DNA of 64,000 bases, from NCBI RefSeq assembly GCF_006345805.1, contig NW_021832829.1, forward strand, positions 124,001-188,000, in the 5' to 3' direction. The notes beneath the pieces are model-generated. The model ran no database searches. It was given only the letters and a program-made list of their open reading frames with translations, and was not told the DNA's origin. Within the stretch, counting starts at the first letter, position 1, and the number at the start of each line of letters is the position of its first letter. Below are positions 1-64,000 of this stretch, in pieces. Both the position numbers and the translations under genes were made by a program. The DNA comes from Octopus sinensis. Its lineage: Eukaryota.

Positions 1-620
1 CGCTCTAAATATTCCATTTCTTATCTTCTGTCTCTTGAAATAAACGCAGGTTCTTTTTCCTCTTTAAATAATAGCTCGTTTAAAGTGATTTCGTGCTCAA
101 CAAATGGATTCCTCACCCAATCATATGGATGAAAAATAATTCTTTGAATTTATAAATAATGACTCCAAATGATTAATAATTAATGGAATAATTTCTTTAC
201 ACTTCCTTTCTTGCACATGAGAAAACATTTCCAAGTTTCCATTTGTTATATGTTTTTTAATATTTTATTTTTTTTCATAAAACCAGCTATTTTGTGTGTA
301 AAACTCAACAGATTTTCATTTCTTCTTTGCATATTGAGAACATTGAGTTTATTAAAATATCGGTAAAGCATGGTATCTTGCAACATTAACATTCATCATT
401 AGGGCATTTAATAAAGTTATCCAACTTGTCTTGTATGCAGAATGTCAAGAATTCGTGTCTTTGTTCATAGAAACGAATTAACATGTTTCCTTTGAGAGAC
501 ATCTTACTTCAGCATGGAAAAGCAAAAATGAATGTTCTGTATTTTCACAAAGTTTCAAGAACTTTCATAATTTCAACGGCCTCATTCTGATATAATTAAT
601 AATTTTTACAATATGTCCAA
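1..620 (-). mobile_element. Degenerate hAT (Buster/Charlie-type) transposase remnant
   Basis: Minus-strand translation gives FLLFHAEVRCLS, similar to the hAT-Buster LLFHTEVRWLS motif. Many stops and frameshifts. Confidence 0.6.
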
Positions 621-759
621 AAAAATTTAATGTCCAATAGTTTTTGCGACCAATGCCTCACGATGAAGAAAAAAATGCGTGTGAATTAATTTCGAATTTT
701 TATTTTTCGATATGCTTTTCTGATCTCCCCGGAACCCTTAAAATTTTGCGCAAAACTCA

Positions 760-2100
760 GGTTGGGAAACACTGCTCTGGAGAGATGTATTCTCAACACG
801 GTCGTTGCGCTCTTAAATCTTTAGTGCTTTACCAATACAATCTCTGCCGTAGACCTCCCTTCTCGGAACCCACTTTGACTTGCTTGTCGGTATTAATCCG
901 ACACACTTTTTATCTGGCTTAGTGCAATGTTTGGCAGCACCTTTCGCATCGAATTCAGGAGTATTAGGTCAGAGATTTTCAACTGGTCCGTTTGGTTTTT
1001 TTCGGTTTTTATGGGCATTAATAATGCATTTTCAATGCATAGATCGATATTAGTTTCAAAGATGTCATTTATGGGTTTTCTGTCGCTAAGTTTCTTTGGC
1101 CAATATTTTAGAAGCTGAGGGCTTATCTTGTCAGGCGATTTCACTTTTTCCACTGTGATTGGACTCTTCTTCTTCAGTTTATTTATCGCTAATTTCATCT
1201 CTTCCAATGTGATTGGGATTTTTAGCGCCTTTGCTTCTTTCTGGAAAGGAGTAAAGTCTTTATTTTCTTTATTCAACAGTGTTTCAAAGTGTCATGCAAT
1301 CAGTTCTGGGTTACTGGTTTTTCTTTCGGGTTACTCTTGTCAGACGTGTTTGGCACTTTTAGCCATAGCTCTCTGCGATGCTTTACCATATCTGGCACGT
1401 TTAGGGGTTATCTAATTTTAGGGCACGATAATTTTGAACTCCAAGAAATATATTGGCCGACTTTAAGATTACCTGCTTTGTTTGATCCCACAGAGTTTTT
1501 ACTGATGATTCGGGTGCGATTTTCTCCATAAGAGTCTCGATTTGCTTCCAATGTTTCTTTACAAATGTCTCTAACCTCAATTTTTTGTCTAAAAGTATAT
1601 ATTGGGATTTGGTCTTGCCTTTCAATGTATTTTTACCAGTTGGATGCTTTTTTACGCAGTTTTGCAATGAAGATCCTGTGGTCGCTATCAGTTCTTGTTT
1701 TTTATTCTGAATGTGTATTATTTAGCAGGTGGACTTTCTGCTAATAATGTAGTCTATTTGGTGACCTAATCACCACTTGAATGTTGCGCGACTTTAATTT
1801 TTCGAAATAATCGGGTTAATGAAATTCGTTAATCTTGTATAAACATTATTCTTAATAAGCACACTGGAAAACAATACAAAATAAGTGGATTGACAAAGAT
1901 ATCTGTCAGCACTTTGAGGTCAATGCTACGTCAAAAACGGCCTGCCGCCCGGTGTGATCTTGTGTGGGCTCGTGGAAAGATCTCCGAGCGAAGATGAGGT
2001 CCGTGTCGAGTGCATCGGGATCCCTTGATCACATTACCAATGAAAAATCTTCATTATGAAAAACCCTTCCGAAAACAATGACGTGCGGTGAGCGACGGTA
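760..2100 (-). mobile_element. Degenerate APE-type LINE remnant (endonuclease end, linker, RT start)
   Basis: HQIDYII and DSDHRIF (APE C-terminus) at about 1670-1750. ORF 893-1276 has PITLEEMKLAINKLKKKSP (pre-RT motif). Boundaries approximate. Confidence 0.6.
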
Positions 2101-2413
2101 GGAGGCTGACAAATGGGAACTGGGCGAATTGGCTTTTTCATTCGATTAGTTAGCTATGACTGTTTGTGCTGGGTTTGCCATGAAAGCTTGGGGGTTAATA
2201 AATAAATCGGGATCACGTGACTTTTGTGTGATTTTTATCGTGGTCTTGGCGGTTAAATAAATGAACTAATCATAATTAAATTTAAAGAATATCGATTAGA
2301 ACATTAACAGTCTGAACAACCAGGTCAGGTATCGATTGGTAAAAGTAACCTCTGAACAAAATAAATACCATTAATGTCACAAATATAATTTAATTGAACC
2401 AATCGAACAGCAC

Positions 2414-5400
2414 TTATAGGTCTGTCAATTCCACTTAATCACATAAAGAAGAATGATAAGACAAGTTATAAACATATAGTCAGTGCAGTTCACAAAAGGA
2501 ATATTCCCTTTAACCAAATCGGACTCCCATCCACAGTCATTCTTCTCCGCGCATGCTCGTTCCAAGACCACTAACATACACACACAAATATACTCTTTTC
2601 CCTGACCGTCCTACTCGCACAAACATTTCCGAATCGGGAATATCAGGCACACATCTCCTCAAACTAGACTTCCTCAAATTCCTAAAATGAATGCCTTCCC
2701 CAAACCTGGCCAGGAAAGGAATGCGAGCGCCGTCATTAGCCGGTCTACTCGGTCGAAGAGTGATTTCCAAAGAACGGGGATTCCTGTTCTGACATATTAG
2801 CACAAAGGAGATACAAAAATGAATTTGTAGAGTTGATAGACGTGGGACACTACCACAAAATATTCCCCAGGATTAACAAATCTGTCATACAACCTCATAA
2901 AACAAAATGACCCGTCATCAACACTATATTCTCGCATTACAATTCTCTGCAACTACAAAATAACACAAACCAATACATTTTTGGCAGAGTGGTACAATAG
3001 TTTGTCCACTGTGAATAACATAAATGCATTGACTCCAAACACTTCCCTCATCCGATCCTCAAAGGCGGAGGAGTCGACTACCCCATCCACCAAGTCACGA
3101 ATTAATTGAAGTCCATAAGAATAGTTCATTCTATCCCGTTCTGCCACGTGAATTGAGGGAATACTTGTATTGTCGAGTCCGACGAGTTGAGCAATCCCCG
3201 AGTCATCATCCAAGTCCTTTTCTCTTTGCATTCTCTCAGTAACAATCTCCTGTAATCGAGCAAGTCGATTGCACAATAAATGATGCAGTCTGAGGAAGCA
3301 GTACCAATGGACACCCCCATAAAACAGTCGCAAATCTTCCTCCACATCCCCAACACACCCACACTCTACAATAAGAAAAACTCACAAACCTTCATCATCA
3401 GACAAAACCCCACGAGATATAAACACCAAGTCAGCCAAGAACACATAAACCAATCGCTTAATCCTCGTTTTGTCCTCATTGGAGTCTAAATGGTCACCCA
3501 GTCAGTACAGTTCTGTCTCTTGACGTAATATATCAACAAATCAGCGGCGTCTTCCATCACTCCAATAGTCGAATAGTCCAACGTGACATGTGGCTCGACA
3601 GTCGGGTCTCTCGTCAGCTGGGCATGAGAGGGGCCACCAACATATCGCATCTTCTCAATCTCGTCACACAGTGCTCTAGTACGCAATGATTTGGACTCGG
3701 CTGTCTTGAAACATGAACTCTGATGGTCGAGTGACCGCAAATACGTCCTCTTCTGCACTCTCCCCCAATCCTCGTATAAAGCAGTCCTTCTGTTGAATAA
3801 CTCGTTGTAGGTCTTCTCCAATCTAACATTCGAAAACACCCACAACCTCGCCAACACAATCGGAATCACCTGAAATGGAAGACATTCCAACGAATTGACC
3901 ACAGACAAGTACTTTTCGTGGAATATTCTGCACATTCTCAAAATAAGAGTACCGATAAAGCACTGCATGAACCAACATTGGGGACAACAATCCTAGAGAG
4001 TCTCCCAACTTGACAGTGTTCGGGTTGAGCATCCCACGAATGACTGAATGGACTCCCCTTAGTGCCATAATACAGTCGTGTGTGCTCGTCAAGACATAAT
4101 CAAACTCAATCCTCTCATCCTCCACCCTACAACAATAAAAGAAGAGGTCACTTTGTCAATTGGTCTTGATAACAATTCTTCTTTGCCCTCAAATTCTCGT
4201 CGTCTTCATATGAGGGGAATGACACATGTGTTACATTCAGATTCTACAAATCAACATAAACGAGTACTGTCCGTGTGTTGTACAACACGGAGGATGACAA
4301 CGTCGATGGTAGTTGTCGATAGCTCTGTCCATATGGCTTAAATCCACTCACATCTACTCCTCACTCCAATCCAACCACCTTTCTTTACCTGAGGAGAAAC
4401 AGATCCATTCGACCTCCATTTTGTACACAAATACTTCAACTGGTCAAGCAGTGAGGGATACATACTACACATATATATAAAGACATCACCCCAATACTCC
4501 CTCCACATTACTTAATAGTCTACTCCGTGATATAATTCCTTCCTTGTATAGTCTGACTGATTCAATCAAGTTGTCGTACTCCCTCTGATCGACCAGAACA
4601 GTTTTAACCTACCACATCAGTCCACCTGATGACTACGCAGTCAAAAAAGGAATAGTCGGACAATAATTCCCCTCGACACTCCCCCAAAGGAGGTGTCGAA
4701 AGACCGTCATCCTAAATAATAATAAAATGAATTAAACCACTCACTTCCGCCACAACTTTGGCTGGGTGACCCACTAATGGAGAGGACTGTCTTTTCACTG
4801 GTGAAAACACTCCGTTTATCCGCAAAGACGACGTTTCTGGTGACTCGGAATATATATCCGAACAATGCAAGCCCGGCTGATCCACCAAGTTCTTAAACTG
4901 ACCAATCAACCCACAAAATACAACCTGAGGGATCAAATCGAGGAACTCATTCAACAAATTGGGCTCCTCTGTGAAGAGAGAGCAAATTTTTCTGAGTACA
5001 GTGTCCTCAGGGGTGAGGTTATTCTTCAGTGATGTGGGCGGATATCCTCGAGGAACCAATTTCAGGTCATTTTGGTAGTTTTGGATGACTTGAATGAAGG
5101 TCCAATAGTAGGAAGGGGCATATTTAAAGTGATCTTTCACTCTTTGTACAAATATTATGGATTTGTCGATTAAAGGGAGACCAGGACGGTCCTTCGTAGG
5201 ATTTTGGGAGGTCAAAGTGGGGATTTGAAGATATTGGGGGAGGTAGGAGTTAAATTTGTCGAGATATTGTGGATAGTCCTTAAAAACGAGAGATATTAGT
5301 CGAGTAAATTCTGATTCGACAATTCTACACCATAAAACAAACAACTACTCTTTGGCTTTAAACCTTCTGACTATTTCTATGAGTGGTTGGAAGATTGATT

Positions 5401-5485
5401 GCCCAGAGGGAGTGTCTCGCACTGTCTTGAGGTAGTTCATTGCTCCTGTAAACTCGTCGCTGTCCACAGCTCTAGCAGTAAACAT
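2414..5485 (-). CDS. SIN3: Paired amphipathic helix corepressor Sin3, multi-exon with tiny introns
   Basis: PAH1 (AMNYLKTVR...FKDYPQYLDKFNSYLP) and PAH2 (FVQRVKDHF...LFTEEPNLLNEFLDLIP). HDAC-interaction motif YLRSLDHQSSCFK. C-terminal FYGGVHWYCFLRLHHLLCNRL and AFEDRMREVFGVNAFMLFTVDKL. ATG at 5485; 3' end approximate. Confidence 0.93.
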
Positions 5486-5749
5486 GTTCTATAAATGATA
5501 AGACAGAAATATAACCTGAATTATTCCTTGTTTATTGTCGTTATGAGAGTGCATTTTTATATCTGAGAATTGATTATTATATATTATGTTAGCTAACCAC
5601 AATGCGTGTCTATACTGATTTTATAATTTATTGATTATTCGTTAACCGTATTATTTTTAAAATATTATTTAATTTTAAAGACAGAATTATTGTAAATTAA
5701 TAATTAAAATTTTTATTTTTCTACGGCTGATCAAATTTGTCAGAAACGG

Positions 5750-5960
5750 AATACAGGTACTCATTGTCGACTCTGTCAAAGCCTTTTCGACATTTATTCA
5801 GGTAAAGAATAACTGGCTTTTATTCTGCTGGTGGATTCTTTTATTTAAGATTGCCTGCTTTTTGGAACTCTGGCAAATCGATTTGGTTTATAGTTACTGA
5901 ATTTTACGCATCTATCAACAATTTACGCACTTTTTAATACACAATTTACGCATTTCCTTG
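5750..5960 (-). mobile_element. RT fragment of an REL-type (R2/R4 superfamily) non-LTR retrotransposon
   Basis: QAILNKRIHQQN...GFDRVDNEYL matches QALLNQCIHQQN of the fragment at 35.6-36.3 kb. Confidence 0.5.
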
Positions 5961-7315
5961 CAAGATTTTCACAACTTTGTCTTTGGTATAAGACAAGTGA
6001 TTCCAGTATAGAATAAAACTTGCTACTTTTTTGTTTATTCTAAACAATTTTTCAGAAGAAGAGACAATCTATTTCGTTTTGCACTGACGAAAAATCATAA
6101 GCTAGTTAAGTTTTCTTTGTGTTTCAGTTAGTACTTTATTGCACATGGTTTCCTCTATTATTTGCTGATGTTCGTATTTCATTGAGATCCTCTCTATTTT
6201 GAATTGTTTGTTTATTCCTGCTAAATCTTCGTTCAATGCGGTAGGTAGGGCGGCTCTAGGCCTTCTACGGAATGCCCTTTTGGATCAAAAAATAGCTTTT
6301 CGTCGCGATATTCAGCGGAGTGAGACTGCCCAGTCTTAATATGTGTCTAAAAAGTCGCCATCTTGAAATCGGGGTTTTCACTGAGATCGGACTCGAATTG
6401 TATCTTTTTGTATTAAATCTGAGTTTGATATTTTTCTTGGAAATTGTATGTTTATAATTTTTCTCAGTTGGTTTCTATAAAATTGGTTAAAACTGAAAGA
6501 TAATATCAATCACTGTGAATAATTAAATTCTCTCAAGACAAAACTAAACATTTAATACACGTTTGTTGTCCTTGTCCTGACGTATAACGGATCGACATGG
6601 GGAAATACCAATGAACAGTTTGAACAGATTTTTTTGTTTAATCTCTTATAAAACATCTTGGGTTAAGATCAATTGTGTTTTCTTGATTCGGAAGTCTGAG
6701 TTTCTTTTTTAGAATATTTATTTGGTCCTAAATTCACACAATAATTTTCTCATATTTCCTTTCTTGAAGTTTCGGTACTAATATTGGACAAAGTGTCCAA
6801 TCCAACGCTATTTTCTGTTTTGTGTTGGCAATTGATATAATTACCTGGAGTTGTCCTTTACTGTTAACTACTTCGTCGGTCTACACATTTTCCATTATAA
6901 TAATACTCGAGAGAGTTTGCTGTCCGGCATAGAAAATATCCGTGCTATCAGGAATAATTTTATAAACTACCAAATCGAGGAATTAATCCCAGATAAGACT
7001 TCTTTTTTGACAAATTGATACAAAACTTTTTTATTCGGCTCGAGAAATTCACAAAAAAATTAATTTTATTTTCAGTATTTGAAAAACAAGTGCATTTAAA
7101 AAAAATTTCAAATTTGACATTTACAATCAATGATCCTCATGTACGGCTGGTTTTTTAGTCAAGTTTCAAAAAGGATTTGACACAGCGCATCGATCGCTCA
7201 GTCTACGTTAGTTTGTCTCTCAAAAGCCTTCGCAGATAGATCATTTAGCTTAAAAGAAACATACGCATTACAATAAACACTTTGACAATCTCATAAAATA
7301 TCGATTTATTATTTT

Positions 7316-8404
7316 TTAGATCAATTTACGTCTGTAACTCAACAGAATGCCATAGTCAGTCATTGCCATTTGTTTGCAGAGATTATTTTTTTGGCCAAAT
7401 TGAGTGAGAGAATATCCGTAGGTCTTTCCGTTCCAGGATTCTGTGTTTTCTGTTAAAAGAGATTTGTTCATTGTGCGTGTCAAAACACATTTTTTGTACA
7501 TTTCCTCAGATTTTCCACGCAAAGAAATTAAGTCTGTCAAAAACTGGTCAATGTTCAGACGACTGAGCTTCTTTTTAAAAAGAGAAAGTGCAGCCGAATA
7601 CAAGGCGGTGTCCACGTCATTCCACTCAGTAATTTTTGACCTGAGCCGCTCTAATGACGGGGTGACTGGTTGTTGGTTCAATCTGAAGTAAATGAGGTCA
7701 GAAATATTCCACCCAGTCACTTGTTTAAATAAAACCAGCGACTCGTCAAAGTAATTTGATATCATTATTAAATCAAAGCTAGAGAGGGTTTCTCTTACAA
7801 ACACGTCCACTTGTTCTTTTGTATAGTTCTTTCTAGAGTCAAACCCGAATTCGAATGCCATCGGATTCCTGAGGAAATTGTTGTTGTGTGATTTATAAAA
7901 TTGATGAGGGTTATTTATGAAAGTCTCCAGTCCGTTCTTTGCCTTGAGTCCCAATATGTAGTAAAGATTAAAGAATTTGAAAGCTGAATCGAATTGTGCA
8001 ACTGGGTCTCTCAGAATAGTGACATAAATTGTCTCCTTTTTCATGATTTTGAAAATTTCAGTTTTGTTGAATCGAAAGTGGAAATAAAGCATATCAAAGG
8101 GCGCCGTAGATACTTCATGGACACTGGAACTGGTAAAAAACTTGAATTTATTTCCAAAAAAAGTCGATTGGAGTCCAAGTGGAACGGCAACTTTCAACTT
8201 GTGTTTGAGGGCGAATCTTTCTAATATGTTGACCACAGTGCTGCTTGCACACTTGTGAGTTTTATGCAGAACTATCTGCTTGATCACTTTTTTTTCGACT
8301 ATTTTCCCATTAGTGACAATACGGTGACAGAAATATATGAAAGCACTCAGGTATGCAACAAGTAGTAGTACTTTATAATTCCTGGGAAATTTATATCTCA
8401 TCAT
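7316..8404 (-). CDS. Galactose-3-O-sulfotransferase family protein (type II membrane), single exon, 362 aa
   Basis: N-terminal hydrophobic anchor, PAPS-binding HKTHKCASST, ILRDPVAQFDSAF and FDLIMISNYFDESLVL motifs of the GAL3ST family. The paralog cannot be assigned. Confidence 0.9.
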   Translation of the reverse strand: MMRYKFPRNYKVLLLVAYLSAFIYFCHRIVTNGKIVEKKVIKQIVLHKTHKCASSTVVNILERFALKHKLKVAVPLGLQSTFFGNKFKFFTSSSVHEVSTAPFDMLYFHFRFNKTEIFKIMKKETIYVTILRDPVAQFDSAFKFFNLYYILGLKAKNGLETFINNPHQFYKSHNNNFLRNPMAFEFGFDSRKNYTKEQVDVFVRETLSSFDLIMISNYFDESLVLFKQVTGWNISDLIYFRLNQQPVTPSLERLRSKITEWNDVDTALYSAALSLFKKKLSRLNIDQFLTDLISLRGKSEEMYKKCVLTRTMNKSLLTENTESWNGKTYGYSLTQFGQKNNLCKQMAMTDYGILLSYRRKLI

Positions 8405-8606
8405 TGACTATATCAATTCATCTTTTTTTTAAAAAGACGCTAATTAACTACTTAATTGTCTAATAATTATTGTAGCATATGTCACTGACTGTAAAATGTC
8501 AATAATTTTCTGAATTTGTATTTTTTTAGTCACATATAGAAATCACTTCATTTATGGTTCATAAATATTTTGTAGATTAATAATTTTGTGTTAAATTGAC
8601 ATATTA

Positions 8607-11600
8607 TTAGTCACCCATCACCTCCATCACAGTGGCCTGATAAAAGTCTTTCATTCCTGACTCGACATCACCCTGAGTTATCTTAATTCGGGAAAGTAAA
8701 TGCAGTGCTTCTATGTCTTGTGGGAAATATGTCAAATCTATTCTCATCACCAACAATTATTCACATTTTGAACATGAATTTCGAGCCTCATCCCCTCTTC
8801 CGAGTGCATACAAAATACTCGCCTTCACCAACAAAAAATGCCGACTCACTTTCAAACGAAAAGCATTTTCGATCGCGTACCACGCCATCTTAAAATTGTC
8901 ATTTTTAAACTATTTAATAAATGGGATTTAATTCCCTCATACGTAAATGACAGCCATCCTCCCATATGACACTCCGTCGAGTTTATTTGCAAACACACAT
9001 TTTTGTGAGTGGGCAATTGCCTACCATTTCTAAAATCGCGTACTTCTTTAAACAGTCCTTGTTTGATGCAAATCGACGCCATGTTGAAATTTGCAGAGTA
9101 ATAGTCTTCTTGCAAGACTAAGGCTTCATACAAATCTCTCTTTGCTTCACACATGTTTCCCATAAGCTGGAAATATGTGAAGAGTAATAAACCATGTTTA
9201 TACACCCTCTGTTGGACAAATTGACTGGACTTGGTCTCACACGAATAGCCTCAGTCAGTTCTGCAAACGCATCAACTAGTTGCCCCATCGACACGTGAAG
9301 CAATGATAATTCCGTCCTTGCCTCATCATAGTCCACTACTTCATATAACAAGACTACTCGGGTTGTGGCTAATCAAATGCTGCAACAGTCGACGGGACGC
9401 GGCGTACTTCCCCGATGCGTGGAGAAGAATTGCCTGGTTAATTTTCGCGGAATAATTGTTGGGAGAAATGGCCAAAGCACTCTCCACGTCCTTTCTATGA
9501 CCAATATGTGGGCAAATTATACAAAGCCAAATCATAGAGTCCTCCCTGCATATACAGGGCGTTCCCGCGCAGAATGTAAGCATCGCACAGTCCCAAGTTT
9601 TGACTAATCTTATCGGACGTGCACTCAATCACGTTTTGGTAGTTTTCAAGACTAGAAAGTCGTTTAACTTATATAAACCGAAGCTGACATTTTGCGTACA
9701 TTAAGGTACCCCACTCTGTGTGGATATTGCTAAAATCACGTCCTGCTTTTTCAAAATCTTCCTTTTTAAAATATATCATTCCCCGTTGTGTTAAAGCCTA
9801 GAAAACTAAAAAAGTAGCTCACTTGGCTTAGAAGAGCTGAGTACTGTTCCTCAATGATGTACGTGTATAGTTGTATTGCCTTGATATGATTAAAGGGGAT
9901 ACCTGAGTGTCATTATCCAATTTTTCACAACACAGCGCCTTCGTATAAAGACTGTAAAAGTTGAATTTATTTAGGGAAATTGAGCGATTCAAATCCTCCA
10001 GTCCTAATTCAAAATGTGACATTATGCATTTGAGGGCACCTCTGTGACAAACTCAGTCGTTAATCAAACCTCAACAGAAAGTAGAGCGAGTTGCAATTCT
10101 TAATTCGGATGGAATTGTTGCACTGGCTAATGGCCTTCGAGTAGCGCTGCTGAGAGGCAAAGTAAATGGCTAGACACGCGTATGCCTAGGATGGGGACTC
10201 CAACCAACCTCGTGAAAGTCAGGATTTAAATTCAAAGCTTCCAAAAAGTATTCTTCGGCCTCTGAGTTGTTTTTAAGCGACAATAGAGAAACTCCGTAGA
10301 GATAGTGAGCCTTGAGTAAGGTGAGGATGAAACCATGTATGATCGACTGTTCAGTTTGATTGATTTGTACAAAAGTTCCCGGGCAGTTTTTTTGGAATTG
10401 AGAATAAGTTGGCAGTGTCCGCGGAGTTTTAGGATTTCTGCATATCTTTTGGGATTCTCTTCCTGGGAATTCTTCTGAATAAATTTAAATTAAAAGACAT
10501 GCTCACATATCGACTCTCGGCAGTCTCAAGACACTTGTCTGCCTCATTCCAATTCTGATTGAGCATAAGTCCATTCGCAGTGAGAATGTAGGCTTCCATA
10601 TTGTCCAAACAGTCCTGATCAGGCTATTACTTATCCCCTCACTTTTTTGGTCTCCACATCTCCCAAAAATGCTCTTAACTCCGAACTGGAATTGATTTCC
10701 GAATCGCGTGAGAAAATAGAGGCGATCGCCCTTTCGTTGAAATGGGGGACAACCTTATGGAGGTTGAGGATGTCTCCAAGTCTTTGAGTTTGAGCAACAA
10801 TTTCCCCTAAGCCTAAAAAAATAGACAGACTCTCAAAATATAAGCCTCTTTGTGGAAGGGGAACAAATATATTATTTTGTCATATTCCCTTAGAGCCTGC
10901 TTGTTCTGGAAATAAGTGGATATATCCTCACCTTGTTCAAGATAATGTAGCAGTGAGCCATTCCCAGGTATGCCTCGATATTTTCGAATTCGTGGTTGGC
11001 CATTTCCATAAATTTGGCGAGTGCGCTAACTTATACACTGAATGAGCACAGTTTGTATTTCTGCTCTTTCAAGTAGACCAAAGCGAGTCCTTTGAGGGCA
11101 CGAATGTCCTTGGTCGTTCTAAATATTTTCTCGAATGTAGAGATAGCTTCCGAATATCTACCACTCACCGGGAAGGGAACCTCTCCAATTTTAATTCCAA
11201 GTAGCCCAGTGCGAAAGAGACCTCCTGATTAGAGGGGTCCTGTTCTTGTGCCTTCTTCAACAGTCTGAAAGCCTTGATTGGCTGAATCCTGCAAATATTG
11301 GACTAAAAACACCTTCTGAGAATGGAGGCATACAAATAATAGCATTCGCTGTTATCTCCGTCGATTTTTAAGGTACGAATGCACGAATCCAAGGCATCCT
11401 TCCACCGTTCGAGACAGATTTGGCATTTAATTTGAAGAATATACGCTTCGGATGTAGTTTGCCCCTGTTGATGAATTTGATCAATCATTTGGAGACATTT
11501 CTTGTGGTTCCTCAACGTCAGTGAACAATCCAACCCAATAGTGTACTCCAAGTGGGCTATTTTAAAGAGAGCTGATGTCTCGTCCGGGTTGATTTCATAG

Positions 11601-13732
11601 CACTGTCGATAAAGCGATATTGCCTTCTCTATATTGGTCTAACAGTTCTTTACAACTGACAAACCTCTTCCAGTATTTTTGCCTGCTCAAACAGCACGTA
11701 GGATTTTCGATGTCCCAAATCCCAGCATTGTTTATAACATGCCACCGCCTCCTGTTTTCTGCCCTTGAATTTAAGGATCTCAGCTCTTGCTCGATAATGT
11801 TACCAAAACAACTTGGAAAGATAAATTAAAGCAAAATTTGGGTCTCTGGCCTCCAAATGTCTCAACTCGTCAAGAGCTTCGTCGTAATTTGCTGTTTTAA
11901 GGTAAATAAAATGCTGCTCCCAATATGCCTGCAGATAAGTCGGTCTCGTCTTTATTGCTCTAAGAATAACCCCACAAGACGAACTGTAGAGTGTCCTCAT
12001 ATGCCATTTCCAGTTCATTGCCCTGCAGTAGAGATTCTGGACCAAACCTTTCTTTCAGCTGTTGCTCGCTGTATGAGATAGATGTGTTGAAGCTCATCCG
12101 CCTTACGTATTTTCTCGGAAACAAGTCGCATTTCATTCTCCACCTCAACTTGGTTATCCGACTCTTCCACGTTGTTGGTTTGCCATTTCCAATCTTTGGC
12201 TTCTCTTAAAGCCTGTTGACAGATCGAAGATTGGAGTACATCTCTAATTGTCAATCCTTCCAAATAAAACACCAAAATATACTTGAATAAGGAACTTTGA
12301 CAAAATAGTCATCCTCTGTTTGGGGATTTCTTTCTTGAGCTTTCTGATGCATAATTTCGAGAATGTCATTTGAGGGTTGGTCAACTGCCTCTGAATATTC
12401 GTCCTCCAAAAGACCATTAAAGGACCCCCTTCTTGAAGGATTCCTAATTATATCAAACTATTCAACCAACGGTCTATCGACTGATTCTAAAAATAATTAG
12501 TGACAAAACCACCCAAAACATCCTCGTCCAAAAATAGGTAATGGTCGCGTCTAATTGTGAACTAATCACTTTACTTGTCAAAATTATAAAAACTGTGCTC
12601 CTTAAAAAACATGATCTAAAAATAGATCCCCAAACAAGTACATCTTCCGGAAAAAAGTGAGGACATAATTTTTCTACGACTCGACTTGGTTTTGAAATGA
12701 CAAGTGGTGGTACCACATAGTTAAAGTCTTTGACCTTGTTTATATGTTTTTTCGACGTCTGAAAAGCCTCCTGCGAACTAAACCCCAAAATCCACCTCTT
12801 CTGTCACCAGAAAACATGGCAGCGACGATTGACTGGTAAAAGAGGCAACGTCCTCACAAGAAAGCTGTCGTTTCAAGTTGGGAATCTGACCTACTGCACC
12901 CTGATTGTCCAACCTGATGAATTTGCCTGTTTATAAAACTCTGATGAATTATTTTTTGTTTATTAGACGACAGCAGATCGGACTGATTACCCAAACAAAA
13001 AATATGCGAATTTATTTCTTGCCGAACAACCGTGTCCTTCTCATCCACGTCACAGCCGAACGTCCCTGCCTTCACCGAAAAAGGCGTGATGGACAAGCAA
13101 CACTCAATTGGGGTCTCCGAAACAGTCTGATGACTTATAAATAGTCATTACCGTCTTCACGGTGAGGTTCTCGAAAGGGGCTACGAATTATTATTTTGTA
13201 TTATACCAGGGAGGACAATTCTCTTGTCGTTTCTTTAATATTTTAAATTATTTTTTTACCGAATTGAGATATTTTTTGGTTTTGTGATGATTTTTGCTTT
13301 TTCTGTTGGATTTTTGTCAAATTTGTACTCGACCAAGGCTCTTTCCATTATTATTTCTTGATACATCTAGCCAATTGGGTTCAGAATGTATACATTCTCT
13401 AATCGACGAATTTCCCCATTCTTTGTAGGTCGAGTAATCACTTTAATGGATGCCGACTGCTCCCTTGCTTTAGAAATAATGTTTCCAGTCTCACGACAAA
13501 TCCCAAGTTTGGGAATATTAGGAGGACAGACGTATTTTCCCAGAGGTTGGATCTGTTTTTTGTCGACTTTACGAAATTTCAGTGTCGGGGATTTCTGCAG
13601 AATTGGACGAGGGATAGTACCTTAGGAGCAAAGTCTAAATCCAATATTTCTCCCACTCGACACATTCTGCATGATTATTCGAATGTACCTAAGTCGGCTT
13701 CTTCTCTGGTCTGTGGTCTCATAAGTGGACAT
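8607..13732 (-). CDS. Large multi-exon TPR-repeat protein with basic N-terminal region (TTC6-like, tentative)
   Basis: Many TPR-like segments (e.g. LGLEDLNRSISLNKFNFYSLYTKALC; RDLYEALVLQEDYYSANFNMA) joined by short GT-AG introns. Candidate ATG 13732, TAA 8607. Continuity of the N-terminal part is inferred. Confidence 0.65.
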
Positions 13733-14013
13733 TGGGACACCAATGGAAACTATTTAGTTAGTGACAATATTTTATTTGTATGTTTAATTGATAATAAATT
13801 TAATTATTTAATAGTTTTAAATAATTCGTTTATTCATTTAGTTTGTTTACCTACCGTATAATCATCTTTAATAGATTAGAAAACATTATGAATAAATATT
13901 ATGATATTTTTTAATATTATTATAATGTTTTTTAATTTGTAAATATTTTTTTAAGAAATTACCCTAAGAAATATTTTTAAATAGATTATTCGATCCCTGA
14001 TAGCTAATACCTA

Positions 14014-14567
14014 ATGGTTTGTGGTTATTTTGTAAAATTATAGACTTCGTTAACTGAGAATTTCATTGCCGGTTTTTTTACATTCCTAACACATCAAAAG
14101 AGTGCAGGGAAGTCTTTAACGTCTATGACGACCGAGGAGACGACATGATTGCTGTCAGGCATGTCGGGGATGCCATTCGCTGCCTAGGAATATACGTCAC
14201 TCTCGCAGACATTAAGAAATGTACAGCCAAATTCGACGGACCAGACCCGAGAGTGTCATTTGAAGAGTTCCTTCCAATAGTTCAAACAATGAAAAAGAAC
14301 AAGGACACGTTCACTGTCCAAGATTACCTGGGAATGTTCAGAATCTTTGATAAAGACCATTCTGGGCAACTTTATGTGGCAGATTGTCGACGAATGTTCA
14401 CTTCGATAGGTTTAGTGTGGCTAACCTTCGTCAGGGGAGCCACTGACTGATGAAGAGTTTCAGCTCATTATGAAGCACTTCACCTCGATGGGTCACGTCA
14501 ACTACGAACGTTTATTATTGTAATTTATTGTTTAGAATTAGTTCGGGAAATTATTTCTGATCAGTAA
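14014..14567 (+). CDS. Myosin essential (alkali) light chain, 5 exons
   Basis: Splicing introns 14017-14043, 14072-14100, 14410-14434 and 14510-14535 gives M-TSLTENFIAECREVFNVYDDRGDD...VGDAIRCLG...SFEEFLPIVQ...FRIFDK...GEPLTDEE...VNYE, an EF-hand MLC pattern. Confidence 0.88.
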
Positions 14568-14640
14568 TTAATTTTTGTTTAATTTAAGTTATTAATTCTT
14601 TTATTTGTTGTTTAAATAATAAATAAATTAGTTGTTTGTG

Positions 14641-15090
14641 ATGGTGAGAGTTAAGCGACGTTATTTTATATGTGAGTTGTACTCCACAGAGAGTAAGCTG
14701 GAGGGGGTTACTGGTGCCTCAATAAACACTGCAGTGAAGAGAATGACTAGTTTGTTGTATGGAGACTACGGTTTGGCCTGTATTGTGGGGCAACTGAAAG
14801 TGATGTACATCAATCCCTACCAGAAGATTGTGATTGTCAGAGTTGGGAGGGAATGTCAGAATATGGTAGCATCAGTTCTTCCATTTATTGCCAATATTGA
14901 GAGTGTTCCTCTTATAGTCAAGACAGTGCACGTGTCTGGAAGTATTCGTCAGTGTCGACGACATTTTACGATATATCACAATGCCCAGACTCGAAAGATG
15001 CTTTGTACAGCTACGAGTGTCGAGGAAAGACAAAATATTGTTAATTCCTTCAACCAATCCTTGACCAACCTGAATGAATTCTACACCTAA
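14641..15090 (+). CDS. POP5: RNase P/MRP subunit POP5, single exon
   Basis: MVRVKRRYFICEL N-terminus, LYGDYGLA, YINPYQKIVIVRV and VSGSIRQC match the POP5 family. Confidence 0.88.
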   Translation: MVRVKRRYFICELYSTESKLEGVTGASINTAVKRMTSLLYGDYGLACIVGQLKVMYINPYQKIVIVRVGRECQNMVASVLPFIANIESVPLIVKTVHVSGSIRQCRRHFTIYHNAQTRKMLCTATSVEERQNIVNSFNQSLTNLNEFYT

Positions 15091-15375
15091 TACTCATTAA
15101 CTATCATATTTTAAATGTTTTTGTACTCTGTGAACTATTTTTGTTGATTTTGTCGCACAAATAGTCTTGAATTAGTTATATTTACAGTAAAATATTTTAG
15201 CAAAGAAAAAATAAGAAGCGAATTCGGCGAGTAATTTATTAATAATCGATTCAATTTTTAGAATGAAAAATTAGCCTAAAATCATTCTTTTATTTTTTAA
15301 GCATCTTTAATTTTTTCTTCACAGCAGAAATTTTCCAAAAAGATTCTTACCCTCAGTACTGCGAGAATTTGAATA

Positions 15376-15734
15376 CAGTAGAAATCGGTTAAGTGCATAA
15401 ATTTATGTTTAAAATCATAATTTATATGCTTTCCATTTAAAATATACCGGTTAATTGCATAATTGCGTATCGGTTAGTTGCATAAATCGGTTTATTGCAT
15501 ACTCTCATTGGGAACATTTACTATTTTTTCTTATAAAAATGCACATGTCATAGCGATGGATGTTGCTAATGAGGACGACGAATGTATCGGAATCATGTCC
15601 GATGATGAAATATGTTTAATGTCAAGAGATATTTCTTGTGAAGACGATGAGGACGATTCGGATAATTGCATATATCGGTTAATTGGATAAGATTTTCCGT
15701 GGACAAATTTTATGAAATTAACCGATTTCTACTG
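15376..15734. mobile_element. pogo/Tigger-type MITE, 359 bp
   Basis: Perfect 17-bp TIRs CAGTAGAAATCGGTTAA (15376-15392 and 15718-15734), TA on both sides, internal repeats of ATCGGTT. Confidence 0.88.
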
Positions 15735-16355
15735 TAATATCAAGATAGTATTCCATTTAATCTAATTCCGTAAATTCTTAATTGATTTTCATCAACTGGA
15801 TCCAATATTTGCCGAATACTAATGATTTCATTTCATTATCTATTTGACATCAATAGACTTATTAATCCTTTATGTAAACAATAATACGAAGTTGTTTACT
15901 AATATAAATCTACTACACTTCTTTGCCAACACATAAAGTTCAAAAAAATAATAAGTTCATTTGAAAAATAGTTCAATCAAATAATATTCTCTTAGAAAAA
16001 AAGTTAAAAAATAATTCTGAACAAAAAAATATTTGTTGAAATTTTTTAGATAAAATTCAATTTTTGCTAAAATTACGGCCACCAGCAGGGATTTTACTGT
16101 AGTTCAAAAAATCGACTTGTTTCTGTTTATGATAAGCACGTTTACGTATTTTACTCGATTTATTTTAAATCAAATATTTATTTTAAATTAATATAAAATG
16201 AGCTAGATACGAATTTAATTTTGGAACAAATCATTAAACTTTTTTGTATATTAGTATTTTATATATTAAAAACAAAACAAATAATAAGAATAAATAGTAA
16301 TTTAAAAATAACAAATAAAATAAATTTGTGGATATTTATTGTGGCGGTTGATCTC

Positions 16356-18756
16356 ATGAACCCCCAAGAATACTCAATCGACAGCTCTGACTCAGCATTA
16401 GAAAAAGAACTCGAGTCACTAACTGAAGCGGCTGACTCAATGCCACACCAAACACCAAAAAGACCCAATAAACTTAAAAAAGCAAACAAACATTCAAAAA
16501 ATGACTTGACATTCAATTCAGAGGACGAAGCAGACATTGAGGTCTTCTCTATCCATTTACCAACAGAAAGAAATGGACGCCCTTTTGAGAGAGACCAAAG
16601 AAGAAGGCAAGAATTTTGTAGACATTTCAGAACATGGAATTTCAGCAGAGAAACCCCAACCCCCCGAAATTCCCGTATTTTGCCAACATGTGACATTTTT
16701 AGGTGGTACCCCAACCAAATGAGTTGAGCATGGAGGATTCCCTTAAATTGCGGATCACTGTCATCCAGAAGTCTCTGGATGAAGCAAAGGCGGCAAATAA
16801 TTTTTCAAAAATCAGAAGACTGGGCCGAATAATCTCAGTAAGCCTAATTATGTCCAATTTTTGACTTTCCACGACGCCTTGAAATCTCTGCACGAAAACA
16901 AGGAATTCGATTTTGAAAGTCTCGTCTGTCCTCCTGGATGTCCCCCCTTCCCGCCACTCCCTCGTCCACAAAATTCAGCATCCAGTCATTCCGAACGTGT
17001 AGAAATACAAAAAAGTGAAATAAGTACAAAAACTGACGGGAATGTCCATAAAACTGTCATTTCTTTGGAAGAATGTCTGAAAGCTCGACTCGCTGCTATC
17101 GAAAAGACCATTTCAGTGGCAGAACAGGCCAAAGACACCTCGAGAGTCCGGAGACTTGGGAGAATAGTCAATGTAGTGTAATGACTGACTTATAGACCTT
17201 CAATGAAGCCCTCCATGCTTGTAGGAGTAATATGGAGTACGACTATGCCTCTTTGGTGTGTCCTCCGGGTTGTCCCCCACTGCCAGCCACGTCGGGAGTC
17301 TCAGGGGTGAAACAGGCGGTTGTAAAGAGATGTCGAGAACTTATGGAGATGGAACAGGATGCTAAAAAGAAAGGCCAAGTCGAGTTTTTGACCGAATTGA
17401 GACCCAAATTGATACAAATACAGTCGTTGGTGAGGGATTTAAATTCGGGGACTGAGGTCTCTCTTGCTCAAGTTGGGAATTTTTGATGGAATTTAGATTC
17501 CCGTCCTCCCTTCAAGACCACTAGTTGAGGTCTCAGAATATTTCTCATCACACTCGCAAGTTGTGGAGCACTGTGATAGTCAATTGAGGATGATTGATGG
17601 TGTAATAGGCAATGTGGATGACTCGACTGATGATTATAGGAGGTTGTGGGATTCCGTCAATTTTAGGCTTGTTTCCGTGAGGGAGGAACTTGTCAAAACA
17701 CGGAGTCATGTTTTCAAAGTTGAAAATTTGGAGTCAATTTATAAACATGATAAGAAAATGGAAATATCACTGTTTGAGTTCTCTGGCTTTGACTGTTAGA
17801 ATAAACCCGCATTTGACTTCCTGGCAGTTCGAACTGTCCATGATTGTGTACCGAAATAAATCATTCCCCGACTCCACCACAGTCCGTTTGGAAGCTGACT
17901 TGTCCATGTGCTCGGTTTTGGTTTGTCCATTTGATTGAAGGACTGTAATGTCACCGCAGTCTCGGGAACTGCTTGTTTTGTCGGTGGATCGGCTGGTTGG
18001 ATTTTAATTTGACGTTGTTTAGTTTTTGCGAATCCTGTTTTGGCGAAGGTGAACACCACGTCTTTCCGTTTCCGGAGATCTGTGTCGACTAATCGAAGGT
18101 TTGAGTTGATTATTCTTCGAAACAAGTTGATTTGGCCTTCTCACATCGAAGGGGGTTTTTCCGTCGTGACGAAGTTGTTGGGAAGCTTCGAATCCCTTTG
18201 GGAGCACTGGCCAAGAATAAGACGGTGGACTGCCAACATTCAGTTGACGAGTTCTGTAATGACCATTCCAGTTATCGTCCAACAGTGGGGACATATCCTT
18301 CAAAATGAGCATTCGTTCTGCCACGGAGAAGTGCACTCAAGAACTGACCATAAGCTGTATTCAGTTCCCTGTGTCGAGAACTGATATTTGGTGGGTTGGG
18401 AGATTTGATTGAGCAGTCTAGGTGTCTGCAAAATAGACATTCGGCTGTTAGAGGAGAAGATCCAGTCTGTCAAAGACATTCAACAGATCAGAAAACTGCA
18501 ATCAGTAAGAAAAGAACTGCTCAAAAAAATTGAAAATTTGCAGACTTTGTTGTCTAATCCAACCCCTCAGTTTATTTCAGGTTTGAGCTGTCTGGGTTAT
18601 TCAGAGTATTACTCTGGACTGAGGAGTTTGGAAGATGCCATTAACCTGAAGATTGACAGTTTAGACCCCTCGGTTGACCATGAAAAGTTGCGTATTTACT
18701 CGGATAAGCTGAAAGCTGTCAAATTGGAGATTTCTATTTTTGTTAAGCGTCTTTGA
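16356..18756 (+). CDS. CC2D1: CC2D1A/B (Lgd/Freud) homolog: DM14 repeats plus C2 domain
   Basis: Repeated DM14 motif RRLGRI..TF.DAL......DF.SLVCPPGCPP, a C2-like region, and a C-terminal coiled coil (LEEKIQSVKDIQQIRKLQ). Confidence 0.85.
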
Positions 18757-18789
18757 CCTGTGTGATATTGACTTTTGAATTAATGTTAA

Positions 18790-19740
18790 TGTAGTAATGT
18801 TGACTTGGGTTATCTGAGGGGTGTTTTCGAATTATCATATAAATCAGATATTATTAGTCATCAATTCATTAAACAAATTTGAAATAGTTTTTAATTAATT
18901 CGTCTGCCTTTACTCGATTCTCCTCCTCTTCCGAGCCAATGTCTTTGACGTGAACAATTATCCATTTTATAGGCCATGCGATTTTTGTGGTTGTTCTTGA
19001 GCCCGATTCCATGGTCTCACTAGGGGAAGCTTCTTCTGTCGTTGTCTTTGTAAACCGGGTCATTTGGCGATCTTCGAGTGAGTACATTTCAAACTTATAT
19101 TCTGTACGCATGCTCTCCAATGTTTTCCGGATGACCACAGACTAGATATTAAGCTCGTGTGGGTCCTTTGTGGCAATTGAGTCGCAGTGATGTTTGTGGA
19201 ATTTACTCACAGCACCTTCCAACGTTAGTATCAGTGGTACTATAGTTACCTTTGCGTTATGGATTACTCCCAGTTCACTGGCAAACAAATCGTATTTGTG
19301 GAGCTTTTTTACCTCAACTTGCATTTTTTCGAGTATGAAGATGTCCGGCTGGTTATTCTCGACCCTCAGATCTGTACTTACACAAATCTCCACAGTGTTA
19401 GTCGCAACTACTGACTGAACAAAATGAGTTTTCAACTTCCTGGATTTTTTAATTCCATACTTCGTACATAAATGCTGATGTATGCACTTCACTAATTCGT
19501 TGTGTCTTATCACTATTTAGCATTCGACCACACCTCGTCGCTAAGTGATCAACTGTCTTCGTGGCTGAGTTACATTGTCTACACAATGTTCTAACATTTT
19601 CGAAAATTAGGTTATAGTCCTGTATTGGACACAAAAGCCTCTCTGTTTTTGAAATTATTTCCATCAGATAACCAATGAGAGGATTCACCAATATCGACGT
19701 TGAAATCATTTAAACACTCAAAGAGAATTGCATGCAGTGG
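18790..19740 (-). mobile_element. 3' remnant of an REL-type (R2/R4 superfamily) non-LTR retrotransposon
   Basis: CCHC-like LCRQC...VDHLATRC, then RHNELVKCIH, NQPDIFI and KLHKYDL...IVPLILTLEG (restriction-like endonuclease). Frameshifted. Confidence 0.75.
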
Positions 19741-20299
19741 TTTTTTTCTTATTTGCTTAATCAAATCGGCTATTTTTAACGTCTCGACAATTTTGTCTAA
19801 TTTATTTTTTTTATTTTATCAAACAAACGTCACTTGATCCCGATGCACTCGACCATAAACACTCATTTGTCAGATGTTTTAATATTTTTTATGAATAGAA
19901 GCGCATCATTCTTTTGTGTCGTAATTCACTGATTATTATGAAAGCAGAGAGTTGTCATGTGAGTGAAATACAATTCTCCAATGATCAATCGAGATATGAT
20001 CAGTATTTAGTGGGTGTTTCAATAAATATATGAGAAATGTCCATTTATGAAATTGTTGATTGATGGATTGAATTAACTTCGAAATCGTAAGAATTAGTGT
20101 TGAAGCATCAATTATTAGTGTTCACGTTTCAAGCATTAATGTCGAACCTCTAAACATTAGCTTATAAACCCCATATAAGTAGCACTAACATTTTTCGGAA
20201 AATTCTGCGTTCAAGTAAGTAATATATATGGACAAAATACAATATTCCTTTTAACAAAGAAACTGATTTTTGAATATTTAATTAATTGAAAATTCAATA

Positions 20300-21050
20300 A
20301 AGAAATAAGTGTCTTTCTAAACATGCCTTAATCCTTCATAAGCCAAATATTTAGTCAATTGAGAAAATTCAGAGATATTGAGAGCAAACTTCTTGGTGGA
20401 GATTATTCTTCCAAATTGAATAATTACACAAGCAATACATTCTGGTTTGGTTGATGATAATCAATTATTCACACTATCAAAGTTAAGAGACATGCTGTTT
20501 TCTGAATATCGGTTAAATATCAGTCCGAGTAATAGTGAAAATAGCTGCGAAGCAAAATATTAATACAACTATTAAACTAAGAACAAATATGGAGATAATT
20601 TTCGACGTTTGCAAATTGAAATCAAAGATAAGAACATCATTTTTCTTGACGAAGTAGGATTTTCAGTTTGTACACGTCCGAAAAGAGAGCCAAATCTGGA
20701 AATTCACCCTATTTGACGGTGCACCGAGTAAAAAAGCAGAAACATTTTTGTTTTTCGGCAATGAACATATATGGAATCATTTTCAATGATATTTATGTTT
20801 TTCTTTAAATAGGGAAACTTTCAAAGAATGCTTGAACAAAGTCGTAAAAACTTGCAACAAAAATTAGAATATTCCGAATCCATTATTATGAAGGATTAAC
20901 TGAAGTCTTTCTTAATTTTAATCTTAGAATATTTATTACCGTAGTCTCCTTTTTTGAGTATATTCTCTGTGTGGAAGCGTTTTGTTATTTCTATGAATGT
21001 CAACAGCCAATTAGAGTTGAAAAATGTCATTAGTTAAAAAATGAATGAAA
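20300..21050 (+). mobile_element. Degenerate IS630/Tc1-type transposase remnant
   Basis: IIFLDEVGFSVCTRPKR (first catalytic D) at about 20636-20690. The rest is heavily decayed and the boundaries are approximate. Confidence 0.5.
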
Positions 21051-21699
21051 TAATTATTGATAAGTGTGACTTTTTTATCGCAAAATTCTCAGATATGTTT
21101 CCTTGCAGATCAGAAAATATAGAATATTGATTCTTTACAAAATGTTGTCTTGATTTCCGTAAAAAACGCTAATTCTTGCTTATATGCGGCTTTAAAGCAA
21201 ATTCTTAGAGCATCCACAGCTAATGCTTGATGCGTCAACACTAATGCTTGCGCTTTCGACGTTAAAGTTTGGAAAACTTTATAATCCGAATTATTATCTG
21301 TCATTTAATTGGGTTGAAGCTACATAGAAAAAAATACAACTTTAATGGACCAAGCACTCCTGGTGTCAGAAAAGGAAAAAGTGATGGACGTGTTGTGTGC
21401 ATATGGGTATAAAAAGTGCAAAAAAGGAAGAACTATCCAGAATCCAGTTGATAATTGAGAATTTAATACGGATTAAAAAGAAACAAATATTTGTTTATAA
21501 CTTGAGGAGTGATTTTCTAAAAGATAACAAATGCTTTGAGGTTAACCGCAGAAGGTTTCGCAATATGTGAAAATAGTGTTGCTAAATTAAACTTTGAGGA
21601 CTACGAATGCATAAATTTTTTGAAAAACGTTTGGAATGGAAAAGCCAGAAACTCAGTATTCGATAGTAATGTAATGAAACAAGCAATTAATTGAGAGAG

Positions 21700-22370
21700 T
21701 ACGACACCCGACTTTAGTGAAGACTTTTTTTTGAACATCATCATTTGGGCCCTTGTCTGAAAGAAAAATGACTGCAACGGAGTCTAAAACTTCTTTATTT
21801 AAAAAATGGACTTGCTGCATAGCCCCATTCTATAACCATTATATGAGAATCAAAAAAACCGTATATCATTTAGCATCTAAGTATGGGAAATGCTTAAAGA
21901 CATAAAAAAAGTAGTGATATTACATTTTGCATTTTTGTAGGAAGTATGGAATCAGCTAATTCAAAAAATTGAAAGAATAAATTGAAGCAACCAAAGTTGA
22001 TAAATACTAAAAATACAATCTTTTGGCTGTGGAGTTGTTCAGCTCCTACGACGCTCAAGTCAAAATAATTCCACTTGCTATGACATTAGACGGGGTCGTT
22101 TCCAAATTTTTCGAGAACTAAACTTAGATCTATATACAGTCAGTCGTTGGAAAAAACACTGGAGAGTATGGTGGTTGAACAAAGGGACGGAATCACTGAT
22201 AAAGAGACAAATTCAGCCAGTAACTTCATAATTGAAGCAAATTGTTCGCATGAAGACAATATCGAAAGTAGGAGACCAAGAGCCGTAACTGATTTGAAGG
22301 CAGAGGATATAGGAGTAAGGTTGGTTACTTCCTCTTCTTTAAGGAAACTAATCTTCAGCGGATAATAAGC
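21700..22370 (+). mobile_element. Second 3' remnant of the REL-type retroelement family
   Basis: QVKIIPLAMTLDGVVSKF and KTLESM parallel AKVTIVPLILTLEGAVSKF and KTLESM of the 18.8-19.7 kb copy. Confidence 0.55.
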
Positions 22371-22540
22371 GAGTAACATCGTAATAATTAGTTTATTAAA
22401 TTGTTTGTTCATTTTTATAAAAGCAATTTATAACTTCCAATAATTATATTCTCTCAAAAGATTAAATGTCATATTGGTAGACTCTCTTTTTTAACAGATT
22501 ATTATCTAAACTATATAAAATTTATATTTAATTAGTTTGA

Positions 22541-23302
<762 letters not shown>

Positions 23303-24599
23303 TTATATCTCTAACCTTCTTTCCTGGTTTCTTTACTAATACATGGTTAATTGCTTGTGCGCAGTTTTATTGATTCGCTTAGTCAGCAAATTGTGTTTTT
23401 TAATCGATTCATTCAATTGGTTATATCATTTAGTTAGGACATGTACGAAAAGTAATACTTTCATTTACGTAATCCATGTAAATGAATATCCTCCATTTTA
23501 TCCAGGAAGTTATGCAGATTATGGCATATTTTATAATTGCAATGTGATTAATAATTTCGACAGTTGCTTAAACTATACAAAACTGTTTGATTTCTGTTTA
23601 TTTTGATTACTGCTCCTTCAGTTTTTAACATTTTTCGAAAACACAAATTGTGAAACCACTAATGAGAGTTATTAACGAATATTGTGGTTTTGTCGCTTTT
23701 CTGAAAAGTCTGCCCTTATTCTAGATAAATAACTGTTTTAAAGTCTACAAATTAACGATTCCCATTTTTATGAACAGGGGAATGATTATAGGCCATAAGT
23801 TTTCAAATAATTAAATATCAATTAAGAAATGACAATTTTTGGGTTTCAAGTCTGTCGACTTTGTCACAACCTTTTTTTCTTAGGGCCACCCAGAGATGGC
23901 AGAATAGATCCTTAGGAAAGTTAAAAAAGTCTATTTTGATGATTAGTAATACAGTGAAGTGCAAAATTGCTAGAAATGCCAGGAATTTAAGCAAGTTTGC
24001 GTAATCTAACTAACGAAAATGTTTCACCAATAATGACTCTAACCAAGTGACAAGAATGAGAATATTTTTTCTTATTGATAAAAAGACCTTAATTCTAATT
24101 TATTCCATTCAACTTGATTTTTAAATATTTTCAATTCTAAAGATTAAAAAGACTTAATTTTCTTGAAAAGCAAATGAAAAATAATTATGATTTAAAGACC
24201 TAATTACACTAATAATTTCAAAAATTACAAGAAAAACAACTAGAATGAAAATTTTTTTAATTTTAGTTTTTCTTGGCACAATAAAAAATCCCAAAGTCAA
24301 AAACACAAAAAGTTGAAAAAATAAGTAGTAGTCATTATTTTTCTACTCTGAGGTTTTTATTTTTTAAAGATCCCATTTTGCTTAATATCGACCATTTTTT
24401 AATTTGCCATGAAGTTTTGCTGATTTTGAATATTGGAATGATTTTCTATAAATCCCGTTATTTCAAATTGAGTATTTGGCAAAGACATATGCATTATATT
24501 CATTCAAGAAACCGTTAACAAAGTAGGAATATCTGAAATTTTGAATTGTTCGAATAAAAATATTTTTCTAACCCTAACCCTAAAAAGAGGGTTTTACCA

Positions 24600-25210
24600 A
24601 AAGCAAAGTTGAACTTTCCAAAAGCAAAGTGGTACAAAAAATAATTTCTGTTTTTTTAAACAAAGTGACTATGCAACACTCAAAAGTGTCGAGATCAATT
24701 GCAAGAGTTACTAAGCAACACTCAAAAGTGCCGAGATCAATTGCTACATTATGAATTGAAACGTGGATCCTTTAATAAAGAATCTGCCCATGAATGGTTG
24801 AGAATTTATCTACGAAAGTCAGGAAGGCTTACAATTTTCTGGTAGTGCTAGTAGTAGACAATGTTCCATGCTATTCAGGAATTGAAGAAATTGTTAAAGA
24901 AAAGGAATTAATTAGAAATAAAATTTTAAGATTGGATCCCTATAGCCCTATGCTCAACCCAATTGAGAATATTTGGTAAGTATTCAAAGCTGACATAAAA
25001 AGGCACATTGCAACAGACATGAAAAATATTTTGAATGGTGTGGGGAAAAAAGCTTTGTCAACTACTGAGTTTCGACATCGAAAGTTAGAAGAAACTATGA
25101 ATAACTATTTATTTATAATCACTACATCTTTATGCAACACCGTAATTGCTGGAATTCAGAGGTTGGCCCGATCGGTGTTAAATAATGATAAAATGGTTTA
25201 TTAAATTATT
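24600..25210 (+). mobile_element. IS630/Tc1 transposase C-terminal remnant with short upstream direct repeats
   Basis: VVDNVPCY...YSPMLNPIENIW (35 residues between D and E). Direct repeats CCAAAAGCAAAGT and GCAACACTCAAAAGTG.CGAGATCAATTGC lie upstream. Confidence 0.65.
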
Positions 25211-28160
25211 TTATTGTTCAAATTTGTTTTTGGTAAGATCTACTTTAAACCTGAAATGGTATAGTTAGTTAACTAATTAACCTGTTAGAAAATTGAAATT
25301 ATCAATTTTTAAAGTTATTTTATAAATTTTAGAATGCCAATGCCTAGAAAACTAAATCAAAGTGAAAAAAATAAAAAGAAATAAAATAAGAAAAAGACGT
25401 ATGACACTTCTTTTGTGTTGCAGTTACACAGGAGAAAATATAAACCGTTTATAACTGAACGTACGAAGTCACCAGAGTATTAAAAAATGTGAATCTGATA
25501 GAAATCGACATTTATTATGATAATTCGTGCAGTCTGGATGACAAAAAATATTTTTGAAAATTGGTTATCTCGATTTAATGAGGAAATGAGGGAGAAAATA
25601 AGGAAAATAATACAAGTTCTTTAATTCTTTAATTCAGCTATGTGACCAAGGGATAATAACGGAATTTAAGAATCATTTCAATAACTGGATTATGAAAACG
25701 ATTGTCTATGATAAAAATCGTGTAGCACAAATAGATGAAGCAATAAAGAAAATCACAATATTGGATGCTATTTCATGTAAAAAATTGGCATGGGACGAGA
25801 TTACAAACACTTCAATACAACATTGCTTTGAAAAAACTTTGGAATATGACTGTTGGGAAAAAGAAAACACCGGAGAAAGTCTGATTAATTCGAATATTGT
25901 GGAAAATGCAATTTTAGAGAGTTTCTGGGATGATAACAGTAGTGAAAAAGAGGACCACAGCGAACAATTTCTGGAACATTTTGATGATCAATAAGTGCGT
26001 ATTCACAATGCTGCTAAATGTTATTAATCAAGAGACTCCGAAAAATGTACAGTCTGTACCAAAACATTATAATATTGGCAAATTTATCAATAAATCATTT
26101 GTATCTCTACTTATATCAATTTTTAAGTGTTAATTTTTAGCATGTAATTTCTAAATTGACTTATCTAACTATTCTTAAATAAATTAATTCTTAAAAATAT
26201 ATTACATGCTAAAAATATATTGTCATGTACCAAAACATTATAATAATTTTTGTCATGTAACAAAAGATTATAATATTTTCTAGTATTTGATGTTTTTCCC
26301 TCGAGATTTTAGTACAGCATCTACTCTTTTTGGCATTTATTCAATTAAACCTTTTATTTCTTCAATTTTAATTTCATTCCATATGATTTTCAGTTCATTT
26401 TTCAGATCCTCTATCGTTTTTATTCCACGAGCCATAACTTTTCGTTTCATTATTCCCCAAAGATTTTCGATTGGATTGAGATCAGGGGAATTAGGAGGCC
26501 ATTTCATAAGATTAATTTTTTGGTTTTGAATCCACTCAATCCTATCTTTTGCAGTGTGTGTAGGAGCATTGTCCTGTTGAAAAATGTAATTACATCCATC
26601 ATATAACTTTTGACCAGTTGAAATTAAATTTTTTTCTAATATTTCTCTGTATACTAATCCATTTACAGTTGAATCACTAATTGAAAGCGAGCTCAACCCA
26701 TTAAAACTCATCGCTCCCCACACCATAGCTCCTTTTCTGTAATGAAGCTTTTGATTTATGCATGAAGGATGAATTGTTTCATTTTTTTACGCCAAAACTA
26801 CGCACCTTTTTCACCAATTAACAGCAGAAACTTAGATTCGTCAGAAAAAATAAAACTTTGGACCACTGTTCTATAGTCCAGTTTATTTTCCCTTTAGCCA
26901 AAGCTAATCTTTGCTTCTGTTGTTTTAATGTTAGGAAGGACTTGCAAACAGGGGTTATGGAAAAAAATCCCAATTGGTTTAGACGTCTGCTTATTGTCAT
27001 TCGGCTCAAATTAATTCCGTGAGGAATAAGTTTTTCGGAAATTTCCTTAATAGAGATGAATCTATTTTCCATCAAAACTCTTTGAATAACTCTTTCTTCT
27101 CGTGAAGACGTTAATATCGGCCTTCCCTTTCCGACACGATTGTTTTTCTCGTTATTTTGCTTCCGCAACACGTTGGAAACTGATCCTTGTGAGCAATTTG
27201 TGATTTCCGCGATTTTGTTTTGACTAAGTCCAAAGGTATGGAGATTTAAAATAATTTTTTTGGTATCAAATGACAAGTCGCTTTGTCCTTCCATGTAAAT
27301 TAAATGTCACCGTCCAGACCGGCCGGGGCGCCAGATCGGTCAGGTCAATTATCTAAATACAAAACAAATATTTTTCCTACATAACATTTCATTGCAAAAA
27401 ATATTGATAATAAAAAAATAAAATCTTATTAATAAAAAAGTTCTAAAAAGTTGAAAAGATTAGCATTAATCAATGGTTTTAGTTGAACCAAAAAATTTAG
27501 TTTCAAGGAGAACAACACCTACATTTCTAAAAATGGCTCAAAGTTGCGTTTTTTTGTATCGAAGACACTGAACTTAAGTCAAAATTCATTGAAGTAGTGT
27601 ATTTGTTTATTTAAATTAGGCTCAACACAATCTTAATCATTTTGGACGTGATAAATTGGGGGTTAGGGTTAGGCGGAGAAAGTGGAAATATGATGAAGTT
27701 GAAAGTGGCGATTAAATTTTAATACGCCATGATGGGGATGCAAACCCGGGTTATAGAAAATACCCATTATACGACGAGATATCTGCACAAAAATATATTG
27801 TGAAAAATAGGGATCGAGAACTCGTAACGATAATTAATGAAAAAGATTAAAGGATACATATTAGCAGAGTAAAAAAACTTTAACTGCAAATATTCATGGG
27901 GTTCCTTCTGTGTTTTTTTTCTCGTGTCATATTTACTTAATTGTGAAATAATTGTGGCATTGTTACAAATTCGACGCGGCCGAAGGCCGCATAGGGAAAA
28001 ATATTCACATTGAATCATCCGGCCGTAGGCCGGATTGTATTTTAGAGTTTTAATGATAAAAATAGAAATTTACAACATTTTTAAAAATTAAAAATGGATT
28101 TTTCTAATAAACTTTATTGTTGAGAATTGTTTGGCTAACCTTGGTTAAAGCATTTTTAAA

Positions 28161-28556
28161 TTGCTTCTGTTGTTTTAATGTTAGGAAGGGCTTGCAAACA
28201 GGGGTTATGGAAAAAAATCCCAATTGGTTTAGACGTCTGCTTATTGTCATTCGGCTCAAATTAATTCCGTGAGAAATAAGTTTTTCGGAAATTTCCTTAA
28301 TAGAGATGAATCTATTTTCCATCAAAACTCTTTGAATAACTCTTCTTCTCGTGAAGACGTTAATATCGGCCTTCCCTTTCCGACACGATTGTTTTTCTCG
28401 TTATTTTGCTTCCGCAACACGTTGGAAACTGATCCTTGTGAGCAATTTGTGATTCCGCGATTTTGTTTTGACTAAGTCCAAAGGTATGGAGATTTAAAAT
28501 AATTTTTTTGGTATCAAATGACAAGTCGCTTTGTCCTTCATGTAAATTAAATGTCA
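28161..28556. repeat. Direct duplication of 26911-27309 (Tc1 5' part plus TTAAATGTCA junction)
   Basis: About 400 bp near-identical, with a few single-base indels and one substitution. Confidence 0.93.
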
Positions 28557-30597
28557 AACATCATCTACGATATGCGAAGATCTGTTTATCGGATACGATA
28601 CGTCTCGGACAATCTGTCGGACCTTGAGGTATCAATGAAAAAGCATTTGACACCGTATCCAATACAAAACATCTCTTCGAATATACAAATTGAAAAACTT
28701 GATAAAATTCTCAGAGAAGCTATACTGGACTTTCTCCGAAAATCTTCAATCAGGAAATACATCATGTCAAATACTAACAGAAAAACCCGGATTGACGAAT
28801 CTTTGGGAAAACTTATAAAATGGAAGGGAAACCTTGAAAAGAAGCTAAGACGATGCAGTGACCCCATAGATCGTATTCGTCTTCGGGATAAGATTCGTAC
28901 CGTGAAAATAGAGATAAATGATGTCGCAAAAAAACATTCAGACCTTGCTTGGAAGAGTCAATGCTCGAAACTGAATAAGAAAAACCTCATTTTTGGAAGG
29001 TTTTCAACAGACTGAGTAATATGGAGAACAAAGGAGAAGAGATCCGACTAAAAACAACTGAAGGAATAGATATCCCGCTCGATGAAGTTCCCTCACATCT
29101 GCGAAGTCAACTGGCAAAAGTTCAAGAGGTGGATCCGATCGACATGGTTCCGAAAGAAGTTATATGTGAGGCTCAGAGAAGTCTAAGAGCAAATTTGAGT
29201 CATACGGGACCACTGTGCAGAGACATAACGTTGGAAGAAACGTATGCCGCAATTATGAGCTGCAAGAATAATGCACCCGGCCATGACTACATTCCAATTT
29301 CTGTATTCAAACATGCTCCAAATATTCTCCTACGATACTTGACCGCACTATACAATGCAAGCTGGAGACTTGGATACGTACCGGACTCTTGGAAAAGTCA
29401 ATCGTACGTATGATTCCAAAGCTGGAAAAATAAAGGACCATGCAGAGAACTATAGGCCGATAAGCCTAATATGCTCCGTCTCTAAAATTATGGAACGGAT
29501 TGTCTTCACAAGACTTTCGAACTTCGTAGAGGAATCAGGTGCACTTGCAGTAGAGCAGTGGGGATTCCGACGAAAAAGATCCTGTGGTGATTGTTTCGGA
29601 GAACTCGAGAAAGTCATCTCGCTTAGTCTTGCTAATAATACAGCGACTATTGCTATCTGCCTCGATGTCTCAAAAGCTTTTGACAGCGTATGGCACCTGG
29701 GCCTCTTGGAAGTGTCGCCAAGAGCAAACCCGGTCTCTAAAAACGGTCAATTGGCTGAAGAGCTATTTATCAATGAGGAGGTCATAGATACGATGCGGAA
29801 ACCGTTTGTCGGAATCTGTCGATCTCAAACAAGGCTCGGTCTTGAGCCCTCTGCTTTTTAATATTTACGTTGCTGATATTCCAAAACCGAAAGATCCTAC
29901 CAGTCGTCTCATGATCTACGCGGACGACATATTAATAACGGATGCTTCGTGGAAAAAAGACATCTCGTGGAGGAAATTAAAAGGATACGTGACAAGAGTG
30001 GAAGAGTGGTGCATATCAAAAGGACTGACGCTCGCAAAAGAAAAGTGCACCGCCACTTGGATTGCAAAACAGGGAGCTAAACGAAAACCGCCGAGAAACC
30101 TCTATGGGTTTACAGTAACGGAGAACCTGAAATACCTTGGGGTTGAAGTTGGATCCAAGGGTTCTTACTTCAGATACATCGACTCGAGGAGAAGGAAATG
30201 CGCTCAAATTCTCAGGAGCATAATTCACTTCCACCTTTGCCCGGAAACGTTTTTATATGTTTATAAAACGTGCGTCGAACCATTGCTTACCTACGGGTTC
30301 GAGGGATGGTATCCTACTGCTGAAAGGGATGGCATTATCGCTAAGCTCGAAAAGACGAGGCGATATGCCATCAAATTGGCAAATGGACTCCAGTTGGACC
30401 AACCCATCCCTCAAGTGATGGAAGACGCGACGGAAACGGTTGGAAGTGTTCTTGAGAGAGCCTTTTCCTCTCGAATTAAATATAAAAAAAAAAAAAAAGG
30501 GAAACAACGAAGAAGAGGCATACGTTGTCTCATTAACTTTCTCCCTCTTTTTTCGGCTTTTCCGTTAATAAAAATTCATTCATTCATTCATTCATTT
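28557..30597 (+). mobile_element. 5'-truncated, frameshifted LINE (RT) with (TTCA)n tail
   Basis: NAPGHDYI, YRPISLICSVSKIMERIV, QWGFRRKRS, LDVSKAFDSVWH, QGSVLSPLLFNIY, YADD and LKYLGV. Tail TTCATTCATTCA at about 30575-30596. Confidence 0.9.
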
Positions 30598-32007
30598 TTA
30601 AATAAAATGCAAAATCAATACGGTAATTATCTGGAAATGACTCGATGTTGGTTTTTTATGAACTCAGTAACTTCAATATTTTGGCAAAAATAATATTAAA
30701 ATCAACAAAAGAATGAACAGAAAAAGAAAATAAATTCCGAAAGGTAGTTTTTATTAAAAATTTTATACATAACCGATCTGGCGCCCCGACCTATCTGGAC
30801 GGTGACATTAAATAATAACGTGTTAAATTTAAAATAAATTTGTTTTTGTATGAAAAATATAAAAATTATTATAATGTTATGGTACATGACAAAAATTATT
30901 ATAATGTTATGGTACATGACAATTTGTATCACCCCAACCAGTGATCTCGTAAAATCAAATAATTTTTTAAATAGTTAAAGAAAGTAAATTTAAATTTGGA
31001 TGTAAAAAATTAAGTCATAAAAATGGATATTTGTGAAAATAGAGTTATATTTTAACTAAATTTACGAGTATTATAATGTTTTGGTACAGACTGTACTTGA
31101 TCTATTCAGATTCATAGCAAATATTATGAGTCTGATGAACAAAACACTCAATTGCAATTAACTGGTTTTTTATTGAAAAATAAAAATTGTAGTTATCCAT
31201 CTTGGTTATATTATTAAAGTAAAATATCGAACAGAAGAGATTTTTGGAGAAAACCTCAAAATTGGGGAAAAATTTCCCCAATTCGGGGTCGCACTATATT
31301 ACTTTTTGTTAACAATTTTTACTAAAATAAATTCCATGATGACATTTCATACACAATAACAATAATAATTAAATTCTCAATTACCCTAATGATTATTTGC
31401 CATTTTATTTTCAAGTTTTTCTATTTGAAGGGTTTCATTACTAAAGGATACTCGTACAAACTTTTTTGATGCTTAGTTTGTCTAATTTAAAATCCAGCGG
31501 ACTTTTCTCTTCAAATCAGTGACCAATCTTTTTTTTCACTTTCTATACTTGCTTCAGTTACAAGGCTACAGTCTGATTTATCTGCTCTTCAGTGATTTAT
31601 AATATGTCTGTGTTCACAAATCATAGTCCCCAATGCTTTCTTCAACACGAAGTACTTCAATACATAACTTTGTCAGCATAGTTCTTTAAAACACGAAAAA
31701 AACACGCCTCTCCATTGCCGTAATCAGCGGCAACTGTTTTGCAATCAGTGAGGCTGGGAGGGCGCCCTAAATTGCGTAGTCTTAAACAATCTTTCTCCTT
31801 TTCTAACTGTCTTTTCCAATAAAAAAAATTTGTCATAACAAATGGACTTATTTTGATATGCAGTTAAATTTCTCAAATTCTGTCAAAATTGGCAATTAAG
31901 TGAAATAACACATTTTTTAATCATATTTTCTTTGTTTTAATTTATATATTAAACAAATATTTTGTAACATTTAATATAATAATATATTATTATAACGTGG
32001 TTGTATT

Positions 32008-32440
32008 ATGGTTGGTTGTTTAATTAAACTCATTTTAGGTTTTAATACGAAAGAGAGGACGGAAAACAGCAAGGCGACCAAATTTCAATAAGGTCCACCC
32101 AGTTAACAACAAACCCAAAACCAGGAAATATATGATTGACTGTTCAGCAGCATCAGAAGACAAACTTCTAAAACCCGAGGACCTGGTCGAATATCTTACC
32201 AAATCTATCAAGGTCAACGGAAAAACTGGAAATTTGACCAACCAAGTTTCCATTTCTACCCGAAATGACGTGGTCACCGTCGAGATATCTGTACGAATGG
32301 CTAAGCGAGCAATGAAGTACTATACCAAAAAATTCTTGAAATATAAGCAAATGAGGGATTATTTGAGGGTTGTGTCAAAAGATAAAAACTCATATCACCT
32401 ATGCTACTATAAAATGGAGGGTGAAGATAATGAGGCCTAA
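32008..32440 (+). CDS. RPL22: 60S ribosomal protein L22 (eL22)
   Basis: ATG followed by intron 32011-32038, then YMIDCS...KVNGKTGNL...KRAMKYYTKKFLK...LRDYLRVVS. Confidence 0.93.
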
Positions 32441-32949
32441 TTTTGATTTTTCGGATTCTTAATACTTTTTTTCCTTTTAAATGTTCTTAATCAATTATTT
32501 ATGAGTGTTAGTTAGGCTTATGATGGCATGTTTTTTCAATTAGTTACCAAGTATGAATTAAGATTCGATTATTTTAAATGATGATAAAGAACTGCACTTG
32601 GACCTGAGATAACAGTATCCGGCACCCTTCAGGTCTGATTGGTAGATGAATGTTGTATATAAAATTGATTTTTTGAGTGGAGTGGACACTTTAAAAAAAT
32701 TTGTAATAATAGCGAGAAAAGTATGATATCAGAACTAAGTGTCAATTTGTGACAACCGAGTGTATATTTAAAATTGAGTTCAGTCAGAGTTGAAAGACAA
32801 ATGGGTTGAATATTTTTTGGCAAGTTTTAAAATTGGTAGTAGGCTGACTAGTAGGTTGATTCAAACACTAATACGGGCATTGTGGCCAATAATGTTTAGT
32901 ATTTGAATTTTTTTAATAAAATACAGATCGAGCAAATGTGATAAAAAAT

Positions 32950-33715
32950 TAATCGAAAGGAGAGCCAGCAGCCTGGCAGATCGCCAAACTGTTCCCCAGG
33001 ATAACGGCGATCGAGAACCGCTGAAAAAGCCAGTCCACCTCCCGAGGATCGTGAGTGCGCATGAGATTTTGGCCCCGAGCTTGTGGAGGAACTTTTCCAT
33101 CTTTAGACCAAGAGCACCCGACGACTCAACCGCTATCGGCATCACGAAAAACTCATCTAAAGGGCAGAATATTTGGATAGCTTTAAATCTTCAGCCTTCT
33201 TAGCAGTAGATTTAGTCTCCAGAGCACACTAAGTTAGATGTGAAGCAGAAAAAGTATCCCAGCAGGTTGCGTCCCATACGAGGCCTTTTCCGCCCTCAAA
33301 AAGGAAAAGGCTCATCCCATCAGGACGTTTCCCGTCATCGCCATCAAGACCCGGTGGTTCGAGGACCGAAGGAAATCCCGCCGAAATGAGGACCCTCCGT
33401 ATGATGTCATTCATAGCCGAGTGCCTCGGAAAACGTCCGGCACTTCTCCTGCACGATAAAGGATGCAGACCGAAAGGATCAACAGTGCAGCCACAACGAC
33501 ATACGTGCAGGACACATTGTCTTAGTCAGAGGCGCAGAGAGATTCCGATCCTTACCGATTCATCGTCAAGGAGAGTGCCAGATGGGGCGTTCGGGAATGC
33601 ACAAAGCCAAGGTCCACAAGCCGGGGATGCTGCCGAAAGAAGGCAAGCGCGGCGGTGTTGGTTGGACGACTCGAGCAGCAGATTGCAAGTTTGCTTGCAT
33701 CATATTCGATCCCAG
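32950..33715 (-). mobile_element. 3' fragment of a CRE/SLACS-type non-LTR retrotransposon
   Basis: TLLDDESVRIGISLRL, CRCG...HPLSC...[30 protein letters not shown] and PIAVESSG. Confidence 0.85.
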
Positions 33716-34564
33716 GCTCGTTGAGACATTCGATCTTCCGGAAAGTCAAGACCTTGTTCCTTCCAGACTTCGCTGAAATGAGCCACATTTGCCAAAAGAA
33801 AAGAGAGCTAAATATGAAAATGAGTTTTGATGAAATACAGAACTTGTTTAATAAGAATTGAGCAAGATTCGAGCCGATGTGACGCACGTGACTGGAAACC
33901 GATTTGATTATTGAAAGTTGACTAAAAAGAGAATTTCCCCCTGATCTTCTAAGATGTCGATCCCATCAAAACCTAGGCCATCTTGAAAATTCTAACACGG
34001 GGCTTACTAATTTTCAGTGCACTCATCCAAAAAATTGATTAAAGTATTCTCTGCACTTTAAAGAACAGCGAACATATTTTCGGTCCGATCATTCTATCGT
34101 CGAATGAACTAAATCTAATCTACCAGCCCCACTGAATAGACTAAACTCGTAGGATATTGGTCTGTCTAATTTGTATTTTTATATGTGAATAGTTTGCGTC
34201 GATCTTTTGACTCGAGTAATAATTCTAATTTTACCTCTAAAGAACTTATTATTATTGTAAGAACTGAATTTTATTTTGTTTGCCTAAATATAGAATTCTC
34301 AAATTAAATCAGTTATACGTGTGAATAATCGACAATTTTTTTAATTCTCGTTTCATATTTAGTCAGTTCGAGTAAACAAGTTAAAAAAATATGCGGGTTG
34401 CATTTCTTTACAATTTGGAATTTTACCTTTCATTTTATATATTAAATTAATGAAAACAAATCAATATCAAAGAAATATACTTTTGTCCCTAAAGCTTTGA
34501 CGCAATGCATCACTAAGCACCCTAATAATTATTTGACCACAAAAAATATTAAAAGTGAGTATTA

Positions 34565-34821
34565 TTAGTAAGTGGTGGATCCCCCGACTCCAAAGAAATT
34601 ACCGACTGCCCCAAACTGTTTGTAATAACCTAAGAAATGACATCATTTGGTTGACCTTTTCGAGACCTTGTGCAATATATTTGTTTCTGTTGATTTTTGT
34701 AGGCCTCTCTTTGCTTTAAAAGAGTTTCGGTTATTAATGACTTGATTCGGTTCTGCTCGATTTGAGAAGCCAGTTTGTGGTTGAACGTTAATTTCCCGTC
34801 CCTGAGTTCCCATGATGTCAT
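34565..34821 (-). CDS. Candidate small spliced orphan gene (76 aa, or 62 aa in an alternative frame)
   Basis: Removing a 26-nt GT-AG intron (34630-34655) extends the ORF to a stop at 34565. No recognisable homology. Confidence 0.3.
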
Positions 34822-35064
34822 TGGAAGCAGCCTAAATATGTGGGGTAAACGAACTGTCAAAATACTCTTAATCTCACAAATTTATTTTATTTTTTTCAAA
34901 TACAAAAAATTTTTTAAATAATTAACAAAAAAATCATTTAAATTTGAAATAATCGACTATATATTTGTTAGATCTATCTTAAAAAACTTTCATAATAACG
35001 AATTTTAAGATAATTTTTCTGGAATTTATACGTTTATTAAATCCATAAATTAAGTTCTCTAAAC

Positions 35065-35560
35065 CAGGCATGCCCACGAGCATTTAATTGATGGTCCTTT
35101 TTTGATATCTAATGTTTAACAACAATATTAGTTACAATTCAAATCAAATAAAATATTTTATTCCCATTACCAACTTAGTTATATCGGGCTCAATATTTGA
35201 CAATAATATTTGTAGATCACCTCTATTGACAACATAAAGTCTATTCCTAGTTTTTGAAGTGATACTGCTTTGCTGAAGCAACATTCAACAAATAGGTTGA
35301 TGAAAAATTAACAAAAAATTGACTTCTCGTCTGGACTTTGTTAAATCAGCGTTTATTTAAAAAATTCTTAATGCTTTTCGAAAGCTTAAATTGCCATAAT
35401 TTCAGATTGCAAATCTATTATGTACTTTTTATTTCGATTTCACCTGCGAAAGTTTTTATGAATAGATTAATAATCTATAGGGGGATAACTAAGTTGAAGA
35501 GATCTATATATCATGTTTTAACATCAGTGTACATTTAAAATGGCGTAATAATTGAGAAAT
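35065..35560 (-). mobile_element. hAT-Buster 3' end remnant
   Basis: Terminus CAGGCATGCCCA preceded by CTCTAAAC (nnnTAnnn). Decayed dimerisation-domain motif KTRNRL...DLQILLSNIEPDITKL. Confidence 0.6.
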
Positions 35561-35619
35561 TAATGAATTAATTAAAGTGGCAAAATATTTTATCCAGATT
35601 GCTTCGTATCCGCCTCCTC

Positions 35620-36310
35620 CTGCCAGATTCATGAACCGGGATACAGGGCGTGTGCTCGACAGGTTCCACTAATGTCTCGTGGTCGGACATCATTCAGTGT
35701 CTTCCTTCCGACCAAACAATTTTAGGTCGTCCATGAACAGCAAGTGGTTCGTGGAGTATACCTGAGGACTATTGCGGACTTGTCCACTAGCAAATTTGGG
35801 AATTTTGCATTCAATATTCAACTCAGGGGGTCCAGAACAAGAACAAAAATTTGCGGCGATAAAGAATCACCCTGCAAGATCCCTCTCTCCATCTCACTTC
35901 ACCAATCTCTTTTTGATTAAATCTCAGCTTGATCTTCCATTTCGTGACAAGTCCCTTTATAAAATCCACAATCTAACGGGGAGGCCGGAGTTCTCAAAGA
36001 TTTGGTACAGAAACTCGTGGTCGATAGAGTCAAAAAAACCTTTTTTACATCAACCCAGGAAGAAGGCAAATTATTCCCATTTTGTTGATGGATACATTGG
36101 TTAAGCAATGCCTGCTCTTTGGCTCCCTGGCACATTCTTCTCGTCCCTAATTGATTGTCGCTGATCAAATTGTATGCTTCAATGTAGTCCGTCAATTTTC
36201 TGTTCACACATTTTGTTACAAGTTTATATAGATTTGGCATGCAAATAATCGCCCTCAGGTCCTTGGATGAGTCACAATTTTTTTTGGAATAAGATGGGCA
36301 ATTCCGGTGT
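35620..36310 (-). mobile_element. RT core remnant of an REL-type non-LTR retrotransposon
   Basis: NQLGTRRMCQGAKEQALLN, WVDVKK and NHLLFMDDLKLF. Confidence 0.8.
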
Positions 36311-36409
36311 AGAATTTTTAAAGTTTTTTTTTTGTTTTTTTATTTTTTTGTTTTTAAATTATTCATTTTTATTTGTTTTTCTTTATTTTTTTGTTATTTT
36401 CTAAAAATT

Positions 36410-36991
36410 CAACCGGATTGAATTTTTAAACTCCTTAGATCCCTCTGGAATGCCGAATCATCTTTTAAAGTTAAAGATAGGCGTTCCAGTGGTTTTATTA
36501 CGAAATCTTGCGCCACCTAAATTATGCAACGGAACGAGGTTAGTTATCAAAAATTTGATGGCTAACGTAATAGAGGCGACGATATTAACAGGTAAGTATA
36601 GAGGTGAGGATGTTTATATTCCACGAATTCCGATAATTTCTGATGAATTACCATTTAGATTTAAAAGGCTGCAATTTCCTTTGAGGATGAGTTTTGCAAT
36701 GACAATAAACAAGGCCCAGGGACAGTCATTAAAGGTAGTTGGGTTATTTTTAGAGTGAGTGCTTTTCACATGGACAGCTGTATGTGGGATGCTCGAGGGT
36801 AGGCAGAAGAGAAAATTTATTCATATATGCCAAGGAAGGACGGACGACAAACATCGTTTATCAACAGGCGATAGAATAGGGTTACATTAAACCAGGTAGT
36901 TTTATACATCTACATAAACTTATAGTTGTTTGATGAAACAGGCCCTCCGCAGGAGCTAGGTCGCGGTGAGCGAAGCGAGCTGCCGAGCTAG
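36410..36991 (+). mobile_element. Helitron 3' end (PIF1 helicase C-terminus, hairpin, CTAG)
   Basis: [54 protein letters not shown] and FSHGQLYVGCSRV (frameshifted). A GC-rich imperfect hairpin precedes CTAG at 36988-36991, followed by T. Confidence 0.92.
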
Positions 36992-37156
36992 TAAACCAAT
37001 AAAAACCATTGTAGCGTGTAATTTAATTATAATTAATTATTGATTTTTAATCAGATTAATTAACAAATTATGATTGTCCAATGAAAAAAATTATTGTTTA
37101 TTAAAATAAATAACTCGGGTTCCGGTTCCGCCGTGGTTCGGCCTTTTACCGGCGAC

Positions 37157-38127
37157 ATTTTATTAAAGTTTGTTTTGATTTATTTGCTTTTGTTTTCAAC
37201 GACGAAAAAGGATTTATTCAATTTAAATCAGTCCGCTGTGCGAGACTAAATGTTGAGGATGATATTAAGGTGTGTTTTTATCAAAGGATTCAGAGATATA
37301 CAAATTATTCGTCAATAAACAACATTATCTATTAATTGAATAATTTTTTTCTTAGTTATTTTAAACTCGATAAGGGATACGCGAATTGAGGCTGACTTAT
37401 ATGAAGAACTTCTCAAATTCTTCAGACCAATTTCCTAGAGCAGATCCACTTGATCAATATTGAAGAATTTTTAAAGAAATATTGCAGAATTTTTAAGGCA
37501 AAGATGCTCTATAAAAATTATTACTGATATGCCATAAATCGAGGACGAATTCTTAATAAAACAGACAAAGACGAAAAATCAAAAAAGAAAGCTAATTATT
37601 TTACAGTATTAGGCAATACGAGGTCTTTTTCGATTTCTTGCAATTTTTTGACTTAATCTTAGGAAAAATTTATTTACAAAGTGATAACAAGTGACAAGTA
37701 GCGTTTCCCTACATTACTGCCAATCTCTGTTCTATTATTCTTGAAATCTCTAAATTTCTAATAAAGTATGAATAACGATGTCAATTTTCATAAATGGATC
37801 AATTTTGTCATTCTTTAATGCTTTATCTGGCTTTACTTTTCTCTAGACATGTTTTTGCTGATTCTAATATTACTGAAAAAGTTTCTATTTAGTATACAAA
37901 TATATTGTAGAAAAGGCTCGTCGTTTTAATTAAAGATGTACTAACAGATTTTCTACAGATTTCTGGTAATTTTCTCTAATGAAATTATTTTTGTAGAATC
38001 AGAGTTGGGTTTTGACATTGATTTTGACAAATTCAAGGCATTGATCATTTTGTATAATTCCTTTAGAAAATGTTACAATCTAATACCAATATTGATTCAG
38101 GTGAAATTGATAATAATTATTCTAGAC
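37157..38127 (+). repeat. Dispersed repeat, inverted relative to 61448-62411
   Basis: Reverse-complement alignment by eye: 37632-38127 is identical to 61448-61943; the remainder is diverged with indels. Confidence 0.93.
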
Positions 38128-38220
38128 CAGTGGTTCTCAAACTTTTTTTCCTTGCGTACCCCTTGCCATCTAAATAATTTTTCGCGTACCCCTTATCGAT
38201 TTTTAAAAAATTAAGGAAAA
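38128..38220 (+). mobile_element. hAT-Charlie/Buster terminus inserted into the repeat
   Basis: CAGTGGTTCTCAAAC follows the target TTCTAGAC (nnnTAnnn). The other repeat copy has the empty site. CGTACCCC subterminal repeats are present. Confidence 0.75.
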
Positions 38221-38287
38221 AAAAAATATTTAATTAATGAGATGGATGGTGTTGTTTATCAATCACTAATCTATCGATTTCTGGATC

Positions 38288-38530
38288 CTATAAGTTGAAC
38301 AGGGAAGGGGACAACACAGAACCCTGCGGTACCCCATTTGGAAGATAGCGTTGTTTTGAACAGTGGTCCATAAGGAAGACGTATCCCGATAAGAAGTTTT
38401 CAAGCCAGGATTTGAAGTTTGAGTTTAGGTCTGTCTTTAAAATTTTGTTGATGAGTTTTTGTTGAGTCCAGTGGTTTAAAACTATGTTGAGTATGGCAAG
38501 TTGGCAAATGTTTGGATATTCGGGCAAGGA
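38288..38530 (-). mobile_element. LINE RT fragment related to the 40.5-43.4 kb element
   Basis: WLENFLSG and PNGVPQGSVLSPSLFNL. Confidence 0.7.
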
Positions 38531-38717
38531 TTAATCTTTCAAGGATTTTAGCTAGGGTAAAATAACTAATTGGTTAATTTGATTTTATTTAGTTTTTATA
38601 ACTAGTAATATTAAAGAAATTTCAAGTTTACAAAATCAAAATTGTGTCTGTGCTTCTTGTGTGATTTAATTGAATTATATAGATTAATTTTCGAATCTTT
38701 TACCAAATTATTAAAAG

Positions 38718-39253
38718 ATGAAAACAGCTTTGGATGCAAATCTAACAAAATTGATGAAATCAATTTTCACTCAGCGGAAATATCTGTCGCCCAATATATT
38801 TAAGCGATGCATGCTATCCACAAATACTAACCCATCTCACTGTATAAAAGATGATGGAAATAATCAAAAAACTGAATCTTTTATATCGCTTTTGAGAAAG
38901 TATGTTTTTAATTGAGTTTCTATTGTTAATTGACTATACTTGATTTATCTAGTTCACCATTTATCCGACTTGGTGATCCCAAGAATAAAATTTTAATTGG
39001 AAATGTCACCATTGTTACAAAATCAGATATATATGTGGACTACGGGGGAAAATTTAACGCAATTGTGAAAAATTCTTTTAAAAACGAGTTAATATTAAAA
39101 TTAATTATTTTCTTTAGGGAAAATATTAAAAGAAACACGAAGGTATACTTGCTACTTAATGAACATGAAAAAGTGGCTAATTATGGGGAAAAGCATTGGA
39201 TAACTCTGAAAGAGGCGGATGCAATTTTACTGGGAGTTTGTAAAGATCAATAA
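38718..39253 (+). CDS. MRPS28: Mitochondrial ribosomal protein S28 (bS1m)
   Basis: After splicing: SFISLLRNSPFIRLG...IYVDYGGKF...LKEADAILLG, matching the S1-like MRPS28 family. Confidence 0.85.
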
Positions 39254-40512
39254 TAAAAAAATATTAACTTTTAGTTTTGTGTAACAATTATGACTTAATT
39301 GATCAATGATGCTTTAATTTTTCCATAGTCCTAATTTTTATTTATTTATCGCTAGCTTTTAAACGAATCTGATATTTAAACTTTGAAAATATCAATGAAC
39401 TGAAAATATTAAATTGATATAAATACAATTAGATATAAAACTTAAAGATTAAAACGACTTTAAAATATATAAATGAAATTCTTTAATAAAATTTTTAACA
39501 TTTAAACTTGTTCGCACAATCGCAGTCCTGAGTCACACACTTGGCTAGAGTTCCTGCATTTTTCAAAAGTCGTGTTTTCTGTAGTTTTGTAAATATCTTG
39601 GAACGGCATTATTCCGCAATTTTTGCGGAATATTGTTAGCGACCAGTAATAGCTTCTTGTTTTTAATAGTATCATAGTTTTTGTCTCATTGTCCACTTTC
39701 AAATTAGTAATTTATAGATTCGTTTATGTATCAAAATAATCATATTATTTTTATAGAATGCAATTTTTGGAAATAAAATCGAAGAATCAGACCAATCAAC
39801 AATCTTCCTCAAAAAATTACTAGCAATATCAATATCCAGTATAACATACAACCGGGCGATTTTCCCCGAATCCGCCTATAATAATCATACCATTGACGAT
39901 CTGAACTTGAAGATTCTCAGTGAGAAATCAGATTGCCTGAGTGCTCAGAAAATCATCAAATGGCTGAGAGGGGCTTTGACGCTATAAACAGAAAATTTGT
40001 ATTTTTTAATTATATAATTTAGCTGAGGGCGATTGTTTTGGAGGTAACATTTGATAGCAATAAACTTAATTAAATAGTTTTTAAACGACGAAAATAGATC
40101 AGAAGTATTTTCCCACTGACCTGTTATTTTTAGAAAATTATTGAAAAAATACACATTAAAATTTTTTATTTTAATGAAAATAAATTAGACATTTACAAGT
40201 TAGTTTTAGTAAATATATTTTATAGTTAAAACAATCGAATACAAACTTTATTTTCTGAAATGGACAATAAATCCGCAACATTTAAACCTGTTCGCACAAT
40301 CGCAGTCCTGACTCACACACTTGGGCCACTTCCGTCTGAAATAAAAATAAACATGAAACTATTTTATTATAACGAAAGTGAATATATTATTCGAATATTT
40401 TGGTTACTCCTGTTGACTATGAACACAAGGAATTATTCCAACAGCTGAACCTCTTAATAAATTCACTGAAGATTGCATCTCAGTTAACGTCGGCTCAGTT
40501 CAGACGGTTTTT

Positions 40513-43406
40513 ATTATTATTATTATTATTAGAACCAAGATCACCGTCCAAAACATAAAACTAATTAATCAGGTGATCCCGGCTTCTCTGAGGAGGGTCC
40601 TCAACTTTGCCCGGTGCTCCTCCCTTGTCCCGGCACAATTTCTGTGAGGGCGCGGTGGTGGTGTTTTTGGCCCTGTAGCCCCGAGGTTTCTTCTCAAGAT
40701 TTCATTAAATGGGGCGATGAGTAGATGTTTTTCGGTCCCTGCAGTGCTTTTCGGAAGCGATCTTGAGTTTTCTCGATTTCAGCGCGGTTCGTTCCACTGA
40801 TAAACCCTCCCCACGCCTCACAAGCATAGCTAAGGGAGGGTTCGATGAATTGCCGGTATAAGGCTTGTCGTGCGGGGAAGCTGATACACTGTCTGCATTT
40901 ACGAAGAAACACTTTCAAGATGTTCAGTTTCTTCATGCACCTCGTAGTAATATTATCGACTTGTTGAGAAAAACACATATGACTGTCGTAAGTCACCCCG
41001 AGGATTTTCTGAGATTTTTGAAACGGGATTTCCATGTTATTTAGGTACAGGTTCACCACCGTTTTCCCAAGCTTCCTTGCTGAGGTCATAAGCGTGGTAA
41101 CCGATTTTTCCGAACTCGTTGGTAGTCGGTTTAGCGAGAGCCAACTTTCGAGATTGTTAAGGTGGTTCTGCAGTTTTGTACTCGCCGTGTTCACCTCACG
41201 GCTCCGGGTAGCAATTACGATATCGTCAGCGTATGATAAAATGATTGAGTCTTTGTCGTTTGGTAGCGGAAGATCCGATAAGAATAAGTTGAACAGGGCT
41301 GGTGAAAGGGGGGAGCCTTGAGGGACCCCGTTTGGAAAGTATCGAGACATCGATCTTGTATTGTTTTGTTGGATTCTGCCTCTTCGGCCGCTGAGGAAGT
41401 TAGCTAGCCACATTTTCAGTCTTGGGTGAATTCCACTAAGGTATATTTTCCTGGTCAGTATTTTTCTGGGGACGGAGTCAAAAGCCTTATGGATATCCAC
41501 TGAGCACATAACCGTTTTTTGGTTATACGGTTTGGTAGATAGTCCATCTGAGATGAAGTTCGTCAGAGTGACAAGGTGCGAGGTGGTTGATTTACCACAT
41601 TTAAATCCATGTTGAAAGTCCAAATCCGGGAGATATTGTTTGATGTGGTTGAGTATAAGTTTTTCCAGAACTTTGGAAAGGACGCAGAGGAAAGATATTG
41701 GCCTGTAGGACGCCGGGTTGTCTTTTGGTCTCCCTGGTTTCAGAATAGGACGAATGTGTGCCATTTTCCATAGTGTGGGTATTGCGTTGTTGTTTATAGA
41801 AAAGTTGTAAATTTGACAGAGAGCTGATATTGCCACCGGTCCTAGGTTTTTCACCAGGATAGTAGGAATTCCGTCGGGTCCACAAGAGCCAGTGCTTCTT
41901 AAATTTCTGATGGTCTGAGACACCTCCTCTTGAGTGAGGATAATCATGTCCCGACATCTTCGAGGTTTCAACGACTTCAAGCGTGGTCCATCGTATTTCC
42001 TGTGGGGGATGTTGCTGATCCCAGCGTAGAACTTTATCAGTTTGTTGGTGAAGGGAACCGCATTATCCTCACCCGCTTCAAATCTCTCAGGGTTTGTGAA
42101 TCTTCCTAGGGATGCCCATACTTTTGTTAGTGGGACCTCCGCATTTAATCCTCTGGCGAACTTTTCGGCCCTCCCGTACCGTTTGTCTTTTGCAGATTGT
42201 TTTATGACTTTATTCAGTAGTCTGATCCGATGCCGGTTATCTTTTGTAAGGTGAGAGCGACCTTTCAATGAGTTCCGTTCCTCGATTAGAGGTAGAATCC
42301 CCGACGGAAATTTTCTTACTGGTTTTGGGTAAATTTTCCTCATTTTTAAGAATAATTTTCTTCCAATCAAAATTGTTCGGTAGAAGTGCTTGAGGGCGTT
42401 GTCGATGGAGTCGAAATCATGTACATCAAAGTTAACCAGTGCTTTGTCAATGGAATAGGCAAAATTGACCCAATCTGCGTGCTTGTAGTCGTATTTCAGG
42501 TTGTGGAGCCCCTTTCTAATGGGCAATTTGACTTGGACTTTTATAATTAGCGGATTGTGATCGCTCCGTAGATCGTAGGTAACGCCCCATTTGACCAGAG
42601 GTGCGAGGTTAGAGGAGCAGAGGGTCAGATCGGGGGAGGTGGGCTTGTCCTTGGTGTTGTAAGGAGTTCTTGTGTGCAGTGAGGGGTTGTTCAGGATTAC
42701 AAGGTTGTCCAATTGCTCGAGAATAGACTTTCCTCGGGAGTCAGCGGTTTGTGACTTTAACCAATGCGGGTGTTTTGCATTCAAGTCCCCAAAAATAATT
42801 AGATTATCGTGATTATCAAACGGGCGTAGATCTGTGATAAAATGTTTCGGGCACGATCCTGTTGGCGGGATATACATATTGCAAATCACTATGTTTCCAA
42901 GTGAGGTGGGGATAGTAATTGCAGAAAATTCCAGACTCGTGTTTTTGCTTCCTTTAGAGCTGAGCGAAGGGGAGCTCTCCTGGTAAGTGATTCCCTTCTT
43001 AATAAGTGTTATGAGACCGCCTCCACGGCCTGAGGGTCTGTCCAGGCGTTCCATGTGGTAGTTGGGGAAACGTGGAGACCTCGAAGAAGGATTGAGTTTT
43101 GTTTCTTGGAGTACACATATGTCGATATCATGCTTGATCAAAAAAGAGTTTAGTTCTGTTGATTTTCCAGTAACTCCGTTGATGTTCAGTTGGAGAATTG
43201 ATATATGCCTCTTTGGGCCGGGATTAGGCTCCACATCCCCACTGATAGTGAGAAGGGCAAAACGGGAGAGTGAGGTCCACAGAGAAGGCCGCCCCGGACT
43301 GACGATAGTCGCGAGGGGATGAGGGAATGATTCTTTTTCTAATCCAATAACTGGATTTTTGCGCCACCACAAAAGGCGAATCACACGACGCATGGGTTTT
43401 GGGTGC
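40513..43406 (-). mobile_element. APE-RT LINE (I/Ingi/Jockey-like) with N-terminal 2A peptide, (AAT)6 tail and 9-bp TSD
   Basis: Uninterrupted ORF 43393-40694 with QLNINGV, LQETKL, GDLNAKH, SDH, YRPIS, DIHKAFDSV, GVPQGSPLSP and YADD. TSD ACGGTTTTT at 40504-40512 and 43407-43415. Confidence 0.95.
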
Positions 43407-43680
43407 ACGGTTTTTGTTTGTTTTTAAATTTTAGCCGTGGCATGGGTTTTTTATTTTTTTAAGTTTTTCTGTAAAATCGACCGCTCTTGAAACATTAAGC
43501 TCTGATTTAATTTCACTTGATTCTCCTGCCTCTTCTGTAAATGACACGATATGTTAGCACCAATCTTTTTTATAAAGTGACGGGAGAATGTGTGGAGAGT
43601 CCAAATCTCGGTGTAACCTGTCCTTGTGGTTTTCAAGAAGTTATTATTCTTTTACTGACGACTAATGATAATTTGTAATA

Positions 43681-46420
43681 AAAATAAACATGCCCTTCCC
43701 GTCTCTGATGCAGAGGATTTTCTGCGATATCTGTCCGCTTTGCGACGGTGCAGGTACATTCCCGTCAGGATTCCGAAGGCAGTCAGGTTACTTGCTGCAG
43801 AGAGTCTTGCCACCTTGATTGGAAATGCCACGAAGAAACACTCCGACGCCCTTTCGTGGGCAAAACTATTCCTCTTTCCCGTCTACGCTTTGGGCGTCCC
43901 GATACAGCAACAAAGGGATGGGCAATCTCTTGCTAAAGTTTTGAAAGCGCAGATCGGTGAATTCATGTCCAATTTCGAGTCCGTCCTCTGCCCCCCTACC
44001 GAAGGGACGCACAAAGTTGAAATAAGGCCTTCAAAGGCATCTGAGGCCGAAAGGATACGGCGGCTGGTACGGACAAAACTCATGGAAGGGGACGTAAAGG
44101 CCGCTGTACGAACCATATCCTCGGACCTGGGCACCCTTCCATACAGCACTGCTACTGTTTCCGCATTGAAGGCGAAACATCCCAGCGCCCCTGAAGATTT
44201 TCGTGAATTCCACCTCCCTAATGTCATGCCACTAGTAGCCTCGGCCCCGGACGTCTCCGATAGCCTGAAATCCTTCCGCCGCAGCAGCTCTGGCGGTGTG
44301 GATGGCCTAAGGCCTGGGCATGTTCGTGATTTGATATGCCGGCTCTCAGGGGAAAACAATACTACCTTGCTCAAAAAGATCGTCGAACTCTCTAACAAGA
44401 TTCTGTCCGGCGACTTATGCTCTTTTGCCCGTGAACTGATCTTCTCCTCATGTTTGACGGCCCTAAAGAAGGCGGATGGCGGAGTTCGCCCCATTGCTAT
44501 CGGAAACATTTTCCGAAGGATTGCTTCCAAGATAGCAAGCAAGGCAGGCTCTGGGGAACTTCTATCGTACTTCGTACCAACACAGCTCGGAGTTGGTGTC
44601 CGAGGAGGCGCTGAGGCCGGGATCCATGCTCTACGTGAGTTTGTTTTTTCTTCCACGGATTCCCAACGAATTCTGGCCAAGATCGACTTAAAGAATGCAT
44701 TCAATTCTGTTAGAAGCGACTGTATTCTTGAAGCTTGCGCCAAAAAAATTCCGCACATCCTACCGATTGTCAATTTGGCATACTCCAAGCCTTCCGCGCT
44801 TGTATTCGGAACAACAATACTTGATTCTGCCAATGGAGTTCAACAAGGTGACCCTCTAGGTTCTCTTTTATTCTCCCTCGCAATTCACCAAACAACGAGA
44901 TCGTGTAAAAATGATCTTAACATGTGGTATTTGGATGATGGAGTAATTGGAGGAACCCCCGAAGGCATCTTGGAAACGCTGAAGTCTCTTGTTTTTAATT
45001 TTGGAGCGCTTGGGCTTGAATTCAACTGCGGCAAATGCGAAATTGTGAATGTCAACACGGACGAACTTTCCTTTCGTAAGTGGATGACCGAATTCAACAA
45101 ACTGCTACCTGGATGCACCTTCCCCCTCAAAGAAGACTTGATTTTTCTTGGATCTCCTATTTTTGAAAGTGGTATCAAAGCTGTTATGAAGGCTAAAATT
45201 TCGGAATTTTCCTTTCTCTCTGAAAAATTACGTTGTGTGGATAGCCACATTGGGCTCTTTTTAATGAGGAACTGTCTATCTATTCCGAAGTTAACATATT
45301 TTTTGGGGACGGCCCAATGCTATCAGGAAACAGATCTTCTCGAAGACTATTCTGAGCATATGAGAGCTTGCACAGAGGACATCCTCAACGTTAGCTTCGA
45401 TACGCAGTCGTGGAGACAGGCGACTCTTCCAATTTCCCTGGGAGGGATCGGCTTGATCACCCCGGCAGATTCAGCGCACGGCGCATATTTTTCCTCAGTA
45501 CTCTCGTCCAGAGATATGATCGACACTGTTCTTTCTCAAATAAACGAACAGAGGAAATCATTTGCTGTGGATGATTGCGTCGCCGTATGGGAAAAGCTGG
45601 GATTGCCATTGCCATCTGATGTGACCTGCCAATCGGAGTGGACGTCGAAAATCCACGCCAATACGTTTTCATGCCTAAAGGAAACCATGGACCATAGAAG
45701 GTTGGCTTGTTTACAAGCGGGCAGCCAGCCCCTAAGCGGCGCGTGGCTAAACTGTTACCCTTGTAATACAACTGGCTGCCTTCTTAATGATGAAGCTGTA
45801 AGAATTGGAGTTTGTCTGCGCCTCGGTCTACGCGTTTATGAAAAACCATAATGCCGGTGCGGCGTGTGGACTGACGAGTTTGGATATCACTCCCTCTCAT
45901 GTCGAAACGGAATTGGACGTTTCTCACGGCATTCCGAACTGAACCAGATCATCTGTCGATCTCTTCGAACTGCGGGATTCCACACACAATTGGAACCTGC
46001 AGGGATTTTCGTAGAGGACGGCAGAAGACCCGATGGGATGATCACATTTCCATTTCAAAGGGGAAAGTGTCTGGTTTGGGATGTCACGTGTGTGAACTCC
46101 TTTTCTAATCAGAATATCAAATTATGCATCGAGAATCCTGGAGCCCCGTCTGAACGGGCTGAGAAGAGAAAAGCTGAGAAATACGCTGGAATTGGGAATG
46201 GGAGAGTGTTTGTCCCCCTGGCTGTTGAGACGTCAGGAATACAGGGGCCTTCTACTCGGACCCTACTCCAGCGCATTGCCTCATTAATCGAAAGGGTTAC
46301 CGGCGACCCGTGTGAGCACCGGTATTTAATCGAAAGAATATCTATAGCAATAGTCAGAGGCAATACTCTGGCTATCTGCCAATGACCATTTTTCTTTTGA
46401 TATAAAACAATTAAACAATA
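43681..46420 (+). mobile_element. CRE/SLACS-type non-LTR retrotransposon, probably 5'-truncated, 11-bp TSD
   Basis: SSGGVDGLRPGH, GGVRPIAIG, QLGVGVRGGAEA, DLKNAFNSV, GVQQGDPLG, YLDDG, CRCG..H..SC..RH and RPDG REL endonuclease. One in-frame TAA at 45849-45851. TSD AATTTGTAATA at 43670-43680 and 46421-46431. Confidence 0.95.
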
Positions 46421-47309
46421 AATTTGTAATATTTGTAAACATTGGCAATTTGTTTCTCAATTATTGAAGAAAAATAAGCCCCATCGATCCACGTGTGCTA
46501 TAATTGTGCCAAAGTTATCTTAAGATCTTTAATTTTATAAAAAAAACTCTCTCGGATGTCAAAGTGTGATTTTTTAATGATTTTCTAAGATTTGAAAAAG
46601 TATGAATGCACCAACCGATCTCTTGGTTCATTAAGTGCAAAGGCTGTTAAAGTTGATATAAAGTACCATCGCTTAGGATGTCTGTCTATTTCGACGTGAT
46701 CTAATGGCGACAACTGAAACGCTAGAAATAGATTCAAATGTTGGCGACAACATTAGTGAGAGACTTGGAGTGAATCTGCGACAGCATCAGTCTTGGTTAA
46801 AAAACTAGAAAAGTGTCAATTTATAACAAAAAATGATCCACGGGCTAAAAAGTAAATATGAGAGTAATGGAAATATAGAGGGTGGATGATGGTTTGTAAA
46901 TTGAAATTGGCTAAAGGACTTTTCGATTATTTTCCAATTCACTCTCAATGTATTTTTCAAGAAAAAAGAATTTCTTCATCGGTAAAATGTCATGATATCC
47001 TCAATATTTCTATTTCTAAGTGTTCTAGTGTTTATCAAAGTCATTTCTATAATTTTGTTATTGTTTTACTATAAAACCGTTTTATTGTGACAAATCCTAA
47101 AATTATATTTCATTTTAAGATGATGTATGGTTTCCATCAATTTGATTTTTTAGCCATATCGGGCACGGGGCCTGGATTTTGTTCAATGTCTCCGAAAAGA
47201 AGAAGGGCGAGTTTGATGAGCAAAAAAATCCTTGGCTGGAAGCAACGGCTTGCTTTACTGCCCCGACGTCACTTGAGGAATCCGATCAGACAAAGGGGGT
47301 AGTTGTTGG

Positions 47310-47760
47310 TCTTTTCGTAGTTAAAAACTATCATTTGTCACCACAGATGTGAAAAGGAACATAGATGACTTCTCAGCTGATCCAGGTTAAATTGGATCTT
47401 TTCAGTAACCTTTTGGATATCCTTATCCCGTGAAGCCAATACAATGTCATCCGTATATGACAGTAAAACATAATTGTCCTTTACGAGGGACGAAAGATCT
47501 TCCAGGAAAAGATTGAATAGAGCAGGAGATAAGGGAGAAGCTTAAAGTACTCTGTTGGAGAGAAGACGTGACATAGACTTTAGTCCTCCAAAACACCCTA
47601 TCTCTTCGTCCACTTTAGAAAGTTGGTGATCCATAGTTTGAGTTTGTGTGGTAATTCTGTTTGAAATATTATACACAGCATTTTCTCCGACCTTCGAGAA
47701 TTTTTTCCATACAATAAACATCGGCAATCGCTCAGTAAGATCAACCTGGATGACCAAAAG
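47310..47760 (-). mobile_element. LINE RT fragment, homologous to 60430-60690 (+)
   Basis: KLWITNFL, SPLSPALFNLFL and SYTDDIVL. Confidence 0.75.
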
Positions 47761-50099
47761 ACCTCGAAATACATGGAAATCTGGCAAATCAGCGGCGGCG
47801 AAGTTTTCACTTAACGTATTATTAGGCAACCCACAAATATTCTTCCAATTATTCCAATTTCGACAAAATTATAGAATTACTTTTCAAGGCAATTCATTAA
47901 TTTAATCAGGTCAGCCCAAATATAAAGCACCTCTGCAAATCCTCAAATTTAAAATTGAAGGCGATTGAGAATCATCGAGTGAAACCATAATGTCACATCT
48001 CCAGGTGGCAGTGAAGCCTCTCACATGCACACCAAACACGACCAAAACTACTCTCGAGGATAAGTGTGGAAAGTCATGATCAAAGCCAAAAATATCATCA
48101 TCTCATTTAAAGTTAAGCAACTTGCTTCACCTGAGAGCACTCCCCTGGTGCTTCCCTCTTGAGTAAAGGACCCGTACTTGCATCCACACAAACTTGCAAA
48201 CTAAATCCTACCAAAACATACGATTAACTCCATTGGGGTTAGACCTAATTTAACTCACAGGTTAGAAACTGTACAACAAAACTACATGCAGGTTAGATTG
48301 TGGGATGATCCGAGTAGATTCTGGGGAATACTCTCAACCGATGCTGCTCGGACACTCAAATAATCGCAACAGACGTCAACCAAGATATGCAGAGAAATAC
48401 CAAACTTGCCAGTGCTGGATATCATCGGATTGATTCCTGACTACCAATTAGACTCCATTACCCTAATAACCACTACAACTCTCATGGAAAACCCAGATCG
48501 CCTCCGAAAACCAGTTCTACGACGGATTAGTGGCTGTGCCCTTTTTCTATTCAAATTCTAAGAGGTTCAACAGGAAATACATCAAGGAATCTCTGACGGG
48601 ATTCCTCGTGTGATACCCCACCTAATCCTACAATCCAGGCCTCTCCAGCCCTGGAACAACCACTTTACCGCCAGGATCCTATTTTTAAGAATTGATGGCC
48701 ACAAATTTTCCAAAGTGGAGGTCGACACATCAGATTATATAGTGTTTAAGAAAGTAATTAATAATAAAATATAAACTATTGCATGGTCGACACATCAGAT
48801 TTTATTAACATCATTAGGAGTACAAACACAACACATAGTACAACGTGTATAAAATATATACAATTAAAATATTATTTAATTAACAACTAGATTATTTAAG
48901 AAATTTGTTGAATTACCGTCTTTATGTTTCGGTAATCTCCAAATTTAGCCATACTATAAACCACAAGAGAATAAATTATTTAAAATTTTATTAAAATAAT
49001 TCCTTGTTAGAAATAAATAATTAATATTAATAAATTAAAGAAAACACACATCGTCAATAAACTAACAAATGAACCAACCACCTACCCTTTCAACCATTGT
49101 TTCTCGCCAAACTTCTCATATAATTAAAAAAAATACCTCAAAAACGTAGAATGCAATGGCCAACATTGACTAATTTTAAATGGGATTGTCTATTGTTGAT
49201 GCGGATGCAATTTCTGCTCCTAATAGTTTACAAATACGATTTTTTGGCTTAATTTTTATTCTTAAAAAATATGAAAATCCAGACAATCCAATAGACAAAT
49301 CCATTAAAATTAACTTAAATTAATAAAAAATGAAAAAATAATTAAAATCTATTGCTTATACGTCGAGATTTATAGTATGGCTAAATTTGGAGATTACCGA
49401 AGTTTCTACTTATTCGGATTCGGATTTCTCGAAATACTCCGTCCAATTCCCATGCGAGTTTGTGACTCCATTTGTAGAATGTTAAATACCGAGCGATGAG
49501 TTGTATTTTTTGGTATATAGTCAAACCCCTCGAAACCGATTGCTCTCGGACCGACAGAATTGTCTGGTATCGAGAAAGAGCTGGCATATTAAACGAGTTT
49601 TTAAATTTACTTATAACAAGTTGTTCGCGATATCCTTGCACGCAATTCAAGGTTAAAGACGATTAGATCAAATTTTTATGTTAGAAGGCCGGTTTATGAT
49701 AAAAGAAAATTCAAGTTGAGACCACAAAATACGCGGTATTCGGAATAGGGGAGTTCTGGTATATAGAAGGTGAAATAGCAGTGATGGTCTATGAGGTGAA
49801 TAGAGACTAGAAGTTTAGTCTGTTTTAAGGGAATTCCAGTATACCGAGGAGTCGGTTTAGAGGAGTTTGGCTGTATATTGGATACTTTTTGGAAGTTTCA
49901 TACTGTTCCTTAATCGTTCCAACCTTTGAGGAGTCAATTTCCTCTTTCGTTACTTTCCGGGAACTACAAACTTATTATTTTTAAACATCCCTTATTTTTA
50001 TTGGATAGTAGAGTGACTGCGTATTTTGATCGACTCGTAAATATCTGACATGATATTGTTTATTTAGTTTATTTGGTGCAGTTTGTTCGGCAAGTTTCG

Positions 50100-51450
50100 T
50101 CTCTAATGTGCTGCAACAAAACCGGTTTTTTTCCACCAGCACTGTAATTTCAAACATTTCCTACAAGTTGCTTCTGTATTTCAATATACTTGTAATACAA
50201 CTCCATACTAGGGACTCAACATGTAATAATTAATTAAATTTGTTTGGTTGGAGATGTTAATCTGCCTCTCTGAATTTACAGATTTGGGCAATTCACTTGG
50301 AAATTGTTATAACTCGTTAGGCTCGATATTAATACAATAAGTGGAAACCGGACACAAGCAACAAGCTTTGGTTTAAATGACATAATAGCCTCCATGTAAT
50401 GAATAATCTCGATATTTTTTCCTTGCATTTGGATATTAATTTGTTTAAATTTTCAAATATATCAGCCAAATAAAATATATCGGCTTTTGTACTAATAAGT
50501 TTTTCACTGAAACCTTTATGGTCTATAAACGAAACGATTGAGTCCCCAGAGATACAAAACGATTGAGTCCCACAGAGATACAAAAACGATTCCGACAATT
50601 TCCATATTAGAGCTATGTGTATAACAAATTTTGTAAAATCTTAATCATTTTCTTCATATAATAATCGAAAAAGGCGATCCTGAAGTGAATGAAACATTAT
50701 ATAATTGACAACATCAATAACTACGGAAAGAAAAATAGAAAGACGACCTCCCAATTTTCTGAAAATTAAATGTTGCAGGTAGATGTATAATAAAAATAGA
50801 TGCAACGCAATATTTTAAATATGGCAAGCATCCTGCGTATTTGCCAACGAAAAGAATGTTATTCTGACAAATGTATATTTAATTGCATTATACAGTGACA
50901 CACTCCTCATATTACTTGTAATTTTTCTTGCAAAAACATTATAGGGAAAAGAGCGTTATCTGGTAATGTAGTATCTTTGATAAAAAGTTTTTTTATATTA
51001 TCGACACTTCTGGTAACAGTAAATCTACTTAATGGAATTGAATATAATATTCCATCTGAATCGATATTTTGTAGTTCAGATGAAATTATTTTTTCAGCAG
51101 AAATAATTAGTTTTTCTCTAATATTATAATAACTTTCAGACTTGCAATAAGTTTAAATATTTTTATGATTTGATCAAGCCTAAAATAAAAAATATTATAC
51201 AATGTGATATAACCTAAATTCTGTTTTTGTCGAGTTTCAAAACATTGGAGGTAGTTTTTGTCTTCGTATATAATTATCTTTTAGTCTAATAAAAACCTTC
51301 AAAGGTTTATCCTTTTTATCTTTGTGTGCAGTATCCAAATGAATTTTAAGTTTGTTCGGCGTCATGCTTTCATTAGTTAATGTACGATTGCAGAGATGCA
51401 ATAAATCCATATGCTAAATATTTTTCCAAATTTTTTCGATGCCTTTTTTG
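50100..51450 (-). mobile_element. Degenerate hAT-Buster transposase
   Basis: BED-like YGFI..LCNRTLTNESMTPNKLKIHLDTAH..KDKP and FYLADIFENLNKL. Confidence 0.7.
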
Positions 51451-51843
51451 TTAATATTACTCATATCCAGTTTTTAAAGGTAACCACAAATTAAATCAGA
51501 CAAGAATACTAGTGTTAGAAAAAATTAATTAAAAAATAAAATATAAACAATTTTATTGCTAAGCAAAGGAAAATTTCAGAAAAGAGAGGTGAGGCGATTT
51601 TGGCCTCCGAACGCGATTTCAAAAATAAAATTATATGTTAATTTTCATAAATCTTTTTATTCAAGATCTGTATTTTTCTGGGGTTACCTAAAAGTTTTCA
51701 TGGCTTTCTTTGATAGGGTGTTCTAAATCATACATGATCAAAACCCCTCGTAACTGTTCCAGGAGGATATCCAAATACTTGAAATAATATTAAATCCAGG
51801 AAATAAATGAATCGTATTTGTTAGATTGGTTAGGAATTGTAAC

Positions 51844-52578
51844 CTAAGTTAAGGAAGGACAGTCTTTCCTGTAAAAGTTTGAAGGCTGGATATATCCTCC
51901 TTGTTTTTCACTTGCAAATAAACATACACATACTCACACATAGTATTTGACAAACTCGCTAACATTTTCGATGCTTTCTTCATTTATAAGACTGTCTGTC
52001 GTGGCCAGATATTTGTAGACGTATATCCAAATGTCGAAGGGGATGTATTCGGCAGCCCCATCGTCCGCCTTTGTTAGAATCTCGCACACGTGTCCTAAGG
52101 TGGTTTTCAAGTCCTACAAAAAATGACATGATATATAAAACATATGAAACAGCAGAAGAACACAATGCGACAAACTTGATCCATTCGGCAGTATCCGTAA
52201 AGTTCCCAATCCTCACAATGTCCTCAAATTGTTGTCTGGGGATGGCCAAATCCAGCCATTTTTCGAGGATCAAGTCCAACGGGACGTAAAGTTGACTTGA
52301 CAACTGCCGTTTGGGATAACAGAAACCTCGTTGTGCAATACTTTTATCAGACCAACAGTCAGTCCGGTGTCAGTTTTTTGTGTGGCCACCGCAGTTTCAA
52401 GACGGTCTTTAACGGGAGGGACCTGTCCGGTTGATTTGGCGTTGAAATAGGCTGCAGACCACCGGAGCACGTCCTTAGGCTGAGTGACAATTGCCGCCTT
52501 TGTGAACTCTTTAAGAATGTCCGGGAATTCGGGAGGGATGTTGATTTGTTGAGAACAATAGTACGGCTCGTCGGACAT
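51844..52578 (-). CDS. ROPN1L: Ropporin-1-like (RIIa-domain ciliary/flagellar protein)
   Basis: MSDEPYYCSQQINIPPEFPDILKEFTKAAIVTQPKDVLRWSAAYF...PVKDRLE...QKTDTGLT; spliced tail ...EILT..D..IPF..W.YVYKYLA. Confidence 0.92.
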
Positions 52579-53301
52579 GTTGCTTGGAAATATTCTTGTT
52601 TTAAAAATTTGAATAAAAATGTATTTTGATAAGAAATGGAATAAAAATAACTGATATATAAATTGATTTTTCATCCAAGAAATAAAGATTACAGCTATTT
52701 ACCAACCTGTCGAGTCAAGTCTGATGCTATTAAAGGCATTACGAGCATCCAGTTGAATGTAGTGTCATCGGAAATTTTTAAAACCATTTTTTAGATGACT
52801 GTTATTTCGAAAGATTTCAGCTGAAATCTTGTTTTGTTAATTTTGTCTGTTTATAAGATCAACAAAATTCAGCAAATTACCAGAGTGCATAAGAAAACAT
52901 TTTGTTAAATGTTACAATTATTTGTCACCTCGCCAAATAAAGTTCAATTTAATTAACTAATTCTAAAGTTTATAAAAATTATCTACCTTTTTACATTATT
53001 TTTTTAGTCTTTATTTTTATTGGAATGGCGTTAGAGAAGAACGAAAAGTTCAAAGAGCACGTACCAAACTTAAAAAGTCAATACAAACACATGGTACATT
53101 CCCCACCGTTCCCAAAAAAGAAATGCCTGAATTAAGGTTGAAGAGTCTCCAGTTTTAGTGCATATGTGAAGGCGTCTAGCCAATGCTTAGCCCTAACTGA
53201 CTATTTTCGATTAGAGCGACTATTATAAACAGGGAATGACAAATGTACATGTTAGGTTATTGAACAAGGACAATACTACTGAACTAATTTTGTTAGCCAA
53301 A

Positions 53302-56300
53302 TTAATATTTTGACAAAGCATGAATGTCAAGTTTGTGAAATTCATTTCCTTCAATTTTATTTATTTTGGAGATTATTTGCTGTCTCTCTCTCCTTAGTCG
53401 TTTGCCGACAGCCTCATCCATCGTCATCTCATCATTGGGAACTTTGTCACTCATCAGAATTGGTTTTACGGAGTCGGAACTGGTTTTTCTCGACTTAAAT
53501 ATTACTAAAAACAACACCCAGTTGAATATTTCCTCAAGTTTTTCCAGGCCACCTTCGACAGTGGCAAGAGGTTCCGTCAATATATCAATCTCCACGTTGG
53601 GGTGAGAATAGGTCCGAGGAAGAGCAATGTCCCATTTAGCGGACTGTCCAAACGTGCCTACAAATGGGCATCATCCTCCCACCTATGTACGCCCCGTTCA
53701 GATTCCACAGCTTGATGGTCCTGTTGGCCGAAGACGACACCACCAAGTCTGAATTATCAACATAAAGGATGTCAGTCACACACTGGGAATGACCCTTCCA
53801 ATTATTCACGTCTATTAAGTCAGTCACCCAATAGTCACGTGAAGGAGGCAGGTCACACTGCTCAATGGCGTACCCCACGATGTTCCAAATGTGGATCGAC
53901 CCTTCTTCGTCTCCAGACACGAGGATCTTGTCCGAGTCGTTCGTGCAAATTGCCGTGATTAAAGATCCATTTGGCTAAAATACTTTATTTTTAAGCACAT
54001 GGGGGAATGAGGCATGGGGGACCGAGCAATAAGGGTTCCAAAAGTTGATTCTGTTGTAGGGACCACTAGCCACAATCATAGCACTACTCTTCTTCAGTGT
54101 CCTTGTATGTAAAATCGTGATCCTCCTGACCAACTTCCACTCTTCGGCTGCCATCTAACTCAAAACGTTACAGTCGTTTGAATTCTCTTGTTTTTCTGGT
54201 ATTAGACGAGAGAAAATGTGGCCGGAAATCATATTCCATATTACCACATATCCCCCGGAAGTGGACGTGGCCAAGTAGTTGTTCCAGTACTTTATGCAGA
54301 TTATATCCCCGTTAGCCTGGAGTTACCCCAAGATATACTTCCGGGTCTCTCCACTCGAACATGGGCTCCTTGGTCTTGATGCTGTTGTTGTCGTAATCGT
54401 CCGAATAAATGTACAACTTCTTTTCCGAGTCAGCCCCAAGTATAAAACTAAAATTGTTCAGATATTATAAACTTGTTGTGGCCGACCTGGGCGTAGTTAC
54501 ACGAAATGAATTCACATTTTTTGACATTTGTACCTACTTTGGTAAATCGCTGGAAACCTTTTCCAAATACTGCCAAACATTGCCCGTTTAAGTAATTCCA
54601 GACTTTGAGATGGCCATCACAGCCACTGCTGATCAGTCTCAGTCCATTCGAGTCAAAGCAAAGACTACTGATAATGTCCCGACCATGAGCATTCCTGATC
54701 TCAGAAATCATAACTCCTTCTTCAATGTCCCACACGTACACAATCTTGACGATAAATAACCCATCCAACCGAGTCCTCGCTGGCTGATGCAATCACATCC
54801 CCCACCGCACTGTAGCAGATGGAGGTCACATGTTTGTCGTGACTAACCACATAGGTCGCAGTATTTTGTTTGTTTCTAATCACTTAGTAATGAAAAGTAC
54901 TTGGTGTTCCTCTGAATAGGGAGAACTGCCACCTTATCAGTGCACAACATGAGTGTGTGGGTTGTGGCGGAGTAGTGGCATATCACCAGCTCCCCCTGAA
55001 TTCCATGACTTCTTGACCCGATAGACAATATGGACTGGTGGTCTTTAAGATCCCAAATCTGAGAGTAAACATGTCCACTAACCTTCACGTTTCCCTCAGT
55101 CGAAATACTATAAATCTGTTCCTCTGTAACTGAGATGTGGATGAAGGTGATCGGATTGCGATGTCCCCGAAGAATTGCCGTTGGTCGACTATGCCATAAC
55201 CACGGTAACTAACTGGGCCACGTAGGGGTTCCAGAACCTCAGTTGTCGATCCAAACCTGTCATACGGCGACAACAATCAGTTACCTCCAGTTATAAAAAT
55301 GTTGAGTTCTCTAGAGAAAGCAAACGCCTTCACTCCCTTGTAGACATTAAAGACAAGTTCGTCCTTTGATCGGAAATGTTGTTGGGGGGCATTGGATCCT
55401 GTTTTGATACTGAAGGTATTTCTCAGGTAGTTGGTCTTTGGCACGGCAAACCCTATTTTAGTCATTGGGACCCCAACCGATCACGACGCTTCTGGTGTCA
55501 TCGTTGCAGCACGAAATCACCTGATTGTCAACAGGAAAGAATTTAATCTAATAAAAATATTCATAAAATTACATTTTGGACCCAGTTGAAATGGGTTGTC
55601 CATTTGAACAGAGTTACTTGAGGGTTTTGCCTCAGTTTGGCGTAAGTCTGAGTAGGGAACCCGTCGGATATCGGGTACTTCTTCCACAGTCTTAATATCG
55701 GCATTTAAGGCACCTCAAGCACTCGCCAATATTATTGATGACAATGACAGACACACAGCCACTCTTGTCTCCGAATATTATCACACATTCGTCTTTGTTT
55801 ATTGAGCTTGTCTCCAGACATAAGGGTATCAGGTCGAGTTCTGTGATCTTACAATACGACTCGAATGAGGGAAAGTCAATGATTTGCAATTCTCGGTCAC
55901 TTGTAATGAGAATGGACTTGTACCCAGTGCCCAATATGATTTTATTGTACTCTGTCAGCACTCCACAACACATCACCCATTTGGGGACTGCTCGATTGGT
56001 AAAGCGGGATGTCTGGAAGTACGACTAAAATAATTACCTGAATGACCTTCCGCTTTTTGATGTCGAGGTTACAGGTCCATGTTGTCACAATTCCATCCTA
56101 TTCAATGAATAAATTTATGTTGAATATGTAAAATTTAGAGAACCCTGCTGTATGTCGTGAAACTTCCATCAATTCCGCTTGTGATGTTAACGATGACATC
56201 ACGACTCGACGTCGTCCGAATTTTGGCAGGCAAAATAAATGAAATGTCGTGTTTCTCGGAGTGGATTAATTCCTGTTTCTCAAACTCGACAAGAATATAT

Positions 56301-56829
56301 GAACAGAACAAATCCCACGTGATGTACTCCTCGTCTCTCCAATTTATCGTGGTAAACAGTTTATCGATCGACGAGTTCTATCCGTAATATTTGGCGGGCT
56401 ACGTAAGGCCTGGAGACTCCCAATTGGTCCACGATCACTTTTCTGAACTGTTGCAAGGTCAGCCCGTTTTCTGGGTCTTTGCTGCTCGAAAACGCATTTT
56501 TCAAATTTTTGATCATTTCCTTGTCAAAGTGATTCTCAATCTGACGTCACCGATGACGGCATAATTACCTTGATGAGGTTTTTGTGATATTTAGAGGACA
56601 TCCTCGAGGATCGGTTTGTTCTTTGGTCTAATAAAGGAAGTCCTCGAATTCCGAAGTTGGTCGCAATTTTATAGTTGGAGTCTTTGATCATGGAATCCGA
56701 GGGAATGGAGAAATTTCGTTGGTGAGTATATGCACTCCGTGAAAACACGGAAACTGTCGATTTTGGATTCCGTGGATAAATCCCGCCTCTGTATTCACTT
56801 TTCACTGAAGACGCCCGTTGATGCTCCAT
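53302..56829 (-). CDS. EF-hand plus WD40-repeat protein (WDR49/WDR64-like)
   Basis: EF-hand-like LFTTINWRDEEYITWDLFCSYILVEFEK and several WD repeats (LISSGCDGHLKVWNY, VSGDEEGSIHIWN, VSSSANRTIKLWN). 3' end approximate. Confidence 0.75.
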
Positions 56830-57058
56830 TTAATTGTAGATTTAGTAACCTAGTTACAATATTTGACTATTATTTCAAAATAAAATTTATCCAATTCATC
56901 GTCTTAATAATAAAATGGTATGGTCTGTGTCTGTCTGTGTGTGCCCGCAAACTTCAAATTGGCAAAGTACAGATAAATTGTCATAATCCTTTTCCCAAAA
57001 ATCATGATTTCTTTACAAATCTTCCACCCAAAAAACTAACATATCAAGAATATCCTAA

Positions 57059-57250
57059 ATGATGAGGTCCTTAAAATCTTCCTGCAAAAAATTAAAAAAT
57101 ATTTTCCGAATTTTGGTTAAAATGAAAAACAAGCATGTTGTCGACTCACATGATGAGGTCCTTAAAACGTTCCCGCCAAAAATAATTGTCTAAATTTTGT
57201 TCAAAATGAACAACGTGAATATCCTCGACACGCACGATGAGGTTCATCAA
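57059..57250. repeat. Degenerate tandem repeat with 84-91 bp period
   Basis: ATGATGAGGTCCTTAAAA at 57059 and 57150; ACGATGAGGTTC at 57234. Confidence 0.7.
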
Positions 57251-57799
57251 ATTAGAGATGAGTTCACCATTACTCTCAAAATTGATGGAAATAATTCGGA
57301 AAATGTTTTTGGAAGAATTAAGCTTGAGTTTTAAACAGATTCATCCCATTGAAACTGGTAAGAGTTTGATTTATTTAACTAAATTTATGATTTTAACTAT
57401 ATTTTTTATTTCTGGTGAACCTCAAGTACGTGCTTTTCCAGCATACTGATTTTAAGCGAAGTGAGTCGGGAAGGTCTTTAGTGTGATCTGATTATTTATT
57501 TGCTTGAGGATGTCGCCAACTGAAAAATGGCAATATGTTTTTTGACGTCAAAATTGGACCATTTTTTAATGTTCAACATGTTTTTGTTTCTAAATTAATT
57601 GTGACCAAGGATGTTTCGTGTTTTGAATGTGAATATCATGTCTTTGGTGACTAAGAGGAGGATCACAGTGGAATGATTATACCTGAATAGACGGGGGAGT
57701 TTGTAAAAGTGAACACTACTCTTCTAATGAAGTACGATCTAGTTTGGGGACTGTTTTATATTTTAGACGTTCTGTGACAATTTGGTGAACGTGTTTAAT

Positions 57800-58500
57800 A
57801 GCTAAGGGGTGAATTTCTAATATAATTTGTGTAATGAATACAAAATGAAATGTACATTTTCAGTATGTGGAATAGGGAAGATACTTTTTCTTCTGATGTT
57901 AGAATTTAATAAAGTAATTTTAGCTGATTTCTTTTATATGGCAAGTTTAAAAATTAATTTTTTGGTTTAGAACAAATACTTGGCAAATACTTCAGGTGAA
58001 GACCCAATTTTTGACATTGTCGGAAATTTTGAGAAATTGAAGAGCCACCTAAATTCTGATTGTTCTATTGGATCTACAATTTTAAGCGTCATGATTATTT
58101 TATTGTATTTCTCAATTCTTATATCTGTTTCTTGCGTTTGATTTTTACTAATTTTTTAAAAACTGTGGCGAGCGAAAGAGGTAGAGAGCAATAAAGGTTT
58201 CACAGTACAAATATTTTTAATTCATAAAAAACAGAAAGGGAACTCCAAATTATAAAAACAACATCCTTATGTTTCTTAATTTTATTGAATAATTTTTCTT
58301 TTCCAAGGTTTCAGGTTCTTCTGAAAGGCAAATAAACGTTGATGCCCATAATTCCTTACAAGTCAACTCCAATAGTTGTATTTCGAACTCAGTTCTGTTA
58401 ATATCAAGTGGCAATAAATTTAAAGTGCTTATTTTGACATATAGAGGATTTATAACAAACCACTGAGCTGTGCTTTTTTCCAATATTCTGTCTAATATTT
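57800..58500 (-). mobile_element. Degenerate hAT-Buster C-terminal remnant
   Basis: WFVINPL...FEIQLLEL...LW resembles GTF2IRD2/Buster transposase. Heavily decayed. Confidence 0.45.
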
Positions 58501-58659
58501 TTACTATTTCTCAAAATATACTGCAATCTAATATTATAGAAATCTGATTTATTTTAAATAAATAATTATTTAAATAATAGCTCTTATTTGTAATAATTAA
58601 TCAAACTATTAAAATTAATTTCGACAACGTGGTGTATTGTTTATTGTTGTCCTCTAACT

Positions 58660-60028
58660 ATGGTATTTATTAATGTCGATTTATTTTAAAGGTCAAAAAG
58701 AAAAACCAATCAAATAAAGCAAGAACTATATTTGAAATCCTTCCACGTGAGAAAACGGATCCTCTATGTAACGACCCCCTTTCTTCTCCAAATATAATAA
58801 TTCCAGTCCAAAACGTAGATCAGGTTTTCCCCAAATAAAAAATCTAGAACTTTCTAAAACGACTTGGAATTACCGACGAACACCTCCCCTTGGCAATGAG
58901 GAGTCGTCCACAATTAAACGTAATTGATGATACCAGTAGAATTGACCCAGGTTTATCTCATTTCTTATCAACAGCGGTCTACACTCCTCTCTACGACGAT
59001 GATAACTACGAGGAAGTGACAGATCAGTTCATCGAGGAAGCCAACAAGGCGTCCAGGTTCTTGTATGCCGTTCATGTCCAGTCGGCCTTCCAATTCTCAG
59101 TATGGCTTTATAATGGAACGATTTTTGGAGTCTTCCCAAATTCCAGAAACAAAAAAGCCAGCAAAATCTTTGCTCATGTCTTCGGCTGGAATTTCGTGTG
59201 CCACAAGCCGACGATCGGCAGCGCTTCGTGACTTTGACGAACGATTTCAACTTGTATTGGAGTTTGATGATTTTGTAGTTTTTTGATAAAGAATCGTGCA
59301 AGTCGACGTCCGTCAATGGGCACGTGCGTGATGCTTTCACGGACGAAGAAATCAACGACCTTTCTGCTGATTTGTCACGTCTTATGAACGAGTTTTTTGT
59401 TTTTATTTAGTTGTAGAAAATCGGGTGAAGAATACAAGTTTTTGTCGTTTTTTTATTTTTAGCATTCATGGTGATGTCCCTGTTTTGGTAGAGGAATGTT
59501 CTGACGGTTCCACGGTTGTTGATGAGTCCGACGATGGTGACCGTGGTAATATGACAAGCAGATCTGTTGTCATATAAAACGGAGAGTTGTAGAAGCTCCT
59601 CTGCGCGATGTATGTTTTCTGGGAGATTAATGGACGGGTCACAGTATGATAATTGCAGTATGTATTTGAGTTGTAATTTTTAGGTTATCTGAGCACGTGC
59701 AGTCGCTATAGTCAGCCCAAAGTGATAGTTCACAAGTCTAGTGCTCGGGTGCACTGTTTGTGGTTTTTACTGTTTAGGAGAGATCGAGGAAAGACAGTGT
59801 TGTGAAACAAGTGGAGGAGTTGCCTAGTCTTCCTGAGTTTTCAGATGTGGATAGAAAGGAGTGGAAGAGTTTGGTCAAAAATGACAGGCGGGTTGATGTT
59901 TTGTGGAATGATGATCTTAGATGAGGCGAATTAGAAAAAAGGAGACTAAAGTGTTGTTTACTGAGAATAAGGTGACTATGAAACATTTGTCCTCCCGGAT
60001 GCAGAATAAACATTTGAATATATTATGA
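58660..60028 (+). CDS. LTV1: 40S biogenesis factor LTV1
   Basis: After splicing: M|VKKK...FEILPR..DPL..D..SP..IIP, DDDNYEEVTDQFIEEAN, RRSAALRDFDERF, and a C-terminal basic coil RKEWK..VK.DRR|MRRIRKKETKVLF. Confidence 0.8.
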
Positions 60029-60429
60029 ATTATGTCTTATTTTTGTTTTATTTGTGTATTAAATAATGGGAATTAGCTTTTTGATTAGGACTTGCGGTCG
60101 GAAACGAGGATAGCGAAATGGTTTTTTGTTGCAGGCAAGTTAATTCGTGCTTGTGTTTTTTTCCAGATTAACGACACAATTTCACGAATGAGTAAAATCA
60201 ACCATTTAATAATTATTTGCTTTTCAGCATAGTAGTAGTCCACTTGATTTTAAACAAATTGTTTTGAGAAAGAAGTTTAGAATAGAAAATCCTTATAGTG
60301 AAAATTTATGTTTGACTTCTGTTACATTAACAGTTTCTGTTACATCTGGAGATGCTACCTTAACAAATTTTTTTTATCAAAAAGGCCATTTTAACATGGG
60401 TTCAAAATGAGAAATCTACATTTACATAC

Positions 60430-60690
60430 TGAGAAATCATCGAGACATTTAAAGACAATATGCTCTGTTCTGTCACTGTACACATAGTTTCTGACTGTGT
60501 ATCGAAGAAGATTCTGTGAAGAAAATATTTCAAGCAGAATTATCACGGAAACTCGAACTGTGGATCACCAACTTTCTAAGTGGACGAAGAGATAGGGTGT
60601 GTTTCGGAGGACTGAACTATGTGTCAGGTCTTCTTTACAACGGAGTACTTCACGGAGTACTTCAAGGTTCTCCTTTACGGCTTCAATGAG
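60430..60690 (+). mobile_element. LINE RT fragment
   Basis: KLELWITNFLSGRRDRV...NGVL..QGSP, with DNA similarity to 47520-47700 (reverse complement). Confidence 0.7.
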
Positions 60691-61447
60691 AAGAGATCAT
60701 ATGTAAGAGACCATAAGATATGTAAACTGCAGTTGTTTGTTGACTAAAAACTAAGTTAATAAATTAGTAGATTTATTTAATAACTGGTTAATGTTTAGTA
60801 AAGTTTATCTAACGATTCAATAGCAGTGCTATTGATGCCAGGGAAGTGAGAATGAATGTGAATCCTAAAAATAATTAAATTAATTTGATTTCATTACTTT
60901 TGAAAGATTCATTATTTACTCCTTTGATTTCATTATTTACTCCTTTACCCACATCCACACCTAGAATATAATCCCGATATAGTATTTTTTAAGTTAGATT
61001 AAAATATACTATTTTGTTCTTGTTCTTGACTGTAATTTTCAATTATAATATCTGCTGTTTCTTGCGCTAAATCAAATATCTTTTTTATTTTTTCGCGTTT
61101 TGTTTGTTCTGGTTTTGAATTAATCAAAAAGTTCGCAACGTCATTCTATATATAATTTTGCAACCTTACATTTAATTTTAATAATATATCATAGTTCTCA
61201 ACCATTATTTCATGATATAATAACATTTTAGTCTTATTCGGGCTTCTTAATTCAAACTAAATTTGTATTCAAATATACAAATACTATTTTTGCGAGAAAA
61301 TTTATTACGTTTTTATTTGTATGATCTATCAAAGTAATCAAATATATTTTACCTAATTTACTCATGTTTAATCTAAAAGACTCAGCGTATTTAGCGGTCT
61401 TAAAATAATGATAATAAATAATTCACCAGATTCTGAAGATTTTGTTT

Positions 61448-62411
61448 GTCTAGAATAATTATTATCAATTTCACCTGAATCAATATTGGTATTAGATTGT
61501 AACATTTTCTAAAGGAATTATACAAAATGATCAATGCCTTGAATTTGTCAAAATCAATGTCAAAACCCAACTCTGATTCTACAAAAATAATTTCATTAGA
61601 GAAAATTACCAGAAATCTGTAGAAAATCTGTTAGTACATCTTTAATTAAAACGACGAGCCTTTTCTACAATATATTTGTATACTAAATAGAAACTTTTTC
61701 AGTAATATTAGAATCAGCAAAAACATGTCTAGAGAAAAGTAAAGCCAGATAAAGCATTAAAGAATGACAAAATTGATCCATTTATGAAAATTGACATCGT
61801 TATTCATACTTTATTAGAAATTTAGAGATTTCAAGAATAATAGAACAGAGATTGGCAGTAATGTAGGGAAACGCTACTTGTCACTTGTTATCACTTTGTA
61901 AATAAATTTTTCCTAAGATTAAGTCAAAAAATTGCAAGAAATCAAAAAAGATCTCGCATTGCCTAATACTGTCAAATAATTAGCTTTCTTTTTTTGATTT
62001 TTCGCCTTTGGCTGTTTTATTAAGAATTCGTTCTCGATTTATGGCATATCAGTAATAATTTTTATAAAGCATCTTTGCCTTAAAAATTCTTCAATATTTC
62101 CTTAAAATTTTTTCAATATGATCAAGTTGGTTTGCTCTAGGAAACCGGCCTGAAGAAATTGAGAAGTTCTTATAAGTCAGCCTCAATTCGCGTATCCCTT
62201 ATCAAGTTTAAAATAACTAAGGAAAAAAATTATTCAATTAATAGATAATGTTGTTTATCGAGGAATAATCTTTATATCTCTGAATCCTTTGATAAAAAGC
62301 ATACTCAACATTTAGTCTTTAGTCTCGCACAACGGACTGATTTTAAATTGATTAAAATTCTTTTTCGCAGACATTGTTTATTAGTAAATCAAAACAAGCT
62401 TAAATAAAATT
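61448..62411 (-). repeat. Second copy of the dispersed repeat; probably extends to about 60900
   Basis: Reverse complement of 37157-38127; retains the empty TTCTAGAC site. Confidence 0.93.
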
Positions 62412-62475
62412 ATCTATTCGTGCGTGTCTATACCATTTTCAGTTCAAGTTTGACATTTTTTATACCAATTTTGAA

Positions 62476-63905
62476 AATGCGACGTTCAATTTTGACACTT
62501 TTTGCATCAATTTTGACAATGCAATAAGCAATATTGGCATTTTTTACATCGGCTTTGACAATGCGATATTAAATTTTGATACTTTTTGCATCAATTTTGA
62601 CAATGCAATAAGCAATATTGACATTTTTTACATCGGTTTTGACAATGCAATATTCAATTTTGACACTTTTTAGATCAATTTTGACAAATATTTTTATAAC
62701 GAACACACATAAGGACTTTTCTATGCGGCTAAATCAAGATGAGAGTTAATAAAGACAATTTATTAATCAGGTCAGGTTAATGGAATCCCAATCGTACAAT
62801 TCGCAATAATTTTTTCTGCATTTCTGTAAAAATTCCGTATTTTCTCGCGAGTTAGATTTGTCATAGAATATTCTAAGGCATTTTGTAATAATAGTGCTCG
62901 AAATTCCGTCAGCGTTCCATTTCCTGCTGCATGAACATCGTTATGAGGATTATTGTGATTGGATAAATATGTCTTAATCCCAGCCCTGATAATCGAAAAG
63001 CAGCCTTCGCATGGATTTAGCTGCGGAGAATATGGTGCATCAAATCTTATAATTGTATGTTCTACTCTCACGCCTTCAAAATTTCCTTGTTTTTTTTATA
63101 TATTGGAGCATTATCCATATAAATAATAATTTCCTCTCCAGCTAAACTGTCAGATAATGCCGTCATAAAATTGCAAAATTTCGATTTTATAGATCCAATG
63201 TGTGATTCAAATCTCACAATTGTTCCATTGTCATCAATTGCCAAAATAACGTTAAGATTCACTCCTTTGCTTCCCCTTACTGGAACTATCGCACGTGATC
63301 CTGTAAAGGATCGGCCGAATTTTTTTAACGTAAAAAGATTAAAATTTGTTTCGTCCAAATGTATTTTTCTATTTGTATTACGTTGATAATCCAATGAAAA
63401 TATTTTTCTTTTTTCTATATTTTCCGGACTATTCCTAGAAATTGGTTCTCTTCGCAGCATTTTGTAGGTAATCAATCGCCCATCAAATCGGTTATATATT
63501 GTCGCAATACAAACTTTATTATTTACCCATTTTCCTAATTCCTTCAATGTTATCGATGGATTATTCTCAATTGTTTCAATTATCAAATTCATATCATCAT
63601 CCGTAAGTTTTATCGTAGCATCCCTTCTACCTCCACGTTTACAAAGATAGGGATTTCCACTGTTTACAATGGCTATAGCTGTTGTCCTCTTGACACCAAG
63701 ATCGCGAGCAAGCTGTATATAATCGCCGCCCTCTTCATCCTTATTTATAAGTGCTCTTCTTGTAGCTTCTAACACTCTTGAATTTTTTCTTGACATAAAA
63801 TTCGTACAGGGACGGCGAATCAGAAAATATAAAATAAATGACAAATCGGAAAAAGTCAAAATTGATGATGCAAAAAGTGTCAAAATTGAATGTCGCATTG
63901 TCAAA
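62476..63905 (-). mobile_element. IS630/Tc1-type transposon with one frameshift and subterminal repeat arrays
   Basis: CDS 63796-62772: HTH, HLDETNF, YMDNAPI and YSPQLNPCE, with a frameshift in an A8 run. 84-bp tandem units at 62476-62687 have an inverted partial copy at 63855-63905. True TIR ends were not pinned down. Confidence 0.85.
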
Positions 63906-64000
63906 TTTGTTTGGAGAAAGAACGAACTGTGTCAATTTCATCTGCTAATTTAGAGCTGGACATTGGCACAATCGAAATTTCGCTCATCGAATTTTTTATC

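Follow-up and report, generated by a model that had tools for sequence, protein, structure and literature searches.

The 64-kb window analysed here (the whole stretch of DNA, part of contig VCDQ01000828.1 of the Octopus sinensis assembly) encodes at positions 39757-47302 (+) a complete meiotic HORMAD, in pieces. This copy is a pseudogene of the HORMAD family and not a working member, because it carries about ten lesions as well as an exonic retrotransposon, and we put at roughly 0.85 the probability that its ancestor was a gene of the HORMAD1/Hop1 family and that the pseudogene is unitary and intron-bearing rather than retro-copied. The ancestral protein would have combined a HORMA domain, a short linker, an animal Hop1-type PHD-winged-helix (PHD-wHTH) chromatin-binding region (CBR) and a C-terminal closure motif, with a function presumably matching the known roles of Hop1 and HORMAD1. 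The window DNA itself is most likely dicyemid contamination filed under octopus. The gene and the two elements within it are laid out as follows:

39757..39975, +, exon 1a, HORMA N-terminus (NAIFGNK...KWLRGA), 50% identity to bird HORMAD2 over 72 aa, HMM E 5e-31
39975..39998, +, exon 1b (FDAINRKF), reachable solely via a one-base frameshift in the T run 39973-39976
39999..40022, +, intron 1, 24 nt, GT..AG, from splice-aware alignment
40023..40070, +, exon 2 (LRAIVLEVTFDSNKLN), from alignment to homologs
40071..40133, +, decayed intron 2, 63 nt, starting TAAATAG (a GTAAAT donor minus its G) and ending TTTTTAG
40134..40198, +, exon 3 (KIIEKIHIKIFYFNENKLDIY), from tblastn and splice-aware alignment
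40199..40225, +, intron 3, 27 nt, GT..AG, phase 2, from splice-aware alignment
40226..40376, +, exon 4 (..NNRIQTLFSEMDNKSATFKPVRTIAVLTHTLGPLPSEIKINMKLFYYNE), in-frame TAA at 40227-40229, HMM E 4e-11
40378..40403, +, decayed intron 4, 26 nt, GTGAAT...TTTTGG, acceptor GG not AG
40404..40506, +, exon 5 (TPVDYEHKELFQ / AEPLNKFTEDCISVNVGSVQT), frameshift within 40424-40443, from tblastn and splice-aware alignment
40507..40512, +, first 6 nt of intron 5 (GTTTTT), a 25-nt intron on the excised sequence
40513..43406, -, element 1, APE-type non-LTR retrotransposon, antisense to the gene, Pfam RVT_1 2e-36, Exo_endo_phos_2 1e-15
43416..43434, +, 3' part of intron 5, 19 nt (GTTTGTTTTTAAATTTTAG), from splice-aware alignment
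43435..43552, +, exon 6, HORMA end (PWHGFF...) and short linker, H207 nearly invariant in the homolog alignment
43553..43577, +, intron 6, 25 nt, GT..AG, phase 1
43578..43639, +, exon 7a, PHD start (TGECVESPNLGVTCPCGFQE), from tblastn and the CBR structure match
43640..43658, +, extra 19 nt shifting the frame inside the PHD, where homologs read CPCGxNEDDGLMI without such an insert
43659..43680, +, PHD middle, left half (RLMIICN), resuming as ICKHWQ at 46432-46448
43681..46420, +, element 2, non-LTR retrotransposon with RT, CCHC knuckle and PD..D restriction-like endonuclease motif, Pfam RVT_1 3e-13
46432..46513, +, PHD middle, right half, and second half (ICKHWQ / AICFSIIEEK*APSIHVCYNCAK), up to 59% identity by tblastn, HMM E 4e-5
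46514..46600, +, putative intron 7, 87 nt, GT..AG, with the join CAK|YECTNRSLGSLSAKAVK gapless against homologs
46601..46651, +, exon linking PHD and wHTH (YECTNRSLGSLSAKAVK), from splice-aware alignment
46652..46676, +, intron 8, 25 nt, GT..AG, from splice-aware alignment
46677..46851, +, winged helix (DVCLFRRDLMATTETLEIDSNVGDNISERLGVN / ATASVLVKKLEKCQFITKNDPRAK), one-base frameshift at 46776-46778, 47% identity to Pecten, tblastn E 0.002
46852..46878, +, intron 9, 27 nt, GTAAAT..ATAG, phase 2, three apparent stops inside, from splice-aware alignment
46879..47056, +, exon covering LAKGLFDYF, the counterpart of the conserved (E)GFxxYF motif, and linker, from homolog alignment
47057..47119, +, putative intron 10, 63 nt, GT..AG, holding the sole stop of this frame, from the gene model only, the linker being unconserved
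47120..47302, +, last exon with FDFLAIS, closure motif and about 22 extra residues, stop TAG at 47300-47302, from homolog alignment

The resemblance to HORMADs greatly exceeds what chance would give. The original prediction proposed profile searches on the sequence with both elements excised. A rough join of the gene pieces matched Pfam HORMA at 1e-30, and the splice-aware translation matched PF02301 at 3.2e-38 over model positions 1-209 of 209. An HMM built from 42 full-length homologs, with which we searched the complete window in six-frame translation, matched at the gene only (5e-31, 4e-11, 4e-5 and 0.22). The nearest relatives of the domain are HORMAD1/2, rather than Mad2 or Rev7, and an exhaustive search with exon 1 among 1.84 billion representatives returned 266 matches, the best of them 48-57% identical. 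Using 150 HORMADs collected with the exon-1 translation alone as tblastn queries, we also recovered the segments for PHD and wHTH, arranged collinearly, and 11 invertebrate HORMADs align with the gene over its full length at 28-35% identity without any break in collinearity. The join of exons 2 and 3 is gapless against homologs (NKLNKIIEKIHIKIFY against NDLNSIIESYTFKFSY), and removal of decayed intron 4 leaves YYNE-ITPVDYE aligned with homolog YYDEVTPEDYE.

Downstream, the Hop1-type module had been predicted from individual motifs, each of which we find in place: TCPCG at 43616-43630, MIICN at 43665-43679 running into ICKHWQ from 46432 after removal of 43681-46431, HVCYNC at 46490-46507, and the winged helix ISERLGVN / ATASVLVKKLEK at about 46752-46815. 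Of the eight zinc ligands, seven are still encoded (CPC, CxxC, the C of AICF, CxxC; the two-site PHD pattern being C,C,H,C and C,C,C,C), the His of WQH having been lost when about 7 nt were deleted at 46445-46448. Pfam PHD_5 scores 5e-4, under its cut-off, as does the intact homolog P0068. When the PHD-wHTH join, with an X placed at each lesion and its residues unedited, was compared with the PDB, it matched the solved animal Hop1 CBR structures 9myp_A (8.2e-22, a single alignment covering PHD plus wHTH, residues 22-164) and 9mug_A (1.9e-16), with generic PHD fingers reaching about 1e-5 at best. The comparison suggests a winged helix that would pack after the PHD finger, as in the Hop1 CBR. 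At the C-terminus FDFLAIS corresponds to homolog FEISDSQE, and the predicted closure-motif-like KRRRASLMSKKIL, located at 47195-47233 in the frame that ends at TAG 47300-47302, aligns with the homolog C-terminal consensus KRRKASxxSKxIxV; this C-terminal closure motif would bind the safety belt of the HORMA domain.

The closest known systems are the animal Hop1 proteins of Schistosoma mansoni and Patiria miniata, whose PHD-wHTH CBRs have been solved (PDB 9mug, 9myp; PMC12365614; Milano et al., bioRxiv 10.1101/2023.03.04.531117). The window gene shares with them the order HORMA, linker, PHD, wHTH, (E)GFxxYF and C-terminal closure motif, the zinc ligands apart from the deleted His, the recognition-helix region RLGVxxxxAxxLxxKLEK, and likewise the absence of an HTH-C extension, but differs in being broken, with its PHD exon split by a retrotransposon. 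Its HORMA-PHD linker is about 35 aa long, against roughly 100 in homologs, and its reading frame runs about 22 residues beyond their usual end. Vertebrate HORMAD1 and HORMAD2, with HORMA domains 34-50% identical to that of the window gene, have the same type of basic C-terminal closure motif but lack the PHD-wHTH region (PMC12365614). The claim that this lineage kept the ancestral architecture is true but unremarkable, as PHD-wHTH CBRs are documented in many Holozoa, flatworms such as Schistosoma included (PMC12365614), and were also present in mollusc, echinoderm, nemertean and arthropod homologs found in this analysis.

The introns point to the source of the DNA. Those of the gene measure 24, 27, 25, 25, 25 and 27 nt, all canonical GT-AG, to which the decayed 26-nt intron 4 can be added, and in the splice-aware alignment to homologs the six tiny blocks coincide exactly with alignment junctions. 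Dicyema introns are 26.2 +/- 1.9 nt (PMC2222250), so that the locus has the uniform introns of about 26 nt that mark a dicyemid genome. It is very unlikely that the sequence instead belongs to the octopus host's own genome: the DNA was deposited as Octopus sinensis in a 651-kb contig, the only two records identical to the window sequence are both 'Octopus sinensis' contigs and the GC content of about 36% is compatible with either organism, but among animals introns of 24-27 nt have been reported from dicyemids and myxozoans only (PMC13644364, PMC2222250), and D. japonicum (36.7% GC, 49% repeats) was collected from the kidneys of O. sinensis itself (PMC6736024). Furthermore, the HORMAD lies no nearer to cephalopod HORMADs than to those of echinoderms, exon 1 being just 46-49% identical to Sepia and Argonauta HORMAD1, and the neighbouring Gal3ST found no cephalopod relative in the database searched, the next best match being 32% identical. 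Gal3ST, Pop5 and polyubiquitin are intact genes within the same window, and because the first two end in TAA, this codon is a true stop in this genome.

Against that background, the lesions of the HORMAD gene number about ten. Five indels shift the reading frame, two TAA codons interrupt it, two splice sites are destroyed, and exon 1a has no ATG in frame, the sole nearby ATG (39759) lying one base out of frame. The single-base frameshifts predicted near 39976 and 46779 are both real, but about eight further lesions lie beyond them. The first (GCT|TTG, 39973-39976) falls between WLRGA and FDAINRKF, where the flanking conserved segments overlap by one base and thus leave no room for an intron; the other, at 46776-46778, separates ERLGVN from ATASVLVKKLEK. 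The TAA at 46475-46477 replaces a Glu or Asp of homologs, the 19-nt PHD insert offers no AG usable for splicing, and the donor of intron 2 was probably lost by deletion. Several further apparent stops fall inside the 24-27 nt introns. The gene model determines whether the start counts as missing, what kind of defect lies at 40071 and at 40402, and whether 46514-46600 and 47057-47119 are introns. An alternative canonical 66-nt GT-AG splice (40378-40443) would excise two of the lesions and keep the frame, but would sacrifice the conserved VTPxDYE segment. HORMAD protein would no longer be made from this locus.

Both insertions have perfect target-site duplications (TSDs), of 9 bp and 11 bp, and sense is restored on their removal, as predicted. 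Element 1, whose (TAA)6 tail lies at 40513-40530, is flanked by ACGGTTTTT (9 bp, 40504-40512 and 43407-43415, 9/9 match) and holds a frame of 904 aa (40694-43408) with zero stops, in which a 2A-like motif (DVEPNPGP) accompanies AP endonuclease and RT domains; its best PDB match is LINE-1 ORF2p (1.5e-18). With AP endonuclease and RT encoded by a single ORF, a simple-repeat tail at its 3' end and a TSD, it is an APE-type non-LTR retrotransposon. N-terminal 2A-like peptides were reportedly described by Odon et al. in 2013 in APE-type LINEs of several clades in marine invertebrates. Element 1 resembles such LINEs in carrying DVEPNPGP upstream of AP endonuclease and RT, in its trinucleotide-repeat tail and in a TSD that begins with an A run in the orientation of the element, but differs in that this copy appears 5'-truncated, without ORF1. 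Element 2, flanked by AATTTGTAATA (11 bp, 43670-43680 and 46421-46431, 11/11 match), has a frame of 906 codons, broken once by an in-frame TAA (45849-45851), in whose translation CRCG..H...C and RPDG...(13 residues)...DVT can be read, the nuclease motif having been recognised by eye. It would belong to the restriction-like-endonuclease LINEs of the R2/NeSL/CRE group, with which it shares the order RT, CCHC knuckle, PD..D and among which R2 proteins are its best solved relatives; it differs in the weakness of that match (2e-6), in a frame with no visible N-terminal zinc finger or Myb domain, and in occupying a single-copy gene, where a repeated RNA gene would be the usual site. The window contains one copy of element 2, plus a 44-57% identical fragment at 32973-33768.

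The two insertions have unequal consequences. The original prediction described a gene broken by two retrotransposons whose excision rejoins exons, and this is right for element 2, which splits an exon and interrupts coding, but element 1 is intronic (GTTTTT|GTTTGTTTTTAAATTTTAG, with exon junction VGSVQT|PWH), its excision restores the 25-nt intron, and the gene carries many other lesions. The locus contains a 2.7-kb R2-like retrotransposon within the PHD exon and a LINE that inflates a 25-nt intron to 2.9 kb. By their sequences both elements are young, since their TSDs are perfect and their reading frames nearly intact; in a host gene full of lesions, this makes it most likely that inactivation came first and that the insertions followed into neutral DNA. 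The elements would be late arrivals in a gene that was probably dead before them, an undated order read from lesion densities, and not its cause of death.

Each lesion rests on one assembly, which we take to be a long-read one, and two explanations would preserve a working gene at the locus. It is highly improbable that the living organism has an intact gene and that the lesions arose as assembly or consensus errors in a low-coverage contaminant contig. Parasite DNA might be low in coverage in a long-read octopus assembly, and the frameshift at 39973-39976 lies in a T run, a typical site of long-read error, but the reading frames of the adjacent elements contain 0 frameshifts in 5.4 kb, so that at least five indels in 1.5 kb have a probability of about 0.002 even if the error rate stood at its 95% upper bound, which makes assembly error unlikely. 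Long-read errors do not typically take the form of TAA substitutions (two here), of a 7-nt deletion or of a 19-nt insert, and none of these is a consensus error, nor is a 2.7-kb element with an 11-bp TSD within an exon; the other three genes of the window are intact. That only one allele is disrupted, the other haplotype carrying a functional HORMAD and possibly empty insertion sites, is improbable as well, if slightly less so. The left part of the window does have two haplotigs, 99.4-99.6% identical, and young retrotransposon insertions are often polymorphic, as these insertions may themselves be; the allelic contig VCDQ01006449.1 ends at window position ~24.5 kb, short of the HORMAD locus. 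However, substitutions separate the haplotypes at about 0.5% and gaps at about 0.4 per kb, which predicts only about one indel per 1.5 kb of coding sequence; divergence of this size cannot explain the five frameshifts together with the nonsense codons and splice-site defects, two of each. Of the predicted 'dead or disrupted allele', the dead copy stands and the allele-only part is improbable.

The pseudogene reading leaves copy number to be weighed. We lean towards the view, with which that reading is compatible, that this is a dead duplicate, that a functional HORMAD paralog lies elsewhere in the genome and that meiosis is unaffected. Dicyemids reproduce sexually via a hermaphroditic gonad (PMC6736024, PMC10636606), and so a working axis protein would be expected; local duplication activity is visible in a partial copy of exon 4 (48 nt at 39497-39544, 96% identical) upstream of the gene. 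On the other side, neither the 1.84 billion representatives nor the word-indexed searches yielded a protein with above 57% identity to exon 1, although this counts for little because the libraries probably lack correctly spliced dicyemid models. More doubtful, though possible, is that this was the sole meiotic HORMAD locus of a dicyemid, lost recently in a sexual, self-fertilising and extremely reduced animal. If so, HORMAD-dependent control of double-strand-break formation and synapsis would be gone, and dicyemid meiosis would have been remodelled, for example into an achiasmate or otherwise axis-independent form.

In a three-frame translation of the non-repeat parts of 39000-48500, peptides resembling a HORMA domain run from 39757, 43681-46431 is flanked on both sides by cysteine motifs of PHD type, sequence resembling a helix-turn-helix lies near 46750, and a basic motif sits near 47200. 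Pfam HORMA was matched at 1e-30 already on a rough join, and bird HORMAD2 is 50% identical over 72 residues at 39763-39978 (tblastn). Among 1.84 billion representative proteins, a search with the exact exon 1 translation retrieved 266 matches, the best being 48-57% identical, and the named relatives are invertebrate HORMAD1-like proteins (Pecten, Apostichopus, Tubulanus, Sepia, Argonauta, Schistosoma, Limulus, Nymphon, Oratosquilla). These homologs, picked blind to everything downstream of exon 1, were then used for tblastn and also match the downstream segments collinearly.

Downstream segments matched by exon-1-retrieved homologs (tblastn)
43595-43639: ESPNLGVTCPCGFQE
46422-46448: ICNICKHWQ
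46445-46513: AICFSIIEEK*APSIHVCYNCAK, up to 59% identity
46683-46778: CLFRRDLMATTETLEIDSNVGDNISERLGVNL, 47% identity
From 46775 onward: SATASVLVKKLEKCQFITK

When all six frames of the 64-kb window were searched with an HMM of 42 full-length homologs, the HORMAD locus alone was matched, in collinear segments at 5e-31, 4e-11, 4e-5 and 0.22. The gene model was obtained with a custom protein-to-DNA aligner that tolerates frameshifts and stops between codon matches and can place GT-AG introns of 17-120 nt, with both retrotransposons (described below) excised and the result curated by hand. It features six canonical tiny GT-AG introns, each exactly at a junction of conserved segments, and two longer candidates that take out the leftover stops of their regions.

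Introns of the HORMAD gene
39999-40022: tiny intron, 24 nt
40199-40225: tiny intron, 27 nt
40507-40512 joined to 43416-43434: tiny intron, 25 nt
43553-43577: tiny intron, 25 nt
46652-46676: tiny intron, 25 nt
46852-46878: tiny intron, 27 nt
46514-46600: candidate longer intron, 87 nt
47057-47119: candidate longer intron, 63 nt

A processed pseudogene is rejected because the introns are kept. Likewise not counted as lesions are an apparent frameshift (near 46625) and the stops of 46630-46680 and 46853-46870, all accounted for by canonical introns (46514-46600, 46652-46676, 46852-46878). A further canonical GT-AG block of 66 nt (40378-40443) would join YYNE in frame to EPLNKF, avoiding two lesions at the cost of the conserved VTPxDYE segment, and is probably a coincidence.

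The assembled protein, in which the exons are joined with X at every lesion and residues are otherwise unaltered, matches the entire Pfam HORMA model at 3.2e-38 and PHD_5 at 5e-4, a level similar to that of P0068, an intact homolog from Logan SRR32918511. Its PHD-wHTH part (155 residues, both elements excised) has its best matches in the two animal Hop1 chromatin-binding regions solved by crystallography, 9myp_A (Patiria miniata) at 8.2e-22 over chain residues 22-164 and 9mug_A (Schistosoma mansoni) at 1.9e-16. Generic PHD fingers come next, near 1e-5. Both crystal structures, and the occurrence of the module across Holozoa, have been described (PMC12365614). In the multiple alignment, collinearity with homologs extends over the whole length, first HORMA strand to C-terminus, and takes in the (E)GFxxYF motif that follows the winged helix; the C-terminal closure motif reads KRRRASLMSKKIL against a homolog consensus of KRRKASxxSKxIxV. 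The HORMA, PHD, winged-helix and closure-motif assignments of the original prediction are thus borne out. P0068, the best full-length match (57% in exon 1), was considered as a possible dicyemid ortholog and dropped, because the rest of the protein is no closer than other invertebrates.

The locus was originally read as a dead copy or a disrupted allele, with single-base frameshifts near 39976 and 46779; the observation is accurate, both frameshifts are confirmed, and about ten lesions were found in all.

Inactivating lesions of the HORMAD gene
39973-39976: one-base frameshift, firm
40227-40229: in-frame TAA, firm
Within 40424-40443: frameshift, firm
43640-43658: 19-nt frameshifting insert, firm
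Element 2 insertion: in an exon, firm
46445-46448: deletion of about 7 nt, with loss of the zinc-ligand His of WQH, firm
46475-46477: TAA where homologs carry Glu/Asp, firm
46776-46778: one-base frameshift, firm
Start: in-frame ATG absent, the ATG at 39759 being one base out of frame, probable
40071: intron 2 without its GT, probable
40402-40403: intron 4 with GG in place of AG, probable

As all three in-frame stops are TAA, a ciliate-type code (TAA = Gln) was weighed and rejected: TAA is a genuine stop here, because the galactose-3-O-sulfotransferase (Gal3ST) and Pop5 genes of the window end at TAA and an uninterrupted element frame of about 900 codons contains none. Assembly error is an unlikely source of the lesions, since several are not of error type. 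In addition, frameshifts are absent from the neighbouring 5.4 kb of element reading frame, so that five indels in 1.5 kb would arise by error with a probability of at most about 0.002. An intact gene on the other haplotype is unlikely as well, because the divergence measured between the two haplotigs leads one to expect about one indel difference across the coding sequence. The locus is a pseudogene of a known family, ordinary if nicely legible.

Two non-LTR retrotransposons lie within it, both with perfect target-site duplications (ACGGTTTTT and AATTTGTAATA), and the 64-kb window holds no further DNA-level copy of either.

Retrotransposons within the HORMAD locus
40513-43406 (-): element 1, an APE-type LINE antisense to the gene; frame 40694-43408 (-), 904 codons uninterrupted, with AP endonuclease and RT (Pfam); closest solved relative LINE-1 ORF2p, 1.5e-18
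43681-46420 (+): element 2, R2-like; frame 43665-46385 (+), 906 codons with one TAA, RT, CCHC knuckle and PD..D nuclease motif; closest solved relatives R2 proteins, 2e-6

The original prediction had the gene broken by both elements, with excision rejoining its exons. This holds for element 2, which is exonic and divides the codons C-N | I-C of the second zinc-ligand pair, but not for element 1, which sits within a 25-nt intron and, once excised and spliced, leaves the junction VGSVQT|PWH, in agreement with the family's nearly invariant VGxVxTPFH. On the simplest reading, the gene was probably in decay before the elements inserted, since it carries about ten lesions in 1.5 kb against one in 5.4 kb for both elements combined, and the duplications are perfect.

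Several features of the elements and their surroundings were noted besides. Element 1 carries a 2A-like 'ribosome-skipping' motif, GDVEPNPGP (43213-43236 (-), about residues 57-65 of the frame), in its N-terminal part, immediately before the AP endonuclease. At the 5' end of element 2, the junction sequence TGTAATAAAAATAAACATG (43674-43692) matches HORMAD exon 4, TGAAATAAAAATAAACATG (40337-40355), at 18 of 19 bases, so the first 12 nt of the 'element' may be filler copied from nearby, or the match may be an AT-rich chance one. The element 2 frame runs on from five codons of the HORMAD PHD exon (MIICN; 43665-45851 (+)), and public gene calls therefore list a 728-aa chimeric 'gene' starting at the HORMAD methionine. 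A 48-nt piece of exon 4 (coding ATFKPVRTIAVLTHTLG) is doubled at 96% identity (39497-39544 and 40277-40324), the former copy lying 213 nt upstream of exon 1 with dissimilar flanks, and resembles a short templated patch or conversion tract. Of the additional RT fragments, four are akin to element 1 (29-50% amino acid identity), two of them closely flanking the pseudogene, and one to element 2 (44-57%); a ~930-bp inverted pair (94.8% identity) is presumably another repeat family.

Other repeats and genes in the window
3486-3968 (-): 160-aa ORF, weak Pfam Parvo_NS1 match, E 0.004, under cut-off
7316-8404 (-): Gal3ST, intact, single-exon
14743-15090 (+): Pop5/Rpp14
22589-23302 (+): polyubiquitin, three units, ~90% identical at the DNA level
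26818-27294 (-): Tc1/mariner-type transposase piece, HTH_Tnp_Tc3_2 match
29216-30309 (+): RT fragment
32973-33768 (-): RT fragment, the one akin to element 2
37203-38127 and 61448-62367: inverted pair
38291-38573 (-): RT fragment
47362-47669 (-): RT fragment, starting ~60 nt past the HORMAD stop
60516-60677 (+): RT fragment
63068-63904 (-): Tc1/mariner-type transposase piece, DDE_3 match

Exact look-ups of P0010, Pop5 and the element 2 ORF place the window in GenBank VCDQ01000828.1 (651,711 bp, assembly GCA_006345805.1) at positions 124001-188000. An allelic contig, VCDQ01006449.1 (49.7 kb), copies window positions 1-24,500 at 99.4-99.6% identity and stops about 15 kb before the HORMAD gene; exact look-ups of the Gal3ST and element 1 ORFs gave no match in a second assembly. 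Apart from a 100% identical protein in the Octopus sinensis annotation, the closest relative of the Gal3ST stands at 32%, and there is no cephalopod protein among the relatives listed. HORMAD exon 1 is 46-49% identical to Sepia and Argonauta HORMAD1, no closer than to echinoderm or vertebrate proteins. Its introns are canonical GT-AG blocks of 24-27 nt, a size known among animals from dicyemids and myxozoans only (PMC13644364) and given as 26.2 +/- 1.9 nt in Dicyema (PMC2222250). Dicyema japonicum lives in the kidneys of O. sinensis and has 36.7% GC and 49% repeats (PMC6736024), which the window resembles in both respects. Because of these tiny introns, the GC and repeat content and the lack of cephalopod affinity of HORMAD and Gal3ST, we treat the contig as what, from its sequence, it probably is: dicyemid DNA contaminating the octopus assembly. 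VCDQ01006449.1 likewise looks like DNA of the parasite, and the species given for proteins annotated from the two contigs (for example 'galactosylceramide sulfotransferase-like [Octopus sinensis]') is probably wrong. Every user of the octopus annotation is affected by this probable contamination, which covers the 651-kb contig, at least one shorter contig allelic to it and the proteins predicted from them.

No protein search returned a near relative of this HORMAD, the libraries being unlikely to hold correctly spliced dicyemid genes, and no survey of meiotic genes in dicyemids turned up in the literature search. A working copy elsewhere in the genome is the default expectation, because dicyemids pass through a sexual phase in which the gonad is hermaphroditic (PMC6736024, PMC10636606). 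The HORMAD family is well described, and flatworms, echinoderms and other animals are already on record as having its PHD-wHTH architecture. The pseudogene shows that the dicyemid lineage, from which the contig probably comes, inherited the form of the axis protein that bears the chromatin-binding region. How many copies the dicyemid genome holds decides nearly all of the interest of the locus: should an intact one be lacking, a core meiotic gene would have been lost recently in an animal whose sexual cycle is peculiar.
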